A DNA stretch of 64,000 bases, taken from positions 1 to 64,000 of the IMG/VR virus record IMGVR_UViG_3300013093_000017. The stretch is one strand, 5' to 3'. Positions 1 to 64,000 of this stretch are shown here, piece by piece. Position 1 is the stretch's first letter, and each line of letters begins with the position of its first letter. The position numbers and the translations under genes were made by a program. Below the pieces are notes generated by a model, which was not told the DNA's origin, did no database searches, and saw only the letters and a program-made list of their open reading frames with translations.

Positions 1-96
1 AAGTTAAACGAAGGTGATGGTGCAGAGTTAGACGCTGATTTCACAGCAGATTTTAATGCCCATATTTTATTGTTTCAGGAACAACACAGGTCCTGA
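1..96 (+). CDS. 3' end of a hypothetical protein (partial, starts before window)
   Basis: Open frame 1, KLNEGDGAELDADF...HRS*, TGA at 94-96, followed by the RBS of the next gene. Confidence 0.5.
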   Translation, partial: KLNEGDGAELDADFTADFNAHILLFQEQHRS

Positions 97-108
97 CAAA
101 GGAAAAAC

Positions 109-441
109 ATGTTATCAAAACCAATAGGATCGACTGGATTCTTTAGCTTATCAAGCACCACAGGAACATTCACAGCAACAACCTTTGCCTTTATACAAGG
201 TGATCTAGGTGGTAATGGCCCAGGCCAAAACTTACCAGCAACTAAAGTACGTATCGCAGTTTCAGGACTACCAGCAGTGGTTAATTTTGGCAACAACAAA
301 GTAGCCGATAACAACAGCGACATACTAATACCACCGGGTACAGTGGAACATTTCACTTTACAAAACACAAATACCATAACTTATGTTCTGCCAACAGGCG
401 TAAGCGGCTCTGGTTTAATTTCAATTACACCAGTAGCATAA
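109..441 (+). CDS. Hypothetical beta-rich protein, possibly virion-associated
   Basis: AAGGA RBS; Gly/Thr/Asn-rich 110 aa ORF. Confidence 0.6.
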   Translation: MLSKPIGSTGFFSLSSTTGTFTATTFAFIQGDLGGNGPGQNLPATKVRIAVSGLPAVVNFGNNKVADNNSDILIPPGTVEHFTLQNTNTITYVLPTGVSGSGLISITPVA

Positions 442-451
442 GGAGACCAAG

Positions 452-778
452 ATGCGAGCAAGTGAAATATTAAGAAAATTAGCGGATGTAATTGACTCAG
501 CTGAAGGCGGCGAAGAATCCTCAATGGGCCAAAGTCCAGAAACTCCAAATCGTGCAGAACTAACTCCGGTTAGTGTTGATCACGAAGATCATACTGATAA
601 GACTCATAGATTTGTTCCACCACTTCAAACCAAAATTGAATTACTGAAAAAATCAGTAGATGTAGATAGTATCTACGATCAAGGTGGTCCGACTACAACC
701 TATGGGCTTGTAGAACTAATATGTACAACCAGCGCATTGTCTGGAGTGTTTATGAATATATCAGGCGGAGCCAAGTAA
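452..778 (+). CDS. Hypothetical acidic phage protein
   Basis: AAGGAG RBS; N-terminus MRASEILRK. Confidence 0.6.
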   Translation: MRASEILRKLADVIDSAEGGEESSMGQSPETPNRAELTPVSVDHEDHTDKTHRFVPPLQTKIELLKKSVDVDSIYDQGGPTTTYGLVELICTTSALSGVFMNISGGAK

Positions 779-811
779 TAAATAAACTACCAACATAATA
801 GAGGAATTACA

Positions 812-1255
812 ATGAAAAAATTATTATTAACAGTATTATTAGCAGTATCAACCCTAGCAGTAGCAGATGGCGCAGTACCAGCGGCAAGTATTCGTACACA
901 AGATGTGAATGATATTTGCAACACAAAAACAGGTACAATCCGCGATGTAAGTGAATCAACTAAACAACAAGTTTATCGTCTAGCAAAGATCCCCTACGGT
1001 GATCGCACATTATGTTCATTGGGCTACGAAGTTGATCACCGCATCTCATTAGAGATTGGCGGTACTAATGATATCAGTAATCTACAGTTACAAGCATATT
1101 GCACCAAAGCACAATTAGCACCTAACTTCCCAGCTGGAGTATTATATGATGCTCACGCAAAAGATCAAGCTGAAAACCAAACACACCGTGATATTTGCTC
1201 TAAAGCATTGACACCGGCTCAGGCACAGGCTAAGATCTACAACTGGCACAACTAA
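812..1255 (+). CDS. Secreted HNH-like (His-Me finger) protein
   Basis: Signal peptide MKKLLLTVLLAVSTLAVA; motif YEVDHRISLEIGGTNDISNL; GAGGA RBS. Confidence 0.6.
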   Translation: MKKLLLTVLLAVSTLAVADGAVPAASIRTQDVNDICNTKTGTIRDVSESTKQQVYRLAKIPYGDRTLCSLGYEVDHRISLEIGGTNDISNLQLQAYCTKAQLAPNFPAGVLYDAHAKDQAENQTHRDICSKALTPAQAQAKIYNWHN

Positions 1256-1271
1256 GCTAATCTAGCATACC

Positions 1272-1297
1272 AAACCCGCTCCGGCGGGTTTTTCTTT
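1272..1297 (+). terminator. Rho-independent terminator
   Basis: AAACCCGC-TCCG-GCGGGTTT followed by a T tract. Confidence 0.85.
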
Positions 1298-1324
1298 GAC
1301 TAAATCACAACTTACTGTTATACT
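1296..1324 (+). promoter_or_regulatory. sigma70-type promoter with extended -10
   Basis: TTGACT-N17-TATACT with TG upstream of the -10; implies the glycosyltransferase starts at ATG 1350, not TTG 1296. Confidence 0.75.
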
Positions 1325-1349
1325 ATATCATATAATTAAATATCCGTAT

Positions 1350-4300
1350 ATGAAAACAATCAAAATAGCAATATTAGACTGCGTAGGACTCAACTATGAT
1401 GGCACTACATTAAAGAAAAAGGGGATTGGCGGCAGCGAAAGCTCTATCATTTCCATTGCTCCTGAACTGGTTAAACTAGGTTTTGAAGTAACTATATTCA
1501 ATGACTGCGATACCAGTGAAACTAGCCCGGGTGTATATGACGGTGTTACCTACTATCCTATGCGCACACTTGGCCTGCGCAACTTTAACTTTGATATTGT
1601 TATTAGCCAACGTACTATTATACCATTTACCCCAGAACACCTGTATGATCAAGTTAGACAGCCGCCGCCTCGTGATTATGATCCAAAATGGTTCCATCAA
1701 TTACAACGTCCAACACAGTTAAAGATCCTTTGGCAGCAGGATACATTCATATGGGGTGACCACTTACTAGAACCGTTGATACTCAATGGGCATATCAACG
1801 AAGTGTTTAACATCAGTGATTGGCACATTGCTTACACTACTAACTCTTCACACGGTCCTCGTAGAAACTTTGAAGTATTAAAGAATCACGTGTTCAACAC
1901 ACGCAATGCTATCAATCGTTGGATTGATTGGGTAGATGTCAAGGCCAAAGATCCTAATCTATTTGTCTACAACGCTAGTGTGACCAAAGGCATGGAACCT
2001 TTAGTCCGTGATATATGGCCTAAACTTAAACAACAGTTACCTAATGCCCGATTAAAGATCATCGGCGGATACTACAACTTCCGTGATCAAGCAGTTAACG
2101 AAGCCAACGAAAAAGTAATCGCCCTGCAAAAATTAACTGCCAACGACCCAAGTGTAGAATTTACTGGTATTATTCCGCAACCTGAAATTGCTGCAATTAT
2201 GGCTCAGGCCAGTTATAATCTATTCCCTGGTGCGTTTCCAGAGACCAGCGGCATCAGCACAATCGAAAGCATCAACTACAATACTCCTATTCTAGGTGTA
2301 CGTTTTGGTGCTATGGAAGAAAGCGGAACTGACAGCGCCAGCTATTACATTGACTATGCTATTGAACCTAACGGATTGTTTCCGTGGATCAATAAAGATT
2401 GGCAGGTAGACCGCTATGTGCGTATGGTCTTAGACGCAGTTAACAATCCCTATCTACATCAACAAAAACAATATGCTTGTAATAATGTTAAAGATGTATC
2501 AACTTGGGATACTGTGGCCCTACAATGGAAACAACACTTCTACAAGTGGATGGGAATGGCACTTGATGCCAGTGAACAGGCTCGAGTAGATTGGATTAAC
2601 TATCGCGTGCGTAAGGTGTTTGGTCGTAGAATTGCCAACACAGAGGACATTATACAGGTTGCCAAGAACACTGATCCTATTCCACTTAACCAACCTCGAG
2701 TCAAAGTAGCCTACATTGATATTGTAGGTATGGCCTATGATGGAGATACATTAAATCGTAAAGGTATGGGCGGTAGTGAAAGCGCAGTTATTCTATCAGC
2801 ACAGGAAATGGCCAAGATAGGATTTGATGTTACTGTGTTTAATGCCTGTGATGAGGATGATAACAAGCCCGGAGTATATAACGGTGTACGCTATCGCCCA
2901 TTAAGTGAATTAGCACAAGCTGACGTATATGATATTGTTATTAGTTCGCGAGTAGTAACCCCATTTATAACAGAGCCGTTCTATCAATATCCGCAGACAA
3001 CCAATCGTAAAGTTGATTACGAAATCTTTAAACAGATACGTGAGCAGGCCCAATTAAAAGTATTTTGGATGCACGATACTTTTTGTTGGGGCGATGATAT
3101 CCTAGAAGAGTTAGTAGTCAGTGGAGCCATTGATGAAATATGGACATTAAGTGATTTCCACACCATGTACATTATGAACTGTAGTCATCCTCGTATGCGT
3201 AACTATGAAGTACTGCGTAACCATGTGTTCACCACACGCAATGGTATTGTCAAATACTTTGATAGTGTAGACCTGGATAGTAAAGATCCTAATATGTACA
3301 TCTTCAATGCTAATATGAGTAAGGGACTTGATCCTCTACTTAATCTAGTATGGCCAAGAGTTAAACAACGTTTACCTAATGCACGCTTAACTGTGATTGG
3401 CGGACATTATAAATTAGGTGCTGCATTTTCACACAATGACGAAGAATCAGAATTTATGAAAATGGTGGGACCGCACCTAACTGATCCTACTATCACATTC
3501 ACGGGAATTATTAAACAAGAACAAGTGGCCAACTTATCAGCCAAGGCCAGTTACTTTATCTATCCTGCAGGCCTCCCTGAAACCTATAGTATCAGCGCAG
3601 TTGAGTCATTATATGCTAACACGCCTTTACTGACCTGCCGCTTTGGCGCCTTAGAGGAAACAGCAGGACCGCATAGTTATATGATTGATTATGCTATAGT
3701 ACCTAACGGTCTGTTTCCTAATATCAATTCGGAAGAGCAAGCTGATAAGTTTGTGGACATGGTTGTTAAGGCCTATAACAATCCCACTGAGCATAGAACA
3801 CGCATGCGTGCATTAGATGATATTAAAGATATCGTAGGATGGGAAGTAACTGCTCTAGAGTGGAAGCATCATATCTACAGTAAACTAGGTCTATACTTAA
3901 GTCCTAGTGAAAGTCAACGGGTAAGATATACCAAGGCCAAATATCATCAAGTGTTTGGCCGTAGATACACAACACCAGAAGAGTGTCTGGCTCCTAAACA
4001 AGCAGTTGAACAAAAGATTGTAGTTGTTAGTCCGTTCTTCAATGCACGAGATTATGTTGAACGTTGCATTGCCAGCGTGGCAGCACAGGATTATGAAAAC
4101 TACGAACACTGGTTGATCGACGATGTTAGTTTTGACGGAGCCCGTGAAGTTGCAGAGGATTATATTGCCGATCTACCTGCTGATATACGAGGAAAGTTTA
4201 AGTTAATTAGAAATAGTGATAACCAAGGGGCAGGATACAACTATGTACAGGCAATCCGTGGTCAAAGTCCCGATACCATCGTCTTGATGCTAGACGGAGA

Positions 4301-6032
4301 TGACTGTTTAGTAAATCGTCCAGATGTGTTTGACTACTACAATAAGTTACATCAGGACTATGACTTTACCTATGGCAGTTGTTGGAGCATAGTTGACGGT
4401 ATTCCTCTACAGGCACAACCTTATCCTCCTGAAGTTAAAGCAGCAAAAGCCTACAAGGATTATAAATTTAATTGGAACTTACCGTATACTCACCTGCGTA
4501 CAATGAAAGCAGGATTATTAAACGGAGTATCGGATAGTAAATTCCGAGATGCAGATGGCAACTGGTTTAAAGCAGGTAACGATCTTGCTATATTCTATGC
4601 CGCAATAGAAAATGTAGATCCGGATAGAGTATACGCAGTATCTGATATTGTGTGTAATTACAACGATGCTAGTCCCTTAAATGACTATAAAATACATCGA
4701 GACGAACAAGATCGTACCATTGCCTCAGTCTTGGCCAATGACGATAAGAAGTATTCAGTAGTTGTTCCAACCATGTGGCGTGTTAATGATATGTTCTTAC
4801 CATTCCTTGGTCGTTTATGTAATGAGAATCTAGTTGATGAGATTATTATTATCAACAATGACAACACACGTACTCCGCAGGGGTTAACTCATCCTAAGAT
4901 TAAGATACACGACTTTGGCAAAAACATATATGTAAATCCTGCGTGGAACTTTGGAGTACGTAGCAGTCAAAATGATCGCGTGTGTATCCTTAGTGATGAT
5001 GTAGTGTTTGATACTAATCTGTTTGATAAGTTAAAAGATCTATTAACTGTTGATGCGGGTGTATTTGGATTATGTCCAGGAGATCCTGTATGGAATCAAC
5101 CACCTATCACTGATAAGACTATTGATATCATTCCGTGGACAGGTCAGCATACCTTAGGCTATGGATGTCTAATGTTTATAAACAAAAACAATTGGACTGA
5201 TATCCCGGATGGATTAAACATCTACTACGGTGATAACTTTATATTTGATTTTCAATTAGGTGCAGGTAGAACAAATTATCTAATCACTAATATGGATTTT
5301 GAAACACCAATGGCTGCTACATTGATTACCATACCCGAAGTTACCAAAGGTATGATGGAAGCAGAAACTCTAGTATATGATCAAGTGAAAGCCAATATGC
5401 TCACTCCTAAGGCACCTAAACAATTGAAAAAGATATTAATTGCAATACCTACAAATAGGAATATTGAAGCACAGACATTTAAGAGTATATACGATCTAAT
5501 TACTCCAGATGGGTGTGAAGTTGCCTTCCAATACTTTTGGGGATACCAAGTAGATCAAGTACGCAATCTAATTGCAGACTGGACCTTGCGTAATGGGTTT
5601 GATTATTTGTTCTGTGTGGATAGTGACATAGCGTTTCCGCCCGACACACTATTAAAATTAATGAGCCACAATAAAGATATTGTTAGCGGAGTGTACATTC
5701 AACGCATACCAGGTACACATACAATTGAGATAATGCGAAAAAATCCTTGGGGTGGAGTAACGCATGTTAACTGGGATGATATCAAAGGACAAGGACTAGT
5801 GCCAATTGATGGCTGCGGGTTTGGCTGTGTGTTGATTGATACTAAAGTATTACAGGCTATACCGTATCCGCACTTTCTATATCATAGTGCAATTGATCAT
5901 GCAAATACAGTAAGTGAAGATGTACATTTCTGTAATCAAGCACGGGATCATGGATTTAGTCTATGGTGTGATACCAGCATAACCTGCGAGCATATTGGAT
6001 CTAGCACATTCAGGGTTGGACAGATTACATAA
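1350..6032 (+). CDS. Five-domain glycosyltransferase (2x GT-B/GT4-like + 3x GT-A/GT2-like)
   Basis: Duplicated module (KGIGGSES / KGMGGSES; PETSGISTIES / PETYSISAVES), then VVSPFFNA...LDGDD, VVVPTMW...SDD and IAIPT...DSD...GCGFGCVLI...SEDVHFC. Confidence 0.85.
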   Translation: MKTIKIAILDCVGLNYDGTTLKKKGIGGSESSIISIAPELVKLGFEVTIFNDCDTSETSPGVYDGVTYYPMRTLGLRNFNFDIVISQRTIIPFTPEHLYDQVRQPPPRDYDPKWFHQLQRPTQLKILWQQDTFIWGDHLLEPLILNGHINEVFNISDWHIAYTTNSSHGPRRNFEVLKNHVFNTRNAINRWIDWVDVKAKDPNLFVYNASVTKGMEPLVRDIWPKLKQQLPNARLKIIGGYYNFRDQAVNEANEKVIALQKLTANDPSVEFTGIIPQPEIAAIMAQASYNLFPGAFPETSGISTIESINYNTPILGVRFGAMEESGTDSASYYIDYAIEPNGLFPWINKDWQVDRYVRMVLDAVNNPYLHQQKQYACNNVKDVSTWDTVALQWKQHFYKWMGMALDASEQARVDWINYRVRKVFGRRIANTEDIIQVAKNTDPIPLNQPRVKVAYIDIVGMAYDGDTLNRKGMGGSESAVILSAQEMAKIGFDVTVFNACDEDDNKPGVYNGVRYRPLSELAQADVYDIVISSRVVTPFITEPFYQYPQTTNRKVDYEIFKQIREQAQLKVFWMHDTFCWGDDILEELVVSGAIDEIWTLSDFHTMYIMNCSHPRMRNYEVLRNHVFTTRNGIVKYFDSVDLDSKDPNMYIFNANMSKGLDPLLNLVWPRVKQRLPNARLTVIGGHYKLGAAFSHNDEESEFMKMVGPHLTDPTITFTGIIKQEQVANLSAKASYFIYPAGLPETYSISAVESLYANTPLLTCRFGALEETAGPHSYMIDYAIVPNGLFPNINSEEQADKFVDMVVKAYNNPTEHRTRMRALDDIKDIVGWEVTALEWKHHIYSKLGLYLSPSESQRVRYTKAKYHQVFGRRYTTPEECLAPKQAVEQKIVVVSPFFNARDYVERCIASVAAQDYENYEHWLIDDVSFDGAREVAEDYIADLPADIRGKFKLIRNSDNQGAGYNYVQAIRGQSPDTIVLMLDGDDCLVNRPDVFDYYNKLHQDYDFTYGSCWSIVDGIPLQAQPYPPEVKAAKAYKDYKFNWNLPYTHLRTMKAGLLNGVSDSKFRDADGNWFKAGNDLAIFYAAIENVDPDRVYAVSDIVCNYNDASPLNDYKIHRDEQDRTIASVLANDDKKYSVVVPTMWRVNDMFLPFLGRLCNENLVDEIIIINNDNTRTPQGLTHPKIKIHDFGKNIYVNPAWNFGVRSSQNDRVCILSDDVVFDTNLFDKLKDLLTVDAGVFGLCPGDPVWNQPPITDKTIDIIPWTGQHTLGYGCLMFINKNNWTDIPDGLNIYYGDNFIFDFQLGAGRTNYLITNMDFETPMAATLITIPEVTKGMMEAETLVYDQVKANMLTPKAPKQLKKILIAIPTNRNIEAQTFKSIYDLITPDGCEVAFQYFWGYQVDQVRNLIADWTLRNGFDYLFCVDSDIAFPPDTLLKLMSHNKDIVSGVYIQRIPGTHTIEIMRKNPWGGVTHVNWDDIKGQGLVPIDGCGFGCVLIDTKVLQAIPYPHFLYHSAIDHANTVSEDVHFCNQARDHGFSLWCDTSITCEHIGSSTFRVGQIT

Positions 6033-6040
6033 ATACTTCT

Positions 6041-6134
6041 AACACGCTTAGGACCGTTGGAGTTACATCCAATGCAGGCGTCAGGCGGAACCTGCCTAGG
6101 ACAATCTGATTCGCTACCAGACTCCTAAAGTGTC
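6041..6134 (+). ncRNA. Structured ncRNA, resembles manA-type RNA motif
   Basis: Closing helices ACAC/GTGT and TTAGGA/TCCTAA; hairpins TTGGA/TCCAA, CAGG/CCTG, TCTG/CAGA with loop ATTCGCTAC; preceded by CATAAATA. The manA name is from memory. Confidence 0.45.
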
Positions 6135-6146
6135 CAAGGACAATTT

Positions 6147-6239
6147 ATGCAAACAGCGAGCGACGGACAATTACCACAACCAGAACAACCGATTGATAGC
6201 GATCGTCTGTTAGTTCCTTGGGCGCCGACAATATTATGA
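6147..6239 (+). CDS. 30 aa small ORF
   Basis: AAGGA RBS; MQTASDGQLPQ...PTIL*; ATGA overlap with the next gene. Confidence 0.4.
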   Translation: MQTASDGQLPQPEQPIDSDRLLVPWAPTIL

Positions 6240-6640
6240 ACATAAACGAAGTTATTATACGCAGTGAACCAGATATAGTTGATATGATAGGCAAAGCATT
6301 GCCTGTGATAATGAAGCAACTTAATCTCAAAACCTTACCTAAGATTAAAATAGAAAAACGTATCAATGACAAACGACAACCGACATTTGGCAAATATGAA
6401 AATACTGAAAATACTATCTACCTAGCTTTGGACAATAGACATCCTGTAGATATTCTACGTACATTCGCACACGAAATGGTACACTACTCGCAAGACCTAA
6501 AACACGAATTAGATCACACCAGCGGAGAAACTGGTAGCCCTGCAGAAAATGAAGCACATGCAGTAGCTGGTGTAATCATGCGTCATATCAATAAATTGCA
6601 CCCAGAGTTTATGAGTGCAGATAATATAGAACTTCCATAA
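6236..6640 (+). CDS. Zincin-like metallopeptidase domain protein
   Basis: AHEMVH (HExxH) plus downstream ENEAH. Confidence 0.7.
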   Translation: MNINEVIIRSEPDIVDMIGKALPVIMKQLNLKTLPKIKIEKRINDKRQPTFGKYENTENTIYLALDNRHPVDILRTFAHEMVHYSQDLKHELDHTSGETGSPAENEAHAVAGVIMRHINKLHPEFMSADNIELP

Positions 6641-6670
6641 CCCCTTAATAAATACCAAAAAGGACCAGCT

Positions 6671-6970
6671 GTGCAAAAAAGAACAAAAAGCCTATTAGAA
6701 GAACTTAACGAGTTTGCTGCTAAAAAAGATCGTGAAACAGTCTTAGAAACAAGGGCTACACATATTATTGATTCAGCTATTAACCTATTAAATTCTATCA
6801 AAGAAAACTTTGATCCAGAAGCAGCATATGAATTAGAACGTAGATTCATTAATTCAATTAAAGGCGCAGATGCTAGTAAGTTCGTAAGAAGCATACGTAA
6901 ACTGCGTGACAATAAAGAAACAGCCACTAAACTACGCATTGTAGAAGGCGATATCAAAGACGAAGATTAA
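6671..6970 (+). CDS. Hypothetical phage protein
   Basis: GTG start with AAGGA RBS; ATAAATA upstream. Confidence 0.65.
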   Translation: MQKRTKSLLEELNEFAAKKDRETVLETRATHIIDSAINLLNSIKENFDPEAAYELERRFINSIKGADASKFVRSIRKLRDNKETATKLRIVEGDIKDED

Positions 6971-7059
6971 GGCCTATTTGCCTGTTTTTTTCCGATCGGC
7001 ATAAATATTTGCACGATAGTCCTAGATAGGACAAGTCATTCGATTAAGGAGATATTAAA

Positions 7060-7494
7060 ATGACATTTGGAATCAACCGTGTACATGGTACACTATTAAA
7101 CCCTAAGAACTTTGCTGGTGTAAGTTTACAAGACTTTACATTAACATTCTGGAGCGGCGATGTTGCTCAAACTTTAGCTACTGATGCTCAATTAGCTGGT
7201 GGTGCTTTAGAACAAGCATTCCGTACAGCTTTAGAAACAGTTGGTACAGTTTCTCGTGTTGGTACTTTAAACACAGCTTCACGTACAATCAACTTTGCTA
7301 TTGAATCATTAGGTTTTGATGGCGCTAACAGTGGTCAAGGTTACTTAGGTACTGGCCCAACTGATGGTTCACCAAGCCCAGCTGATACTCAAAGTGCTTT
7401 AACTGCTGCTATTAATGCATTAAATGTAGTAACTAACTCAGCAGGCGGAGTAATCCACTTAAATTCAGCTACAGTTACTTCTTGGACATACTAA
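7060..7494 (+). CDS. Probable virion structural protein
   Basis: CATAAATA late motif, strong AAGGAG RBS, strongly biased codons, downstream terminator. Confidence 0.55.
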   Translation: MTFGINRVHGTLLNPKNFAGVSLQDFTLTFWSGDVAQTLATDAQLAGGALEQAFRTALETVGTVSRVGTLNTASRTINFAIESLGFDGANSGQGYLGTGPTDGSPSPADTQSALTAAINALNVVTNSAGGVIHLNSATVTSWTY

Positions 7495-7518
7495 GATTTA
7501 ATCAGCTGTAAATAAAAC

Positions 7519-7548
7519 AAGGCATTCATTTTTTGGATGCCTTTTTTT
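7519..7548 (+). terminator. Rho-independent terminator
   Basis: AAGGCATTC...GGATGCCTT followed by a T tract. Confidence 0.7.
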
Positions 7549-7586
7549 GCGACCATAAATACTAGAAACAAATATATAGGTATATA

Positions 7587-8009
7587 ATGGAAATCATCGA
7601 AATCAAAACCCTAATAGACATAACAAAACCAAACGTACAACGTCCGGGACAGGGCTCATTATTAGAACAGAGTCAATACAAGAATTGGATCACATTACAG
7701 CAGTGTATTGGCCTAAGATCAATCATAACCTATGATAATATACCTACAGCAGAAACAGTAGATGTTAAAGGCCTTGGCTTTGGCAGCAAGTATAAAGGTC
7801 GTCATAAAGTATGGTCATTTACCTTCTATCCAGATCGTCCTCATGCCTACGAAGATGACCAAGGCCGCACAATAGGCTTGCTGCGCGGGGATTTCCACCA
7901 AGTACCGGTTATTGAAAAATTAACTGAATCGATAAATATATCGAAGGCGGTTTTCGATGTAGAAGATCCCGAATATAAAAATATCATCATCATGGCAACC
8001 ACAGGCTGA
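7587..8009 (+). CDS. Hypothetical phage protein
   Basis: 140 aa ORF after CATAAATA. Confidence 0.65.
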   Translation: MEIIEIKTLIDITKPNVQRPGQGSLLEQSQYKNWITLQQCIGLRSIITYDNIPTAETVDVKGLGFGSKYKGRHKVWSFTFYPDRPHAYEDDQGRTIGLLRGDFHQVPVIEKLTESINISKAVFDVEDPEYKNIIIMATTG

Positions 8010-8043
8010 CTAAATTAGTACTACTGTTAATGGAGAAATTGCG

Positions 8044-8274
8044 ATGACATCGCCAACTGATATTGAAAAAACAAACCTCGAGTCGCACGTAGAATTATGT
8101 GCCCTGCGTTATTCAGCCCTAGAAGGCCGTTTAGATAACATCGAAAAGAAAGTAGGCACCCTACAAGATCTTATCGAAAAAAGCAATAGTAGTATGATCA
8201 AGGTAATGATCGGCACAGCAGGTACAGTGGTAGCAGGTGTACTATCCGTGGTTGTAACAATATTACTCAAATGA
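8044..8274 (+). CDS. Small coiled-coil protein with C-terminal transmembrane helix
   Basis: Heptad region followed by hydrophobic VMIGTAGTVVAGVLSVVVTILL. Confidence 0.6.
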   Translation: MTSPTDIEKTNLESHVELCALRYSALEGRLDNIEKKVGTLQDLIEKSNSSMIKVMIGTAGTVVAGVLSVVVTILLK

Positions 8275-8492
8275 AAATACATCACTTATTAAATCACCCA
8301 TCAATAGCAATAACCAACGAAGAACAATCGTTTATCAAACAGCACCATGGCGAAATCCCACTAACATCTCTAAGAGATCGTGACGTAGTGATCGCTCAGA
8401 ATCTTGTCCGCAAAGGCGTATTTACGATAACTAAAGATAACAAGAACATCGTAATCAACCGTGGCCAAGACTCAAATAGATCAATTATATAA
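8271..8492 (+). CDS. Hypothetical protein
   Basis: ATGA overlap with the upstream gene. Confidence 0.6.
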   Translation: MKIHHLLNHPSIAITNEEQSFIKQHHGEIPLTSLRDRDVVIAQNLVRKGVFTITKDNKNIVINRGQDSNRSII

Positions 8493-8931
8493 GAAAGTAT
8501 CGGACCTAACAGCAGGAATCAAACAAGAATTCCGTGCCAAGGGCATAGTTATTCCAATACGCGGAATAAATGGCGGTATACGTTTAGATGATTATACAGT
8601 TAGTAAAGAAGTAGATGGTACATATACAGTCGCTGACAGTACAGATATATTGTATGAAGGCCTTAATCTATCATATGCAGCCATATTAATTGCCAACGAT
8701 CTAGCATTGGGCAAAACACCAGAATATAATGTTATAGAGAATGATAAGGTCTACGGTTATAGTGTGTTCGAAGAAGAGCATTATCGAAAGATGTCCGCTA
8801 GTCTAATAGCAAAAAAGGATTGGGATCGCGCAGAAACCATGACACACAAGCAGAAAATAGCCCGTGAGAGAGCCAAAAATGCTAAGAGTGCAGTGTTAAT
8901 AAGTTTTGAAAAGATCCGACGACTTCGATAA
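8461..8931 (+). CDS. Hypothetical protein
   Basis: 156 aa ORF in operon. Confidence 0.6.
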   Translation: MAKTQIDQLYKKVSDLTAGIKQEFRAKGIVIPIRGINGGIRLDDYTVSKEVDGTYTVADSTDILYEGLNLSYAAILIANDLALGKTPEYNVIENDKVYGYSVFEEEHYRKMSASLIAKKDWDRAETMTHKQKIARERAKNAKSAVLISFEKIRRLR

Positions 8932-8959
8932 ATAGTTTTATATATTTTTGGAACTTACC

Positions 8960-10207
8960 ATGAAAACAACAGATTTTAATATTACCCCAACAGCCGCTAC
9001 ATTAAACGAAAATATGTTTAAGAAATTTGGTAGTCGCGTAGATTTTGAAAAATACTCACGCGAAGATTTGGAGAACTATCGTAATCTATTACGCACTAAA
9101 GTGAATCAAACTGAAAGTGCTGCTGGTTTCAATGATTTACTGGCTAATGAAGATTACCAAAAAGACAAGTTCATGATGAACTTATTAAACACAAGGATTA
9201 AAGAAATGTTAGGTGAAAGCAAAAAAACAATTAGCGAGAAAGCTGTAAGTAAAGCACAACAACAGGCTGCAGGCATTGCTCTAGCTGCTAAGAAAGCAGG
9301 TAAGAAACCTACAGGCGGTGCAGCATCGGCTGAAATGGCCAAGATGTCAACTAAAGAATTAGAAAAGTTTGCAGGTACAAAACACAAAGGTCTTCCAAAG
9401 AAAGTTAAAGAAGGTGCTAAACCAGATTTCTTAGATCTAGACAAAGACGGTGACAAAAAAGAACCTATGAAGAAAGCCGCTAAAGAAGGTAAATGCTGCT
9501 GTGCTACAAAAGGTAAAGCAAAATGCCCAGTACATGGCAACGTGTCAGAAGCTAAGAAAGCAAAACCAGACTTCTTAGATGTAGATAAAGATGGCAATAA
9601 GAAAGAGACATTCAAAAAAGCCGTTAAAGACAACGCTAAGAAAAAACCAGTTAAGGAAAGCACAATGCGTTCACACTACAGAACAATCCTTGAAGGCCTA
9701 AATCAATTCCTTAAAGAAGATGAAGAAGGCAAAGCTAAAGATATTACTGCTGGTACAGATATGGTTAATGACTTTACAAGTTGGATGCAACGTGTTGGTC
9801 AATACCAAACTAAATCAATGATTGAACTAGCAGACAGTATCCGTGCTAACTTTGGTCAAGCTGAAGCAGACGCTTTCAAAGCAGCAATTACTCCAGCACT
9901 GCAAGAAGCATTATCAGCACTAACACAAAGCCGTGAAACAATCACTCGTGCAGTAGCAGTGTTAGCAGGCGAAGAAGCAGCTCAAAACCCAATGGGTGGC
10001 GAAACACCAGATCTAGCAGGTGGTGCAGAAGATCTTCCACCAGCTCCAGAAGATTCAATGAATCCAGCAGGCGACGAGTTTGGTGCTAGCGATGCAGCAG
10101 TAGGCGGATCAGAAGCAAGTGGTCGTGAAATGCGTGAAAGCCGTGCTTTCGCTCGCGCACGTAAGCTAGCTGAGTCACACTCAATCATGAGCAAGTTGGC
10201 TCGCTAA
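8960..10207 (+). CDS. Charged low-complexity protein, possible head core/scaffold, with two DxDxDG repeats
   Basis: KPDFLDLDKDGDKKE / KPDFLDVDKDGNKKE repeats, CCC...CPVH, acidic C-terminus; GATAAATA upstream. Confidence 0.6.
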   Translation: MKTTDFNITPTAATLNENMFKKFGSRVDFEKYSREDLENYRNLLRTKVNQTESAAGFNDLLANEDYQKDKFMMNLLNTRIKEMLGESKKTISEKAVSKAQQQAAGIALAAKKAGKKPTGGAASAEMAKMSTKELEKFAGTKHKGLPKKVKEGAKPDFLDLDKDGDKKEPMKKAAKEGKCCCATKGKAKCPVHGNVSEAKKAKPDFLDVDKDGNKKETFKKAVKDNAKKKPVKESTMRSHYRTILEGLNQFLKEDEEGKAKDITAGTDMVNDFTSWMQRVGQYQTKSMIELADSIRANFGQAEADAFKAAITPALQEALSALTQSRETITRAVAVLAGEEAAQNPMGGETPDLAGGAEDLPPAPEDSMNPAGDEFGASDAAVGGSEASGREMRESRAFARARKLAESHSIMSKLAR

Positions 10208-10563
10208 TGCGTTTATTTGAAGTAGCAGACCGTTTCGTAGACGACCTTGAAACGGTTTTACGCAATCTCGTAGGACGTGGGGACAGTAAACATGCCCCAC
10301 AAAGCCTATCTTATCCAGCACTGAGTAATCTATTAAAGAACATGGGCTACGGTGGTATTACCTACGACCAGTTTGCTCAGATCTATGATAACAATCCACA
10401 ATTACAGCCATTGATCCGCGACTACAACGATCAGGGGCTTGTACTAGGCACTAAGAAAGAACCAGAAGGCAGTGAACAATCGTCCTCTGAGGTTCCAGAT
10501 GGTCCTAGTGTTGATCAAATGGCGCACAGTGGCGCACAGCAACATTTAAACGATTTATCTTAA
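10207..10563 (+). CDS. Hypothetical protein
   Basis: TAATG coupling with the upstream gene. Confidence 0.6.
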   Translation: MRLFEVADRFVDDLETVLRNLVGRGDSKHAPQSLSYPALSNLLKNMGYGGITYDQFAQIYDNNPQLQPLIRDYNDQGLVLGTKKEPEGSEQSSSEVPDGPSVDQMAHSGAQQHLNDLS

Positions 10564-10570
10564 TTAATTC

Positions 10571-10599
10571 TTGTAATAGTTAAATCAATCTGTTATAAT
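10571..10599 (+). promoter_or_regulatory. sigma70-type promoter
   Basis: TTGTAA-N17-TATAAT with TG extension. Confidence 0.65.
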
Positions 10600-10606
10600 T
10601 AATGTT

Positions 10607-11359
10607 ATGACAATTACAACTCTAACCCCGCCTCCATTTATTGAGCGTTATCAATATAAAGCATGCCAGCAGATTAATGATCCAGTTACTCGCAAACGTG
10701 TATACCTAACTCCAGACGGAGAAAAACTACCCTCAGTTACAACCATTCTAAGTGCTACCAAAGATATGACGCACTTAAACGAATGGAAGAAACGTGTGGG
10801 TGTAGAAAATGCACAGCGCATTACTACAGAAGCGGCAGGGGTAGGGACTAGCCTTCATGCTAACTTAGAAAGATTCTTATGTGGCATACAACGGCAACCG
10901 GGAAATAATACAGTTCACATTAAAGCTAATGCTATGGCTAATGTTATTATTGAGAATGGATTAAAAGATGTCGACGAAGTTTGGGCCATGGAACAGAGCT
11001 TATACTTTCCTGGACTATATTCAGGTACTACTGATCTAGTGTGTGTATATAAAGGAAATCCGTGTATTGCTGATTATAAACAAACTAACAAGCCAAAAAA
11101 AGCAGAGTGGGTTGAAGATTATTATCTACAACTAATGGCATATACCTTAGCCCATAATGAAATTTATGGAACGGATATCCGTGAAGGTCATATCTTTATG
11201 GTTAGTCGAGGTAATGATAATCTTCAACCCGGTGGCGAACAATATCAACAGTTCGATCTACTGCCGGAAGATTTTAACAAATATCAAGATATGTGGCTAA
11301 ACAAGGTTGAAGAATACTATACATCAAACTTGCAAGGTCTCAAACCTCTTCTAACATAG
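10607..11359 (+). CDS. PD-(D/E)XK exonuclease (phage Cas4/RecB-like)
   Basis: LPSVTTIL, GTTDLV, IADYKQT, YYLQLMAY motifs. Confidence 0.8.
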   Translation: MTITTLTPPPFIERYQYKACQQINDPVTRKRVYLTPDGEKLPSVTTILSATKDMTHLNEWKKRVGVENAQRITTEAAGVGTSLHANLERFLCGIQRQPGNNTVHIKANAMANVIIENGLKDVDEVWAMEQSLYFPGLYSGTTDLVCVYKGNPCIADYKQTNKPKKAEWVEDYYLQLMAYTLAHNEIYGTDIREGHIFMVSRGNDNLQPGGEQYQQFDLLPEDFNKYQDMWLNKVEEYYTSNLQGLKPLLT

Positions 11360-11363
11360 AGGT

Positions 11364-11387
11364 ATGGCTATAGTAGAAATAGCTAAA
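11364..11387 (+). pseudogene. Relic 5' end of the downstream 12097 gene
   Basis: GAGGT RBS plus ATG GCT ATA GTA GAA ATA GCT AAA (MAIVEIAK), versus MAVIEVAK at 12097. Confidence 0.6.
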
Positions 11388-11394
11388 TACATTT

Positions 11395-12078
11395 ATGTAT
11401 ATCTATAAAATAACAAACAATATTAACGGTCGCTGGTATATAGGCAAGCATAATGGAACTGATCCTACCTATATGGGATCAGGTAAGTTGCTTAAACAGG
11501 CTTATAAGAAATACGGAAAAGAGAACTTTAAAAAAGAAATACTCGAAACTTGTGATACTGAGGAACAATTAAATTTTTGTGAAGCCCGTTGGATAGCTTT
11601 AACCGGTGCTATAACTGATCCTAACAGTTATAACTTAGTAGATGGTGGTACAGGTGGCGACCGCAGTAAATTTATTGCATATAGTAAAATTGATTATAGC
11701 AATCATAAATGTCAGGGTGCTACTGCTTGGTACCGTTCATTAACTCCTGAAGAAAGATCACAAAAACATGCTCGCACTGCGGAAAGTGTTGCTAAAGGTT
11801 GGTATGTAAGCCGCATAGACGATCCTACTGAAATTTATGTACACAATATTGCTAAATGGTGTAAAGAACATGGAGTAGGGACATCATTTGTTTCTGAATC
11901 AAATAATCCCAATCATCCATTATTTCAAAAACAATCGAAAGGTTGGCGTATTAGAAGATCGGATATGCCTGCGCTACCTCCATATGAAAATCGCCGAAAG
12001 ATCGGCCATCCTAATATTGCCTGTAAAGGCAGAGGTTGGAAACTCGTAGATGGAAAACGTGTTTGGTACGATAAATAG
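11395..12078 (+). mobile_element. Free-standing GIY-YIG homing endonuclease (Seg-like)
   Basis: MYIYKITNNINGRWYIGKH...YMGSG...YNL; late motif GCTAAATA upstream. Confidence 0.85.
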
Positions 12079-12096
12079 AGTATTAGGAGATATATT

Positions 12097-13764
12097 ATGG
12101 CCGTAATTGAGGTGGCGAAGTTACAAGTCCGCCGAGGACAAGAAGGTATTACAGGATTACCACAGCTGGACAGTGGTGAATTTGGTTGGGCTATTGATGC
12201 ACAATCTTTATATATCGGTAACGGTTCGTTAGCAGAAGGCGCTCCAGCAGTAGGTAACACCCGTGTCTTAACAGAACACGATGTTAATCTATTCAATTTA
12301 TCTACCAGCACTTCTTATCTGCAAAATGATGCAGGCCAGCATCGCGACAGCGGTATAAATTTATATACAGATCCATCTGGTAGTGCGTATACCTATAGAA
12401 CTGTAGCCGATAAACTTAATGACTTTGCCACAATATATGACTTTGCGGGCATCAATGATGGTGTTACTGATAACACTGAAGCATTGCAAAATGCCATTGA
12501 TCAAATTTGGTTAAACTCCGACAAGAACAGCACACGCAGTAGAATAGCATTACGTATTCCTGCCGGCACATATCTTGTTTCTAATACAATATACATTCCA
12601 CCTTACACAACCTTAATTGGTGATGGGCAAGAAAAGACTGTTATTCGTTTAATGTCAACATCTGCATCTCTATTACAGACCTGTGATGTAACTAGTTCAG
12701 CCGGCGAGTATGTGTACTTCCAACCAGGTAATACAAATATTACCACTAATATTCCTAATATAAGTCTAATTGGAATAACATTTGAATACAATCCAACATT
12801 TAGTGGTGGCGGCAATAATACTATGCAACCTACCCTGCCGATTGTACGTCTTGACTGTGCTACTGATTCTCAAATTATTGATTGTAGATTTAACGGTTAT
12901 TATGTGGCCGGTAATTTAGACGTCTATGGTAGTAGTGTAGATTACTGTGGATTAGAGCTACGCGGACAAGGGGCAATTGCCACTAAAGATCTATTAATTG
13001 AAAATTGTACGTTTGATGGGTTTATATACGATATTAACTCAAATTACGATATACAAGATACTGTTATCAACAGTTGTATATTTAGAAATTCCAGCAGAGG
13101 AATTGTTGGTGGACAAACATTGGCTTCTGGAAATAGTGCAGGACCAGTAAGAACCAAAATACAAAATAGTAAATTTGTCAACATTGAACAAGAAGCTATC
13201 TATTTCTTTGATAATGGTATTCCTGCTTATAATATCAGCACACACAATACATTCCAAGAAGTTGGTAATAATTTAAACGGTGATATTAATCCTGTTACTG
13301 CGGTTCTTAATTTCCAAAGTCAGGGTAACAGATCAATTGAGGATTATTTTGGTCGATTTGATGTAATGAATGCCGATCAGGGTGGAAATTATTTCCGTGA
13401 ACTAGTTGAAGGCAAGGGCTACGAAGAACGCACCAGCGTATTAGAACATAATTTATCTGCCGGCACGGTGTTATTGGCTAAATTTCCAATAGCCATAAGT
13501 GATCAAGCAATTAATATGCAATATTCGATTATTAAACCTGTTGCAAACGTATACAGAACGGGCGAGCTACATATACATGTATCAGTTAATGGTGATGTTC
13601 CAACTGCTACACTTACTGAAAATTATTCATATAATGGAGCCAACAATGGATCTATTGAGTTTTCAGCGGCTACTAATACTCTTACCAATACTTTGAGTCT
13701 TAGTTTTATAAACAATGGCACCGCAGAAGGTGTCTTACGTTACAAATATAACCAACTACAATAA
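12097..13764 (+). CDS. Virion protein with pectate-lyase-like beta-helix (tailspike/baseplate type)
   Basis: N-terminal LQVRRG...GEFGWAID..LYIGNG; DGVTDNTEALQNAID; repeated ..NC.F. beta-helix turns. Confidence 0.7.
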   Translation: MAVIEVAKLQVRRGQEGITGLPQLDSGEFGWAIDAQSLYIGNGSLAEGAPAVGNTRVLTEHDVNLFNLSTSTSYLQNDAGQHRDSGINLYTDPSGSAYTYRTVADKLNDFATIYDFAGINDGVTDNTEALQNAIDQIWLNSDKNSTRSRIALRIPAGTYLVSNTIYIPPYTTLIGDGQEKTVIRLMSTSASLLQTCDVTSSAGEYVYFQPGNTNITTNIPNISLIGITFEYNPTFSGGGNNTMQPTLPIVRLDCATDSQIIDCRFNGYYVAGNLDVYGSSVDYCGLELRGQGAIATKDLLIENCTFDGFIYDINSNYDIQDTVINSCIFRNSSRGIVGGQTLASGNSAGPVRTKIQNSKFVNIEQEAIYFFDNGIPAYNISTHNTFQEVGNNLNGDINPVTAVLNFQSQGNRSIEDYFGRFDVMNADQGGNYFRELVEGKGYEERTSVLEHNLSAGTVLLAKFPIAISDQAINMQYSIIKPVANVYRTGELHIHVSVNGDVPTATLTENYSYNGANNGSIEFSAATNTLTNTLSLSFINNGTAEGVLRYKYNQLQ

Positions 13765-14196
13765 ATGTTTAATAAATCACCAGACGAGCGATTGTCTGAT
13801 TGGTCAGATTTCCGTAAGGAACTAACCACCTCAGAAGATCCGCTTGAAACATTAGCCAACTTTTGGTCAGCAGCACCTAGGATTATTCATAATCCTAAGA
13901 TTGACCCTTATAACCCAAAAAGTTGGCCAACACCGTGGGAACTCATCTACGAAAACAAGTATGATGATTTCACCCTAGCATTAATGATGGGTTATACTCT
14001 GAAACTTTCAGATCGTTTCAAAAATGATAAGATAGAACTCAAAACAATGGTTGATTCACAAAAGACTAGGCTGTATAATTTAGTTTATGTGAATGAAACT
14101 GACGTGTTGAATTATGAGTCCGGTAGTATCAAGGCTCAAGATCTAGATAGTGAATTATACCTCGAAAATATTATCGAGATTGTTTACCCTAGGTAA
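13765..14196 (+). CDS. Hypothetical phage protein
   Basis: 143 aa ORF abutting the upstream stop. Confidence 0.6.
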   Translation: MFNKSPDERLSDWSDFRKELTTSEDPLETLANFWSAAPRIIHNPKIDPYNPKSWPTPWELIYENKYDDFTLALMMGYTLKLSDRFKNDKIELKTMVDSQKTRLYNLVYVNETDVLNYESGSIKAQDLDSELYLENIIEIVYPR

Positions 14197-14246
14197 ATAT
14201 CTTCCTAGTCAGTGTAAGTAAAAATTTAAAATAATAAAGGTCACAA

Positions 14247-16586
14247 ATGATCACAGTAGTCAAACGCAATGGGCAAAGAGTGCCTCTAGACATCTCTAAA
14301 ATTCAAAGACAAGTAGCATTTGGTTGTAGAGGTATAGACGGAGTAAGCCCGTCGATGATTGAAATTAAAGCACAGATAGAATTACACGATGGTATGACAA
14401 CAGAAACTATCGATGAACTACTATTAAAGGCTATGGTGGACCTAATCGACGAAACCGAAAATCCAGAAACAAACAATACAAATTATCAATACGTAGCAGG
14501 ACGACAGAGAGTTAGTATGCTACGCAAAGAAGTATATGGAGAATATGATCCTCCTAAACTTTACAGCATAGTACAGGCAAATGTAGCCGCAGGTATGTAC
14601 ACCTCTGAATTATTAGATTGGTACACAGAAGATGAATGGAATATCATTGATCTGTTCATTGACCATGCTAAAGACGAAGATTATACCTACGCTGCGATTG
14701 CACAGTTAGCTGAAAAATACCTAGTACAAAATCGTGCTACTGGGCAAATTTACGAAACTCCGCAAGTGCGTTATGCAATAGCCGCTGCTACAGCATTCCA
14801 TAATGAACCCAAAGAAACAAGACTAAAACTTATTAAGGAATATTATGAATGCGCTAGTGATGGGCACTTTACTCTCGCTACTCCTGTGCTTGCTGGCTTG
14901 GGAACTACAACTAAACAGTTTTCGAGTTGTGTACTTATTAGCTCGGATGATACATTAGACAGTATATTCGCTGCTGGAGAAATGATGGCCAAATATGCTT
15001 CAAAACGAGCCGGAATTGGTCTCGAAATAGGCAGAATCCGCCCCTTAGGTGCACCGATTCGCAATGGTGAAATCAAACATACGGGTATGATACCCTTTCT
15101 AAAGAAATGGTTTGCCGATTTACGTAGTTGTAGTCAAGGAGGCATCCGCAATGCCAGTTGTACTGTGACTTTCCCTGTTTGGCACTATCAGTTTGAAGAC
15201 CTTATCGTATTGAAAAACAATCAAGGTACTGAAGAAGTGCGTGTACGTCAAATGGACTATTCAGTTGTTGTGAACAAGATGTTTTGGAATCGCTATCGCA
15301 ACGGTGAAACAATGAGTTTGTTCGATCCAAGTGAAGTCCCAGACTTGTACGAAGCGTACTATCGCGACAGTGATGAATTTGAAGCATTGTATTTGAAATA
15401 TGAAGCTGACAAGAGCATCAAGAAGAAAGTGGTATCAGCAGAAGAAGTGTTTAAGAACGGTATCCTAAAAGAGCGCACTGACACTGGTCGTATCTATCTA
15501 GTGAATATAGACAATGTTATTAACCAAGGTCCGTTTGATACCACAGTAGATCCTATCTATCAAAGTAATCTTTGTCAAGAGATCCTATTACCAACTAAGC
15601 CTTTTCAACGTATTGAAGATCCAGATGGTCGTATTGCGCTATGTACGCTAGGTAGCATTAACTGGGGTGCCTTTACTAATCCACAACAGATGCGTAAATG
15701 CTGCCGTGTGTTAGTGCGTAGTCTAAGCAACTTGTTAAACTATCAAGACTTCCTAAGCATACAAAGCAAACTGGCCAATCAGGACTTTGAACCCTTAGGT
15801 GTAGGTATCACTAACCTAGCCTATTGGCACGCTAAACGTAACTTGAAATATGGCCAACCAGAAGCACTTGCTGAAGTGCGTCGTTGGATGGAACATCAAG
15901 CATACTATCTAACTGAGACCAGTGTTGAACTAGCACAAGAGCGTGGCAAATGTCAGCGCAGTGACAACACCTGGTATGGTAAGGGTGTGTTTCCGTGGGA
16001 ACGTCGTAGCAAGAATGTTGACGAACTAGCAGACTTTACTCCGAGTATGGATTGGGAACCACTACGTGAACGTATGAAACTATACGGTATCCGTAATGCT
16101 ACATTGATGGCAGTAGCACCAGTTGAATCAAGTTCGGTAGTATTAAACAGCACTAACGGTATCGAAATGCCTATGGAAATGATCAGCATCAAAGAATCAA
16201 AAGCAGGAAGTTTTGTACAGGTAGTTCCAGAATACAAGCGTCTAAAGAATCGCTACCAATTAATGTGGGATCAAACTGACTGTGTTGACTATTTGAAAAC
16301 TGCGGCAGTACTAGCAGCTTATATTGATCAAAGCCTAAGTACCAACACTTTCTACAATCCAGCACACTTTGCTGAAGGTAAGATTCCTGGCACGCTAATT
16401 GCCAAGAACCTAATGTTGGCATACCGTTGGGGATTGAAAACTATGTACTATAGCCTAATCAATAAGGTTGGTACTAAGACCACGGTCACAGATGATGTGG
16501 CAGCAAAGATTACCGGCACTATCAGTAGCCGAGATGATATTATTATATATGACAACGAAGAAGATTGTTTAGCTTGTAAATTATAA
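14247..16586 (+). CDS. nrdA: Ribonucleotide reductase class Ia alpha subunit
   Basis: ATP-cone VVKRNG, SSCVL, SNLCQEI, ALCTLGSIN, C-terminal CLACKL. Confidence 0.97.
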   Translation: MITVVKRNGQRVPLDISKIQRQVAFGCRGIDGVSPSMIEIKAQIELHDGMTTETIDELLLKAMVDLIDETENPETNNTNYQYVAGRQRVSMLRKEVYGEYDPPKLYSIVQANVAAGMYTSELLDWYTEDEWNIIDLFIDHAKDEDYTYAAIAQLAEKYLVQNRATGQIYETPQVRYAIAAATAFHNEPKETRLKLIKEYYECASDGHFTLATPVLAGLGTTTKQFSSCVLISSDDTLDSIFAAGEMMAKYASKRAGIGLEIGRIRPLGAPIRNGEIKHTGMIPFLKKWFADLRSCSQGGIRNASCTVTFPVWHYQFEDLIVLKNNQGTEEVRVRQMDYSVVVNKMFWNRYRNGETMSLFDPSEVPDLYEAYYRDSDEFEALYLKYEADKSIKKKVVSAEEVFKNGILKERTDTGRIYLVNIDNVINQGPFDTTVDPIYQSNLCQEILLPTKPFQRIEDPDGRIALCTLGSINWGAFTNPQQMRKCCRVLVRSLSNLLNYQDFLSIQSKLANQDFEPLGVGITNLAYWHAKRNLKYGQPEALAEVRRWMEHQAYYLTETSVELAQERGKCQRSDNTWYGKGVFPWERRSKNVDELADFTPSMDWEPLRERMKLYGIRNATLMAVAPVESSSVVLNSTNGIEMPMEMISIKESKAGSFVQVVPEYKRLKNRYQLMWDQTDCVDYLKTAAVLAAYIDQSLSTNTFYNPAHFAEGKIPGTLIAKNLMLAYRWGLKTMYYSLINKVGTKTTVTDDVAAKITGTISSRDDIIIYDNEEDCLACKL

Positions 16587-16596
16587 AGGGAAATAG

Positions 16597-17691
16597 ATGT
16601 CAAAAGCACAGTATGATATTAGTAAGCAAACCAACTACTTAAAAAGAAAGATGTTTCTTGATGGAGTTGTTACCGTTCAGCGATTTGAAGAATTTAGGTT
16701 TCCTCGGATAGCTAAGTTCGAAGAGATTCAGAGGGGGTATTTTTGGGTACCTGAAGAGATTAGTCTAACCAAAGACAAGATGGATCATAAGGATGCTACT
16801 GATGCTGTCAAGCACATCTTTACCAGCAACTTGTTGCGCCAAACGGCTTTAGATAGTATACAGGGTCGCGCTCCGGTTCAAATATTCAGCCCAGTAGTTA
16901 GTGTTCCAGAACTAGAAGCACTTGTAAGTATTTGGTCGATGTTCGAAACAAATATCCACAGTAAGTCATACAGTCACATCATCCGTAATGTCTACGGAGT
17001 ACCTAAGGACGAGTTTAATAAGATCCACGACACACAAGAAATCATTAGTATGGCTGCTAACATTGGCCGCTATTATGAAGATCTACATCAACTAAACTGT
17101 CGTAAAGAGTGTGGCGAAGTGATTGACACTTACACACATAAGAAGGCCATATGGTTAGCTCTACACGCTAGCTATGCGTTAGAAGCCTTTCGATTTATGG
17201 TGTCATTTGCCACCAGCTTGGCCATGGTTGAGAACAAGATCTACATTGGTAATGGTAATATTATTAGTTTAATCCTACAAGACGAGATCTTACATGCAGA
17301 ATGGACTGCGTGGATTATCAACAATGTGACCAAAGATGATCCAGATTTTGTTCAACTTGATCTAGAATGTGCCGATGAAGTCTACGCAATGTACATGGAA
17401 GTGATTGAAGAAGAAAAATCCTGGGCTGACTACTTGTTTAGCAAGGGTGTGGTCATTGGTCTTAACGCAGACATCCTTAAGAACTTCGTTGACTACACAG
17501 CATTTACACGCCTAAAGGACATTGGCATCAAGTATCTAGGTGATCATCCTAAACAAAGTCCAATACCTTGGTTTAACAAACATACAAACATCAACAAGAA
17601 ACAATCAGCACTACAAGAAACAGAATCAACAAACTACGTAATTGGAGCGATGTCAGATAACGTTAGTTTTGATGAACTACCGGAACTATAA
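16597..17691 (+). CDS. nrdB: Ribonucleotide reductase class Ia beta subunit
   Basis: FWVPEEI, ETNIHSKSYS, EAFRF, DEILH, C-terminal QETESTNYVIG. Confidence 0.97.
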   Translation: MSKAQYDISKQTNYLKRKMFLDGVVTVQRFEEFRFPRIAKFEEIQRGYFWVPEEISLTKDKMDHKDATDAVKHIFTSNLLRQTALDSIQGRAPVQIFSPVVSVPELEALVSIWSMFETNIHSKSYSHIIRNVYGVPKDEFNKIHDTQEIISMAANIGRYYEDLHQLNCRKECGEVIDTYTHKKAIWLALHASYALEAFRFMVSFATSLAMVENKIYIGNGNIISLILQDEILHAEWTAWIINNVTKDDPDFVQLDLECADEVYAMYMEVIEEEKSWADYLFSKGVVIGLNADILKNFVDYTAFTRLKDIGIKYLGDHPKQSPIPWFNKHTNINKKQSALQETESTNYVIGAMSDNVSFDELPEL

Positions 17692-17739
17692 GGAAAATAA
17701 CATGGCTGAAATTAAAGAAACAAAGGAATTACCTAACAA

Positions 17740-17964
17740 ATGCGAGCAATAGTATGGAGTAGGAATCAATGTCCATTTTGCGACCAAGCAAAAGCATTGT
17801 TGAAAATGAAAGGCATTGAGTTCGAAGAGCGCAATGTAAGTACAGACTGGACCAAAGAGCAATTGCTTGAAGCAATTCCGACTGCTCGCACAGTACCTCA
17901 GATTGTATTAGACGGTGAATTAGTAGGTGGCTTCACAGAGCTACGTAAAAAATTAGCGGAGTAA
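17740..17964 (+). CDS. Glutaredoxin
   Basis: CPFC active site, TVPQI, GGFTEL. Confidence 0.92.
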   Translation: MRAIVWSRNQCPFCDQAKALLKMKGIEFEERNVSTDWTKEQLLEAIPTARTVPQIVLDGELVGGFTELRKKLAE

Positions 17965-17966
17965 TT

Positions 17967-18410
17967 ATGAACGAACAAGAAAATAATGCCAATGTGACCA
18001 TCGGTGATGAACAAGATGTTGATTTAGAAATTAACAATACTATTACTATTAATACTGATGACTGGCTTAATCAATTTATGTCAACTCCTAGTCTGGGAAA
18101 TATAACAATATCTGCCTCTACTGGTAATAACTATGGAACAACTATATCTTCTGGATATAATCCTTCTTGGACATCTGCTAATCATTATGGCCCAGCAAGT
18201 GCTCAGCTTGATCTAGAAGGCGAAGACGCCGATGTTGTTATCAACGGTAAGAGTTTGACTAAATTTATGGAAACAATGGAAAGTCGGTTGGCTATCCTAA
18301 CTCCAGATTTAGAAAAGTTAGAACACTTTGCGGCACTTAAGAAAGCATACGACAACTACAAAATGTTAGAAGCTCTATGTGAAATGCCCGCCAAGGAACA
18401 AGATGATTGA
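17967..18410 (+). CDS. Hypothetical protein
   Basis: GGAG RBS; 147 aa. Confidence 0.6.
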   Translation: MNEQENNANVTIGDEQDVDLEINNTITINTDDWLNQFMSTPSLGNITISASTGNNYGTTISSGYNPSWTSANHYGPASAQLDLEGEDADVVINGKSLTKFMETMESRLAILTPDLEKLEHFAALKKAYDNYKMLEALCEMPAKEQDD

Positions 18411-18546
18411 TCCAGAAATCAAAGTATTACAAGACATAGTTAAACGTCAATCTAGAGCCATAGACGATCTAATACAACGTGTGTTATATCTTGAAAGAGA
18501 AAACAAACGCAGACGTAGTGAAATACAACAAATACCAACAAAATAA
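18403..18546 (+). CDS. 47 aa coiled-coil small protein
   Basis: AAGGA RBS; MIDPEIKVLQDIVKRQ...TK*. Confidence 0.55.
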   Translation: MIDPEIKVLQDIVKRQSRAIDDLIQRVLYLERENKRRRSEIQQIPTK

Positions 18547-18559
18547 TAAAGGAAAATAA

Positions 18560-19162
18560 ATGAGTTTTGATAAGTTCATAGTCGTAGACGACTTTATCCC
18601 TCTTTCATTGCAAGAAGAAATTAAAGGAAATTTAATTGGTAAATCTGAGGGACACGGTTTTCCTTGGTTTTATACAAATGATATAACATACGGAGTACAT
18701 GCAAAAAATTCTGAAAGAAATCCTGCATTTAGTCATTTGTTTAAAGTAGGCGATAAGGTAGTTTCGCCACATTTTAGTTTTGTTGCAGGATTAGCACATA
18801 TTGGCGCAGGGCTAGTTGATTTTAATTTTAAGAGTATTATACAAGCTAGAGCATTTATACAACTACCTTTAGAGTCTAGCTTTAAGAGAGCTGAAACTGA
18901 TCTATTACATATTGACTCAATTGATCCTCATCTAGTAGTACTATATTATGTTGTAGATGCTGACGGTGATACCTTATTAACAGATACTAAGTATACTCCT
19001 GGCGAAGAAGATCGTTGGGATATGAAAGTTGAAGATCATAATGTTATTGCTAGAGTTACTCCAAAACAAGGTCGTGCGTTAATATTTGACGGAAGCTATT
19101 ATCATACTGCCGAGCAACCTACAAACAGTTTAAGATGTGTTATCAATTTTGATGTTGCATAA
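18560..19162 (+). CDS. 2OG-Fe(II) oxygenase-like protein
   Basis: H-x-D (LHID), VLYYV, distal His (YHTAE), RCVINF. Confidence 0.75.
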   Translation: MSFDKFIVVDDFIPLSLQEEIKGNLIGKSEGHGFPWFYTNDITYGVHAKNSERNPAFSHLFKVGDKVVSPHFSFVAGLAHIGAGLVDFNFKSIIQARAFIQLPLESSFKRAETDLLHIDSIDPHLVVLYYVVDADGDTLLTDTKYTPGEEDRWDMKVEDHNVIARVTPKQGRALIFDGSYYHTAEQPTNSLRCVINFDVA

Positions 19163-19204
19163 ACATCTAACAATAAAAATAGTAAATTATAAAAGGAAAA
19201 TTAA

Positions 19205-19489
19205 ATGTTAATAAGCAAAGGTTTTACACAAGGTGATGTAGTAAGTTTAAAGTTAGTTAACGGTGATGAAATTATCGCACGTTTTGAATCGCAAACAACG
19301 GACTCTGTGACCATCAATCGTCCACTAGCGTTGACCATGAGTAATAATGGATTAGGTATGATCCCATGGTGCTTCTTAGGTGAAGATGACAAAATCACTA
19401 TCAACAAATCAAATACATTCTTTATAGTGGCCAGCAAAGCAGATGCTGCCAAGCAATATCTAGAAGGCACCACCGGCCTAACACTATAA
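19205..19489 (+). CDS. Small beta-rich protein, possible Sm-like fold
   Basis: VVSLKLVNGDEIIARF pattern resembles the Sm1 motif. Confidence 0.45.
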   Translation: MLISKGFTQGDVVSLKLVNGDEIIARFESQTTDSVTINRPLALTMSNNGLGMIPWCFLGEDDKITINKSNTFFIVASKADAAKQYLEGTTGLTL

Positions 19490-19492
19490 ATA
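19485..19492 (+). promoter_or_regulatory. T4-type late promoter
   Basis: Exact TATAAATA. Variants (N)TAAATA precede many genes, e.g. near 6030, 7001, 7555, 8929, 12071, 19594, 41502, 48592. Confidence 0.7.
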
Positions 19493-19496
19493 TCTT

Positions 19497-19585
19497 ACCC
19501 CGGTAGAGGCATGATCGCATAGCGTTCAGCATAGGTGAGAGACCTATGGGCTTGGTAACGGCCACACACGCTCTAAGGGGTTACC
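19497..19585 (+). ncRNA. Unidentified structured RNA
   Basis: ACCCC/GGGGT and TAGAG/CTCTA closing stems, GCGT/ACGC, CATAGGT-GAGAG-ACCTATG hairpin; GC-rich island in an AT-rich intergenic region. Confidence 0.5.
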
Positions 19586-19625
19586 TATTAAACGATAAAT
19601 AAAGCATAATGTACAGGAATACACG

Positions 19626-19922
19626 ATGGCAACAATATTAGAAAATGGTGATATAAAATTCGGTGACGGCACAACCCTTGCATCTGCTAATATTCCCTAT
19701 GCTAACATTACGGGAAAGAAAACTAATTTAACTCAATTTACTAACAATCTCGGAAATTATGGAGATCCTACATACGGTGCTTTCTTGGTAGCTGCAAATA
19801 TTAATACCGCTGCTATCGGCACAGGAGCATTTGCTAGTATGGCAATAAATGCAAATGTAACAACAGGTGCACTGTTTTTGACTACAAATAATTGTAACTG
19901 TAATTGTAACTGTAATTGCTAG
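19626..19922 (+). CDS. (Asn-Cys)-tail protein 1, putative radical-SAM substrate
   Basis: Shared leader (NGxIxFGDGT...QFTNxLGNYG) and C-terminal (NC)5. Confidence 0.8.
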   Translation: MATILENGDIKFGDGTTLASANIPYANITGKKTNLTQFTNNLGNYGDPTYGAFLVAANINTAAIGTGAFASMAINANVTTGALFLTTNNCNCNCNCNC

Positions 19923-19933
19923 GAAAATAAAAT

Positions 19934-20212
19934 ATGTCAACACAATTAGGAAACGGTAATATTACATTTGGCGACGGAACAACGTTATCGTCTGCTAATG
20001 TTGCCTGGACCGCAGTAAGCGGAGTTCCTACTGCTCTAAATCAATTTACAAATAACCTAGGCAACTATGGTGGTTTTTTAACATCAGCAAATGTAAACTC
20101 AGCTTACTCTGGATATTATGCATATAATGAGGTTGGGTACAAATGGTTAAATTGGAACGGATCGCAGTGGCAAATAATATCACCAAATTGTAACTGTAAT
20201 TGTAACTGTTAG
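19934..20212 (+). CDS. (Asn-Cys)-tail protein 2
   Basis: Same leader, C-terminal (NC)4. Confidence 0.8.
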   Translation: MSTQLGNGNITFGDGTTLSSANVAWTAVSGVPTALNQFTNNLGNYGGFLTSANVNSAYSGYYAYNEVGYKWLNWNGSQWQIISPNCNCNCNC

Positions 20213-20226
20213 GAAAATAACAAAAT

Positions 20227-20550
20227 ATGTCAGCAAATATAGGAAACGGTAATATCACATTCGGCGATGGTACGTCTACAAGTACCAACGTATTCTTGTG
20301 GTCTTCAGTTGCGTCACATCCAACTACATTAAGTCAATTTACAAACGACCTAGGTAACTATGGTGGTTTTTTAACAGCAGCAAACGCATTGGCCGGAGCA
20401 AACTTAGATAACAGCAACGGAGTTATTACTAATTGCGGAAGTAGACGAGGCGGAGTCGGACACTTAACATCAGGTGCATGGGGTCTAACATGGAACGGAT
20501 CTACTATGAATTTGAAATGCTATAATTGTAATTGCGCATGTAATTGCTAA
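20227..20550 (+). CDS. (Asn-Cys)-tail protein 3
   Basis: Same leader, C-terminal CYNCNCACNC. Confidence 0.8.
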   Translation: MSANIGNGNITFGDGTSTSTNVFLWSSVASHPTTLSQFTNDLGNYGGFLTAANALAGANLDNSNGVITNCGSRRGGVGHLTSGAWGLTWNGSTMNLKCYNCNCACNC

Positions 20551-20568
20551 TATTAAGAGGAAAAAAAT

Positions 20569-21354
20569 ATGGATTTTATTAAATTAAGTACAACAAGAAC
20601 ATTAACAACTAATAATGTTTCTATTAATGGCGATACATTGACACTTGAAATAGTTGATGCAACCGTTAATGATCTTATTGGAACTACTAATGCAACAGGC
20701 ACATTTAGTCTATCAGAGCTGATATCAACTTATTCACAGGACCACGGTTGCATTGCGTTATTTCCAAAAGCAATGCACATTGGTGAAATGCAAGACTTTA
20801 TGCCTATGGAAACTACTCAACTTTCATTAAATGAAAGAGCAGGTGGCGACCCGGGTTCTATACAACAAAAAACAACAGTAACACCGGCGGCAGCGGGCAA
20901 AGAATATCCAGGCTCTCCTTGGTCAGTTATTAATAGCAGATACGCATCTTATTCATACCTATACATATTAACACCGTATGCAGGATGTTCAGTTGATGAA
21001 ATAACTATTGTATATCGTGATAGTGCTCCGGTAGTTACAAAAGATAGTCAAGAAGTTACACCAGCCCAATCAATCCTATCAATGAAAGTATTCCTTAATT
21101 CATGGTTACCAATAACAGTTGCCGGCCCTGATACTATTACTCTAGGACAAACTGCTACCTACACAGTAACAGCACCTGCAAATACTACAGTGTATGTATC
21201 TAGTGATATTGGCATTGTTAATAGAGCTCGTGTTGCTCCTGGAAAAACATTTATATTAAACACAGATGGTTTAGAGGTTGGCGAAACTGTAACAATTAAA
21301 GCAGGTTACAAATTTTGGGCAGGCGTAACTAAAAAAACTATTACAGTATCATAA
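20569..21354 (+). CDS. Hypothetical protein with Ig-like C-terminal domain
   Basis: GAGGA RBS; VAGPDTITLGQTATYTVTAP. Confidence 0.65.
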   Translation: MDFIKLSTTRTLTTNNVSINGDTLTLEIVDATVNDLIGTTNATGTFSLSELISTYSQDHGCIALFPKAMHIGEMQDFMPMETTQLSLNERAGGDPGSIQQKTTVTPAAAGKEYPGSPWSVINSRYASYSYLYILTPYAGCSVDEITIVYRDSAPVVTKDSQEVTPAQSILSMKVFLNSWLPITVAGPDTITLGQTATYTVTAPANTTVYVSSDIGIVNRARVAPGKTFILNTDGLEVGETVTIKAGYKFWAGVTKKTITVS

Positions 21355-21414
21355 ATCAGAAAGCAATTATCACCGTTATATAGATAGTAAATACAGTTTT
21401 GGAATGAATCAAAC

Positions 21415-22056
21415 ATGAGTATACTATCTATATGGCCCACCAATATCCTGTATGAACCACAGGCGATCGAGGCAACTCCTCAGTTTTTGTCAGGAATGAT
21501 AGAGATAGGCGAGGAGTACGAAAAACACCATCCTGAAGCACATGTTCCTTATTATATGCGTAAGAGTCAAGAGACTGCTTACAACCTATTAGCAGATCCT
21601 CGACCATTTTGTCAAACATTTAAACAAATGCTAAAAGATCGAATGATAGAACTTGCTAAATTGGAAGGATTTGCTAAACCTGAAGAAGTTAAGTTTGAAG
21701 CAATCACTAGTCTACGCAAATTTGGACCTCAAGAATATGCCAAACCTCATAACCACAGAAGTGTAGACTATGTGTCAGTATTGTATCTATCATTGGAAGT
21801 AACCGATTTTCCTGGAAATAATACTCATCAAACGATGGCAGGTAATAGATTACACATAATTGATCCTACTGCTGCTAGAAGCAGATTACTAAATCATAGT
21901 ATGTTATTTCCAATAAGTCCGTTGCCAGGAACATTTATTGTACATCCTGCATCAATCTTTCATACTACTGAATTGAACTTAGGCCTAGCTGACACTATAG
22001 CCTTAGTTACTAACATTAAAGTAGTTGAAACTGTAAGAAACTACGTTACCTTATAA
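21415..22056 (+). CDS. 2OG-Fe(II) oxygenase family protein
   Basis: PHNH...VSVLY, PGTFIVHPASIFH. Confidence 0.75.
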   Translation: MSILSIWPTNILYEPQAIEATPQFLSGMIEIGEEYEKHHPEAHVPYYMRKSQETAYNLLADPRPFCQTFKQMLKDRMIELAKLEGFAKPEEVKFEAITSLRKFGPQEYAKPHNHRSVDYVSVLYLSLEVTDFPGNNTHQTMAGNRLHIIDPTAARSRLLNHSMLFPISPLPGTFIVHPASIFHTTELNLGLADTIALVTNIKVVETVRNYVTL

Positions 22057-22077
22057 ACCTAACCAAGAAGAAGAAAA

Positions 22078-23451
22078 ATGGCAAAATTTAGAATTAGATG
22101 TGTTACCCCCGTCACCAACGAAGAAAAAGAATTTTGGTATGACAATTTAAGTTCATTAGTATTTGATGCTACTGGGCAAATTATTAACTTTGGTAATACA
22201 GCAGATACCTCTTACCAATCAGCACCCGTTGTAAGTAAAGATACTCCGCTAGGCAAAAGCCACGATATTAAAATACTCAAAATACAATTAGGTTTATCCT
22301 GCAACTACGAGTGTACATATTGTAGTCAACGATTTGTTCCTAAGGCTGATGAAACTAATCTTAATGATATAGACCCGTTCCTTGAACAGTTACCAACTTG
22401 GTTTAACGGTGGAGATGGATCAGATGTTAAAGTGGAATTTTGGGGTGGCGAACCGTTTGTTTATTGGAAAACCCTTAAACCGTTAGCTGACCGCATTAAA
22501 GAAATGTATCCTAATATTACATTTTCAGTTGTTACTAATGGTACCATTCTCGATCTAGAAAAGAATGAATGGCTTGATAAGTTAGGATTTAATGTTGGAA
22601 TTAGCCACGACGGCCCCGGTTATCATGTACGAGGATTAGATCCGTTTGACAATCCAGAGCAGTTGTCTATGATCATAGACCTATGGAATCGTATTGGTGC
22701 CCAAGGTCGCATGAGCTTTAATGCTATGTTACATAAAGATAACCCAAGTCGCGCGGCAATTGTTGATTGGTTTGTAGAAAGATTAGGATTTGAGCCGCCA
22801 ATAGGTGAAGGCAGTTTTATTGATCCGTACGACGAAGGTGGAGTAAGTTTGTGTATGAATGAGGTTTCTGAACATATCACATACCGTAGTAATAGTTTTG
22901 CTGAGTTACGAGCAGGAAAAGGTGTTAATGTTTCATCTGCACAACGTAAAATTAAAGACTTTATTAAAAGTATCATGACTCAGCGGCCTGCTAGTACATT
23001 AGGACAAAAATGCGGAATGGATAATCCGGATAATATTGCTGTAGATTTAAAGGGCAATGTATTAACATGCCAAAACGTAAGTCCGGTTGCTACTAGCTTT
23101 AATGGTGAAAGCCATTTAATTGGACACGTTAGTGATTTTGACAACATTAAACTTAAAACATCTACACATTGGAGTCATCGTGAAGAATGTCCTAACTGCC
23201 CTGTATTACAAATATGTCAAGGTAGCTGTATGTTCTTAGCAGGTGATATGTGGGAACTAGCATGTGATAATGCTTACAGCGACAATGTTCCATATTTTAT
23301 GGCAGCATGGGAAATGTTAACAGGTACTATTCCTTATTACATTGATGGTCCGCAGGCAGAAGATCGCAAAGATATCATCGGAGCGGTACACGGCATTCCG
23401 GAAACTACTCCAAAACGTAAACCATTTCCAATCCCGGTAGTTGCAGGATAG
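22078..23451 (+). CDS. Radical SAM/SPASM domain enzyme
   Basis: CNYECTYC, FWGGEP, VTNGT, ISHDG; SPASM CGMD...CQNV...CPNCPVLQICQGSC...C. Confidence 0.92.
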   Translation: MAKFRIRCVTPVTNEEKEFWYDNLSSLVFDATGQIINFGNTADTSYQSAPVVSKDTPLGKSHDIKILKIQLGLSCNYECTYCSQRFVPKADETNLNDIDPFLEQLPTWFNGGDGSDVKVEFWGGEPFVYWKTLKPLADRIKEMYPNITFSVVTNGTILDLEKNEWLDKLGFNVGISHDGPGYHVRGLDPFDNPEQLSMIIDLWNRIGAQGRMSFNAMLHKDNPSRAAIVDWFVERLGFEPPIGEGSFIDPYDEGGVSLCMNEVSEHITYRSNSFAELRAGKGVNVSSAQRKIKDFIKSIMTQRPASTLGQKCGMDNPDNIAVDLKGNVLTCQNVSPVATSFNGESHLIGHVSDFDNIKLKTSTHWSHREECPNCPVLQICQGSCMFLAGDMWELACDNAYSDNVPYFMAAWEMLTGTIPYYIDGPQAEDRKDIIGAVHGIPETTPKRKPFPIPVVAG

Positions 23452-23666
23452 AAGTTAAATAACTAATAGCGATCCCGATATCTGCCATTCTCGTATCCCG
23501 ACCGTTACTGAATGGAGATAACAATGAAAAAGTTTCTAATATTACTAGCAGTATTAATTGCCAGGCCAACACTACCTTTCCTTATATCGATATAAAATCA
23601 AAGTATAATACTGTTACATATTATTAACATCTCTAGTGTTAAATACCATTAACCAGGGAGATAAGT

Positions 23667-24071
23667 ATGAACAAGATATTAATACTAGTATTGGCATTAT
23701 TCTCTTTCACAGCATTTGCAGAGGAAGATGGTATAGAGCTCACAGAGTTATATGCTAAGAACGACGCAAACGGCTACATCGTAATAACAATCAAACCATG
23801 CTCGAATACTGCATGGGCTAAGAAATATCCAAACGAAGCGTATGCTACAGAAGCTAATGGTACTACGCACGCAGGCTGCTGGGATCGCCCAGATACAAGT
23901 GCTGCACCAAAAGTACCAGATGTAACAATCGTTCCTATAGTGAATACCATATGGGAAGATGGCAGCAAGTATACTTTTCCAGCAAATATCTTTGGCCTAA
24001 AAGATCATGAAGATACCGTCAACGAAAAGATACCAGAGGGCAGTGTACCTCCAGTTAAAGGAACTTTATGA
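23667..24071 (+). CDS. Secreted hypothetical protein
   Basis: Signal peptide ending AFA; one Cys pair. Confidence 0.65.
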   Translation: MNKILILVLALFSFTAFAEEDGIELTELYAKNDANGYIVITIKPCSNTAWAKKYPNEAYATEANGTTHAGCWDRPDTSAAPKVPDVTIVPIVNTIWEDGSKYTFPANIFGLKDHEDTVNEKIPEGSVPPVKGTL

Positions 24072-24367
24072 TGAATTATATTGCAGGATTGATATTATTA
24101 GTAGCAAGTATTACAGCCTGGGCGCAGACATACATGGTGTTTGAATACAACGCAAATGCTCGCATAGTCCTAGGACAGGGCAGTTGTCTAGTACAAGGGC
24201 TTACGGGAGCTCGTGCCAGTGTACAACGCAATGATGGTAAGTTTATCCGCGGATGCTGGCAGTTCATTGACAACGATGCACATGTGAAGATAGAGTGGGA
24301 GAACCCCGCCAAACCCGGTGACTTTGCTATATTAAACGCCAAGGATTTCCATCCGGTTGACGAATAA
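24068..24367 (+). CDS. Secreted hypothetical protein
   Basis: Signal peptide ending AWA; shares a GCW motif with the upstream protein. Confidence 0.65.
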   Translation: MMNYIAGLILLVASITAWAQTYMVFEYNANARIVLGQGSCLVQGLTGARASVQRNDGKFIRGCWQFIDNDAHVKIEWENPAKPGDFAILNAKDFHPVDE

Positions 24368-24407
24368 ATAGTTTCACTGTATAATAACTAGATTAAGGAG
24401 TAAGGTT

Positions 24408-24539
24408 ATGAAAACTAAGAAACTAATACGCAAGATGTACCGTGCCAGCGTTAGGCATAACCTAAAGAAACAAAAGAAATTGTGGCTTAAGATCCTTAAG
24501 AAAAGTTTGGAACATAAGCACACAGAAGTAGTACAATAA
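24408..24539 (+). CDS. 43 aa basic small protein
   Basis: TAAGGAG RBS; MKTKKLIRKMYRASVRHNLKK...; paralogue at 53834. Confidence 0.6.
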   Translation: MKTKKLIRKMYRASVRHNLKKQKKLWLKILKKSLEHKHTEVVQ

Positions 24540-24540
24540 A

Positions 24541-24795
24541 GGATTGTTGTAATTCCTTCAACGTGAAGGCATGGCGGACGGGGATTCGATTTCCCCCTCC
24601 TACACTAAGGGTATTTGAAATAGTATCTTTAGTGTGGGAGACCAGGTTTCGACGGCGTGAGATAGCGAACAAGGCAACACAGTAGGCGATGACTGTAAAT
24701 CAAGCAAAATCTATAAATGCAAGCAATGATAGCATTTTCGCACTTGCGGCCTAAAATCCGTTGTGCCGAGTTTAACTAACTTGGGAACAGAATAG
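24541..24795 (+). ncRNA. ssrA: Two-piece (circularly permuted) tmRNA
   Basis: T-arm and acceptor 3' strand CTCCTAC-A (24597-24604) come before the 5' strand GTGGGAG (24634-24640) with G3.U70, joined by an intervening hairpin; tag frame 24719-24754 ASNDSIFALAA*. Confidence 0.88.
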
Positions 24796-25572
24796 TTACA
24801 GGGTCTTCGGACCCTGTTCTTTTGATAATTTATTCTGTTTTCTAGTCTCTAACATTTTTTTGACAGATTCAGGATTTTTCATAGGATTTAATCGACTGTC
24901 GCCAAATCCTGTATCAGATTTTCCTTTATTCCACGCAGGTGCTACCCTGTTGTGCTTTTTTCCAACTTGCGATGGGCGTATTTTGGCCTGATATCGATTC
25001 CGGCAAGTCGCATTGCAATAGTAATGTTCTTTAGGTGAATGATGGCAAAACTCTTCATAGATTAATTCAGCATTACAGTTAGTACACTTATAATATCGGA
25101 GTTCTTTTGGTTTCTTTTTTGTTTTATTAATTTCTCGCATTATTTCTGCTTGCCGACTTCTTCTTTCATCCGATGCAGATACCCAAGATCGTTTAGCCTG
25201 CAATCCGTCTGCATTATGATTATTTGATATCATATAGGCAATGTGCTCTTTGCGAACAATTTCATAACATTTAGAATTATTACGTTTTAATCGATCACAC
25301 ATAAGTTTAAAGGCCTGTGATTGCTTGCCACCGTATGCTTTCCATAATAATCTATGGGCAACATAATGTTGTCGTAGGGTTAATGCTGCTTTATTCCAGG
25401 GATATTTCTTAAATGATTTAAATTCTGGGAATAAATCAGACGATTTAGGGCATATATGATGATCTTCAGTTTCAAGTAGATGAGTAGTAACAATGCATTG
25501 ATTAATAAATTTAATATATCTATTAAGGTAATGTGAATTATGAGGTTTAGATTTTAATATATCAGCAAACAT
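24796..25572 (-). mobile_element. Free-standing HNH homing endonuclease (Mob-like)
   Basis: HHICPK...N...LTLRQHYVAHRLL; CxxC...CxxxC; TATAAATA on the minus strand at 25593-25600. Confidence 0.8.
24798..24823. terminator. Terminator overlapping the HNH gene 3' end
   Basis: ACAGGGTC-TTCG-GACCCTGT followed by a T tract. Confidence 0.8.
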
Positions 25573-25645
25573 AATATTTCCTTATTATATTGTATTTATA
25601 TAACGACAATATTTATGTGTTTGCTGCCTCGTAACAGAAACAACC

Positions 25646-25671
25646 AAAACCCGCTTCGGCGGGTTTTTTTT
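25646..25671 (+). terminator. Rho-independent terminator
   Basis: AAAACCCGC-TTCG-GCGGGTTTT followed by a T tract. Confidence 0.85.
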
Positions 25672-25681
25672 GGCCATGAGG

Positions 25682-25710
25682 TTGACAATGATAAATTAAT
25701 ACACTATACT
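25682..25710 (+). promoter_or_regulatory. sigma70-type promoter of groEL
   Basis: TTGACA-N17-TATACT. Confidence 0.8.
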
Positions 25711-25720
25711 ATACAAATAG

Positions 25721-27364
<1,644 letters not shown>

Positions 27365-27381
27365 TAGGATCTGATCCAACG

Positions 27382-27406
27382 AAAAGGCACCTAAGTGCCT
27401 TTTCTC
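27382..27406 (+). terminator. Terminator after groEL
   Basis: AAAAGGCAC-CTAA-GTGCCTTTT. Confidence 0.8.
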
Positions 27407-27435
27407 TTGACAACTATGGTAAAATCAAGTATACT
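27407..27435 (+). promoter_or_regulatory. sigma70-type promoter
   Basis: TTGACA-N17-TATACT. Confidence 0.8.
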
Positions 27436-27456
27436 TGTATTTGTTATTAACTAACT

Positions 27457-27981
27457 ATGAAAGCAACTATTATGGATCGTCTTAAAGCAACGTGGTATAG
27501 CAAACGTATCAAACAGAATAGAAATATTAAGAACTATCTAATTAATATTATCAAAAAGCACAGAACTTCCGAAGTTGAATGGGCTGATGTTGAACTATTT
27601 TGTTTAAACTACGAAGATTTATTTGAAATTGCAGTAGCGGTTGTAAACAAAGATTGTTCAATTATCCTAGGCGAAGGACAAGATTGGAGTTGCGGTCGCG
27701 ATGGGAAGGTTAGTATTGCCAGAACTCATAGTTATGGTAAAAACTACACTGCTGGGATTACGGGCTGCAAAAATAAGAAACATATCGTTGCGTTAGTTTA
27801 TGAAGGAATCCAGGAAAAATTCTATTTCTTTAATTTTCCTGCGAAAATTGATGAACATTCAATCCCATTTGATCTAGAAACTGGAGAACCTAAACGCATC
27901 ACACGAACTGGCCCAAATGCTATGTGGCAAAATTATGAATGTGCGTCATTTGAAGATATGGTATTGAAAAATAACGGTTGA
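27457..27981 (+). CDS. Possible PD-(D/E)XK restriction-endonuclease-like protein
   Basis: FEIAV...QDWSCGRDGKVS resembles the E...D...(D/E)xK arrangement. Confidence 0.4.
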   Translation: MKATIMDRLKATWYSKRIKQNRNIKNYLINIIKKHRTSEVEWADVELFCLNYEDLFEIAVAVVNKDCSIILGEGQDWSCGRDGKVSIARTHSYGKNYTAGITGCKNKKHIVALVYEGIQEKFYFFNFPAKIDEHSIPFDLETGEPKRITRTGPNAMWQNYECASFEDMVLKNNG

Positions 27982-28006
27982 CCTTTAGGTAAAACCGTAG
28001 TATAAT
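27978..28006 (+). promoter_or_regulatory. sigma70-type promoter
   Basis: TTGACC-N17-TATAAT. Confidence 0.75.
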
Positions 28007-28037
28007 ATATACATAAACTGTAAACAAGGAACAAGTA

Positions 28038-30257
28038 ATGATTAATATATACGCCTTCACTTATCCAGGTGCTATGCAAAAATATATCAAACAAGGATAT
28101 ATTCTTGCCAAGGTAGGTGACTCAATACGTGATACAGAGATACGTATGCGTGAACAAGGTGCTTCTGCCGAGTACGAAGGAAAAATTAATATTTTTTCTT
28201 GGAACAATCTAAAGAATATTAAGCGTGACTACCAGGTTCACCGTGTGTTAACTAAACGTGGCCTACACAATCAAGAAGGGCTTGGTACAGAATGGTTTAA
28301 AATCCCTGCTACGACCATCGAAGAGGTCAAACAATATCTAGACGATATCATTACAGGATTTGAAAATCGCAAAGTACGTAATAACATTAAACTACGTACC
28401 CTACAACACCGCAAGTTAGATCAAGCAATGGCCATTATCGATAAGTGTCCAACGGACGCATCGATCCTTGCTAACCTTTGCCCAAGATTTGGCAAAACAA
28501 TTTGGGCTTTGAGCTTATTCAATCGTATATCGGAAAAATACGGCAATCGTGTTATGCTATTGCCTGCATACTGGTTAAGCGTACACAGCTCATTTATTAA
28601 CGAGCTAGATGAATACGCAGAGTTCACTGATATTGCTGAGATCGATGTAAACGATCCAAATGCTGAACAATTAGCCAATGATTATCTAGCACAGGGTATG
28701 CGTATTGTAGTACCAATGAGCCTACACGGTGACCTTGCTGAATGGCAGACCAAACACACCTGGTTATCCAATATCCCTAACAACGATATTTTCATGTTTG
28801 CAGATGAAGGTGACTTTGGGACTCACACAGAAAATCAAGTGGCTAAACTAAAGTATATATTTGACCACGGTACTAATACCAAAAAAGGTAAATTTGTGTC
28901 AGTATATGCTTCAGGCACCAACGTACAACGTCTAGCCAAATGTTCTAAGCACATTGATGGTGTGTTATACACAGCATACTCTCAGCTCGAACTAACAGAA
29001 CCAGGTATTGTTAAACGTAAATTCTATTGTTTAGAAGTAGACACGTTAAAGAAACAAGTAGAGTCTTTGGGACACGAGGTACAGGCATCTTGGATTAAAC
29101 TAAATGCTAAACCTTTGGCCAATAAGGCGTTCTTTGAACAACTAGGCTTATCACTGTTTGGTTACGATTCATTACGTCGCGAGCTTAATCTTTCAGCAAT
29201 GGCAGATGAGCCAGTTTACTGTGCTATGATGTTAACATCTGCAGATAAGAAAGGCATGAAGCAGATTTCTGAGATCATGCAACACAGTATGCCAGACATT
29301 CACGTTAAGGTGCTTAATGGTGATTTCACTACCAACAAGAATGCCGAAACTGAAACAATTCGTGAGATCAATGAAGCAAAGATTGCGGGTAAGAAAGGTG
29401 TGTTAATTATCGCTAATCAAATGGGCAGTCGTAGTTACAGTATTCCAGAAATACAGGCAACTATAATTGCTTTTGATCGCGGGTCAGTTGATGCTACTAC
29501 GCAAAAGGTCAGTCGCTGTCTAACACCTGGTGTTAAGTACGATGGCGAGGACAAAGAGTTTGGTATGATTGTAGACCTATCATTTGATCCAAACCGTGCT
29601 GAAAATATTGAACGTCTAATCTTAGAGGAAGCCATACAGGTACAACGTGATGGAGAAGATGCCCTAGACTTTACACAAGCAGTTAAGTATGTGCTGTCTA
29701 GTGTAGACATGTTTAAGATGAATCAATATGGACTGCCAGTTGAAGTCACTGAAGAAGACCTATTTAAGATCTTTGGTGATAACGAAACCATGCTCAAAGT
29801 AGCTGATATATCAGTCGACCTTGCGGCTGCAATTGAATCGGGTATGTTTAATGTCTTGGCCGCAGTAACAGGTGGCGGCAAAGAGTCTGCTAAGAAAAAA
29901 GATATCGTAGGCGAAGGTGTTAAGAATTCAATTAAAGAAGGTGGCAGTAATGCTACTAACAATCTATCCGATGCAGATAAACGCAAAATGGAAGACATTA
30001 TTAACAATGCTATACGTGCGTTGAATATGAGTGCTACCAGTGTATATAATTTAGCTAATCTTGACGGTAATAGTTATCGAGAGTGTATTGCAATTATTAA
30101 TGCTGATGCAGAGTTAGATGCAGAGTTTAAAGAATTCTTTGGTATTACTGCTGGCAATACTTTATCATTATTAGATAACAAAATCTTAAATGAAGCTATC
30201 TTAGATGTTATTGTACAAAATAGCAAACCAAAAGAGATTGACAACCTATTCATTTGA
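28038..30257 (+). CDS. GIY-YIG/T5orf172-like domain fused to a divergent SF2 helicase-like domain (R-M-like subunit)
   Basis: N-terminal KVGDS.RDTEIRMREQ...GTEWF; CPRFGKT Walker A-like, ADEGDFG Walker B-like, QKVSRCLTP motif VI-like. Confidence 0.65.
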   Translation: MINIYAFTYPGAMQKYIKQGYILAKVGDSIRDTEIRMREQGASAEYEGKINIFSWNNLKNIKRDYQVHRVLTKRGLHNQEGLGTEWFKIPATTIEEVKQYLDDIITGFENRKVRNNIKLRTLQHRKLDQAMAIIDKCPTDASILANLCPRFGKTIWALSLFNRISEKYGNRVMLLPAYWLSVHSSFINELDEYAEFTDIAEIDVNDPNAEQLANDYLAQGMRIVVPMSLHGDLAEWQTKHTWLSNIPNNDIFMFADEGDFGTHTENQVAKLKYIFDHGTNTKKGKFVSVYASGTNVQRLAKCSKHIDGVLYTAYSQLELTEPGIVKRKFYCLEVDTLKKQVESLGHEVQASWIKLNAKPLANKAFFEQLGLSLFGYDSLRRELNLSAMADEPVYCAMMLTSADKKGMKQISEIMQHSMPDIHVKVLNGDFTTNKNAETETIREINEAKIAGKKGVLIIANQMGSRSYSIPEIQATIIAFDRGSVDATTQKVSRCLTPGVKYDGEDKEFGMIVDLSFDPNRAENIERLILEEAIQVQRDGEDALDFTQAVKYVLSSVDMFKMNQYGLPVEVTEEDLFKIFGDNETMLKVADISVDLAAAIESGMFNVLAAVTGGGKESAKKKDIVGEGVKNSIKEGGSNATNNLSDADKRKMEDIINNAIRALNMSATSVYNLANLDGNSYRECIAIINADAELDAEFKEFFGITAGNTLSLLDNKILNEAILDVIVQNSKPKEIDNLFI

Positions 30258-30266
30258 TTGTATAAT
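30238..30266 (+). promoter_or_regulatory. sigma70 promoter embedded in the helicase 3' end
   Basis: Perfect TTGACA-N17-TATAAT with TG extension. Confidence 0.8.
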
Positions 30267-30296
30267 AGTTATAACATAACCCAATAGAAAGCAATA

Positions 30297-31343
30297 ATGA
30301 AATTTGCAGTTGATCTATCAAAAGGTGTATTAGGTAATGCAGATAGTACTGAGTTGTGGACTGATATCATTTCACATATTCCGGATTCAGTACTACTTAC
30401 TCCAAATGTTCGTATCTTATCAGTAGCCTGCGGTCATTGTACCGAAGCTGTCATTATTGCTAAACGCATGCTAGCCCTGGGTATAAGTAAAGAAACAGTG
30501 CGTAATTCAGTTTGGTTGATTGACAAATACCGAGTATTTACAAATCAAGCTAAATCTACACACGGATTCACTAATGTAATCACTGCTGATTTTATGGAAT
30601 GGGAAATAGATATGAAATTTGATGTAATCGTAGGCAATCCTCCTTATCAAAGAACAGATAATAAAGCCAAACGCTGGACGTTATGGGAAGAATTTATCAA
30701 AAAGTCATTAGGTATAGCTGACATTGTAGCAATGGTAGTGCCGCAAAGTTTAACCAGTCCAAACGCTTCATTTGAATCGATTAAAGATAAATGCGCTGTA
30801 TTAAACATCAACGTTAGTAAATATTTCAATGTAGGTAGCACCTTTTGTTATTTTATTGCAGATAATAGACAAAAAATCACCACCACTAAAATTATTACAG
30901 ACAAAAAAGAATATATACGAGATATTAGTAATTTGCCATTTTTGCCTATGAATATTACTGATCAAAGTCTACAACAACTTGATGACCTAATAGCTCGTCC
31001 TAAACGGGTATGGAAGCGTGGAGAATTACATACTAGCAATGCTAATTTATTTTCTATCAATGGTCAATATCCTGTTATGCATACAAATGCACAATCACTC
31101 AAATCTAATATCGAGCATAAGAACAAAACAAAAATTCGAGTAGCGGTGTCTCTTAGTGGGTACCCTACATTTCGTGTACTTCAAAATGAATATGCAACCC
31201 AGGCATGTTTTTGGACAGAATTTAGTAATTTAGCCGATGCTCAAACATTTGCAGACGAATGCAATGGAACAGATATTCAAGAACTTTTGAAAATATTTAA
31301 ATGGTCAGGATGGAATAGTAAGGAAGTGATTCAATGTCTGTAA
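30297..31343 (+). CDS. N6-adenine DNA methyltransferase-like protein (Eco57I/TaqI-like) with target-recognition region
   Basis: KFDVIVGNPPY catalytic motif; degenerate motif I (SVACGHCTE). Confidence 0.75.
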   Translation: MKFAVDLSKGVLGNADSTELWTDIISHIPDSVLLTPNVRILSVACGHCTEAVIIAKRMLALGISKETVRNSVWLIDKYRVFTNQAKSTHGFTNVITADFMEWEIDMKFDVIVGNPPYQRTDNKAKRWTLWEEFIKKSLGIADIVAMVVPQSLTSPNASFESIKDKCAVLNINVSKYFNVGSTFCYFIADNRQKITTTKIITDKKEYIRDISNLPFLPMNITDQSLQQLDDLIARPKRVWKRGELHTSNANLFSINGQYPVMHTNAQSLKSNIEHKNKTKIRVAVSLSGYPTFRVLQNEYATQACFWTEFSNLADAQTFADECNGTDIQELLKIFKWSGWNSKEVIQCL

Positions 31344-31786
31344 ACAGTGTTATCAAGCACCTGCGCGATCGTGAATACATGAGTGGGGTTGAACGTGATA
31401 AGTTGCGTGTTAAAGCAACAGGTGAAGTGTTTACTCCAACACCGCTGGTACAGGAAATACTTGATCAATTACCGCAGGATATATTCCAAGATCCAACTAA
31501 GACATTCCTTGATCCTAGTTGTGGAGATGGACAGTTTTTGAGCGAAGTGTTAATACGCAAAGTTGAAAACGGTATTGATTTTGAAACAGCGTTAAGTACC
31601 ATCTATGGTGTGGACCTAATGCAAGACAATGTAGAACTGTGCAGAGAACGCTTGCTGTGCGGACAAGAGCATCTACGTCATATTGTAGAAAAGAATATTG
31701 TATGTCACAATGCACTTACATATGATTATCAGTTTGGTGAACCAGAAATCTTTGGCTACGGGAATTTTGAGGTAGTTGCAAAATAA
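31334..31786 (+). CDS. Short DNA methyltransferase SAM-binding subunit
   Basis: GEVFTP, FLDPSCGDGQFL, IYGVDL; no NPPY. Confidence 0.8.
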   Translation: MSVNSVIKHLRDREYMSGVERDKLRVKATGEVFTPTPLVQEILDQLPQDIFQDPTKTFLDPSCGDGQFLSEVLIRKVENGIDFETALSTIYGVDLMQDNVELCRERLLCGQEHLRHIVEKNIVCHNALTYDYQFGEPEIFGYGNFEVVAK

Positions 31787-31815
31787 CAACACCTGTGCCA
31801 AAATGCAACAGTTGG

Positions 31816-31844
31816 TTGACAGCAAGAAATAAGTAGTATATACT
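31816..31844 (+). promoter_or_regulatory. sigma70-type promoter
   Basis: TTGACA-N17-TATACT. Confidence 0.75.
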
Positions 31845-31878
31845 TATACAGTAAGTTCAATTTAATTAAGGAGAAGTA

Positions 31879-32457
31879 ATGAAAAAGTTTTTATTAGCAG
31901 TACTTTTAGCAGTAGCATCAGTATCAGCATTTGCTGACGCAGGTAATTATGCATCAGCAGGCATCGACTTTAAAGACAAGCAAGATTCAACTAACAACCA
32001 CACAGTATATGGTTTAACAGTTGGGCATGACTTTGGCAACACATGGAAAGTTGAAGCACGCATGGAAGACGAAACTGTTAACGGTGGCGCACACGAAGGT
32101 CTAGTTCAACTTAAAGTGAACAAAGACATCGGTACTTGGTATGGTGTTACTCCATACGCAGGGGTAGCAGTTGGTGAGAAAGACAAATCAACTACTAACT
32201 TTATCTATTACCTAGGTGAAGTTGGCGCAAAGTACACAGTATTGCCAGGTTTAACAGCGTTTGTTCAAGAACGTCTACGTACACCATTTAACGAAAACTT
32301 AGATGGCCATACAGGCTACGGTTACAAGACTTGGGAAACATCAGTAGGTGCAAAATACGCAATTAACAAATCAAATGCTGTTGGCCTACGATTTGCTGTA
32401 GAGCGTGGAGATAGCGCATACAACACAGTTGGTGTTAACTACACATACTCATTCTAA
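31879..32457 (+). CDS. Outer-membrane beta-barrel protein
   Basis: Signal peptide, alternating amphipathic strands, C-terminal YTYSF beta-signal. Confidence 0.8.
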   Translation: MKKFLLAVLLAVASVSAFADAGNYASAGIDFKDKQDSTNNHTVYGLTVGHDFGNTWKVEARMEDETVNGGAHEGLVQLKVNKDIGTWYGVTPYAGVAVGEKDKSTTNFIYYLGEVGAKYTVLPGLTAFVQERLRTPFNENLDGHTGYGYKTWETSVGAKYAINKSNAVGLRFAVERGDSAYNTVGVNYTYSF

Positions 32458-32476
32458 TTTAATTTAGAATATATTC

Positions 32477-32515
32477 AAAAAGGCCTTGACGGGCCTTTTT
32501 GTTTGGCTATATAAT
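32477..32515 (+). promoter_or_regulatory. Terminator hairpin whose loop carries the -35 of the tRNA promoter
   Basis: AAAAAGGCC-TTGAC-GGGCCTTTTT; TTGACG-N18-TATAAT. Confidence 0.55.
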
Positions 32516-32523
32516 ATGTATAT

Positions 32524-32597
32524 GCGCTTGAAGCTGATCGAATAGCAAGAGCTTCTAAACCTCCAGGTAGTGGGTTTGACTCCCACCAAGCGCACCA
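32524..32597 (+). tRNA. Atypical tRNA: anticodon CUA (amber) in canonical register, or degenerate Arg(UCU)
   Basis: Acceptor GCGCTTG/CAAGCGC-A-CCA, D stem GCTG/TAGC, T stem GTGGG/CCCAC, variable loop AGGTA; anticodon loop TTCTAAA; anticodon stem has only 3 pairs. Confidence 0.75.
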
Positions 32598-32614
32598 ATT
32601 AATTAAGGAATAAG

Positions 32615-32914
32615 ATGAATTTCAAACCATTACAAGATAAGATTTTAGTTAAACGTATTGAAAACGCTAATGTGTCGCAAGGCGGTATATTAGTACCAGA
32701 TGCCTCAGTTGAGAAACCAAATCAGGGTGTTGTACTGGCAGTGGGTCCGGGTAAGTATCTGGCCAATGGAACATTTCAACCAATGACATTAACAGTCAAC
32801 GATAAGATCTTATTCACCAAAGGCGCAGGTGCTCCTGTTAAAGTGGATGATGAAGAATACGTTGTTCTGAAAGAAGACGATGTTTATGCCGTGATAGGAA
32901 CTGTGGCTAAATAG
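32615..32914 (+). CDS. groES: Co-chaperonin GroES
   Basis: FKPLQDKILVKR, GGILVP, VLAVGPG, LKEDDVYAVI. Confidence 0.95.
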   Translation: MNFKPLQDKILVKRIENANVSQGGILVPDASVEKPNQGVVLAVGPGKYLANGTFQPMTLTVNDKILFTKGAGAPVKVDDEEYVVLKEDDVYAVIGTVAK

Positions 32915-32985
32915 AATTGTAGGAAGGTCCTACAACCGACAGACTTTAATACAAGCACTTAGTCTGTGTGCTATAAGGAAGAAAA

Positions 32986-33810
32986 ATGATGTACTCAAAC
33001 AAAATGGCAGCCGCCATCAAAGTCAACGGAAAAGTTTTACGCGAATTTAAGGATACAGTTTATATCCCATTTGGCAGTCAATATTCCATCTTAGTAAAAA
33101 ATCTAAACACAGTACGAGCAGTGGTCCATATTGAGCTAGACGGTGAAGAAGTAGTTGCCGGAGGTCTAGTAGTTGGCGCTGGACAGGAAGTAGATTTAGA
33201 ACGCTGGGTCAAAGCTGACAATCTAAAGAAAGGCAATAAGTTTAAATTTATTGAGCGTACTGCCAACATTGAACAACATCGCGGTGTTGGTCTTGAAGAT
33301 GGTATTGTTCGCATTACCTATCAATTTGAGCAGGTAATGAATCCAGTTATAGGAATTCACCGTGGTAATATGCCCGGAGTTATTACAACAACTAACCCTT
33401 GGGATACTCATGGCATTCTGCGCAGCTCCACATCAGGTGGGCAAAGTGCTAGTTACAGTTCTTCTATGATTAGCACGGCAGCATTTAACAATGTAGCAGT
33501 TAGTGCCACTTCTGCAACCGGATTGCCTGGTGTAACAGCATCAATGAAACATGAGCAGAGTAACGATGCAGGTATTACTGTACCGGGTAGTAAGAGTGAT
33601 CAAAAATTCCAAACTGCCAGTTGGTTTCCTACAGAATCCGAAACACACTCAATGGTGTTTAAACTATTAGGTGCTACTGAAGATAATCAACCTGTGTATA
33701 AGGCAGTGACAGTCAAAGCAAAACCTAAGTGTGTGACCTGTGGCAAACAGAATAAGGCAACTGCTAAATTCTGCGCCGAATGTGGCACAGCATTAGAAAT
33801 ATTTGCATAA
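32986..33810 (+). CDS. Hypothetical protein with C-terminal zinc ribbon
   Basis: CVTCG...FCAECG. Confidence 0.7.
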   Translation: MMYSNKMAAAIKVNGKVLREFKDTVYIPFGSQYSILVKNLNTVRAVVHIELDGEEVVAGGLVVGAGQEVDLERWVKADNLKKGNKFKFIERTANIEQHRGVGLEDGIVRITYQFEQVMNPVIGIHRGNMPGVITTTNPWDTHGILRSSTSGGQSASYSSSMISTAAFNNVAVSATSATGLPGVTASMKHEQSNDAGITVPGSKSDQKFQTASWFPTESETHSMVFKLLGATEDNQPVYKAVTVKAKPKCVTCGKQNKATAKFCAECGTALEIFA

Positions 33811-33824
33811 TCAGTAATGAGGGG

Positions 33825-33853
33825 TTGACAGCCCCTCACTTTATAAGTACAAT
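33825..33853 (+). promoter_or_regulatory. sigma70 promoter of tRNA-Cys
   Basis: TTGACA-N17-TACAAT; the -35 lies in the loop of TGAGGGG/CCCCTCA. Confidence 0.7.
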
Positions 33854-33863
33854 GTAAGTTAAT

Positions 33864-33938
33864 GGGCATGTAGCAGAGTATCACATGCGCACCGTTGCAA
33901 ACGGTGAGAGGAAGGGTGAAAATCCATCCGTGCCCTCC
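33864..33938 (+). tRNA. tRNA-Cys(GCA) with non-canonical D and T loops
   Basis: GGGCATG/CGTGCCC, U73, CCA; stem CACCG/CGGTG with loop TTGCAAA; T loop GTGAAAT. Confidence 0.85.
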
Positions 33939-33957
33939 ATATTCTAAAGGTAAGAAA

Positions 33958-34227
33958 ATGAAACTATTTACTGTTACATCAAGATACGAAGGAGAAATGT
34001 ATCCGCAGGCTGTATTCAGTATAGGAAAATGTTTTCTTTCTGAAGGTAAATTTGATGGTTGGTATCTAAAGATAGAACTGCCCATTAATAAAATGAAAAG
34101 TTACATTAGTCCAAAGACATTCGAGCCTACAGTAGGTAAATGTAATTGGGCAATGTTATTACGCAAACGCCCAATGTATAGTAATATATTCAAAGCAATC
34201 ACATGGGTTCCAATCGAAAAAGTATAA
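33958..34227 (+). CDS. Hypothetical protein
   Basis: AAGG RBS after the tRNA; the ORF-track start lies inside the tRNA. Confidence 0.6.
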   Translation: MKLFTVTSRYEGEMYPQAVFSIGKCFLSEGKFDGWYLKIELPINKMKSYISPKTFEPTVGKCNWAMLLRKRPMYSNIFKAITWVPIEKV

Positions 34228-34304
34228 TGGATGTCCTAGAACGAGCAGCACGATTAACAGAAATATATGAAGTAAAATAAATATAAATTTAAGGAGAAGT
34301 AACA

Positions 34305-34880
34305 ATGTTATAGATTGGTAAACAAATTGAATATAAATGTGAAGATGTAGTTTTTCACTTTAACAAGAAACATCTCGAAGACCCAACTGTTCCTATGTGG
34401 GTTGTCAAAAGCCATGGTGTTACATTTTATGTAAATCATGTATCAGCAGAAATTCCGTGGAGTACTAAAGAAACTCCAAATAACGATCATACCAAAGGTA
34501 GTATCAAATTTAAGAAATGTAAGTTAAGCATTAGTCGTGAGAACGAGGCAACCTTGTCGCCGCTTGGTCTAATGGATAGATTACTATCTCACCCAAAAAT
34601 TTCCACACGTATTATCGCTAGCAGAAACGGACATTTCCACGATGCTCTACGTGCAGGTGAGTATAAGCACAGTGATATTAAAGAAATTGGCGGCGGCTGC
34701 GGCAGTGCGTTTATTATCTGTGACCTAACGGATAAGAACGAATCGCTTATGGCTGCATTAAAGTATTCGGGCAAGTTCCGCATACTTGCGCCAAACGAAC
34801 GTTACTATATTGACTACGAAGCTGGTAATGACCTGTACGAATATGACGAGGAGGAGTTTGATGATGACGATCTTTATTAA
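34305..34880 (+). CDS. Hypothetical protein with in-frame TAG at codon 3 (readthrough or disrupted allele)
   Basis: AAGGAG at 34291-34296; ATG TTA TAG, then 27 open codons in frame with ORF 34395-34880. Confidence 0.6.
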
Positions 34881-35061
34881 GTATAACGAGCTTGAAGAAT
34901 TTATCAAAATTATTAAGCAATTTGGTGTTCGACACGGACCATTCCGTAAAGGAGTTACCCACACCGATGGCGGACATGTGGGATATTATATTGAAGTACT
35001 CAATCCCGGCGCTGCCGAAACCTATCTTAAATTAAAGTACAATTTTAATAAATTTTGGTAA
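34861..35061 (+). CDS. Hypothetical protein
   Basis: GAGGAG RBS. Confidence 0.55.
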   Translation: MMTIFIKYNELEEFIKIIKQFGVRHGPFRKGVTHTDGGHVGYYIEVLNPGAAETYLKLKYNFNKFW

Positions 35062-35069
35062 ATCAATGG

Positions 35070-35098
35070 TTGACACAGAGATGGTTTTGTCATATAAT
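35070..35098 (+). promoter_or_regulatory. sigma70 promoter
   Basis: Perfect TTGACA-N17-TATAAT. Confidence 0.85.
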
Positions 35099-35129
35099 AG
35101 TATTGTTAATTAAACAACTGGAGATAGAA

Positions 35130-35465
35130 ATGTCAGCAACAAATACAATCGATGCACTATCGCAATTTTGCAAACAATCTAGCGGTGATACACAGGTATG
35201 GACTGGTAAGAGCGGAACATATCATTGGAACATCGGTAAGCTAACTCGTCAACAAATTCTTAACGGAGTAGTACGTAAGCTAGCAGGTACAGATGTATCA
35301 ACTGGCGAAAAGATTTGGGTAGTAGCAGGATCATTTAAGATTGCACCAGATGGTAGTATCTTACGATTTACAGGACTTGCTCGTAAAGATCAAATCTTAA
35401 TCGCACGTATTGCTGATGTTACTGAGCAAGCACATACTATTCAAACTGATGCTGTGTTAGCCTAA
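35130..35465 (+). CDS. Hypothetical early protein
   Basis: GGAG RBS; start placed downstream of the promoter. Confidence 0.65.
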   Translation: MSATNTIDALSQFCKQSSGDTQVWTGKSGTYHWNIGKLTRQQILNGVVRKLAGTDVSTGEKIWVVAGSFKIAPDGSILRFTGLARKDQILIARIADVTEQAHTIQTDAVLA

Positions 35466-35477
35466 TGGTGTGTTACT

Positions 35478-35891
35478 ATGACCATGCACCTTGTAGGCCC
35501 TGCACTTACTACAACAGGTAAGAAAAAGGGTAAGAAAAAGTTTCGTAACGCAGAAGCGGCTAACAAAGCACGCCGCGCGGCAGAATCGTGGAATGAACTA
35601 TTGGAGAAATACGATGCTAAAGTGGTGGTGGACAAATCTAAGTCCGTTCGAAAAGGGTCTAGTAAAACTGTGGCTACTTATAGGAATGATTGGCGTAGTC
35701 GGGTTGACCCTAGGCGTCTTACTGATCATATACCAAGTGTTGACACAGGGGTAAGTGTAGCTGCAAAACCAGCTGACAAAGTCTACACAGGCGAAGCTAT
35801 GATCGGTATTGGACAACTACACAAGAGTAATGGTGTCCCGATATTTTCTAAGGAAGATGCAGTAGATATAAGTAAAATGAGACGTGGGTAA
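35478..35891 (+). CDS. Basic hypothetical phage protein
   Basis: TTTGKKKGKKKF; HKSNGVPIFSKEDAVDISKMRR. Confidence 0.65.
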   Translation: MTMHLVGPALTTTGKKKGKKKFRNAEAANKARRAAESWNELLEKYDAKVVVDKSKSVRKGSSKTVATYRNDWRSRVDPRRLTDHIPSVDTGVSVAAKPADKVYTGEAMIGIGQLHKSNGVPIFSKEDAVDISKMRRG

Positions 35892-35892
35892 T

Positions 35893-36066
35893 ATGTTAGA
35901 TAAGACATCATTTATTGTTATCATGTTGATTTGGACTGTGCCTATATTAATTGTTGTAGCGTGTATGCACAAAGCAATAAGTCGATCATTTGACCGTATA
36001 GAAGCTACTAGAACAAAACGGTCTAAGAAAATGGAAGATTGTTTATCAGAGATAGGGAGAGATTAA
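35893..36066 (+). CDS. Small membrane protein
   Basis: One hydrophobic helix. Confidence 0.5.
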   Translation: MLDKTSFIVIMLIWTVPILIVVACMHKAISRSFDRIEATRTKRSKKMEDCLSEIGRD

Positions 36067-36152
36067 TGAGTCCAGAAAAATTAGCACTAGTATTCTACAT
36101 GGCAGGATCAGTATGTTTCTTGCTTGGTTCACTAACATTATGGTTTAAATAA
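36066..36152 (+). CDS. 28 aa membrane peptide
   Basis: GGGAG RBS; MSPEKLALVFYMAGSVCFLLGSLTLWFK. Confidence 0.5.
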   Translation: MSPEKLALVFYMAGSVCFLLGSLTLWFK

Positions 36153-36153
36153 T

Positions 36154-36291
36154 ATGAGTAAATGGATTATGATTCCTGCTGTTATTATCGGCGTTCCGTT
36201 GATATGTATATACATGTTTCTCCGTCATCCTAGATTAATTTGGCGAGAAGCAAGAAAGAGTTGGGATTTAGTTAACGGTAAAGGAGAATAA
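36154..36291 (+). CDS. 45 aa membrane peptide
   Basis: MSKWIMIPAVIIGVPLICIYMFLRHPR... Confidence 0.5.
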   Translation: MSKWIMIPAVIIGVPLICIYMFLRHPRLIWREARKSWDLVNGKGE

Positions 36292-36292
36292 A

Positions 36293-36454
36293 GTGGCATC
36301 ATTACAAGATGTAGTTAAGGCAGCACTAGAAAAGAAAAAAGCAGAACAGCACGCTTCAACTAACAGCACTAATGTAGATACAGGCAAAGGTGCTCCAAAA
36401 TCACAGGTAGTAAGCAATAAACCTAGCAAAAAATCAGCAGGAAGAGGTCGCTAA
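36293..36454 (+). CDS. 53 aa basic protein
   Basis: AAGGAG RBS, GTG start; MASLQDVVKAALEKKK...GRGR. Confidence 0.55.
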   Translation: MASLQDVVKAALEKKKAEQHASTNSTNVDTGKGAPKSQVVSNKPSKKSAGRGR

Positions 36455-36462
36455 ATAATCCT

Positions 36463-37743
36463 ATGAAACAAGAAACTACACAAAAGCTCGTAGCCTATTT
36501 GGCTCTAATAAGTGGACTATCAATTTCCGCAGTAGCAGTCTACTATTCAGTAGTAGGGTTAACTGCTATTTTTGCAGCCGCAGTAATTCCTATTATAGTT
36601 ATGGGTACCACATTAGAGATCAGTAAACTAATCGCCACAGTATGGCTTAAACAGAATTGGGATACTGCACCTGCTACAATTAAAGCATATCTAATCGGTG
36701 CTATTATTGTGCTGATGCTGATCACCAGTATGGGGATCTTTGGCTTCTTGAGCAAAGCCCATCTAGATCAAGGCGTGCCTACAGATGATATCGCTGCCAA
36801 AGTATCAGTAATTGACGAAAAGATTAAGACACAAAAAGATAATATCGACACAGATAAGAAAGCCCTAGCACAAATGGATGCACAGGTAGACCAACTGCTT
36901 AGTCGTACCACAGATGATCGAGGTGCTAGCAAGGCTGCACAGTTACGCAAAACACAGGCTAAAGAACGTGCAGGCTTACAAGCAGACATAGCCACTGCAC
37001 AAAAGACCGTAACAGCCCTAAATGATGAGCGTGCACCTGTTGCTAGTCAACTGCGTAAAGTAGAAGCAGAGGTTGGTCCTATCAAATATATTGCTGCGTT
37101 CTTCTACGGTAGCACAGATCAAACTATCCTAGAGAAAGCAGTGACCTGGGTTATCCTTACACTAATTGTAGTATTTGATCCACTGGCAGTTATCTTATTA
37201 TTAGCCAGTCAAATCAGTTTTCAAAACATACGCAAGAAGCGTGAGTATGATGAACATAACTGGTCGCAGACTGCAACACCAGACGAAGCGTTAGATGATG
37301 CAGAGGAAAAAGCATTCTTTGCCCGAGGCAAGGAGATCGCCAGACAAGCTGATAAAGTATCACAAGTAAATGACAGCACACCGCCAGCAGAAACTAAAGA
37401 GGTAGATCCTCTTGAATTATGGAATAAGATATTAGCGGCTGCTGAAAAACAATCTAGTGTACCGCAGCCTGTTACATTGCCGCCACAGCCCCATGTTTGG
37501 AAAACCACTGTATATCCTCCTGCAGCACCTACTGTGCCTAGTACAGAAAGTTATGTTCAAAATGAAGAACAATCTGAAAGTGGATTATGGAATCAAATCA
37601 GCGAAAAAGAATACAGAGAAACTGCGGTTGAACGTACCATTGACGAAATAGTTACAAGTGTACGCGAAGGTCGTTTACCTTTATATAAAGTGCCCGATGA
37701 AATACGAGCTCAGGTTAAAGAAAGGTTAGACAATGACCGCTAA
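36463..37743 (+). CDS. Membrane protein with long coiled coil
   Basis: Three N-terminal TM helices, heptad region, a further TM helix, Pro-rich tail. Confidence 0.7.
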   Translation: MKQETTQKLVAYLALISGLSISAVAVYYSVVGLTAIFAAAVIPIIVMGTTLEISKLIATVWLKQNWDTAPATIKAYLIGAIIVLMLITSMGIFGFLSKAHLDQGVPTDDIAAKVSVIDEKIKTQKDNIDTDKKALAQMDAQVDQLLSRTTDDRGASKAAQLRKTQAKERAGLQADIATAQKTVTALNDERAPVASQLRKVEAEVGPIKYIAAFFYGSTDQTILEKAVTWVILTLIVVFDPLAVILLLASQISFQNIRKKREYDEHNWSQTATPDEALDDAEEKAFFARGKEIARQADKVSQVNDSTPPAETKEVDPLELWNKILAAAEKQSSVPQPVTLPPQPHVWKTTVYPPAAPTVPSTESYVQNEEQSESGLWNQISEKEYRETAVERTIDEIVTSVREGRLPLYKVPDEIRAQVKERLDNDR

Positions 37744-38122
37744 AATAACATTAATTACTCCTCCAGACATTTATCAAAATGATCAAGAAAGTATATTGTT
37801 CATAGACCTTAATGAAATTGAACAGGATTTAGTCAGCACTTGGTTAGGCAAAGCAGACCTTAGTCTTAATATCTATTTCTATCAAGGCGAAGCTAATGTT
37901 CCTTGGCTATTACACTCTCTATCTTGTTCTCAATATAGATATGTAAACTTAAATAACATGTCACCGGTAGTATCGTATCTAGCTGGATACATATTATCTA
38001 AACCTGGGGTTTGTTATAGCACAAGCGACGACAACGTAGCCGAACTATACAGCCACATTAACCTTAATCGCGTAGACGACGTTATTAAATTTTTGGAAAG
38101 ATCATTCAATGGACAAGAATAA
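37733..38122 (+). CDS. Hypothetical protein
   Basis: Overlapping operon gene. Confidence 0.6.
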   Translation: MTAKITLITPPDIYQNDQESILFIDLNEIEQDLVSTWLGKADLSLNIYFYQGEANVPWLLHSLSCSQYRYVNLNNMSPVVSYLAGYILSKPGVCYSTSDDNVAELYSHINLNRVDDVIKFLERSFNGQE

Positions 38123-39341
38123 ACCACACACCTGCGACTTCTGCGGCAAAAGCAAAGAAGATGTTGAAAAACTTATCGTAGGAGAAGCTGCGGCAATCTG
38201 TAATGATTGTGTTGATTTATGCCAAGGCATATTAGACGAAGATAAGGTTAAGAAATTCCCAAATAGCGACAATAAGATTATTTTCAATCCTACTAAAATC
38301 AAGGAGTATCTTGATCAATATGTAATTGGACAAGACGAAGCTAAAATTGCATTAAGTGTAGCAGTATGCCAGCACTTTAAACGCACGTTTAATCCTACCA
38401 AGGAAGTTGAATTAGAAAAGACCAATGTAATGTTATTAGGCCCTACAGGCTGTGGTAAGACTATGTTGGCTAAGAAACTAGCAGAGTACTTGGATGTGCC
38501 GTTTGCTATCTGTGATGCTACAGGTATTACAGAAGCAGGTTATGTAGGTGATGACGTAGAAAGCGTACTAATTCGTTTGCTTGCAGCGGCCGATGGTGAT
38601 ATTGATCGTGCGCAACACGGTATTATCTACATTGACGAAATTGACAAACTAAGCCGCAAAGGTGAAAGTACCAGTATCACCCGCGATGTCGGAGGTGAAG
38701 GAGTACAACAAGGTCTGCTTAAAATGGTTGAAGGTACAATTGTACGTGTGCCGACCAACGATAAACGCAAACATCCAAAAGGTGATATGAATGAAATCGA
38801 CACAGCCGGTATCTTGTTTATCTGTGGCGGTGCATTTGTGGGTCTAGATAAGATCATTGAAAAACGTGCTAATAGTGGTGGTGCTGGATTTAGTGCTACT
38901 CTTAAAGATCCTAAATCTACAACCAGCTATAATGATGTTACTACCAAGGATATTATTACGTTTGGTATGATTCCAGAATTTATTGGACGCTTTGGGTTAA
39001 TTACCAGTGTTGAAGAATTAGATACTAAAGATATGGTGCGTATCCTTAAAGAACCAAAGAACAGTCTGGTGCGACAATATCAACATTTATTTGAGTTAGA
39101 TGGCATTAAGATTGAGTTTGATGATGACGCATTATTAGCAGTTGCAGAAAAAGCCAAAGAGATGAAGACCAATGCACGCGGCCTCAAAAATGTATTAGAA
39201 AAGATTCTAGTGCCTTATCAATTTGATGCTGTAGATCTTGTTGAACGCGGTTTAACTAAGATTATGATAAGTAAAGATACAGTAGCAGGCAAACCTGCCA
39301 CACTAATATTTGATAAAAAAGAGAACACGGTAAACCTATGA
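38109..39341 (+). CDS. clpX: ClpX AAA+ unfoldase
   Basis: C4 zinc finger CDFC...[16 protein letters not shown] pore loop, DEIDK, RKH loop. Confidence 0.95.
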
Positions 39342-39544
39342 GGGTAATTGTAAAAGATAATAATGTCACTGTGGCATTACGTAAATTCAAAAAGAAAATA
39401 GAAGAAAGTGGAATCCTAATGGATTATATGGCCAAGATGCATTATGAAAAGCCAACCACAAAGAAAAAACGCAAAGCAAGTGCAGCCAAAGCACGCTGGG
39501 CCCGTAAGCTCAGAGATCAACAACTTCCAAAGAAAAACTATTGA
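39338..39544 (+). CDS. rpsU: Ribosomal protein bS21
   Basis: VALRKFKKKIE.SGIL...HYEKPTTKKKRK..AA.ARW. Confidence 0.88.
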   Translation: MRVIVKDNNVTVALRKFKKKIEESGILMDYMAKMHYEKPTTKKKRKASAAKARWARKLRDQQLPKKNY

Positions 39545-39569
39545 CCTTTAACCTAATAGACTATATAAT
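39541..39569 (+). promoter_or_regulatory. sigma70 promoter
   Basis: TTGACC-N17-TATAAT. Confidence 0.75.
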
Positions 39570-39604
39570 ATAATGTAGTTTATTATAATCAATGAAAGAA
39601 TCAA

Positions 39605-40138
39605 ATGGCAAAACATTTAATGGTCGATTTGGAGACTATGGCAGTTTCTCCAAATGCAGTAGTATTAACGCTAGGCGCAGTTACATTTAATCCATATGGC
39701 AACGGGTATAGTGATAAACTATACTTTCGCTTAGATCTAGATGACCAAGACAAACTAGGGCGAGAAATTGACCCCAACACATTAGATTGGTGGGCAAAAC
39801 AAGATCCAGTAGTGATGGAAGAAGCTTTCAGCCCAGATAATCGAATTCCAGTAGCAGACGGTATTGATCAGTTCCACAAATTTGCCTGGGGCTGCGATGC
39901 ATTTTGGTCACACGGTAGTGTATTTGATATTGTTATCCTTGAAAATTTATACAGACAACTAGAAAAAACTCCACCTTGGAATTTCTGGCAGATACGCGAC
40001 ACACGCACATTGTTTGATCTCGGCCATGATAGTGATATGCCCAAAGGTGGATTACATGATGCCCTACAAGATGCTATTCGTCAATCAGTGGGCGTACAAA
40101 ATATCTATAGAAAGTTGAACATTAAAGAAAATAGGTAA
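39605..40138 (+). CDS. DEDD 3'-5' exonuclease (DexA/RNase AS-like)
   Basis: MVDLET, HGSVFD, RDTRT, HDALQDA. Confidence 0.85.
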   Translation: MAKHLMVDLETMAVSPNAVVLTLGAVTFNPYGNGYSDKLYFRLDLDDQDKLGREIDPNTLDWWAKQDPVVMEEAFSPDNRIPVADGIDQFHKFAWGCDAFWSHGSVFDIVILENLYRQLEKTPPWNFWQIRDTRTLFDLGHDSDMPKGGLHDALQDAIRQSVGVQNIYRKLNIKENR

Positions 40139-40893
40139 TGTCTAAGATTTTTGATAAACTATTTTTTCTAGGGCCAATGACATTAGGTGATAACTTTGTC
40201 TATTCTGGAGTGGCACACTATTACGGTGATAGATGCGAAGAATTACATCTACCTGTGTTCGCTGCTTTCTATGATACTATGAAAACCCTGTATCAAGATC
40301 ATCCTCACATCAAAGTAGTAGAAATGATGCCATATGATCAGGGCGAAAATCAATACGTTAAAGATCACGGGTTATCAAGACTGATCAGACATGATATGTT
40401 TAGGACTGAAATCAATGGAGTTCCTGTTAGCGTAATGTGGGATGAACAGATATACGCTCAATTTGAATTACCGTTTGGTCTGCGTTATAGTAATTTCAGA
40501 TTGCCAAAGCATATTGCAGGCTCACAAGAACTGTATACTCGTTTGTCTAATAATGAGCCATATATCCTAGTACATAAATTTACAGGATTACATCCAGACG
40601 GGATTCCAATCGATATAGCTGGATTTAGAAAAGCAAACAATTTGCCCGATATCAAGGTCATTGAGGTAACAGCAGGTATAACTACTGATATGATGCAATA
40701 TGTTGAGCTGATCAAAAATGCAACAGAAATACACTGTGTTCCAAGTAGTTTTTTCTGCTTAGTTGACAGCATCTATGATAAGACTAATGCTAAATTATTT
40801 TATCATGATGTTAGAGCTAATACCTTAATGCGAATAAACTCAAAATGGAACAACAATCCCTGGAATATTGTTAACTATGCTACCAAACTATAA
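40138..40893 (+). CDS. Hypothetical, glycosyltransferase-like protein
   Basis: LGDN...; PYILVH; IHCVPSSF; context next to a methyltransferase. Confidence 0.5.
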   Translation: MSKIFDKLFFLGPMTLGDNFVYSGVAHYYGDRCEELHLPVFAAFYDTMKTLYQDHPHIKVVEMMPYDQGENQYVKDHGLSRLIRHDMFRTEINGVPVSVMWDEQIYAQFELPFGLRYSNFRLPKHIAGSQELYTRLSNNEPYILVHKFTGLHPDGIPIDIAGFRKANNLPDIKVIEVTAGITTDMMQYVELIKNATEIHCVPSSFFCLVDSIYDKTNAKLFYHDVRANTLMRINSKWNNNPWNIVNYATKL

Positions 40894-41503
40894 ACAAGAT
40901 GAATTTGGTGTTATACATCAAATTGACCGTAAACCTTATGTATATGATACATCCTACATTGACAAAGGATACGGAACACTAAGACAATTAACTGACGAAA
41001 TGGCCTATTTAAGATTAGGATACATTCGCGGTGCTATCGGCATTCCAATTAATTCTATATTAGATGTAGGGTATGGTACTGGTGATTTCTTAAAGGTATG
41101 TAAACGTACTATTCCAAATAGTTGCGGACATGATCTATTCAAGGACCTATTACCCGAAGGTTGTACATTTATTGATTCTATTACTGATACATATTTTGAT
41201 GTAATAACATTCTTTGACTCACTTGAACATTATCCAGATATTGATTTTGTGCGAAATCTACAGTGTAGGTATGTGGTAATATCATTACCATGGTGTCACA
41301 ATATCAACGACGAATGGTTTGAAAATTGGAAACATCGTAAACCAGATGAACACCTGCATCATTTCAACAGAGCAAGCCTACAGGCATTTATGAATGACAA
41401 AGGGTTTGATATGGTAACCTACAATAACGTTGAAGATACTATTAGAACATCGACTAGCAAATATCCAAATATATTAACAGCAGTGTTCAAGAAGCGCGAT
41501 TAA
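40877..41503 (+). CDS. Class I SAM-dependent methyltransferase
   Basis: ILDVGYGTGDFL, FDVITFFDSLEH. Confidence 0.85.
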   Translation: MLPNYKQDEFGVIHQIDRKPYVYDTSYIDKGYGTLRQLTDEMAYLRLGYIRGAIGIPINSILDVGYGTGDFLKVCKRTIPNSCGHDLFKDLLPEGCTFIDSITDTYFDVITFFDSLEHYPDIDFVRNLQCRYVVISLPWCHNINDEWFENWKHRKPDEHLHHFNRASLQAFMNDKGFDMVTYNNVEDTIRTSTSKYPNILTAVFKKRD

Positions 41504-41514
41504 TAAATAGTAGT

Positions 41515-41775
41515 ATGAAGATCAATGAGCTACTAACAGAACTAACATTTATGGGTCATACCTGTACCAAAGACTGTAGCGGGCATGCGGCAGGTTATGC
41601 CTATGCTCAGGCTAAAGGACTAAAGTCTCCTACTCATAGCAAGAGCAAAAGTTTCGATTTTGGCACAGGAATAGCAGTCAAGGCTAATAAAGACAAAAAG
41701 ATTCCACCTAAGCCCCAAGCTGAAGAACCAGAAGAGGAAGAAACAGCACCTCCTGGTCCTAACGATACAATTTAG
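41515..41775 (+). CDS. Hypothetical late protein
   Basis: ATAAATA upstream; CTKDCSGHAAGY. Confidence 0.6.
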   Translation: MKINELLTELTFMGHTCTKDCSGHAAGYAYAQAKGLKSPTHSKSKSFDFGTGIAVKANKDKKIPPKPQAEEPEEEETAPPGPNDTI

Positions 41776-42188
41776 AACCAGCCAATCTTTTCACCGCGAG
41801 CTTTGCGTTCGTCATACTCTTCGGGAGTACTGGGATATTTCAGAGCCCACACAGCAACCAATAGCATAACAAATCCCACACCTAATACCAGTTTCCAATT
41901 GTGAGTAGTAAACCACATGATAACCAAGCTAGTGTCCATGGTAGCAACCATGGCCCATTTACCGTAGGTAGGAAACACACGCTTTTCACTCCAATTGCGT
42001 AGGAAAGGTCCAAAAATCTTATGATTCATCATCCAATCATACCAACGTTTATTGCTCTTACCAAAACAGTAAGCAGCCCCTACTGTTGGAGTACTCCACG
42101 GAATACCCGGAGTGACTAATCCAATGTAGGCTAATCCTAATAACAGCATACCTAATGTGAACCAAAGTGTTTGTTTAAATTTATTCAT
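41772..42188 (-). CDS. YbaN/DUF454-family membrane protein
   Basis: LGLAYIGLVTPGIPWSTP...AYCF.KSN.RWYDWMMNHKIFGP. Confidence 0.8.
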   Translation of the reverse strand: MNKFKQTLWFTLGMLLLGLAYIGLVTPGIPWSTPTVGAAYCFGKSNKRWYDWMMNHKIFGPFLRNWSEKRVFPTYGKWAMVATMDTSLVIMWFTTHNWKLVLGVGFVMLLVAVWALKYPSTPEEYDERKARGEKIGWF

Positions 42189-42203
42189 AATGGTATTTAT
42201 TGG

Positions 42204-42232
42204 TTGACACTTTTACCAGAATAGTATATAAT
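42204..42232 (+). promoter_or_regulatory. sigma70 promoter of the small-gene early cluster
   Basis: Perfect TTGACA-N17-TATAAT. Confidence 0.85.
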
Positions 42233-42261
42233 GTATGTATATTAGCAATGAAGGATATTAA

Positions 42262-42525
42262 ATGAAAATCTTAAAGTTTATCAAATGGCAGTGGGCAAAG
42301 TTTGATGCATGGCAGAAATGGTATATTGTAGCCTGTGCATTAGGTGGAGCAGGTGCGTTTAATCGTAATCCCACAGAACAAAAATATTTGCTAGGAATCG
42401 CAGTACTTATTGGCATAGGATTAGTATTCAACTGGTTAGTATTAAGTACTATCAAATCAAGTTACAAAGAGTTTGAAAAAGAATATAACGGATTATTTGA
42501 CAAGATTAAGGATTCGGAAAAATGA
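42262..42525 (+). CDS. Small membrane protein
   Basis: Two hydrophobic segments. Confidence 0.6.
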   Translation: MKILKFIKWQWAKFDAWQKWYIVACALGGAGAFNRNPTEQKYLLGIAVLIGIGLVFNWLVLSTIKSSYKEFEKEYNGLFDKIKDSEK

Positions 42526-42824
42526 AAATCATTGCCAAGGTAGATTCAGAAAAGTTATTTTGTGAAATAACCCGTGACGAAATTGCTCTAATGCTAGGTA
42601 TAGAACACGCATACGATATTGATCCTGATGATATCACCGTTGGCGAAAATATTGACCTTGCTCGTATTATCAAAGCCACACGTTTGATACGCAGCCTTGA
42701 TGAGAGACACTTAGTTAACATCATCGCAGAGATGAAAAATGCATTAACAGTTGTTGAAAAAGTTAAAGAAACATTGGGTGCATTAACCTTGTTTGACAAA
42801 ATAAGAGAATCGGACACATTATGA
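42522..42824 (+). CDS. Hypothetical protein
   Basis: ATGA-coupled. Confidence 0.6.
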   Translation: MKIIAKVDSEKLFCEITRDEIALMLGIEHAYDIDPDDITVGENIDLARIIKATRLIRSLDERHLVNIIAEMKNALTVVEKVKETLGALTLFDKIRESDTL

Positions 42825-43636
42825 AAATTACAGTAGTATCGGATCTACACTTAGAATTTGGATATCAATCTCTTCCGGGTGGCGAAGTGTTGATCCTTGC
42901 TGGCGATATGTGTGAGAAGCGTAGCATTAGCAAAGCCTTACATCAAACTAAACCTTATCCACGTGAAGCAGGATATTACCCTTGCTGGGACTTCTTTGAG
43001 TTTGAATGTGCCAAGTATGAAAAAGTATTTTATGTCTTGGGCAACCATGAACACTATCACAGCCATTTGGACAAGACTGTAAATGAAGTTAAAGAGTTGT
43101 TAGCTGGTTACAACATTACAATCCTTGAAGATGAGTGTGAAGAATACAAGGGTGTGTTATTTGTGGGCTCTACTCTTTGGACTGACTGCAACAAGGGCGA
43201 TCCAATAACTTTTCATGCGTTGAAGAGTTTCATGAGTGACTTTAGAGTTATCACTGAACACAACAAGGCTAAAGGTATCTATCATAAGTTAAGTCCTGAA
43301 AAAACTGCTGATGTACATTTTGCCAGCAAACAGTATATCAGTAAGATAGCAGAACTTAATAGAGATAAGCCTGTTGTGGTTATTACTCATCACGCACCAA
43401 GTTTTGCTAGTGTGAATGAAAAGTATGCGAATGAACTAACAGTCAACGGTGGATATGCTAGTGACCTAAGTGAACTAATTTTAGATAATCCTAATATCAA
43501 ATATTGGTTCCACGGACACATGCACGATCCAGTTGATTATACTATTGGTGAAACACGCATTATTTCTAATCCAAAGGGGTATACGGGTCATGAGGATACT
43601 TGGCAGTTTGATCCAGACTTTGTAGTTGAACTATGA
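42821..43636 (+). CDS. Calcineurin-like metallophosphoesterase
   Basis: SDLHLE, LAGD, GNHEHY, THHAPS, HGHMH. Confidence 0.9.
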   Translation: MKITVVSDLHLEFGYQSLPGGEVLILAGDMCEKRSISKALHQTKPYPREAGYYPCWDFFEFECAKYEKVFYVLGNHEHYHSHLDKTVNEVKELLAGYNITILEDECEEYKGVLFVGSTLWTDCNKGDPITFHALKSFMSDFRVITEHNKAKGIYHKLSPEKTADVHFASKQYISKIAELNRDKPVVVITHHAPSFASVNEKYANELTVNGGYASDLSELILDNPNIKYWFHGHMHDPVDYTIGETRIISNPKGYTGHEDTWQFDPDFVVEL

Positions 43637-43848
43637 AGATTAAATTCAAAAATAGCCTTGAACTTGAAAGGGCTACTTTGTGGTTGAGTCAGCACGTCAG
43701 TCCGTTAAAGTACTACCTGCACGATGGACGTATGGGTAGTACTGATTGGCGCTACAATACCAAGACCTACGAATTAGAGGTAGATGATGAGCGTCAGTTA
43801 ACTATGTTATTATTAAGATTTACTCCCGATGATACATATTTGCGGTGA
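43633..43848 (+). CDS. Small paralogue (F-x-L-R/K-W/F family)
   Basis: C-terminal EVDDERQLTMLLLRF. Confidence 0.55.
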   Translation: MKIKFKNSLELERATLWLSQHVSPLKYYLHDGRMGSTDWRYNTKTYELEVDDERQLTMLLLRFTPDDTYLR

Positions 43849-43855
43849 GGTGGAC

Positions 43856-44020
43856 ATGAAAACAATCAAGTGGCAATACAACGGTGTTGCACCGTGGCAT
43901 ACAATCATTGCTTGGTGCTATGATCATCTTAAGAAGGATGATTGGGAAACCAACATGAATGAAACTATTTGCTTTGAAAGTGAACAAGCATATATCTTGT
44001 TTATATTGAGGTTTAGCTAG
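43856..44020 (+). CDS. Small paralogue (F-x-L-R/K-W/F family)
   Basis: CFESEQAYILFILRFS. Confidence 0.65.
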   Translation: MKTIKWQYNGVAPWHTIIAWCYDHLKKDDWETNMNETICFESEQAYILFILRFS

Positions 44021-44021
44021 C

Positions 44022-44204
44022 ATGACCATTGGGGTTTTTGTTTCAGATGACAAATTTGATGCTGCCTATGATTGGTGTTTGGAAACATTTGGTCACGATC
44101 ATAATAATGATAGATGGTATACTATAGTAGAACCATTATATTCAGAAGAATTTATTTTTGAGCATGAAAAAGATGCTATATTGTTTATGTTGAGGTGGGT
44201 ATGA
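44022..44204 (+). CDS. Small paralogue (F-x-L-R/K-W/F family)
   Basis: IFEHEKDAILFMLRWV. Confidence 0.65.
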   Translation: MTIGVFVSDDKFDAAYDWCLETFGHDHNNDRWYTIVEPLYSEEFIFEHEKDAILFMLRWV

Positions 44205-44476
44205 TAATTACCAACAGCTTAGATTGGACAGATATTGAAATAGAGATCAATAGAATGAGCCTACTTGTGCAGGCAAAGTACAAGCGTGATATTAATCGTA
44301 TCACAGGCAATCTCTACAATATGGTTCAAGAACTTAGTAAGTTAGAATTAAAGCATAGACGAACAAATACTAAGAATAGTCTGTTGGCCTGTGAAAACAA
44401 GGCTGCTGAAATAAATGCTGTATTGAACCAATTTGAAAAACTTCATCTAATGGCCATGTTAAGCGGTGATCGTTAA
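44201..44476 (+). CDS. Hypothetical helical protein
   Basis: GAGGT RBS inside the upstream paralogue motif. Confidence 0.55.
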   Translation: MIITNSLDWTDIEIEINRMSLLVQAKYKRDINRITGNLYNMVQELSKLELKHRRTNTKNSLLACENKAAEINAVLNQFEKLHLMAMLSGDR

Positions 44477-44478
44477 TA

Positions 44479-44871
44479 ATGATATTAACTAAAGAACAGA
44501 TCCGCAATAAGAAATGGGCAGTTACATGGGACAATGCCAGTGAGGCGGAAGAAATCTTCTATTGGAAATTGTGGAAGTTTGCCTTTGCTAAATGTCGTGC
44601 AATGGGGGAAGTTGGTATAGGATATAAACCAACGATCATCGGCGAGTCGGGATTCGTACATTGGATCAGTTGGGAAGCGTGGCAATATATCCCCGAAGAC
44701 GATGAAAGTCAAGAAAGATATAGACAGATGTTGTTTAGAAATGTTCCAGAAGGTGCTACTATAAATGCCATGGTATTTTCAACTGAACACGAAGCAGATG
44801 CGTTCAAAAATGAAATTGAAAAGCGCATGATCTGGAAACATCTCGGAGGCACTCCGTACTGGCATGTATGA
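44479..44871 (+). CDS. Hypothetical protein (weak family motif)
   Basis: VFSTEHEADAFK. Confidence 0.55.
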   Translation: MILTKEQIRNKKWAVTWDNASEAEEIFYWKLWKFAFAKCRAMGEVGIGYKPTIIGESGFVHWISWEAWQYIPEDDESQERYRQMLFRNVPEGATINAMVFSTEHEADAFKNEIEKRMIWKHLGGTPYWHV

Positions 44872-45136
44872 ACTAACACAAGAAGATATTGATACCTACT
44901 GGATGGCCATAGAAGGTGGCATGGGCTGGATGCGTAAGTGGCTAGGGTGGTGGGTATGCCCTAACTACGAACACTCAACTTTAATACGAGAATGGTGTAA
45001 TGATGTTGTGGGAGAATTTGATATAGAATGGGCCTACTATGACGGACGTTATTACTTTAAGGATAAGAATATTGCATTGATGTTCTTATTAAAGTTTGGT
45101 ACCAAAGATCGTCGTATTGATTATGAAGGATGGTAA
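44864..45136 (+). CDS. Small paralogue (F-x-L-R/K-W/F family)
   Basis: YFKDKNIALMFLLKFG. Confidence 0.65.
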   Translation: MYELTQEDIDTYWMAIEGGMGWMRKWLGWWVCPNYEHSTLIREWCNDVVGEFDIEWAYYDGRYYFKDKNIALMFLLKFGTKDRRIDYEGW

Positions 45137-45397
45137 ATGGTATACTATGAAATACATTCAGGACCGATAGTACACGCATTTCGCAATGCCCTTAAGAACG
45201 ATACTCGTATAGTTGATTATACAGATCATATAGATCTAGTAGAACAATTGGGTCAGTATAATAATTGTCGTATTGTTGGTAATGCATTTTCTGTTACTGA
45301 TCCGACAACTAAACAGGTTAAGAGAACTTGGGAAACTACGGGTATAGAGTTTCCCGATGAAAAAGCCTACATGTGGTTTATGTTGAGGTGGGGATGA
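45137..45397 (+). CDS. Small paralogue (F-x-L-R/K-W/F family)
   Basis: EFPDEKAYMWFMLRWG. Confidence 0.65.
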   Translation: MVYYEIHSGPIVHAFRNALKNDTRIVDYTDHIDLVEQLGQYNNCRIVGNAFSVTDPTTKQVKRTWETTGIEFPDEKAYMWFMLRWG

Positions 45398-45612
45398 AGG
45401 TTCGGATACGCGATATACCCTCAGCGTTTCATAATGCCAATCAAGCTGTAATTGCCAAAGGTGGCTTTGGGTTAGAGAGATTCAGTCACATAGACGCATT
45501 TGAACAGGCTTACAATGTTAAGATTATTCAAAGTGCATGGGGTTCCTGGGATGAATTAGAGTTTCCTAGCAGTGAAGCATATACTTGGTTTATGTTAAAG
45601 TGGGGATGTTAA
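45394..45612 (+). CDS. Small paralogue (F-x-L-R/K-W/F family)
   Basis: EFPSSEAYTWFMLKWG. Confidence 0.65.
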   Translation: MKVRIRDIPSAFHNANQAVIAKGGFGLERFSHIDAFEQAYNVKIIQSAWGSWDELEFPSSEAYTWFMLKWGC

Positions 45613-45884
45613 TGAGAGCAGCACCAGCAGAACGACATATGGCAGAACATCAGCTACTCAATCAAGGGTGGCAGGCTGTTCGCATACCCAAAGTCCAACC
45701 ACGATCCTATTACAGTATGATGAAGTGGTGTGAGGATACTCTTGGACCGGGCAGACCAGAACCTGGCCATAATTGGTTAGATGGAGAAGATGTTTGGTAC
45801 ACATTTAGTTGGTTTGGGTATTATAATTTTCACTTTAAGAATGAGCGTGATGCTACTATGTTTATATTAAGGTGGGGAGGATGA
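45612..45884 (+). CDS. Small paralogue (F-x-L-R/K-W/F family)
   Basis: HFKNERDATMFILRWG. Confidence 0.65.
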   Translation: MRAAPAERHMAEHQLLNQGWQAVRIPKVQPRSYYSMMKWCEDTLGPGRPEPGHNWLDGEDVWYTFSWFGYYNFHFKNERDATMFILRWGG

Positions 45885-46093
45885 GAATATTGAACAAGAA
45901 GTATTGGCCGCATCGTGTGAAACTTGAATGTAAGACCTATGATAATTTTGATGATATGCGTGCTTGGTTACATAGTTCACTCAAGTGTGAGTGGCAGGTG
46001 GTACAGGGCATGAGCGATAAGACTCTAGACTTCTACTTCAAAGAAGCCAAGTATGCAACCTTGTTTATGTTAAAGTGGGGAGAACACCAATGA
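45881..46093 (+). CDS. Small paralogue (F-x-L-R/K-W/F family)
   Basis: YFKEAKYATLFMLKWG. Confidence 0.65.
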   Translation: MRILNKKYWPHRVKLECKTYDNFDDMRAWLHSSLKCEWQVVQGMSDKTLDFYFKEAKYATLFMLKWGEHQ

Positions 46094-46347
46094 GCAAATC
46101 TGTTATAATGTCGCCGCCCGGCTGGGATAGACTTAATGCTCGTTTGGTCAATGATCACAAACCTAGTATAATGTTGATACGTGAAAAGATGCGTCGAGTG
46201 TTGGGATTTACTGTTCGTACGCACAACTACTACAACACAGATGATGACTACTACGTAGAAGAAGTACACCTTGACTTCTACGATGAAGCTAAACGTACTA
46301 TGTTCTTATTAAAGTATTCGGAATATCTAGATGAAAAAGTTCGATAA
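46090..46347 (+). CDS. Small paralogue (F-x-L-R/K-W/F family)
   Basis: DFYDEAKRTMFLLKYS. Confidence 0.65.
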   Translation: MSKSVIMSPPGWDRLNARLVNDHKPSIMLIREKMRRVLGFTVRTHNYYNTDDDYYVEEVHLDFYDEAKRTMFLLKYSEYLDEKVR

Positions 46348-46522
46348 CGAACCCTACGATCAATATATTAAACGTGTTAGGATACACGAGCTTGGCATTG
46401 CCTTACAAGCATTGGCCAACGGGGGTGATCCTAAGTTAATTCTAACGGCCATGAGTATGCGTATTGTAGACAAAGCTCTACATCCGTTATATAAGAAAAT
46501 AAATGAACAAAATATCACTTGA
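46331..46522 (+). CDS. Hypothetical protein
   Basis: 63 aa ORF in operon. Confidence 0.55.
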   Translation: MKKFDNEPYDQYIKRVRIHELGIALQALANGGDPKLILTAMSMRIVDKALHPLYKKINEQNIT

Positions 46523-46552
46523 CATTAAGTGTACATTTATCTATAATAAATA
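46519..46552 (+). promoter_or_regulatory. Overlapping sigma70 and late promoters of hsp20
   Basis: TTGACA-N17-TATAAT running into AATAAATA. Confidence 0.75.
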
Positions 46553-46629
46553 GTGTTGTAGAGCACCTTATGGGCTTTACACAATGGGCAAACTGCCCCT
46601 TATGATTCTTACTTATAAAGGAGAAAATT

Positions 46630-47064
46630 ATGAATCAATTAGTACGCTTTGACACAAACTCTTTGAATAGAGTATTTTTAGGATTTGATACATTGTTTAA
46701 CGATTTAGAAAATCGTATCGCAAATCAAGTCAACAATAACTATCCACCTTACAATTTCTTAAAGCACGACGATGACTCATATGAGATACAGGTCGCTGTT
46801 AGCGGATTTGATCCAGATGAGGTTACTGTTGAAGTTAATCAAGATCAATTAATTGTTAAAGGTCAACGCAAAAATCCTAATGATGAAGATGCTAATTATC
46901 TACATCGTGGGCTAGCTGGGCGAGACTTTGTTCGCTCTTGGACACTAGCGGATCACATCGAAGTAGGTAAAGGTCGTATCAAAAACGGAATTCTTACTGT
47001 AGAACTTACACGAATAATTCCAGAGGCATTAAAACCTCGTTTAATCAAAGTCACTGCTGAGTGA
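46630..47064 (+). CDS. Small heat-shock protein (Hsp20/IbpA-like)
   Basis: YPPYN, IQVAVSGF, YLHRGLAGRDF, NGILTVEL. Confidence 0.92.
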   Translation: MNQLVRFDTNSLNRVFLGFDTLFNDLENRIANQVNNNYPPYNFLKHDDDSYEIQVAVSGFDPDEVTVEVNQDQLIVKGQRKNPNDEDANYLHRGLAGRDFVRSWTLADHIEVGKGRIKNGILTVELTRIIPEALKPRLIKVTAE

Positions 47065-47113
47065 TAATCCGGGAGGGGAAACCCTCCCTTACATACTATA
47101 GAATGGATATATA

Positions 47114-47416
47114 ATGGCTGAAGCTATCACCACAAGAAAAGACCAAACAAAGAACAAACTAAAAGAACCGGGTAAATTTAAGGTTGTTGTATTAAACGAT
47201 GACTTCACACCTATGGATTTTGTTGTAGCAATGTTTATGGCTGTGTTCAAACATTCAGAAGCACAGGCAGTTGATCTTACAATGAAGATTCATAATGATG
47301 GGTCAGCAATCGCTGGGATTTACACCTATGAAATCGCAGAACAGAAAGCAATTGACTCAACTACGCTGGCACGCGAAAATGGTCATCCACTCCAAATTAA
47401 GGTAGAACCAGAATGA
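47114..47416 (+). CDS. clpS: ClpS N-end-rule adaptor
   Basis: FKVVVLNDDFTPMDFVV...IHNDG.AIAGIYTYEIAEQK...GHPL. Confidence 0.93.
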   Translation: MAEAITTRKDQTKNKLKEPGKFKVVVLNDDFTPMDFVVAMFMAVFKHSEAQAVDLTMKIHNDGSAIAGIYTYEIAEQKAIDSTTLARENGHPLQIKVEPE

Positions 47417-47943
47417 GTTTGAAAGATCTAACCTGGGCCAAACACCAGGCGGCAGAAGATACGCCTTTCATGAAGGCAGTATTCAACCAAAAGATGCCCG
47501 AATCAGTTTGGGCAGACTATACATACAACAAAATGTTGTGGTACGGTGCTATTGAATCAAAAGCACGGGCAGAAGGTTTGTTAGATGATTTGCCAGGTAT
47601 CGAACGTGCATACTTCTTATGGCAAGATAGTAATGAAATGTTTGAAGGTAACTTTCCTCGTTGCAAACAAATAGCACGTGAATATCAATTATATATTTTC
47701 AATTTAGAGCCAGGCAAGGTCCTAGCACACTTGTACACATGGCACATGGGCGATTTATTTGGTGGACAGATGATTAAGAAAATGTTGCCAGGTCCACACC
47801 GTAATCTAGAGTTTAAAGAAGCAGATGATCTAAAGCGTGCTATCCGAAGCAAACTTACAGATGATCTAGCACCGGAGGCTAATATCGCATTTGATTGGGC
47901 TATCCGTATTATGAACAGTTATAATGACCAGTTCGATATTTGA
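47413..47943 (+). CDS. Heme oxygenase
   Basis: LKDLTWAKHQAAE, AHLYTWHMGDLFGGQMI. Confidence 0.85.
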   Translation: MSLKDLTWAKHQAAEDTPFMKAVFNQKMPESVWADYTYNKMLWYGAIESKARAEGLLDDLPGIERAYFLWQDSNEMFEGNFPRCKQIAREYQLYIFNLEPGKVLAHLYTWHMGDLFGGQMIKKMLPGPHRNLEFKEADDLKRAIRSKLTDDLAPEANIAFDWAIRIMNSYNDQFDI

Positions 47944-48601
47944 TCAAAGTACAGCCTGCGCAGACGAAATACTAAAACGTTTTCAAAAAGTAGGTACTAC
48001 ACATAAAGAAAACTACACTGAGGATTATCCCAGTGTAGATTTTTCTTTTGAAAGCCCTAACTTTCGTAGAGCACATCTTAGCATAGTAGATGCACGTGAG
48101 ACTAAGAAAGTGTGGATGATGCATTGCTGTATATTCCCAAACCTAACAGATCCTAGTCCAATATTTGGATTTGACATCATTGCTGGTCCTAGCCGTGCAA
48201 GTGGAGCATTTCAGGATTTTTCGTGCGGCGGCGATATTGATCACCCTATGATAAAGTGGTTTAGCAAGCGTGCTGAACAAGCGGCATGGCAGCGTGAGCG
48301 TGAACTGCCAGAGTGGGGACAACGCATATTCAGCAAAGATATGGTTGCTGTGGGCAACCTAGATGATCTTGAGTTATACAAGTTTGTTAAGTTTGGTTTA
48401 GAAAACCTAGACTACTATCTTGCTAATGTTGGTGCTACTCGTGGACAACGATTAGACACTAGAGGAAAACAAAACTACTATTGTGAAAATCAAAAGTTAA
48501 ATCCCCACACTCCTAGATTTATGCAGAGTCTAGGACTTACTGAACTACAGGCCACTAAATTCATGAACGAAGTCTTGTTCCCAGAGTTAGATAAATATTA
48601 G
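47924..48601 (+). CDS. Ferredoxin-dependent bilin reductase (PcyA/PcyX-like)
   Basis: FRRAHL, MMHCCIFP, PIFGFDIIAG, ELPEWG.RIFS, LNPHT. Confidence 0.85.
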   Translation: MTSSIFDQSTACADEILKRFQKVGTTHKENYTEDYPSVDFSFESPNFRRAHLSIVDARETKKVWMMHCCIFPNLTDPSPIFGFDIIAGPSRASGAFQDFSCGGDIDHPMIKWFSKRAEQAAWQRERELPEWGQRIFSKDMVAVGNLDDLELYKFVKFGLENLDYYLANVGATRGQRLDTRGKQNYYCENQKLNPHTPRFMQSLGLTELQATKFMNEVLFPELDKY

Positions 48602-48603
48602 CT

Positions 48604-49662
48604 ATGAGAGCAAAAGAATTCCTTAAAGAAGATCCGGCAAAGATCAGTCAAATTGCGCAAAGTGTACAAAAAATACCACCTAATGCTGATCCACGATTAT
48701 TACAGAAGCTTCAGGATTTGATAGATTTAGCTATTAATGGACCTGAAGCTGCACCTAAACCTAACACGCCATCAACATACGGAGCGGTTGCTACACCCCT
48801 TTCGAATGTAGAAGATCGCGATGTTAGAGCACATTATAAAGTAATGGCTAAATTTATGATTGGAAACGGATTAACCTCACAAGAGATTAAAGATATAATC
48901 CGTGGATTACAAGAAGACAAGCTAATAAGTATAGCTGCGTTAACTTCAACATCTAGTGATCTTTCAAAGATTATTCCTTATTATAATACATCACCTGAAG
49001 TAGCTCATTATTTTGATGATATGTTAATGTATCAACCAGGGCAACGAATTGGTCCAGGAGAAATTCTATTTGCCACACATAGTAAAAATTTAACTAAAGG
49101 TGTAAAAGGTGACCTAACAGTTATTAGTGATAATCGCGAAATTGAAGTTAAAGGTGGAAAAACTGCTGGAAGATTTAGTGATGATGATGTAAAAACAAAT
49201 ATTGCTCCGTATTCGGCAGCAGTTGCAAACTTTATGAACAAATACAGTTCATTAATTAAAGGGGCAGGTAAAAGCGGGTATTCTATGGAACATATAGTAG
49301 CCGGAATGAACGCTAATCCAGATATGGCCAACGAGATCGCATCAGATGCTACTGCTACTATAGGAGCACTATGGGGATCTAATAATAGGTATATTCCTGA
49401 AATAGAAAAAGCATTAAAAAACAAAGATCCAAAAAATGCACTATACTATCACGGGTTAGCTAACTTAGACATCTATTTTGGAGCTAAAGCGGCAGGAATG
49501 GGTATACTGTTTATTCATGCCGGTCAATCTCCGGCACACACAAATTATGCCGATAGTTTAGAAGATCTAATCAAAGTGAGTAATATTACTGTCAGTTCTG
49601 CATATCCTATATCACCTAGACCAGCTGAAGCATTTCCTAAGATTTCTGCTTTAGCAAAATAA
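48604..49662 (+). CDS. Hypothetical late protein with nuclease-like motif
   Basis: GPGEILF...GDL...IEVKGG; GATAAATA upstream. Confidence 0.55.
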   Translation: MRAKEFLKEDPAKISQIAQSVQKIPPNADPRLLQKLQDLIDLAINGPEAAPKPNTPSTYGAVATPLSNVEDRDVRAHYKVMAKFMIGNGLTSQEIKDIIRGLQEDKLISIAALTSTSSDLSKIIPYYNTSPEVAHYFDDMLMYQPGQRIGPGEILFATHSKNLTKGVKGDLTVISDNREIEVKGGKTAGRFSDDDVKTNIAPYSAAVANFMNKYSSLIKGAGKSGYSMEHIVAGMNANPDMANEIASDATATIGALWGSNNRYIPEIEKALKNKDPKNALYYHGLANLDIYFGAKAAGMGILFIHAGQSPAHTNYADSLEDLIKVSNITVSSAYPISPRPAEAFPKISALAK

Positions 49663-49755
49663 TATACCAACATAACTCATTGTTTCTACAGATATCTACC
49701 AACTTAATCTAGATTAAACTCTCCGTAAATAGTTACACACTACCTCGGAGAGAAA

Positions 49756-50211
49756 ATGCGAACAATTGTTCGAATACTAATCTGCAATCTTTTAATGGTC
49801 GCCAGTTTGTCTGCCGCACCTCTACAAGACTTTCAATTCAAAAGTCCAAGTTTCAACGGCAATGGATATGGCACCTATGTGCTAACCATTCAGAACGAAG
49901 AATATACCCGTACACAAGCAATACAACAGGCATTAGAAGCAGCTAAACAAGCCGCAGCCACCGCAGCAGCTAATACTCCATTAAATCAATTCTTAACTAA
50001 TTTAGAAAGCCGTGTACTGGCACAGGTAAGTCAAAACCTAGCCACAGCTATGTTTGCTCCGGGAGCGGCCACAAGTGGAACATTTAACTTCCAAGGTAAT
50101 ACAATATTTTGGCAGAACAATGGCGGTAGTATAACATTACAAGTAACAGATAGTTTGGGCAATCAAACAACTATCAATGTGCCATTAGGATCATTTACAT
50201 TTACACCATAA
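49756..50211 (+). CDS. csgF: Curli assembly protein CsgF-like
   Basis: Signal peptide, FQFKSPSFNGNG, FLTNLESRVLAQVS, GNQTTINVP. Confidence 0.85.
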   Translation: MRTIVRILICNLLMVASLSAAPLQDFQFKSPSFNGNGYGTYVLTIQNEEYTRTQAIQQALEAAKQAAATAAANTPLNQFLTNLESRVLAQVSQNLATAMFAPGAATSGTFNFQGNTIFWQNNGGSITLQVTDSLGNQTTINVPLGSFTFTP

Positions 50212-50993
50212 TGAAAAAACTATTAATCATCGCATTGTTATTATTGTTAAACGGCTGTGCTACTATACAGAAAGCAGGGCTTGAGCATGCTCCGGAACTA
50301 GCAAAAAACAAAATGGAAAAAGAGTTCGATGCTATTCCGGCTCCAGCAGGTCCTAGAGTGACTGTGGCAGTCTACAGCTTTAAAGATATGACCGGTCAGC
50401 GTAGAAATACACCAAACATAGCCAGCTTTAGCACTGCGGTAACGCAAGGTGCTGAGCCATTCTTAATCAATGCTCTACAAGAAGTAGGACATGGACAATG
50501 GTTTGATGTTGTGGAACGTGTAAACGTAGATAACTTGATCAAAGAACGTACTATTATTAAACAGATGCGAGATGCCTATGAAGGTAAAGAAGCTAAACCT
50601 CTAGCACCATTACAATTTGCCGGTATCATTATGGAAGGCGGTATTGTTGGATTTGATAGCAGTACAGAATCAGGTGGCATTGCTTATAAATGGTTAGGTA
50701 TTGGTCCACAGACACAATATTCAAAAGATATCGTAACAGTTAGTCTACGTGCGGTGAGTGTTAGTACAGGCAAAGTACTAACCACAGTAACCGTTACCAA
50801 AACTATTTACAGTACCGCAGACAGCATGGCTGTATTGAAGTTCTTCAAAGGTGGCACACAGGCTTTTGAATTTGAAAGTGGCTTAACTATTAACGAACCA
50901 GAAACACTAGCAGTTAAGACCACAGTCGAAGCGGCTGTGGTAGAGTTGATCAAGGAAGGTCAACAGAAAGGAATTTGGGACTATCGTAAGTAA
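50211..50993 (+). CDS. csgG: Curli secretion lipoprotein CsgG
   Basis: Lipobox LNGC, VAVYSFKDMTGQR, STAVTQGA, WFDVVER, EGGIVGFD. Confidence 0.93.
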   Translation: MKKLLIIALLLLLNGCATIQKAGLEHAPELAKNKMEKEFDAIPAPAGPRVTVAVYSFKDMTGQRRNTPNIASFSTAVTQGAEPFLINALQEVGHGQWFDVVERVNVDNLIKERTIIKQMRDAYEGKEAKPLAPLQFAGIIMEGGIVGFDSSTESGGIAYKWLGIGPQTQYSKDIVTVSLRAVSVSTGKVLTTVTVTKTIYSTADSMAVLKFFKGGTQAFEFESGLTINEPETLAVKTTVEAAVVELIKEGQQKGIWDYRK

Positions 50994-51057
50994 GACCCAA
51001 ATAATAAGAATCCGTCATTCGGATCATTAAGACAGTAACATGTCAAGGAGCAAGCAA

Positions 51058-51885
51058 ATGAAAAAGTCATATAAACTTTTGAGTTTAATTTTAGCATTAA
51101 CAACATCAGCAGCATTTGGTGCAGATAACAGCATCTATATTGAACAAAGCGGTAGCACATCTAATGTTACTGTAACTCAAGACGGTGCCGGCAACGTAAT
51201 GCGTGGTATACAAGGATCAGGTAGTGGTAATACTACTCCTTCTGTGATCTTTGGTAATAGCAATAATGTTACAATTGATCAAGTCGGTACTGGTAATACA
51301 TTAGACCTTGGTATTCAAACCAGCACAGTTAACGGTGTAACTAATGGCAACAACTTTAGCTATACAGTTAATGGTAATAATGCTACAGCTATTATTGATA
51401 GTAATAATAATGGACAAGGTGTAAGTGGAAGTAACAATGTATCAGTTACTCAAAACGGTAATAACGCTAATCTTGATATTAATCTATTAGGTAATACTAA
51501 TAATATTACAGCAACTACCACAGGTGGTGCAAATAACAGTTTAGTATCTACTATTAATGGTAACGATAATAGTCAAACTATTAGTGTAACTGGTGCTAGC
51601 AATAGTCTTGTGGTTAATCAAGGTATCGGCGGTAGTGCGTTAACAACTGGACAATCTGCTACAACTAACAGCAATGGTAGTGTAGATATTACTATCGTAG
51701 GCACTAGCAACGTTCTTAATCTAGCACAGACCAGTGCTGGATATACCAACACCGCAGTGGTTAGTTTAGATGGATCAAGCAACGTTACTAATATCACACA
51801 AAATGCCGCAGCAGGTAACACTACTGTAAATCTTCACAGTGTAGGCAGCAGCAATAACTTTACGATCAATACTAACGCTCACTAA
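51058..51885 (+). CDS. Secreted curlin-like repeat protein
   Basis: Signal peptide; repeats of I/V-x-Q-x-G-x-x-N; Asn/Gly/Ser/Thr-rich. Confidence 0.75.
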   Translation: MKKSYKLLSLILALTTSAAFGADNSIYIEQSGSTSNVTVTQDGAGNVMRGIQGSGSGNTTPSVIFGNSNNVTIDQVGTGNTLDLGIQTSTVNGVTNGNNFSYTVNGNNATAIIDSNNNGQGVSGSNNVSVTQNGNNANLDINLLGNTNNITATTTGGANNSLVSTINGNDNSQTISVTGASNSLVVNQGIGGSALTTGQSATTNSNGSVDITIVGTSNVLNLAQTSAGYTNTAVVSLDGSSNVTNITQNAAAGNTTVNLHSVGSSNNFTINTNAH

Positions 51886-51896
51886 GGGCTACAGTA

Positions 51897-53018
51897 ATGC
51901 GTAAACTACTACTTCTTGTGCTGTTCAGCATTTCACTGGACAGCACAGCTTCAGTAGGCACAATCACAGAACAAACATCAGTGCCTGGCAGTATTCTGCG
52001 GGCAAGCAAAACATTGCCGGGAACCAAAGGCCAAGGTGTAGAAATGGCAGATGCTATTGCCACAACCAAAGGCAAGGTTGGTATTACATTTGAAGATCAA
52101 ACCAAAGTAGAAGTTAATGATAACAGTAAATTAGTTATTGATGATTTTGTCTACGATCCAAAGAAAGGATCGGGTAAACTAGCAATGAAATTCACTGCTG
52201 GCACAGTGCGCTATGCTAGTGGTGCTATTGCACACAATGATCCAAGTAAGGTAGCCTTAAACACCCCTAGCGCGACCATAGCAGTGCGCGGTACTGACTT
52301 CAGTGCTACTGTAGACGAAACTGGTGCCAGCACTATCGTCCTATTGCCAAGTTGTCCCCTAGGTTGGGTTGATATTGAACGTGACTGCAAGACGGGTGCT
52401 ATTGATGTTATGAACGAGGCAGGTAGTGTTAGTCTAACCAAACCATTCCAAGGCACCAAGGTAGAGAATCGTAATACAGCACCAATGAAGCCTGCTATAT
52501 TAAATCTAACCTTAGATACTATTAATAATCTATTAATCATTAGCCCACCTAAAGAAATTGACAAACACAAAATAGAAAAAGGTGATGCCGAAACTAAGGA
52601 AGCAGGTAATATGCTTGATCAAAACTTTCTTAAACAAGATTTCCTAAAGAATGAATTTGATGTAGAAGGGCCTGTTTGGACCGACCCACTTAATCAACCA
52701 CTGCTTCAACAGTATTTTCTAGAGAACATCTTTAACATATTGTCAGATCAACTGGCAGAAGAATCACAAAATTTATTAAAGAATCAACTTGATCCAAAAA
52801 CGCAGTTATTGCCAGACTGGTTTAAATCAAGTCAGATCACAGTAGCACAAGATCCTACCAGTGTAACTCTATGTCGCCCAGACGGCAGTAGCAATGTAGA
52901 GTGCGTTAAGACTCCACACGATCAAAGCACCACAGTTTATATGACACAGGGTAGTGTGACATTTAAGAATCGTATCAATCAAGGAAATAATACTATTATT
53001 ATTCTAAAACAAAACTAA
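51897..53018 (+). CDS. Secreted FecR-domain protein
   Basis: ITFEDQTKVEVNDNSKL, GTVRYASG, TPSATIAVRGTDF. Confidence 0.85.
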   Translation: MRKLLLLVLFSISLDSTASVGTITEQTSVPGSILRASKTLPGTKGQGVEMADAIATTKGKVGITFEDQTKVEVNDNSKLVIDDFVYDPKKGSGKLAMKFTAGTVRYASGAIAHNDPSKVALNTPSATIAVRGTDFSATVDETGASTIVLLPSCPLGWVDIERDCKTGAIDVMNEAGSVSLTKPFQGTKVENRNTAPMKPAILNLTLDTINNLLIISPPKEIDKHKIEKGDAETKEAGNMLDQNFLKQDFLKNEFDVEGPVWTDPLNQPLLQQYFLENIFNILSDQLAEESQNLLKNQLDPKTQLLPDWFKSSQITVAQDPTSVTLCRPDGSSNVECVKTPHDQSTTVYMTQGSVTFKNRINQGNNTIIILKQN

Positions 53019-53581
53019 TGCGTAAACTACTCTTACTTTTATTATTTTGTACTAGTGCATGGGCCGATTCGGGCATCTACATAGATCAGGTTGGCAGCAA
53101 TAACCAAATCACTATTACACAAGACGGAGATGGACATTCTATAAATCTTACTCTAGGTAAAGATAGCCCACTTGACAATTCTATTATTAATATCACACAA
53201 CAAGGACTAGGCGCCAAGAATGCCAATATAGATATGCCCGGCGGCTATAATAACACAGTGCGAGTCAGTCAAGACGGCAACGGAAGTCAAACTGCGAATA
53301 TTACCTCACTCAGTGGTGCTGCTAATTCTGTTGATATAACCCAATCCGGTGCGAGTAATAATACATTTAATATACTAGGTCTCGGTATTAACAATGCTAA
53401 TACTATTACTGCAACACAATCAGGCAATGCAGGCGCTGACAAGAGTTTCACCCTTAATATGAGCAATACCAATGGTGCTACAGTAAATATACAACAAACA
53501 AATCCCTCTCAACCAAATACTGGCAGTATGAGCATTAACTGTTATACAGGCTGCGGAACATACAGTTACATAAGAAACTAG
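53018..53581 (+). CDS. Second curlin-like repeat protein
   Basis: IDQVGSNN, ITQDGDG, ITQQG, VSQDGNG, ITQSG repeats. Confidence 0.75.
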   Translation: MRKLLLLLLFCTSAWADSGIYIDQVGSNNQITITQDGDGHSINLTLGKDSPLDNSIINITQQGLGAKNANIDMPGGYNNTVRVSQDGNGSQTANITSLSGAANSVDITQSGASNNTFNILGLGINNANTITATQSGNAGADKSFTLNMSNTNGATVNIQQTNPSQPNTGSMSINCYTGCGTYSYIRN

Positions 53582-53590
53582 GAGTAGTAA

Positions 53591-53755
53591 ATGACAAATC
53601 TAAGCGAAGCAATAGTTAGACTACATGATGTGGCAAGAAAGATTGAAAGAGAATTAGATTCAAAAAAATACAGTTCTGAAATACTTGAGATAGCTGATCT
53701 AATTACCAAAGTAGATTATAAACTTCGCATAGAAGAATACGACGCAAGAGATTAA
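53591..53755 (+). CDS. 54 aa hypothetical protein
   Basis: AGGAG RBS; MTNLSEAIVRLHDVARKIE... Confidence 0.55.
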   Translation: MTNLSEAIVRLHDVARKIERELDSKKYSSEILEIADLITKVDYKLRIEEYDARD

Positions 53756-53784
53756 TGTAATCAAACTGTAACACAAATTGTAAT
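53756..53784 (+). promoter_or_regulatory. Pho-box-like direct repeats
   Basis: TGTAAT, TGTAAC and TGTAAT at 53756, 53767 and 53779. Confidence 0.45.
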
Positions 53785-53833
53785 CTAACTATTTGATTTA
53801 TTTTATAAATACCATTCTAAAAGGAGATATGTT

Positions 53834-53992
53834 ATGAAACAACGTAAATTATTAAAACAGTTGTATCAAGCGTGCCTCGAACACGATACAGACAAGATCC
53901 AAGAGCTCAAGTTATTAGAGTTTCAGAAAATTTTGAAACACAAGTCCGAAGGTAAGTCGTTTGGTAGCAAATGGACTTTGGTAAGGATTTAA
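53834..53992 (+). CDS. 52 aa small protein, paralogue of 24408
   Basis: AAGGAG RBS; MKQRKLLKQLYQACLEH... Confidence 0.6.
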   Translation: MKQRKLLKQLYQACLEHDTDKIQELKLLEFQKILKHKSEGKSFGSKWTLVRI

Positions 53993-54001
53993 TCTTATTA
54001 C

Positions 54002-54027
54002 AAACCCGCTTCGGCGGGTTTATTTTT
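54002..54027 (+). terminator. Rho-independent terminator
   Basis: AAACCCGC-TTCG-GCGGGTTT. Confidence 0.8.
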
Positions 54028-54031
54028 GTTC

Positions 54032-54049
54032 TTGTAATATTGTTGTAAT
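54032..54049 (+). promoter_or_regulatory. Pho-box-like repeat upstream of the plcP-like gene
   Basis: TGTAAT at 54033 and 54044 (11-bp period). Confidence 0.5.
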
Positions 54050-54071
54050 CTAATTATGTTTAAATATTAGC

Positions 54072-54833
54072 ATGACTAAAGACATCATCAAATATAAAAC
54101 CATCTGTATATCAGATGTTCATCTTGGCACAAAAGACTGTCAAGCCGATGTATTAAACGACTTCCTCAAATATCATACCTGTGAAAATTTATTCCTAATC
54201 GGTGACATCATCGATGGGTGGAAAATACAGCAGAATAAATGGCGCTGGCGTCAGAGCCATTCAAACGTAATACGCAGAATATTAGGTATGGGTAAACACG
54301 GAGTTCGTGTTACCTATGTAACTGGCAATCATGACGAGTTCCTTCGTCCGTTTGTTGCTGAAACATTCCGTATGGGAAATATACATATTGTTAACCATGC
54401 AGAATATCGTAGCATAGATGGTGATTTATATTTTATCACTCATGGTGATATGTTCGACGGTATAACTCGTGCAGCCAAATGGTTAAGTTTCTTAGGTGAC
54501 AAAGCCTATGATTTTGTCTTATGGATCAATACAAGATTTAACTACATACGCCACAAAATGGGGTTTGGATATTGGAGTTTAAGTAAATACCTTAAACATA
54601 AAGTAAAGAAAGCATTAGATTTTATCTTTGAGTTTGAAATAACTGTAACTGATTATGCTGCTAAACGTGGGTTTGATGGAGTAATATGTGGACACATACA
54701 CACTCCGGAAATCAAAACTATGCCAAACGGTATTATCTATATGAATGACGGTGACTGGGTAGAAAGTTGTTCAGCCCTAGTAGAACACTATGATGGCCGT
54801 TGGGAAATAGTGTATTGGAATAAATCTATATAA
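54072..54833 (+). CDS. PlcP-like phospholipase C (LpxH-family metallophosphoesterase)
   Basis: SDVHLG, GDIIDGW, GNHDEFLR, HGD, CGHIH, NDGDWVESCSALVE. Confidence 0.85.
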   Translation: MTKDIIKYKTICISDVHLGTKDCQADVLNDFLKYHTCENLFLIGDIIDGWKIQQNKWRWRQSHSNVIRRILGMGKHGVRVTYVTGNHDEFLRPFVAETFRMGNIHIVNHAEYRSIDGDLYFITHGDMFDGITRAAKWLSFLGDKAYDFVLWINTRFNYIRHKMGFGYWSLSKYLKHKVKKALDFIFEFEITVTDYAAKRGFDGVICGHIHTPEIKTMPNGIIYMNDGDWVESCSALVEHYDGRWEIVYWNKSI

Positions 54834-55003
54834 TGTGGTTGCTGATGATATTATCCGTCAGCATAACTAATCCAAATGACATTCCTGGCATCGTAACTAT
54901 AGATTATAAAACGCAACAAGAATGCGAAGCAGCAATCGCTTCGATGACTTCGTGGTTAAAGTTTGATTCATTTAAGGTAACTGCGCAATGCCTGAAAAAA
55001 TAA
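54833..55003 (+). CDS. 56 aa small exported protein
   Basis: Hydrophobic N-terminus, Cys pair; overlaps both neighbours. Confidence 0.5.
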   Translation: MWLLMILSVSITNPNDIPGIVTIDYKTQQECEAAIASMTSWLKFDSFKVTAQCLKK

Positions 55004-56007
55004 TATTAATAATAACAGACAATCTAAGGAATCAAGTAAATGGCGTGGTCACAACGTTTAAAAGTATCGAAGCGCACGCAGCTTCTGATGGGTATCGCAT
55101 TGTTTATCTTGATCCCGGGCAGTTCGCTCATATTGATTGCCCTGGCTACCCTGAAGTTAAACTCAGCTGGCCTTGGAAGATTGGTCGTAAAATTAAGACG
55201 ATGGCTCCGGATTATATTCACATCGCAACCGAAGGTCCCTTAGGATTAGCCTCACGGTGTTATTTAGATTTCTTAGGTATAAGATATAACACCAGTTATC
55301 ATACCAAATTTCCAGAATTCTTAAACAAGATGTACAAGATTCCAGAATGGATAACCTACGCTTATATGCGCTGGTTCCATAAACACAGCGGTCGTGTGCT
55401 GACCACAACACAAACAATGGTTGATGATTTGCGGGCACGTGGATTTGATGGTGATATCATTCCTTGGACACGCGGCGTAGATCGTTCAATATTTAACAGC
55501 CTGCACCGAGGTGAAACAGTAGCAGGTCGCCCAATCTTAGTCAGTGTTGGCCGCGTTAGTAAAGAGAAAAACCTAGATGAGTTTTGCCAAATAGATTATC
55601 CGGACTGTACTAAGATAGTAGTAGGTGATGGACCGTATCGAAAAGAATTGGAATCCAAGTATCCAGATGTTATATTTGCTGGTGCTAAGTTTGGAACCAG
55701 TCTAGCAGAATATTATGCCAATGCGGATGTATTTGTGTTTACTAGTTTAACTGACACATTTGGCATCGTGATTATAGAAGCCTTAGCCTGTGGTACTCCA
55801 GTAGCGGCATATCCAGTACCGGGGCCTATTGATATATTAGAGCAAGGAGTTACTGGCTATATGTTCCGCGGGGATCTACGTACCGCAATAGACGGATGTC
55901 TAACATTAGACCGCAATGAGGTTGAACAGGCTAGCCAAAAATGGTCTTGGCAACACTGCTGGGACATTTTTCGTACCAATCTAATAGAAAAACAAAAAGA
56001 TTACTAA
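54988..56007 (+). CDS. GT4 glycosyltransferase (Agt-like glycolipid synthase)
   Basis: QVNGVVTT, IHIATEGPLG, YHTKFPE, VGRVSKEKN, DTFGIVIIEALACGTPV. Confidence 0.85.
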   Translation: MPEKIILIITDNLRNQVNGVVTTFKSIEAHAASDGYRIVYLDPGQFAHIDCPGYPEVKLSWPWKIGRKIKTMAPDYIHIATEGPLGLASRCYLDFLGIRYNTSYHTKFPEFLNKMYKIPEWITYAYMRWFHKHSGRVLTTTQTMVDDLRARGFDGDIIPWTRGVDRSIFNSLHRGETVAGRPILVSVGRVSKEKNLDEFCQIDYPDCTKIVVGDGPYRKELESKYPDVIFAGAKFGTSLAEYYANADVFVFTSLTDTFGIVIIEALACGTPVAAYPVPGPIDILEQGVTGYMFRGDLRTAIDGCLTLDRNEVEQASQKWSWQHCWDIFRTNLIEKQKDY

Positions 56008-56209
56008 TCTTTAATGATTTTCTGTATGTACTTTATGGGATTTTAGTGTATAATTATATATAAGTACTAGTAACAAGGAAGCAAAAGATTAGCAGACTTG
56101 TTGTAATACTTAAAGTGATCTCAAGTTGGACCTTTATCAAAACATCGATATCTCCAATGATCTGATTTGTTATTATTAATTTAATTTACAAATACAGGAG
56201 TAATATACT

Positions 56210-56281
56210 ATGTGGACTAAACCAGCAGCAACAGAAATGCGTTTCGGGTTTGAAGTCACGATGTATGTAATGAACAAGTAA
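56210..56281 (+). CDS. pqqA: PQQ precursor peptide PqqA, copy 1
   Basis: CAGGAG RBS; MWTKPAATEMRFGFEVTMYVMNK with E-x-x-x-Y. Confidence 0.92.
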   Translation: MWTKPAATEMRFGFEVTMYVMNK

Positions 56282-56343
56282 TTGTTCGTTCTACAGAGTG
56301 ATCAAACAAAATTGTTTTAATTAATCTCTAAAGGAGAAATATT

Positions 56344-56415
56344 ATGTGGACTAAACCAGCAGCTACTGAAATGCGTTTCGGGTTTGAAGTCACGATGTAT
56401 GTAATGAACAAGTAA
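56344..56415 (+). CDS. pqqA: PQQ precursor peptide PqqA, copy 2
   Basis: AAGGAG RBS; identical peptide with synonymous differences. Confidence 0.92.
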   Translation: MWTKPAATEMRFGFEVTMYVMNK

Positions 56416-56442
56416 TTGTTCTTACTATAAAGTGCATGAAAG

Positions 56443-56471
56443 AAAAAGCTCTACTTAGGTAGGGCTTTTTT
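56443..56471. terminator. Terminator overlapping the HNH gene end
   Basis: AAAAAGCTCTAC-TTAG-GTAGGGCTTTTTT. Confidence 0.75.
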
Positions 56472-56924
56472 ATTGGCTCTAGTTTGGGCTAAGGTTGCTC
56501 TAATCTTTGCGCGAGTTTCTTCACTAACCGCATGTCCTTTACGACTTTCTACCCAATTAGCTTTGTGCTCTTCGGATTTTACTTTTCCTTTCATTGCTTC
56601 AGACCGTTTTTTATTAATCTCTTCCCAGCGTCCTTCATCCTTTAGCCGTTGTAGATATTTTTTAGCACCTTCTGAATATCTTTCTTTTTCTTCATCGGTG
56701 CGTTTCTTACCCTTGTTAGCCATACCTTGTTTCATCCTTAATATTTCTTCTTGTCCTATGCGTCCAGACAATGCTTGCCAAGCACAGTAGTCTTGCCAAT
56801 TGCCGTGTTGTTCGTACAGCAAGCGATGTGCTTCTGCATGTTCTTCTACAGTGAGTTCTATTAGATTACTAGGATCGTCGTTGCCGCCTAGGTATTGTGG
56901 TATAATGTGATGTATATGTTTCAT
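56451..56924 (-). mobile_element. Free-standing HNH homing endonuclease with NUMOD3-like repeats
   Basis: HHIIPQYLGGNDDPSNLIELTVEEHAEAH; GKVKSEEHK and GHAVSEETRAKI repeats. Confidence 0.85.
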
Positions 56925-57078
56925 ACAGTTATTTATCATTGTTACTTCATAACCTATAAGTAAAATTTATTATGGTCATTAAAAAATACAATTAAAAAAA
57001 CCTATTAAAACCACTTGATTAATAGGTAAACTTGGATATATAATATATGTATATTAACAATTTAACAAGGAGAGTAAT

Positions 57079-57642
57079 ATGAAGATCGGACAACAAGTTC
57101 AACCATTCACTGCACAAGCATACCGTCAAGGTAAGTTTATCGAAGTTTCAGATCAAGCCCTACAAGGTAAATGGAGCATTGTGTTCTTTTACCCAGCAGA
57201 CTTTACATTTGTCTGCCCAACAGAACTAGCAGACCTACAAGATGTCTACGCAAGTGATTTCCAAGCACTAGGGGTTGAAGTATATAGCGTAAGTACAGAC
57301 ACACACTTTGTTCATAAAGCATGGGCCGATGCCACAGACACAATCCGTAATATCCAATATACAATGATTGGAGACCCTAATCATCAACTTGCTACACAGT
57401 TTGGTGTGTTAATTGAAGGCGAAGGACTAGCTGACCGTGGTACATTTGTCATTGATCCAGATGGTAAGATTCAAATCATTGAAATTAATCCAGGTGGTGT
57501 AGGTCGTGATGCTAAAGAATTACTACGCAAAGTTAAGGCAGCAAAATACACACGCGAACATCCAGGTGAAGTATGTCCAGCTAAATGGACAGAAGGTTCA
57601 GCTACTCTAGCACCTAGTTTAGACCTAGTAGGTAAACTATAA
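57079..57642 (+). CDS. ahpC: Peroxiredoxin AhpC
   Basis: [14 protein letters not shown] and GEVCPAKW. Confidence 0.96.
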
Positions 57643-57717
57643 TGTACGCCAGCGAGTATTATGATTATGTTAATTATTGTAGAATTCTTGGCCTTAATAA
57701 TTGCCCTGTTTGATTAA

Positions 57718-57743
57718 TAAAAGCCCTTCGGGGCTTTTCTTTT
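57718..57743 (+). terminator. Terminator
   Basis: AAAAGCCC-TTCG-GGGCTTTT. Confidence 0.8.
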
Positions 57744-57759
57744 GGTTAAATACTAGACT

Positions 57760-59781
57760 ATGAGAAAACTTTTATTGAGTCCTTGGACTGCTTTATTAAC
57801 ACTTTGTCTTATTGTTGGATTGCGAATAGTAGATCCTCCATTTGTTGAAAGCGTAAGATTACGCTACTTTGATACACTAATAACCAGCAAATCTCCCACC
57901 ACTAATAATATCTACACTGTAAACATCGATGAAGCAACCTTAGACAAGTACGGACAATGGCCATTTAAGCGTGACATCTACGCTAATCTAATTGATAGTT
58001 TATACGCTCATAATGCTGGTCTAGTTGTTTGGGATATTATGATGCCAGAAAAGGATCGTCAAGGTGGCGATGCAACACTAGCCTCGGTACTGCAAACACA
58101 ACATAATGTTATTCTTACCAACATGCCTGCACAGGCCAGCAAGAATATTCCACGTAAACCAGGCAGTGCTGTAATTGGCAGTGACTATTTAGATACTATA
58201 ATTAACTATCCAGGCATTATTGCCAACATTCCAGAATTAGAAAAGAATGCCGCAGGCGTTGGTATTGCTAACACATTCCCAGAAGTAGATGGTGTTAACC
58301 GCAGACTACCTTTGTTTGTGGCCAGTAACGGTAATTTATATCCTAGTATTCCATTAGAAGTTCTACGTGTTCTAGTAAACACAACTACATTTCAAGTTAA
58401 GCTAAATGCCAACGGTGTTGAGAAAATGCGTGTTCCTGGATTTAATCCTATTAGCACAGACAGCCTAGGCCGTATCTGGGTAGACTGGAGTCAAAAATCA
58501 CAACAGGTATCAGCAGTTAATTTACCTAAAGACTTTGGCGGTGCTGTGGTCATTGTAGGTCTAAGTGCCGCAGGTTTAGCTAATCCGGTAGCAACCAGCA
58601 TGGGACCGGTATGGCCACAAGACATGCAGGCTGCTGTTGTTGGTACATTGGCCAACAACGTACACATTGAACGTCCAGACTGGGCAGATAGTGCTGAAAT
58701 ATTAGCATTGGCTCTAGTTGGTTTGTTGTTATTGTTCTTAACACGTTGGACCTACGTGGGATTAGCAAGTGTTGTAGTATTATCAGTAGGTGGTATCGCA
58801 GGTAGTATGTACGCATTTAGTCACGGTCTATGGCTATTTGATGCTACTGCATTTACTGTGGGCATAGTATTAGTATCATTACATGCCTATGGTGTGAAGT
58901 TTATAAGTGAGTTTTTACAGAAGCAGCAAATTAAGAAACAGTTTGGCACATACCTATCACCGGCAATGGTAGAGAAATTACAGAAGAATCCAGAACTATT
59001 AACATTAGGAGGGGAATCACGTGAATTATCAATCATGTTTACAGATGTCAGGGGCTTTACGAGTATTAGCGAGCATTACGGCAAAGATGTTCAAGGACTT
59101 ACTAAAATAATGAACCGTTATATGACAGCAATGACAGCAAAGATTATCGAGAATGAAGGCACCCTAGACAAGTATATCGGCGATGCGCAAATGGCTTTTT
59201 GGAATGCCCCTCTTGATGATCCGCAACATGCTAAGAATGCCGTTCGAACAGCACTAGAAATGATGGAGAGCTTAGATGCATTTAATAAAGAAGTTACAGC
59301 AGAGGGTATCCCAGCTTTCGGAATGGGATTGGGAATTAATACAGGAGTGGTCGTCGTTGGTAATATGGGTAGCAGTCAACGTTTCGATTATACTTGTCTT
59401 GGTGATGCTGTCAACTTGGCATCTCGCTTAGAAGGACAGAGCAAGCCATGCGGTGTTAAGATGATACTAGGTCCTGATACCGCAGCACAGGTTGAAGACG
59501 AATTCCCTACAGTAGAATTAGATTGCATTGCTGTTAAAGGTAAGACAGAAGGTGTTAAGATCTACACACTATCAACCTATCAACCTGAACACTATAAATT
59601 ACATAAGAAATATTTACTGGCTTACTATAATGGCGAATGGGAAGGTGCTATATTCCTAGCTAAACAGCTAAAGAAAGACGGTCCTACAGAAATGCGTCAA
59701 TACTATTATAATATGATAGAGCGTATGGAAGAAGGTAAACCAGAAAACTGGGACGGAACATTTAGGGCAACTAGTAAGTAA
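57760..59781 (+). CDS. CHASE2-domain membrane adenylate cyclase (class III)
   Basis: CHASE2 (IDEATL..YGQWP), 3 TM helices, FTDVRGFT, DKYIGD, RFDYT.LGDAVNLASRLE. Confidence 0.92.
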   Translation: MRKLLLSPWTALLTLCLIVGLRIVDPPFVESVRLRYFDTLITSKSPTTNNIYTVNIDEATLDKYGQWPFKRDIYANLIDSLYAHNAGLVVWDIMMPEKDRQGGDATLASVLQTQHNVILTNMPAQASKNIPRKPGSAVIGSDYLDTIINYPGIIANIPELEKNAAGVGIANTFPEVDGVNRRLPLFVASNGNLYPSIPLEVLRVLVNTTTFQVKLNANGVEKMRVPGFNPISTDSLGRIWVDWSQKSQQVSAVNLPKDFGGAVVIVGLSAAGLANPVATSMGPVWPQDMQAAVVGTLANNVHIERPDWADSAEILALALVGLLLLFLTRWTYVGLASVVVLSVGGIAGSMYAFSHGLWLFDATAFTVGIVLVSLHAYGVKFISEFLQKQQIKKQFGTYLSPAMVEKLQKNPELLTLGGESRELSIMFTDVRGFTSISEHYGKDVQGLTKIMNRYMTAMTAKIIENEGTLDKYIGDAQMAFWNAPLDDPQHAKNAVRTALEMMESLDAFNKEVTAEGIPAFGMGLGINTGVVVVGNMGSSQRFDYTCLGDAVNLASRLEGQSKPCGVKMILGPDTAAQVEDEFPTVELDCIAVKGKTEGVKIYTLSTYQPEHYKLHKKYLLAYYNGEWEGAIFLAKQLKKDGPTEMRQYYYNMIERMEEGKPENWDGTFRATSK

Positions 59782-60147
59782 TTAGCTTTCGCCAGCTGCC
59801 GCAGTATTATCATCCTCAGTTGGTTTTTTTGTTCTTCTTTTCTTATGCTCAGGTTCTGCGATGTGCGCACGAGCATTAATTTCTTTTTCAGCTTCTACAC
59901 GTTCGTGTTCGATGATCTTACCACGTAGATGTAATACTGTATTAACTTTTTGATTCAAACGTATCAAATCGTTGTCTAACATACGTATGCGATCAATTAA
60001 GGCAATAAGCACAGTATTTGCGTCAGATATGACAGGTTTTACTTCTTTTGTGGCCCATTCCCATACATATTTGATGATAAATCCCATGCCCACTGCCATG
60101 ACAATTGGAAAGCCATACTTGTTAACTAAATCCACTATATCCATCAA
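59782..60147 (-). CDS. Small membrane protein
   Basis: YGFPIVMAVGMGF TM helix followed by a coiled coil. Confidence 0.65.
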   Translation of the reverse strand: MMDIVDLVNKYGFPIVMAVGMGFIIKYVWEWATKEVKPVISDANTVLIALIDRIRMLDNDLIRLNQKVNTVLHLRGKIIEHERVEAEKEINARAHIAEPEHKKRRTKKPTEDDNTAAAGES

Positions 60148-60329
60148 TTTCTCCGTCCATCTTTTAGGAATTTCAGAAGCGGGTCAAGTTTAACCAACAT
60201 ATTTTTTCCATCGACCTTTTTGATCACAAAATAGTCACCTTCTTTCCACCCTAATGCATCTATGTCAAGCTCGTGATCAAACACTAATCCGTCTTTAGAT
60301 AAATCCCAACCATAGTCTAAGTATTTCAT
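60144..60329 (-). CDS. Small hypothetical protein
   Basis: 61 aa ORF in the minus-strand operon. Confidence 0.55.
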   Translation of the reverse strand: MKYLDYGWDLSKDGLVFDHELDIDALGWKEGDYFVIKKVDGKNMLVKLDPLLKFLKDGRRN

Positions 60330-60428
60330 TTAAGAAAATATCACTGTAAAGGTAACGATCCACGACCAGGCAATTAACGCCCCTACTATCGTTAATGGTA
60401 AATTTTCAAATGTAAAGTATTCTTTCAT
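60330..60428 (-). CDS. 32 aa membrane peptide
   Basis: MKEYFTFENLPLTIVGALIAWSWIVTFTVIFS. Confidence 0.5.
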   Translation of the reverse strand: MKEYFTFENLPLTIVGALIAWSWIVTFTVIFS

Positions 60429-60429
60429 A

Positions 60430-60711
60430 TTAGTCCCTACGAGCATCCGTCTTACCGTCTGCACGAGCAATACGGTCTGTGTCTGGTTTTAAACCAAGTG
60501 CGTTACTAACGATAGTATCAATACGTATAACATCGTGGTTCATTGTCTTAACACGATTGTCTAGGGCTGTGATAATACCAGCCATGCCTTTGATACTACC
60601 CAATACACCTTGTAGTAGCAATTTTATAGTAAGATAAACAAAATAGCCGCCTGCTAGTGCAGCAGCAACTGGCATGCCTAAATCACCGATAATTTTAAAG
60701 ATTTCGTTCAT
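60430..60711 (-). CDS. Small membrane protein, similar architecture to 59782
   Basis: LGMPVAAALAGGYF TM helix, ALDNRVKTMNHDVIRID. Confidence 0.65.
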   Translation of the reverse strand: MNEIFKIIGDLGMPVAAALAGGYFVYLTIKLLLQGVLGSIKGMAGIITALDNRVKTMNHDVIRIDTIVSNALGLKPDTDRIARADGKTDARRD

Positions 60712-60776
60712 TACTTGCTCCTAGTGTACTACTATTTACTGAGCATATAATTAATCAAATGTTGGTACATAATAGA

Positions 60777-60804
60777 TTGACATACGTTAAATATCCTGTA
60801 TAAT
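60777..60804 (+). promoter_or_regulatory. sigma70 promoter
   Basis: TTGACA-N16-TATAAT with TG extension. Confidence 0.7.
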
Positions 60805-60828
60805 AATAAAATAACTCTAAGGACCATT

Positions 60829-61449
60829 ATGCAAGAAACTTCTAAAGCACTTATTCGTCGACTACAAGACGCACGTTTTGCTAATACATATTTCAAAGGT
60901 GAAGGTATTGATATCGGATGTGGACCAGACCCACTGTCAAAATACTCACAACAATTTCCATTAATGACATCGCTAAAGCCTTGGGATTTAGAGGACGGTG
61001 ACGCACAACTAATGACTAACGCAAAAGACGAATCATACGACTTTGTTCATAGTAGTCATTGTTTAGAACATCTACACGATCCATATGAAGCATTTGATAA
61101 TTGGATACGTATCTGTAAACCAGGTGGGTATATTATTACAACTATTCCAGACGAAGATCTATATGAGCAAGGTGTGTGGCCCAGCACACATAATCCAGAT
61201 CATAAAACATCGTGGACAATTTCAAAAGATAAGAGTTGGAGTCCTGTGAGTATTAACCTACTTGAATTCTTATATCAATATAAAGACAAAGTTGAAATTC
61301 TTAAAGTTGAATTGATTAATTCGGCATTTATATATAATGTACAACGCTTTGATCAAACATATCACAGCATTGCGGAGTGTGCTATTGAATTCATCGTCCG
61401 TAAACGTACAGACGACGAAATCAAACGTATGGGAAGATTACCTAAATAA
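60829..61449 (+). CDS. Class I SAM-dependent methyltransferase
   Basis: GIDIGCG, DFVHSSHCLEHL, KPGGYI. Confidence 0.85.
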   Translation: MQETSKALIRRLQDARFANTYFKGEGIDIGCGPDPLSKYSQQFPLMTSLKPWDLEDGDAQLMTNAKDESYDFVHSSHCLEHLHDPYEAFDNWIRICKPGGYIITTIPDEDLYEQGVWPSTHNPDHKTSWTISKDKSWSPVSINLLEFLYQYKDKVEILKVELINSAFIYNVQRFDQTYHSIAECAIEFIVRKRTDDEIKRMGRLPK

Positions 61450-62113
61450 CATCGTTAACATGGGACTGTAAGATATTTAATTTCCAATCATACAGCTCCC
61501 TAGATCCAACGGCTACTCCTGGCAAGTAGCCGGTTACTGCTTGTATTAGAAAATCGCCAGGTTGCCAATTTACCCTTCCGCCTACTTGATCTATCTGAGC
61601 CTTATGTGGATACCATCTTAGATCATATGAATTCATTTTGTTTTGTGAAATATATTTTGTGATAGCACGCCACTTAGGATTGTGTTCATCGTCCCACATA
61701 TGACCTTGTTCAGTATTTGAATTGTGCGGGGCTTCGAGATGTTTCATATATTCTCTACCCTCTGGACTATTCTTAATAAAGAACACATCACCGTTAATAC
61801 CGTGATCGTCTTTGGTTACAATGAAATGATAATCAGTATCTATTAAATCTTCTAATTTAATGTCAGTGTTGGTAATTAAGCAGTCACATCCAGAATACCA
61901 AAACCAATCTATATCCAGATTATCATTCATCAGTTCTGATAGATAGAATACCTTTTCAAAACTAGGATGTACTCCCGGAAGATTTAAGAAGCCGTCAGTC
62001 TTTACAAAATCTGCATAACCGTGCTTCTCAGCATATCGTACTTTAACCGGACGAGTGATATCTGCCATCTCTTGATAGTTTGGTGTGTGATGCGTTACTA
62101 ATGCTATTTTCAT
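61442..62113 (-). CDS. Glycosyltransferase (GT34/MNN10-like)
   Basis: YAEKHGY, WFWYSGCDCLITN, INGDVFFIKN, EQ, WQPGDFLI. Confidence 0.7.
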   Translation of the reverse strand: MKIALVTHHTPNYQEMADITRPVKVRYAEKHGYADFVKTDGFLNLPGVHPSFEKVFYLSELMNDNLDIDWFWYSGCDCLITNTDIKLEDLIDTDYHFIVTKDDHGINGDVFFIKNSPEGREYMKHLEAPHNSNTEQGHMWDDEHNPKWRAITKYISQNKMNSYDLRWYPHKAQIDQVGGRVNWQPGDFLIQAVTGYLPGVAVGSRELYDWKLNILQSHVNDVI

Positions 62114-62829
62114 AGTGTTTCCTTGTTGTTAAATGGTGTATTTGGGACTGTCCATCCTATACCTTTTCCGGGACATCCCCAATCTGTTAGATTAGGCCAC
62201 GCAGACCAAGCGTTAGCTGATGCTAGTCCAACCCATGCTTCTGCTTCGTGTCTATTAGTCCAACCTCGCATGTCTAATACAGTAGGACTGTTAGGTGAAG
62301 TGGGCAATGGTAGTAATGGTAACCTGCGTATGTAACTGCTGGTGGCCCACCAAACGTTACCGCAAAAATGCGGCCACGGTTCTGTTAGCCATTGTTGCCC
62401 GGCGGCATCAAAACCTTCTTCTAGTTTGCTATAGAGTAAAGACCAGCGAACAATATTCCAATACTCAATTGAATCTCTCCAGGTAAAGGCAATGTCTTGT
62501 TCAGGATGATTAACATAGTTAGAACTTTTATTGTGCAATCTTAATACTGCCCACTCTTCTGTATCCCTATCACATATCTCTTTCAATCGATGATTAGAAA
62601 AACTCTCACCTCGTGATTTAATACTGTCAGTAAAGAAGTGCCAAATTATTTTATCGGATGAATGTGCGTTCTTAAATTCTGTAAATAGTTCCGGAGTATA
62701 ATGACACATCATATGTATTTCATCTGCGGACTCCCATAACCCAGCCGCGGTCATTTTAGCAATACAATTGTTGGTTAATTCTTGCCACCCGCCTTGTGCT
62801 ACTATATGATAGGATATTCTTATTTTCAT
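62110..62829 (-). CDS. Glycosyltransferase-like protein
   Basis: LRLHNK, PHFCGNVWWATSSYIRRLP, RHEAEAWV. Confidence 0.6.
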   Translation of the reverse strand: MKIRISYHIVAQGGWQELTNNCIAKMTAAGLWESADEIHMMCHYTPELFTEFKNAHSSDKIIWHFFTDSIKSRGESFSNHRLKEICDRDTEEWAVLRLHNKSSNYVNHPEQDIAFTWRDSIEYWNIVRWSLLYSKLEEGFDAAGQQWLTEPWPHFCGNVWWATSSYIRRLPLLPLPTSPNSPTVLDMRGWTNRHEAEAWVGLASANAWSAWPNLTDWGCPGKGIGWTVPNTPFNNKETL

Positions 62830-63626
62830 AATTTATTGTATTCTTTGAATCCAGCAGCTAGTCCATCTAGTTCTATGTTTAATGAATAGAGTGTACTATG
62901 GTCGCCGGTTAATGGAACACCTAGCGATTTAGTTTCTATCTTGGGAGATATATTGTTAATATCACAGAACATAGTTACCTGCTCGGACAGCATATATTTT
63001 TCTTTATAAACTAGATTAATATCTCTACTATCTGGTCTATTGTCTATGACAAATTTAACTACCTTGAGCACATCGTTTAGATTAAAGTAATCGAAACATT
63101 TATCTTCGTTGATTACGAAATTAGTAGATGTGTATAATTTTCTAAAGAATCTAAATTCTTTTTCAGTGTAGTGAAAATTGCCAAACAATCTTAATGTGTA
63201 GAAATTATCAGTATCAGCACATACCCTTGCCATAATATTCTTAGCATAGCCATAGCTGTTTCTTGGCAAGGTATTTCTAACATCAGCTAGTGTAGCATTT
63301 ACATTATCAACTGCTAGATCTAATTCATAAGCTGATCCAAATTGTATCAGTTGAGTGTATCTATGTCTATTGTAGTATATATTGCGCCACATTAATAGAC
63401 TGTCAATAAGATATTGAGGATCAGAGGAGAATAAGTTTTCTCTTCCTGTCAACGCTGTATGTATTACAATGTCTATACTATGCTGTTGGAAGAACGTATC
63501 AACTGATTGTTTATCCAAGCAATCTAATTCTTTTCGAGTAGGAGCATAGATAGTATGTTGATCTTTTAGATATGCTGTTAAATGCCCTGCAAGAAATCCA
63601 GAGCCGCCTGTTATCAATATGTTCAT
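62826..63626 (-). CDS. NAD-dependent epimerase/dehydratase
   Basis: ILITGGSGFLA, YGYAK (YxxxK). Confidence 0.88.
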   Translation of the reverse strand: MNILITGGSGFLAGHLTAYLKDQHTIYAPTRKELDCLDKQSVDTFFQQHSIDIVIHTALTGRENLFSSDPQYLIDSLLMWRNIYYNRHRYTQLIQFGSAYELDLAVDNVNATLADVRNTLPRNSYGYAKNIMARVCADTDNFYTLRLFGNFHYTEKEFRFFRKLYTSTNFVINEDKCFDYFNLNDVLKVVKFVIDNRPDSRDINLVYKEKYMLSEQVTMFCDINNISPKIETKSLGVPLTGDHSTLYSLNIELDGLAAGFKEYNKL

Positions 63627-64000
63627 AGTTGAGAGATCAGTGGTTGATTCTTATCCTTGTCGCTGATGATCGGTTCGGCGCCATTTAACGGCCAAGGAAT
63701 ATTTACTTCAGGATCGGCCCAATGTATTCCGGAATCTAGATCCGCTGAATGATACTGATCAACTTTATATCCTAGTATTACATTATCTGTTAGTGTAAGA
63801 TACCCGTGATAACAGCCTGGTGGTACTAGAATCAAATAGGGCATGTCACCTGATAGTGTTACCGATATGTGTTTCTTGTAAGTAGGCGAATCTTTCCGAG
63901 CATCGACAATTACATCAAATATATCACCTTGCAGTACAATTATCAATTTATATTGTGCTGCTTCTTCTTTAAGGGCATGCATGCCTCTTAATGTATATTT
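63623..64000 (-). CDS. rmlC: dTDP-4-dehydrorhamnose 3,5-epimerase (5'-partial)
   Basis: LRGMH, DVIVDARKDSPTY, PPGCYHGY, WADPEVNIPWP...SDKD. Confidence 0.92.
   Translation of the reverse strand, partial: KYTLRGMHALKEEAAQYKLIIVLQGDIFDVIVDARKDSPTYKKHISVTLSGDMPYLILVPPGCYHGYLTLTDNVILGYKVDQYHSADLDSGIHWADPEVNIPWPLNGAEPIISDKDKNQPLISQL

What the first reader, a model, noticed from the sequence alone, without database searches (positions are those of the whole stretch)
54072..56007. Phage-encoded PlcP/Agt-like membrane lipid remodelling pair
Seen: an LpxH-family metallophosphoesterase with the NDGDWVES motif is followed by a GT4 glycosyltransferase. Established: in Sinorhizobium, Agrobacterium and marine heterotrophs, PlcP cleaves phospholipids to DAG and Agt makes phosphorus-free glycolipids under P starvation. 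Inference: the phage frees phosphate from the host membrane for its genome synthesis while keeping the membrane intact.
Basis: partly seen in the sequence, partly recalled or inferred. Interest (0 to 1): 0.72.

Follow-up and report, generated by a model that had tools for sequence, protein, structure and literature searches.

The report
Phage-borne PlcP–Agt lipid renovation cassette
A large freshwater phage carries a three-gene operon whose enzymes match the bacterial pair that swaps phosphorus-containing membrane lipids for sugar lipids when phosphate is scarce, which suggests that viruses can take phosphorus from their host's membrane.

Summary
Window 54072-56007 holds a 253-aa metallophosphoesterase with the NDGDWVES motif and a 339-aa GT4 glycosyltransferase.

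- **The esterase is PlcP-like, not LpxH.** It falls far below both NCBIfam LpxH cut-offs. It scores 360 bits on an HMM built only from bacterial agt-linked homologues and nothing on a true-LpxH HMM. It branches apart from LpxH (support 100).
- **The glycosyltransferase is Agt/GTcp-like.** It keeps all 14 residues shown by mutagenesis to be essential in the SAR11 glycolipid synthase GTcp.
- **The gene order matches bacteria.** In 53 of 80 bacterial loci the same two genes are adjacent in the same order.
- **The record is viral.** It is a 230-kb IMG/VR virus record from lake metagenomes. At least 476 viral contigs encode relatives, which form a virus-only clade at 64-89% identity; bacteria reach at most 55%.
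- **A Pho-box-like repeat precedes the operon.** TTGTAAT-N4-TTGTAAT recurs upstream of divergent phage copies (15 of 76 regions; shuffles give 0.17).

Enzyme activity, PhoB control and the phosphorus-supply purpose remain inferences. I found no paper describing phage PlcP; deposited phage records call it LpxH.

The parts
54002..54021 (+). Intrinsic-terminator hairpin with a T-run. It closes the upstream unit and marks the left edge of the cassette.
   Evidence: 8 pairs, 5 of them GC, T-rich tail. DNA similarity to the related phage locus L004 begins at 54016. L004 also has a terminator directly before its box.
54032..54049 (+). Pho-box-like direct repeat TTGTAAT-ATTG-TTGTAAT with an 11-bp period. 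It is the candidate binding site for the host PhoB.
   Evidence: It is the only exact copy in the window and the top PWM hit in the 230-kb genome. It is kept in L004 with a different spacer. A match with at most 2 mismatches occurs in 15 of 76 distinct viral upstream regions, against a shuffle mean of 0.17 and maximum of 2. It matches 10 of 14 positions of CTGTCATNNNNCTGTCAT (consensus from PMC8528852).
54060..54065 (+). Possible -10 hexamer TTAAAT, 10 bp after the box and 6 nt before the ATG. This would give a very short or absent leader.
   Evidence: Read from the sequence. No sigma-70 -35/-10 pair is found upstream, as expected for a Pho-type promoter. Inference only.
54072..54833 (+). plcP-like gene: a calcineurin-type metallophosphoesterase of 253 aa, predicted to be a Mn-dependent phospholipase C acting on membrane glycerophospholipids.
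54833..55003 (+). Conserved phage-only small ORF of 56 aa with a hydrophobic N-terminus and two invariant Cys. It is translationally coupled to both neighbours. Function unknown.
   Evidence: 29 distinct homologues lie directly after plcP in viral loci and none in the 80 bacterial loci. It matches phrog_5579, unknown function, at E 6.4e-5. Atlas clusters are 95-100% viral. The complex prediction with PlcP gave no answer.
54988..56007 (+). agt-like gene: a GT4, GT-B-fold glycosyltransferase of 339 aa, predicted to be a UDP-sugar:diacylglycerol glycosyltransferase.
53755..53772 (+). Weaker second copy of the box (ATGTAATCAAACTGTAAC), ahead of the 52-aa ORF at 53834-53992.
   Evidence: Second-best PWM hit in the genome at 17.3, which is within the range of shuffled sequence. 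Its membership in the unit is uncertain.

Best explanation
This is a self-contained phage cassette made of a terminator, a Pho-box-like promoter, plcP, a small phage-specific gene and agt. It reproduces the bacterial PlcP-Agt lipid renovation pathway.

Proposed mechanism:
1. During infection of a phosphate-starved host, probably a freshwater streamlined methylotroph, host PhoB activates the cassette through the direct repeat.
2. The cytoplasmic, membrane-associated metallophosphoesterase cuts glycerophospholipids (PG, PE) into diacylglycerol plus a phosphorylated head group. The phosphate in that head group then enters the nucleotide pool.
3. The GT4 enzyme transfers glucose or glucuronate from a UDP-sugar onto the diacylglycerol. 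This makes phosphorus-free glycolipids that keep the bilayer functional until lysis.

Shown here: family identity of both enzymes, exclusion of LpxH, operon synteny with bacteria, conservation of catalytic, UDP-sugar and DAG-binding residues, a virus-specific clade, and a conserved upstream direct repeat.

Inferred: enzyme activities and substrates, PhoB binding, timing, and the benefit to phage DNA synthesis.
For: **Not LpxH**
- NCBIfam LpxH equivalogs score 43.9 and 29.4 bits against cut-offs of 134 and 190.
- There is no sequence hit to any PDB chain, the LpxH structures included.
- Five of five bacterial genomes with a homologue also hold a separate LpxH over the cut-off. The homologue in one of those genomes (L095, Pseudomonas) scores 41 bits.
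- An HMM built from 53 bacterial agt-linked homologues gives the window protein 359.6 bits. The LpxH HMM gives no hit. E. coli LpxH scores 32.7 bits on the PlcP HMM.
- In the tree, the 6 LpxH sequences split from the 165 PlcP-like sequences with support 100.

**Family level**
- Identity to bacterial homologues is 47-55%, including Pseudomonas, Pelagibacteraceae and Azospirillum. Characterised PlcPs share 46-47% with each other (PMC8528852).
- All metal-binding residues are invariant in 40 sequences: D15, H17, D45, N86, H87, H124, H208, H210.
- The fold is LpxH-like with a two-helix insertion at 130-198.

**Synteny**
- A homologue of the GT (37-47% identity) lies directly downstream on the same strand in 53 of 80 bacterial loci. 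This is the plcP-agt arrangement described in PMC4796936.

**The glycosyltransferase**
- Pelagibacteraceae orthologues carry all 14 GTcp residues at the published numbering.
- All 14 align to identical residues in the window protein: G19, G83, G86, H105, T161, R162, R189, K194, D256, T257, F258, G259, E264, W321.
- The motifs are GRVSKEKN and FTSLTDTFG, with the clade-specific Asp.

**Regulation and phosphorus context**
- A 1.3-Mb genome sharing pqqA DNA with the phage has a classical triple Pho box before its own plcP.
- Pelagiphage Mosig has plcP divergent from pstS.
- PhoH is present in the genome.
- The habitat is lake water.
- The phage record (229,675 bp, estimated 65% complete) is 18% of that 1,306,966-bp chromosome.

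**Transcription hint**
- One 1,207-nt contig from a freshwater RNA library spans the plcP and agt of a relative.
Against: - No activity, substrate or expression datum exists for any phage copy.
- I could not fetch experimentally characterised PlcP or Agt sequences (S. meliloti, Phaeobacter MED193, HTCC7211, P. aeruginosa, A. tumefaciens). The link to them runs through operon-defined bacterial homologues and published residue numbers.
- 42 of 80 related viral loci have no GT within reach, so keeping the membrane intact is not a general requirement.
- The box differs from the Pho consensus at 4 of 14 positions and is found in only about a fifth of phage copies. It could bind another regulator.
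- The box sits so close to the ATG that a leaderless transcript must be assumed.
- The RNA-library contig may derive from contaminating DNA.
- The host is inferred only from pqqA DNA similarity, a beta-type tmRNA and GC content.
Confidence: 0.66

Rival explanations
1. The enzymes are the same, but the purpose is envelope remodelling rather than phosphorus economy. Replacing phospholipids with glycolipids would change surface or membrane properties so that competing phages, grazers or membrane-active compounds are kept out during the long infection of a jumbo phage.
For: Lipid remodelling is reported to change phage attachment and predator-prey outcomes (titles and abstracts of PMC9938194, PMC9457565 and PMC9804370). 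Glycosyltransferases of pelagimyophages have been read as a means of avoiding coinfection (PMC7029224). The cassette lies among envelope-related genes, namely the curli-like cluster at 49756-53581.
Against: The Pho-box-like element and the pstS neighbour in Mosig point to phosphate status. Half of the phage copies lack the GT, and an esterase alone would not build a new surface. PlcP products are inner-membrane lipids, not exposed receptors.
Confidence: 0.14
2. The esterase mainly serves lysis or carbon and energy supply. Degrading inner-membrane phospholipid would weaken the membrane or release diacylglycerol and fatty acids. The GT, where present, would merely detoxify excess diacylglycerol, and the small Cys protein would be a membrane partner.
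For: The esterase occurs without a GT in 42 of 80 viral loci, and the small hydrophobic-N-terminus protein accompanies it in about 30. Neighbouring phage curli pores have been proposed to time lysis (PMC9004378).
Against: No holin or endolysin context was seen next to the cassette. The upstream repeat resembles a nutrient-responsive site, not a late promoter shared with other genes, and it is unique in the genome. The complex prediction gave no support for a PlcP-small protein pair, though it is not evidence against one.
Confidence: 0.12
3. The annotation in public records is right: the esterase is LpxH (UDP-2,3-diacylglucosamine diphosphatase) and the GT is an LPS or cell-wall glycosyltransferase, so the pair acts on lipid A and LPS.
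For: JGI names homologues LpxH and the GT 'involved in cell wall biosynthesis'. The Mosig and S-SRM01 records use the LpxH name. The best structural neighbours are LpxH crystal structures.
Against: The protein falls below both curated LpxH cut-offs, gets no hit on a true-LpxH HMM and sits in a separate clade. It coexists with a real LpxH in all 5 bacterial genomes tested. Identity to LpxH structures is only 17-20%. The GT keeps the DAG-binding residues of GTcp.
Confidence: 0.03

Closest known systems
Bacterial PlcP-Agt lipid renovation operon (Sinorhizobium meliloti SMc00171; Phaeobacter sp. MED193; 'Ca. Pelagibacter' HTCC7211 PB7211_983/960 = PlcP/GTcp; P. aeruginosa PA3219/PA3218; Methylosinus trichosporium OB3b)
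   Same: Same two protein families in the same order and orientation. Metal-binding and GTcp catalytic, UDP-sugar and DAG residues are all kept. A Pho-box-like element lies upstream, as in bacteria. Identity is 47-55% for PlcP and 37-48% for Agt, within the spread among characterised members.
   Different: It is encoded by a virus and belongs to a virus-only clade at 64-89% identity. An extra phage-specific 56-aa gene sits between the two genes. The half-sites are TTGTAAT instead of CTGTCAT. Many phage relatives have dropped the GT.
LpxH (UDP-2,3-diacylglucosamine diphosphatase; PDB 5K8K, 5B49, 6PH9)
   Same: Calcineurin-like metallophosphoesterase core with a helical insertion that caps the active site. 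It is the best structural match, with TM about 0.6 over the full length.
   Different: Identity is 17-20%. The window protein falls below the curated family cut-offs, is a separate paralogue that coexists with LpxH in the same genomes, and has a different genomic partner.
Phosphate-stress auxiliary genes of marine phages (pstS, phoA, phoH)
   Same: A host Pho-regulon function carried by a phage, apparently with a host-type regulatory box. Pelagiphage Mosig places its plcP-like gene next to pstS, and this genome carries phoH.
   Different: It acts on an internal phosphorus store, the membrane lipids, rather than on uptake from outside. That cyanophage pstS and phoA respond to host PhoB is my own background knowledge and was not checked here.
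Pelagibacter phage Mosig gene Mosig_00120 ('putative UDP-2,3-diacylglucosamine hydrolase') and Synechococcus phage S-SRM01 QPX48289
   Same: These are homologues in isolated, sequenced phages, at 47% and 32% identity. Mosig branches as sister to the viral clade.
   Different: No GT or small ORF is adjacent. They are annotated as LpxH, and no lipid-remodelling role is discussed in the papers I could read.

Membership tests
PlcP (Mn-dependent metallophosphoesterase phospholipase C of lipid renovation) | Calcineurin-like metallophosphoesterase with a complete set of metal-binding motifs | tested here: met
   PF00149 at 6.1e-10. D15, H17, D45, N86, H87, H124, H208 and H210 are invariant across 40 homologues. 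The model has pLDDT 87.9.
PlcP (Mn-dependent metallophosphoesterase phospholipase C of lipid renovation) | Groups with agt-linked bacterial PlcP homologues and apart from LpxH | tested here: met
   359.6 bits on the bacterial operon-defined HMM and no hit on the LpxH HMM. The tree splits the two with support 100.
PlcP (Mn-dependent metallophosphoesterase phospholipase C of lipid renovation) | Genomic linkage to a gene for a phosphorus-free lipid synthase (agt, pgt, btaAB) | tested here: met
   An agt-like GT lies 155 nt downstream in the same operon. The same arrangement occurs in 53 of 80 bacterial and 23 of 80 viral loci.
PlcP (Mn-dependent metallophosphoesterase phospholipase C of lipid renovation) | Direct sequence comparison with experimentally characterised PlcPs (S. 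meliloti, MED193, HTCC7211, PAO1) | not tested
   No tool delivered those sequences. Proxies were used: Pelagibacteraceae single-cell genomes and Pseudomonas species at 52-55% identity.
PlcP (Mn-dependent metallophosphoesterase phospholipase C of lipid renovation) | Pho-regulon control (Pho box upstream) | tested here: inconclusive
   A direct repeat with an 11-bp period matches 10 of 14 consensus positions and is conserved among phage copies. PhoB binding is unproven.
PlcP (Mn-dependent metallophosphoesterase phospholipase C of lipid renovation) | Hydrolysis of PG, PE or PC to diacylglycerol, dependent on Mn2+ | not testable with these tools
   Needs an enzyme assay or lipidomics.
LpxH | Score above the curated equivalog cut-offs (NF003743, TIGR01854) | tested here: not met
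   43.9 bits against 134 and 29.4 bits against 190.35. The genome search with TIGR01854 finds nothing in the phage record.
LpxH | Orthology, i.e. the only copy of the family in genomes that make lipid A by the LpxH route | tested here: not met
   Five of five genomes with a homologue also hold a separate LpxH over the cut-off.
LpxH | LpxH-type fold: metallophosphoesterase core plus helical lid | tested here: met
   The top 25 PDB hits and top 30 Swiss-Prot model hits are LpxH, with TM 0.51-0.61 by query (mostly 0.55 or above). This shows a shared superfamily, not membership.
Agt/GTcp clade of GT4 (UDP-sugar:diacylglycerol glycosyltransferase) | GT-B fold, GT4 domains | tested here: met
   Pfam GT4 domains. 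The model has pLDDT 92.3 and matches BshA, MshA and PimA.
Agt/GTcp clade of GT4 (UDP-sugar:diacylglycerol glycosyltransferase) | Catalytic dyad His104-Asp256 (Asp, not Glu) and motifs GRVAXEKN / FPSXTDTFG | tested here: met
   H105 and D256 are present, with motifs GRVSKEKN and FTSLTDTFG.
Agt/GTcp clade of GT4 (UDP-sugar:diacylglycerol glycosyltransferase) | DAG-binding residues Thr162, Arg163, Trp320 and donor-site residues Gly16, Gly82, Gly85, Arg190, Lys195, Thr257, Phe258, Gly259, Glu264 | tested here: met
   All are identical in the alignment with Pelagibacteraceae orthologues, which carry the published numbering.
Agt/GTcp clade of GT4 (UDP-sugar:diacylglycerol glycosyltransferase) | Synthesis of MGlc-DAG or MGlcA-DAG from DAG and UDP-sugars | not testable with these tools
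   Needs heterologous expression and lipid mass spectrometry.

The most novel reading that the evidence does not exclude
A virus-specific three-gene module (PlcP, a phage-only two-cysteine miniprotein and Agt) wired to the host's phosphate sensor is a widespread strategy by which aquatic phages dismantle host membrane phospholipid to pay for their DNA. If so, part of the 'bacterial' plcP signal used as a phosphorus-stress marker in metagenomes, and part of the glycolipid pool in phosphorus-poor waters, would be virus-driven. The miniprotein would be a new regulator or membrane tether of PlcP.
Probability: 0.3. Interest if true: 0.8.

Novelty: new variant of a known kind. Interest (0 to 1): 0.66.

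Why it matters
Phosphorus limits phage production in lakes and oceans. The known phage answers (pstS, phoA, phoH) concern uptake.

A phage-encoded route to the cell's second large phosphorus store, the membrane, would add a new class of auxiliary metabolic gene. It would connect viral infection to the glycolipid signatures used by biogeochemists. It would also mean that plcP counts in metagenomes mix viral and cellular genes: at least 476 IMG/VR contigs carry it, and deposited records call it LpxH.

The idea is directly testable with two genes and standard lipidomics.

Tried and rejected
- **Characterised PlcP paper.** I could not obtain the PlcP biochemistry paper (PMC6052262). PlcP-specific substrate residues were therefore not checked.
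- **Complex prediction.** PlcP plus the 56-aa protein returned 'no answer' and is not used as evidence.
- **Relatives search.** The order-level sample returned no taxon names, so the host link rests on pqqA DNA similarity only.
- **General promoter motif.** I tested whether the repeat is a general phage promoter motif and rejected this. There is one exact copy in the window and the overall 3-mismatch count is at chance. It is the top hit in the genome, with the next hits inside shuffle range.
- **Small ORF in Mosig.** The small ORF downstream of the Mosig gene is unrelated to the window's small ORF.
- **PstS.** It was not found in the record.
- **Literature.** Searches for PlcP with phage, viral or auxiliary metabolic gene terms found no report of a phage-encoded PlcP. 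The library lacks most subscription journals, so absence is not proof.
- **Metatranscriptomes.** The reads come only from relatives at under 90% identity, and DNA carry-over cannot be excluded.
Full report
**What is there**

The window is the first 64 kb of a 229,675-bp IMG/VR virus record, linear and estimated 65% complete. It has the content of a large tailed phage:
- ribonucleotide reductase, GroEL, a radical-SAM protein and tail-like proteins;
- a tmRNA of betaproteobacterial type and one tRNA.

At the reported coordinates there are three tightly packed ORFs on the + strand:
- 54072-54833: a 253-aa calcineurin-like metallophosphoesterase containing NDGDWVES.
- 54833-55003: a 56-aa ORF. Its ATG overlaps the esterase stop, and its end overlaps the next start by 16 nt.
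- 54988-56007: a 339-aa GT4 glycosyltransferase.

A strong terminator hairpin at 54002-54021 precedes the unit. Logan contigs of the source lake sample reproduce the stretch without a single difference.

**The esterase is not LpxH**

- The two NCBIfam LpxH equivalog models give 43.9 and 29.4 bits, against curated cut-offs of 134 and 190.
- phmmer finds no PDB chain, although many LpxH structures are there.
- The AlphaFold model (pLDDT 87.9) does find LpxH as its best structural neighbour, but at 17-20% identity and TM about 0.6. The fold class is shared, including a two-helix insertion at residues 130-198, but the family is not.
- Among species-representative genomes the best homologues reach only 47-55% identity. 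They include Caulobacteraceae, Burkholderiales, Pseudomonas, Pelagibacteraceae and Azospirillum.
- All five of those genomes that I searched also have a separate LpxH above the cut-off. The homologue in one of those genomes (L095, Pseudomonas) scores 41 bits.
- An HMM built only from 53 bacterial homologues that sit directly upstream of an agt-like gene gives the window protein 359.6 bits.
- In a 171-row tree, the six LpxH sequences separate from all 165 PlcP-like sequences with support 100.
- Characterised PlcPs share only 46-47% identity with each other (PMC8528852), so 47-55% lies inside the family's spread.
- All metal ligands are invariant in a 40-sequence alignment.

**The glycosyltransferase is of the Agt/GTcp kind**

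The paper on the SAR11 enzyme GTcp (PMC8231724) defines the clade by:
- a His104-Asp256 dyad, where Asp cannot be replaced by Glu;
- the motifs GRVAXEKN and FPSXTDTFG;
- donor-site residues Gly16, Gly82, Gly85, Arg190, Lys195, Thr257, Phe258, Gly259 and Glu264;
- DAG-binding residues His104, Thr162, Arg163 and Trp320.

All of these were probed by mutagenesis. Two Pelagibacteraceae single-cell genomes fetched here carry, downstream of their plcP, a 335-aa protein with all 14 residues at exactly those numbers. Aligned to them, the window protein has the identical residue at every one of the 14 positions, with motifs GRVSKEKN and FTSLTDTFG. The model is a confident GT-B fold (pLDDT 92.3) matching BshA, MshA and PimA. 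No NCBIfam glycosyltransferase model comes near its cut-off.

**Synteny**

In 53 of the 80 bacterial loci, a homologue of this GT (37-47% identity over its full length) lies directly downstream of the esterase homologue on the same strand (list). This is the 'type 2' plcP-agt neighbourhood of Sebastian et al. (PMC4796936). That neighbourhood was validated genetically in Phaeobacter, SAR11, P. aeruginosa and Methylosinus.

**A viral lineage, not a recent capture**

- Protein searches return thousands of homologues at 67-89% identity. No species-representative bacterial genome exceeds 55%.
The best 80 are at 64-79% identity.
- In the tree, the window protein sits in a clade of 83 sequences that are all viral (support 99). 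Pelagiphage Mosig is sister to it (support 86), and Pelagibacteraceae are among the nearest bacteria, with weak support. Both samples were chosen by similarity to the query, so this shows a large viral clade, not its exact origin.
- The closest relative (89%) lies on 250-490-kb contigs with the same three genes.
- DNA similarity to that relative runs from 54016 to 55985 only. Its upstream neighbour, an AdoHcy hydrolase, has a 94-97% identical copy 30 kb away in this genome. The cassette therefore moves as a unit.
- Of the 80 viral loci, 23 have the GT adjacent, 8 have it within 2 kb and 42 lack it.

**The small ORF**

- It recurs directly after the esterase in about 30 viral loci, as 29 distinct sequences, with or without the GT. 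It never appears in the bacterial loci.
- It has a short hydrophobic N-terminus, a PxDxPG turn and two invariant cysteines.
- It matches phrog_5579, of unknown function. It also matches virus-only Atlas clusters.
- A complex prediction with the esterase gave no answer.
- Its role is open.

**Regulation**

Between the terminator and the ATG lies TTGTAAT-ATTG-TTGTAAT. Ten bases later comes TTAAAT, followed by six bases and then the ATG.
- The repeat is the only exact copy in the window and the top position-weight hit in the whole record.
- The 89%-relative has the same half-sites with a different spacer.
- Among 76 distinct upstream regions of viral homologues, 15 have a match with at most two mismatches. 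Shuffles give a mean of 0.17 and a maximum of 2. Eleven have an exact 7-mer repeat with an 11-bp period in the last 70 nt, against a shuffle mean of 0.36.
- Most of these matches lie 9-32 nt from the start codon.
- Some copies read CTGTAAT-N4-CTGTAAT, which is 12 of 14 positions of the Pho box consensus CTGTCAT-N4-CTGTCAT.

A host-side comparison supports the reading.
- A 1.3-Mb genome of the order that contains Acidovorax holds three pqqA-like stretches, 82-87% identical to the phage's tandem pqqA genes. This points to a streamlined methylotroph.
- That genome has its own plcP homologue preceded by TGTCAT-N5-TGACAC-N5-TGTCAC.
- The homologue sits in an island with OlsA-like and OlsB-like acyltransferases and an agt-like gene.

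I therefore read the phage repeat as a Pho-box derivative. This is an inference.

**Ecological frame**

The sequence occurs in lake and freshwater metagenomes. The record carries phoH but no pstS. Mosig places its copy back-to-back with pstS. The phage record alone equals 18% of the 1,306,966-bp chromosome mentioned above. A handful of progeny genomes therefore exceeds the phosphorus in host DNA, which makes the membrane a relevant reserve. This is my reasoning and has not been measured.

**What is known**

Papers on pelagimyophages and the OM43 phage Melnitz describe the curli genes, the tmRNA and 'LPS' glycosyltransferases. They never mention LpxH, PlcP or lipid remodelling. Searches combining PlcP with phage, viral or auxiliary metabolic genes gave nothing relevant. 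Public records name the gene LpxH.

**Verdict**

The identity of both enzymes is well supported. The mechanism is the known bacterial one, carried by a virus with a virus-specific addition. The purpose, phosphorus supply, is the best-supported reading but remains unproven.

Noticed in passing
window 56211-56282 and 56345-56416 (+): Two tandem 23-codon ORFs ([23 protein letters not shown]), each with its own ribosome-binding site. They look like PqqA, the precursor peptide of the methanol-dehydrogenase cofactor PQQ (E-x3-Y motif; this identification is from my own knowledge). The DNA is 80-88% identical to stretches in Methylophilales phages. It is 82-87% identical to three loci in each of two 1.3-Mb bacterial genomes. 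Depth in one lake RNA library is very high here. This points to a methylotroph host.
   Followed up: partly
window 49756-53581 (+): Curli-like cluster made of five genes. They are CsgF-like (weak), CsgG (163 bits), a 281-aa protein with weak CsgB/CsgA matches, a FecR-domain protein, and a 187-aa protein with a Curlin repeat. Published phage curli clusters were said to lack the fibre subunits CsgA and CsgB (PMC7029224, PMC9004378). This phage may encode them.
   Followed up: partly
window 24494-24820 (+): Phage-encoded tmRNA matching the betaproteobacterial model at 165 bits, and also the permuted-tmRNA model. The tag peptide is ASNDSIFALAA.
   Followed up: no
window 57079-57642 and 57760-59781 (+); 56451-56939 (-): A full AhpC peroxiredoxin (310 bits, above the 272-bit cut-off), a CHASE2-sensor adenylate/guanylate cyclase of 673 aa, and an HNH endonuclease lie just downstream of the cassette.
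   Followed up: no
G000:139181-139951 (outside the window; locus L188 1378-2148): A short (256-aa) UDP-glucose/GDP-mannose dehydrogenase-family protein that lacks the C-terminal domain. It is 61% identical to a gene that lies directly upstream of plcP in another phage group (L007). It could supply UDP-glucuronate for an Agt, or it may be unrelated. GTP cyclohydrolase I lies next to it.
   Followed up: partly
locus L004 1078-5931 (closest relative, 250-490-kb contigs): In this relative the same cassette is preceded by a hexapeptide transferase, a TauD-family dioxygenase, an acyl-carrier protein, a fatty-acid desaturase and an AdoHcy hydrolase. It is followed by an outer-membrane beta-barrel protein. 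This suggests a larger lipid or envelope-modifying region in these jumbo phages.
   Followed up: no
locus L183 3263-7517 (1.3-Mb bacterial genome G379): A compact lipid-renovation island in the putative host lineage. It contains an OlsA-like acyltransferase, plcP with a triple Pho box, an OlsB-like N-acyltransferase, an unknown gene and a convergent agt-like gene.
   Followed up: partly
window 53591-53755 and 53834-53992 (+): Two small ORFs (54 and 52 aa) with no family match. The second is preceded by a weaker copy of the direct repeat at 53755 and followed by the terminator at 54002.
   Followed up: no
window 1296-6032 (+): A 1578-aa ORF with two glycosyltransferase-like regions matching phage families phrog_2170, phrog_12406 and phrog_1574.
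   Followed up: no
locus L001 4853-5004 (Pelagibacter phage Mosig): The pstS-plcP intergenic region holds TTAACA-N5-TTAACA with an 11-bp period, plus further TTAAC copies. It may be a Pho box of another sequence type.
   Followed up: no

What the first reader, a model, noticed from the sequence alone, without database searches (positions are those of the whole stretch)
56210..56415. Two tandem phage-encoded PqqA (PQQ precursor) genes
Seen: two 72-nt ORFs missed by the ORF track, each with a strong RBS, encode the identical peptide MWTKPAATEMRFGFEVTMYVMNK and differ only at synonymous sites. They have an extended -10 promoter (TGTATAAT, about 56047-56054) upstream and a terminator downstream. 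Established: PqqA Glu and Tyr (ExxxY) are cross-linked by PqqE/PqqD to give PQQ, the cofactor of methanol dehydrogenases; PqqA is consumed stoichiometrically and methylotrophs often carry several copies. Inference: this is an auxiliary metabolic gene feeding host PqqBCDE to boost methanol oxidation during infection. The sequence recalls Methylophilaceae PqqA, suggesting that host. No pqqB-E genes are in this window.
Basis: partly seen in the sequence, partly recalled or inferred. Interest (0 to 1): 0.9.

Follow-up and report, generated by a model that had tools for sequence, protein, structure and literature searches.

The report
Tandem PQQ-precursor genes in a methylotroph phage
A very large phage of methanol-eating bacteria (Methylophilaceae) carries two working-looking copies of pqqA, the tiny gene whose peptide is turned into the cofactor PQQ; phage pqqA was already reported in 2020, but here the whole host gene cassette, including a conserved folded RNA leader, has been captured.

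Summary
Two 72-nt ORFs (56210-56281, 56344-56415) encode the same 23-aa peptide and differ at two synonymous sites. Each has an AGGAG ribosome-binding site, and a hairpin plus T-run follows copy 2. The peptide scores well above threshold for PqqA (Pfam 42.4 bits against a 21.1 cut-off; TIGR02107 40.4 against 20). It is identical to PqqA in many Methylophilaceae genomes.

The window is nt 1-64000 of a 229,675-bp IMG/VR viral contig. The tandem pair recurs in independent assemblies, so it is not a chimera. No pqqB-E or methanol dehydrogenase was found in about 139 kb examined.

That function is inferred, not shown.

It is not new in kind. Coutinho et al. 2020 reported phage PqqA in Lake Baikal Methylophilaceae phages.

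Three things appear new:
- More than 120 IMG/VR contigs and nine cultured methylophage records carry pqqA, none annotating it on its coding strand.
- This phage's cassette matches a host tandem pqqA cassette end to end (leader, copy 1, spacer, copy 2, terminator).
- The leader is a covariation-supported RNA structure absent from Rfam.

The proposed TGTATAAT promoter lacks a -35 box and is not conserved in relatives.

The parts
56012..56116 (+). Upstream non-coding region; the promoter is not located. It contains the -10-like TGTATAAT at 56047-56054 and a block (AATGATTTT) shared with relatives and with host cassettes.
   Evidence: There is no -35 box, and TGTATAAT is not conserved in L297, L273 or L265. 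Other blocks of this region are conserved.
56117..56197 (+). Structured 5' leader of the cassette. P0 pairs 56117-56120 with 56164-56167. P1 pairs 56125-56130 with 56153-56158. P1a pairs 56136-56138 with 56147-56149. P2 is a hairpin at 56162-56197 that overlaps the 3' arm of P0.
   Evidence: The leader is homologous to the one upstream of host tandem pqqA cassettes. Among 91 unique leaders, the two unconstrained pair positions are always complementary. RNAalifold and pair counts give 97.3% of cells paired against 86.8% in shuffles (0 of 500) and 31-46% in slid controls. The single-sequence fold reproduces P1, P1a and P2. There is no Rfam match.
56196..56200 (+). Shine-Dalgarno AGGAG of copy 1
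56210..56281 (+). pqqA copy 1 (23 aa, with the E-x3-Y motif at E15-Y19)
56282..56343 (+). 62-nt spacer. Its 3' part (TTAATTAA ... AAGGAGAAATATT) matches the region upstream of copy 2 in host cassettes. About 60 nt of the host spacer is absent. The Shine-Dalgarno of copy 2 is at 56332-56336.
56344..56415 (+). pqqA copy 2 (identical peptide, two synonymous differences from copy 1)
56442..56472 (+). Intrinsic-terminator-like hairpin with a T-run. It overlaps the 3' end of the convergent HNH gene.
   Evidence: Host cassettes and relatives have a terminator at the equivalent position.
56451..56939 (-). HNH endonuclease gene, inserted between the pqqA cassette and ahpC. This is context, not part of the cassette.
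   Evidence: Pfam HNH. It is absent at this position in L297 and L273 and inverted in L054.
57079..57642 (+). ahpC (peroxiredoxin), the conserved downstream neighbour of the cassette in related phages

Best explanation
These are two functional copies of pqqA carried by a very large phage (at least 230 kb, probably over 330 kb) that infects freshwater Methylophilaceae.

Shown:
- The peptide is a bona fide PqqA, identical to the host's.
- The genes sit inside phage DNA in several independent assemblies.
- The cassette (structured leader, pqqA-1, spacer with its own ribosome-binding site, pqqA-2, terminator) is homologous end to end to a tandem pqqA cassette found in host genomes.
- All substitutions within this phage lineage are synonymous.

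Inferred:
- The cassette was captured from a host as a unit.
- The two copies have since been kept alike by gene conversion.
- During infection the cassette is transcribed by host RNA polymerase and translated at high level.
- Host PqqD/PqqE cross-link Glu15 to Tyr19, and host PqqF/G, PqqB and PqqC finish PQQ.
- Because each PQQ molecule consumes one PqqA peptide, and host gene expression probably declines after infection (itself an assumption), the phage copies would keep or raise PQQ supply for XoxF/MxaF methanol dehydrogenase. That would sustain energy and formaldehyde flux for phage replication.
- Two copies simply double the dose, as the 3-12 copies do in host genomes.
For: PqqA HMMs score above their thresholds. 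The identical peptide occurs in more than 120 Methylophilaceae loci, and at least one host locus has pqqA followed by a verified PqqB and by ORFs of PqqC/D/E size.

The window is nt 1-64000 of IMG/VR UViG 3300013093_000017. The same tandem pair is present, 100% identical over 800 nt, in a separate assembly from sample 3300013094. It is also present in a relative about 93-96% identical across the cassette (L297, L370) from other metagenomes, flanked by phage genes.

pqqA with a ribosome-binding site occurs in more than 120 IMG/VR contigs. It also occurs in nine isolate records spanning at least six named phages, classified in at least two families, Kyanoviridae and Zobellviridae (Melnitz x4, Venkman, P19250A, MEP301, MEP401, MEP402). 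This argues for repeated retention under selection.

The window and L297 differ only at synonymous sites. Copy-specific codons are shared between the two genomes, while lineage-specific codons are shared between the two copies within a genome, which indicates concerted evolution. Viral copies overall give pN/pS of about 0.17, a value biased low by the search pattern.

Cassette-level homology to the host is shown. From the literature: Methylophilaceae carry 3-12 pqqA copies and a single pqqBCDE (PMC4109929), and the same auxiliary-gene proposal was made for a Lake Baikal phage PqqA (PMC7678222).
Against: There are no expression, peptide or PQQ measurements. The promoter is not located. It is not known that PqqA supply limits PQQ synthesis in these hosts, and engineering studies report only modest gains from pqq overexpression (PMC9851590). 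About 90 kb of the 229-kb contig (and more of the inferred genome of over 330 kb) was not examined, so the phage may carry further pqq or xoxF genes that would change the picture. Host assignment is only to family level, because the peptide is identical across genera.
Confidence: 0.7

Rival explanations
1. Recently captured host DNA that is carried as a neutral passenger and confers no benefit on the phage.
For: Homology to the host covers the whole cassette, including non-coding parts, which suggests capture was not ancient. The neighbourhood is mosaic and includes a mobile HNH gene.
Against: The cassette is retained in relatives about 93-96%, 87-91% and 81-83% identical across it, with the peptide identical in the two closer relatives and three residues changed in L265. 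pqqA recurs in many unrelated methylophages, including small genomes of 35-44 kb where space is at a premium.
Confidence: 0.12
2. The pqqA sequence serves mainly as a DNA homology patch. It could be an integration or recombination site matching the many host pqqA copies, or the conserved target next to which a homing endonuclease settles.
For: Host genomes hold many scattered pqqA copies. Some pqqA-bearing phages look temperate or carry recombinases nearby. An HNH endonuclease gene sits beside pqqA in the window and, in the other orientation, in L054.
Against: The ORFs are complete and have ribosome-binding sites. They diverge from host copies at synonymous sites while the peptide is conserved, which is a protein-level constraint. 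No integrase was seen in about 139 kb of this T4-like or jumbo genome. L297 and L273 keep the cassette without the HNH gene.
Confidence: 0.08
3. The captured leader RNA, rather than the peptide, is the active part. It would titrate a host factor that binds the pqqA leader and so de-repress the host's own cassette.
For: The leader is a conserved, covarying structure kept intact in the phage.
Against: None of the cultured methylophages checked has the leader, yet all keep the ORF. The ORFs in the window are under synonymous-only change.
Confidence: 0.05
4. An assembly chimera or host contamination of the viral contig.
For: The peptide is identical to the host's. IMG/VR contigs can contain host fragments.
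Against: The junctions are the same in two samples. The cassette lies between phage genes in relatives L297, L273 and L265. GC content is even across the region, 0.36-0.39. The nearest host copy still differs at 5 of 72 nt.
Confidence: 0.02

Closest known systems
Phage-encoded PqqA of Lake Baikal viral population VP_266 (Coutinho et al. 2020, Microbiome, PMC7678222)
   Same: It is a PqqA precursor peptide gene in a large T4-like, low-GC phage predicted to infect Methylophilaceae, proposed as an auxiliary gene that boosts methanol oxidation. The companion genes overlap as well: ribonucleotide reductase in the window and S-adenosylhomocysteine hydrolase downstream on this genome.
   Different: That report describes a single gene, accompanied by a viral methanol dehydrogenase. 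Here there are two tandem copies with a host-type leader and terminator, and no methanol dehydrogenase in the roughly 139 kb examined. I did not compare the sequences directly, because the Baikal contigs were not fetched.
Host tandem pqqA cassette and multi-copy pqqA of Methylophilaceae (Beck et al. 2014, PMC4109929; loci L132, L133, L177, L231, L239)
   Same: The order is the same: leader, pqqA, spacer with its own ribosome-binding site, pqqA, terminator. The copy-2 peptide is identical, and the copy-specific ribosome-binding-site contexts match.
   Different: The host spacer is 104-131 nt against 62 nt here. Host copy 1 usually reads WTQP(Q/T), whereas both phage copies read WTKPAAT. The host also has one pqqBCDE cluster elsewhere, which the examined part of the phage lacks.
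pqqA ORFs in cultured methylophages that lack a coding-strand annotation (Melnitz, Venkman, P19250A, MEP301, MEP401, MEP402) and in MW202481
   Same: Each has a complete 23-24-aa PqqA ORF with a ribosome-binding site.
   Different: All are single copies without the structured leader, and the genomes are otherwise unrelated or only distantly related. The two isolate papers that could be searched (Melnitz PMC9004378, MEP301 PMC8024684) do not mention a phage pqq gene.
Cyanophage psbA and similar auxiliary genes for rapidly consumed host components (from general knowledge)
   Same: The logic is the same: the phage re-supplies the one pathway component that turns over fastest, so that host energy metabolism lasts through infection.
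   Different: psbA encodes a protein subunit, and its expression and benefit have been shown experimentally. pqqA encodes a sacrificial peptide substrate, and nothing has been measured.

Membership tests
PqqA (Pfam PF08042 / NCBIfam TIGR02107) | Profile HMM score above the curated cut-off | tested here: met
   PF08042 scores 42.4 bits against a 21.1 cut-off. TIGR02107 (an equivalog model) scores 40.4 against 20.
PqqA (Pfam PF08042 / NCBIfam TIGR02107) | Short peptide (about 20-40 aa) with a conserved Glu-x3-Tyr, the residues cross-linked to form PQQ | tested here: met
   The peptide is 23 aa with E15-V-T-M-Y19. It is identical to PqqA peptides of Methylophilaceae genomes.
PqqA (Pfam PF08042 / NCBIfam TIGR02107) | Genomic association with pqqBCDE | tested here: not met
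   There is no PqqB/C/D/E homologue in the window or in contig nt 60-81 kb (tblastn, best E 0.097). No relevant Pfam family appears among genes called up to about 139 kb. Most host copies are orphans too (PMC4109929), so this feature is typical of the family rather than defining for it.
PqqA (Pfam PF08042 / NCBIfam TIGR02107) | Acts as a substrate of PqqD/PqqE and is converted to PQQ | not testable with these tools
   Inferred only, from identity to the host peptide.
Viral auxiliary metabolic gene | Host-derived metabolic gene embedded in a viral genome, flanked by viral genes, and reproducible across assemblies | tested here: met
Viral auxiliary metabolic gene | Expressed during infection and alters host metabolism | not testable with these tools
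   No transcript or metabolite data are available.
PqqE (radical SAM/SPASM), as a candidate identity for window ORF 22078-23451 | Match to the PqqE model or to a host PqqE | tested here: not met
   The ORF is a radical SAM/SPASM protein (TIGR04085 33.7 bits against a 27 cut-off). Its best hits are other peptide maturases, all far below their cut-offs, and PqqE is not among the top 25. The PqqE-sized host ORF (398 aa, not verified by any model) gave no tblastn match to it.
Any Rfam 15 family, as a candidate identity for the leader 56117-56197 | Covariance-model match | tested here: not met
   There is no hit on the leader at gathering thresholds or at E up to 10.

The most novel reading that the evidence does not exclude
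The leader upstream of the tandem pqqA cassette is a previously undescribed cis-regulatory RNA of Methylophilaceae, with mutually exclusive P0 and P2 helices that suggest a switch. Phages have captured the regulated cassette whole, so that phage PQQ-precursor supply is wired into host sensing. In addition, pqqA is a near-universal and so far largely unannotated hallmark gene of phages infecting Methylophilaceae, usable for host prediction.
Probability: 0.35. Interest if true: 0.65.

Novelty: new member of a known kind. Interest (0 to 1): 0.45.

Why it matters
Methylophilaceae (OM43, LD28 and relatives) are major methanol and C1 oxidisers in oceans and lakes. If their phages routinely re-supply the PQQ precursor, viral infection directly props up methanol oxidation at the moment of lysis, and pqqA becomes a simple marker for assigning uncultured phages to methylotroph hosts.

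There is also a practical annotation point. The gene is too short for standard gene callers. It has no coding-strand annotation in any of the deposited methylophage genomes that matched, and in several an antisense ORF is annotated in its place.

The leader RNA, if regulatory, would be the first handle on how the dedicated pqqA cassette is controlled.

Tried and rejected
I used degenerate DNA patterns instead.
- Megablast of window 44-64 kb against the phage collection found nothing.
- Melnitz shares only a few proteins at 23-43% identity, so it is a functional parallel and not a close relative.
- Tandem Repeats Finder reports no array, because there are fewer than two full periods and the spacer has diverged.
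- No PDB chain matches the peptide.
- The sigma-70 scan finds no promoter upstream of pqqA, and T4-type late promoters (TATAAATA) are essentially absent from the window.
- The window's radical SAM/SPASM ORF was considered as a phage PqqE and rejected.
- A simple in-phage duplication was considered as the origin of the pair. It is less likely than capture of a host tandem unit, because each copy keeps the host's copy-specific upstream context. Loss of one copy by recombination, or later gain, cannot be ordered with certainty for the single-copy relative L273.
- One contig-walk look-up failed because the gene starts with TTG.
- The walk stopped at about 139 kb of the genome. The rest was not examined.

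Full report
**1. The observation.**
Reading 55900-56700 and listing ORFs of at least 20 aa shows two ATG-initiated 72-nt ORFs at 56210-56281 and 56344-56415 on the + strand. Both encode the same 23-aa peptide. The two differ at two nucleotides (codons 7 and 8: GCA ACA against GCT ACT), and both changes are synonymous. AGGAG lies 9 nt and 7 nt upstream of the two start codons. A degenerate DNA pattern for the PqqA core matches the window exactly twice, with none expected by chance. Downstream of copy 2, a 13-bp hairpin (56442-56471) followed by a T-run folds at -16.6 kcal/mol in the centroid. The 8-mer TGTATAAT is at 56047-56054 as stated.

**2. Identity.**
The peptide scores 42.4 bits on Pfam PqqA (cut-off 21.1) and 40.4 bits on the NCBIfam equivalog TIGR02107 (cut-off 20). 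It carries the Glu-x3-Tyr pair (E15, Y19). Nearly all of these are Methylophilus, Methylotenera, Ca. Methylopumilus, Methylobacillus or unnamed Methylophilaceae, often with several loci per genome. This agrees with Beck et al. 2014, who counted 3-12 pqqA copies but a single pqqBCDE per Methylophilaceae genome (PMC4109929). In one host locus (L128, Methylotenera), pqqA is followed by an ORF that is PqqB by TIGR02108 (388 bits). After that come ORFs of 254, 92 and 398 aa, the sizes expected for PqqC, PqqD and PqqE.

**3. Is it a phage, and is the insert real?**
A pattern scan for tandem pqqA in IMG/VR returned one contig, IMGVR_UViG_3300013093_000017 (229,675 bp). The fetched part of it is 100% identical to window 45545-57367. 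Exact-protein look-ups show that the window is nt 1-64000 of JGI contig Ga0164296_1000012.

- A sister sample (3300013094) assembled the same genome independently as a 73.5-kb contig and a 259-kb contig. The 800 nt around the cassette are identical there, while the wider region is not identical throughout.
- By coordinate arithmetic the two sister contigs abut, which implies a genome of about 333 kb or more if they are collinear.
- The window encodes ribonucleotide reductase, T4-type endonuclease V, exonucleases, HNH and other homing endonucleases, GroEL, ClpX, Hsp20, a betaproteobacterial-type tmRNA, CsgG and curlin-like proteins, and a CHASE2 cyclase.
- Walking downstream to about 139 kb added a dTDP-sugar cluster, S-adenosylhomocysteine hydrolase, ClpP, SOD, SufCD, Cpn10, MazG-like, clamp loader, PhoH, a GH19 endolysin with a holin-like neighbour, DnaJ, ClpB and DNA polymerase B.
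- No capsid or terminase gene was reached, so viral identity rests on these genes, on the IMG/VR call, and on the parallels with phage Melnitz (tmRNA, curli genes, cyclase, pqqA).
- Related contigs L297 and L370 (about 93-96% identical across the cassette) carry the same tandem pair between phage genes, and L273 (87-91%) carries one copy.

A chimera is therefore very unlikely.

**4. No other pqq genes were found.**
The host PqqB and the PqqC-, PqqD- and PqqE-sized ORFs from L128 gave no tblastn match better than E = 0.097 in the window or in contig nt 60-81 kb. None of the Pfam families expected for PqqB-E or for PQQ-dependent dehydrogenases appears among the genes called up to about 139 kb. 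The window's radical SAM protein (22078-23451) has a SPASM domain and resembles peptide maturases. It reaches no equivalog cut-off and is not PqqE-like. The remaining 90 kb or more of the genome was not examined.

**5. How general is phage pqqA?**
A tblastn search of the peptide against 50,697 phage records found complete PqqA ORFs in ten records:

- Melnitz (four records)
- Venkman
- P19250A
- MEP301
- MEP401 and MEP402
- MW202481, a lambdoid-looking phage genome from Manatee Spring

In most of these records nothing is annotated there. In Melnitz and MW202481 an ORF is annotated on the opposite strand instead. Each fetched locus has one copy; 30 have the identical peptide, and there are 98 distinct nucleotide sequences among 111 copies.

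The literature library holds one report of phage PqqA, Coutinho et al. 2020, for Lake Baikal population VP_266, with the same auxiliary-gene interpretation (PMC7678222). The Melnitz and MEP301 papers do not mention a phage pqq gene.

**6. Anatomy of the cassette.**
Aligning window 56040-56475 with host loci that carry same-strand tandem pqqA pairs shows homology across the whole unit. The shared parts are a leader of about 90 nt, copy 1 with an AATAC-TATG context, a spacer whose 3' part and ribosome-binding site (AAGGAGAAATATTATG) are the same in host and phage, copy 2, TAATT, and a terminator hairpin.

The host spacer is 104-131 nt and the phage spacer is 62 nt. Host copy 1 usually reads WTQP(Q/T)AT and host copy 2 reads WTKPAAT or WTTPAAT. 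In the phage both copies read WTKPAAT.

Comparing the window with L297 shows two things. The copy-specific codons 7-8 are shared between the genomes, so the pair predates their split. The lineage-specific codons 16-17 are shared by both copies within each genome, which indicates concerted evolution. Every difference between the window and L297 is synonymous.

The single-copy relative L273 has the copy-1 signature followed by the copy-2 terminator. That fits either loss of one copy by recombination between the repeats or an ancestral single-copy state.

The HNH gene (56451-56939) is an insertion between the cassette and ahpC. It is absent in L297 and L273 and inverted in L054.

**7. The leader.**
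Two conserved blocks flank a variable hairpin. I scanned IMG/VR and the metagenome collection with a pattern that left the two suspected pairing positions free.

- The scans returned 17 IMG/VR loci and more than 120 metagenome loci.
- In all 91 unique leaders both free positions are complementary. The first pair is T-A, C-G, G-C or T-G, and the second is A-T or G-C.
- On a 38-sequence alignment RNAalifold predicts three nested helices, with compensatory changes in 8 of 13 pairs.
- Pair counting gives 97.3% of cells paired, against 86.8% in shuffles (0 of 500 reach the observed value) and 31-46% when partners are slid.
- Four pairs of the middle helix were fixed by my search pattern and say nothing either way. 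The outer and inner helices were not constrained.
- A further hairpin (P2) just before the ribosome-binding site also covaries between leader types. It overlaps the 3' arm of the outer helix, so the two cannot form together.
- The single-sequence folding energy is unremarkable (z = -1.2).
- No Rfam 15 family matches, and a search for pqqA together with riboswitch found nothing relevant.
- In the fetched genomes the leader precedes only the tandem cassettes.
- Fifteen IMG/VR contigs have the leader with a single pqqA. The cultured methylophages lack it.

**8. Promoter.**
The window has clear sigma-70-type promoters, TTGACA-N16-18-(TG)TATAAT. Examples lie before the tmRNA (24378), ahpC (57039) and the methyltransferase gene (60797). 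The TGTATAAT upstream of pqqA has no -35 box and is replaced by other sequence in L297, L273 and L265. The transcription start therefore remains unknown. By analogy with the host cassettes, it may lie just upstream of the leader.

**9. Mechanism and rivals.**
The most likely reading (0.7) is precursor supply. The phage makes PqqA, host PqqD/E, PqqF/G, PqqB and PqqC convert it, and PQQ sustains methanol dehydrogenase during infection. Two copies double the dose, as multi-copy pqqA does in hosts.

- Shown: identity, phage context, cassette homology and synonymous-only change.
- Inferred: expression, processing and benefit.
- Rivals: a neutral passenger (0.12), a DNA homology patch or homing target (0.08), a leader RNA decoy (0.05) and a chimera (0.02).

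**10. Verdict.**
The finding is real and correctly interpreted, but phage PqqA is already published, so it is a new member of a known kind. The added value lies in the breadth of unannotated pqqA among methylophages, the capture of the whole cassette from the host, and the covariation-supported leader RNA.

Noticed in passing
L242:19995-20069 (Melnitz), L251:2501-2572 (Venkman), L252:2501-2572 (P19250A), L253:2501-2572 (MEP301), L254:621-692 (MEP402), L001:2119-2190 (MW202481): Complete PqqA ORFs with ribosome-binding sites in cultured Methylophilales and Methylophilaceae phages. None is annotated in the deposited records on its coding strand, and in Melnitz and MW202481 an antisense ORF is annotated instead. 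Neither of the two isolate papers that could be searched mentions a phage pqq gene.
   Followed up: partly
window 56117-56197; alignment A2: A conserved, covarying RNA leader (three nested helices plus an alternative downstream hairpin) lies upstream of tandem pqqA cassettes in Methylophilaceae and some of their phages. It has no Rfam match.
   Followed up: partly
window 24494-24820 (+): A phage-encoded tmRNA of the betaproteobacterial type (RF01850, 165 bits) is preceded by a TTGACG-N17-TGTATAAT promoter at about 24355-24385. Melnitz also encodes a tmRNA.
   Followed up: no
window 32524-32594 (+): A tRNA found by Rfam (45 bits) but not reported by ARAGORN.
   Followed up: no
window 22078-23451 (+): A radical SAM/SPASM protein resembling peptide (RiPP) maturases. 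It is below every equivalog cut-off and is not PqqE-like. No precursor peptide gene was looked for nearby.
   Followed up: partly
window 25745-27364, 38109-39341, 46630-47064; L257-L259 and L393 downstream: An unusually full chaperone and protease set for a phage: GroEL, ClpX and Hsp20 in the window, and ClpP, Cpn10, DnaJ and a ClpB-like protein further along the genome. Hsp20 homologues also lie within a few kb of pqqA in about ten other viral contigs.
   Followed up: no
window 50211-53581: A curli-like module (CsgG, two curlin-repeat-like proteins and a FecR-domain protein), paralleling the curli genes described for phage Melnitz.
   Followed up: no
window 57760-59781 (+): A CHASE2-sensor adenylate/guanylate cyclase. 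It is 43% identical to the partial Melnitz cyclase gene and is conserved next to ahpC and pqqA in L273, L265 and L054.
   Followed up: partly
window 56451-56939 (-): A free-standing HNH endonuclease gene inserted between the pqqA cassette and ahpC. It is absent in relatives L297 and L273 and lies in the opposite orientation beside pqqA in L054, which suggests a mobile homing gene associated with this locus.
   Followed up: partly
window 14072, 24378, 30259, 32510, 39564, 42227, 46542, 57039, 60797, 63131: A set of near-consensus sigma-70 promoters (TTGACA-N16-18-TATAAT, often TGTATAAT). They imply heavy use of host RNA polymerase.
   Followed up: partly
window 47924-48601 (+): A ferredoxin-dependent bilin reductase-like protein (Pfam Fe_bilin_red, 58 bits). 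This is unexpected in a phage of a non-photosynthetic methylotroph.
   Followed up: no
window 1-110: Three independent assemblies (229.7-kb, 73.5-kb and a 9.1-kb Logan contig) all begin within about 110 nt of window position 1. This suggests a physical genome end or a repeat there.
   Followed up: no
L255:13063-14355; L256-L258: Further host-like metabolic genes lie downstream on the same genome: S-adenosylhomocysteine hydrolase, Fe/Mn superoxide dismutase, SufC/SufD, PTPS (QueD-like) and UvdE. The SAM-cycle gene echoes the Lake Baikal methylophage report.
   Followed up: no
phage records CAKLQF020000010.1 and CAKLQH020000055.1: Weak PqqA-like matches (78% over 18 aa, E = 0.01) in two 'Acinetobacter phage MD-2021a' records. 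They were not examined.
   Followed up: no
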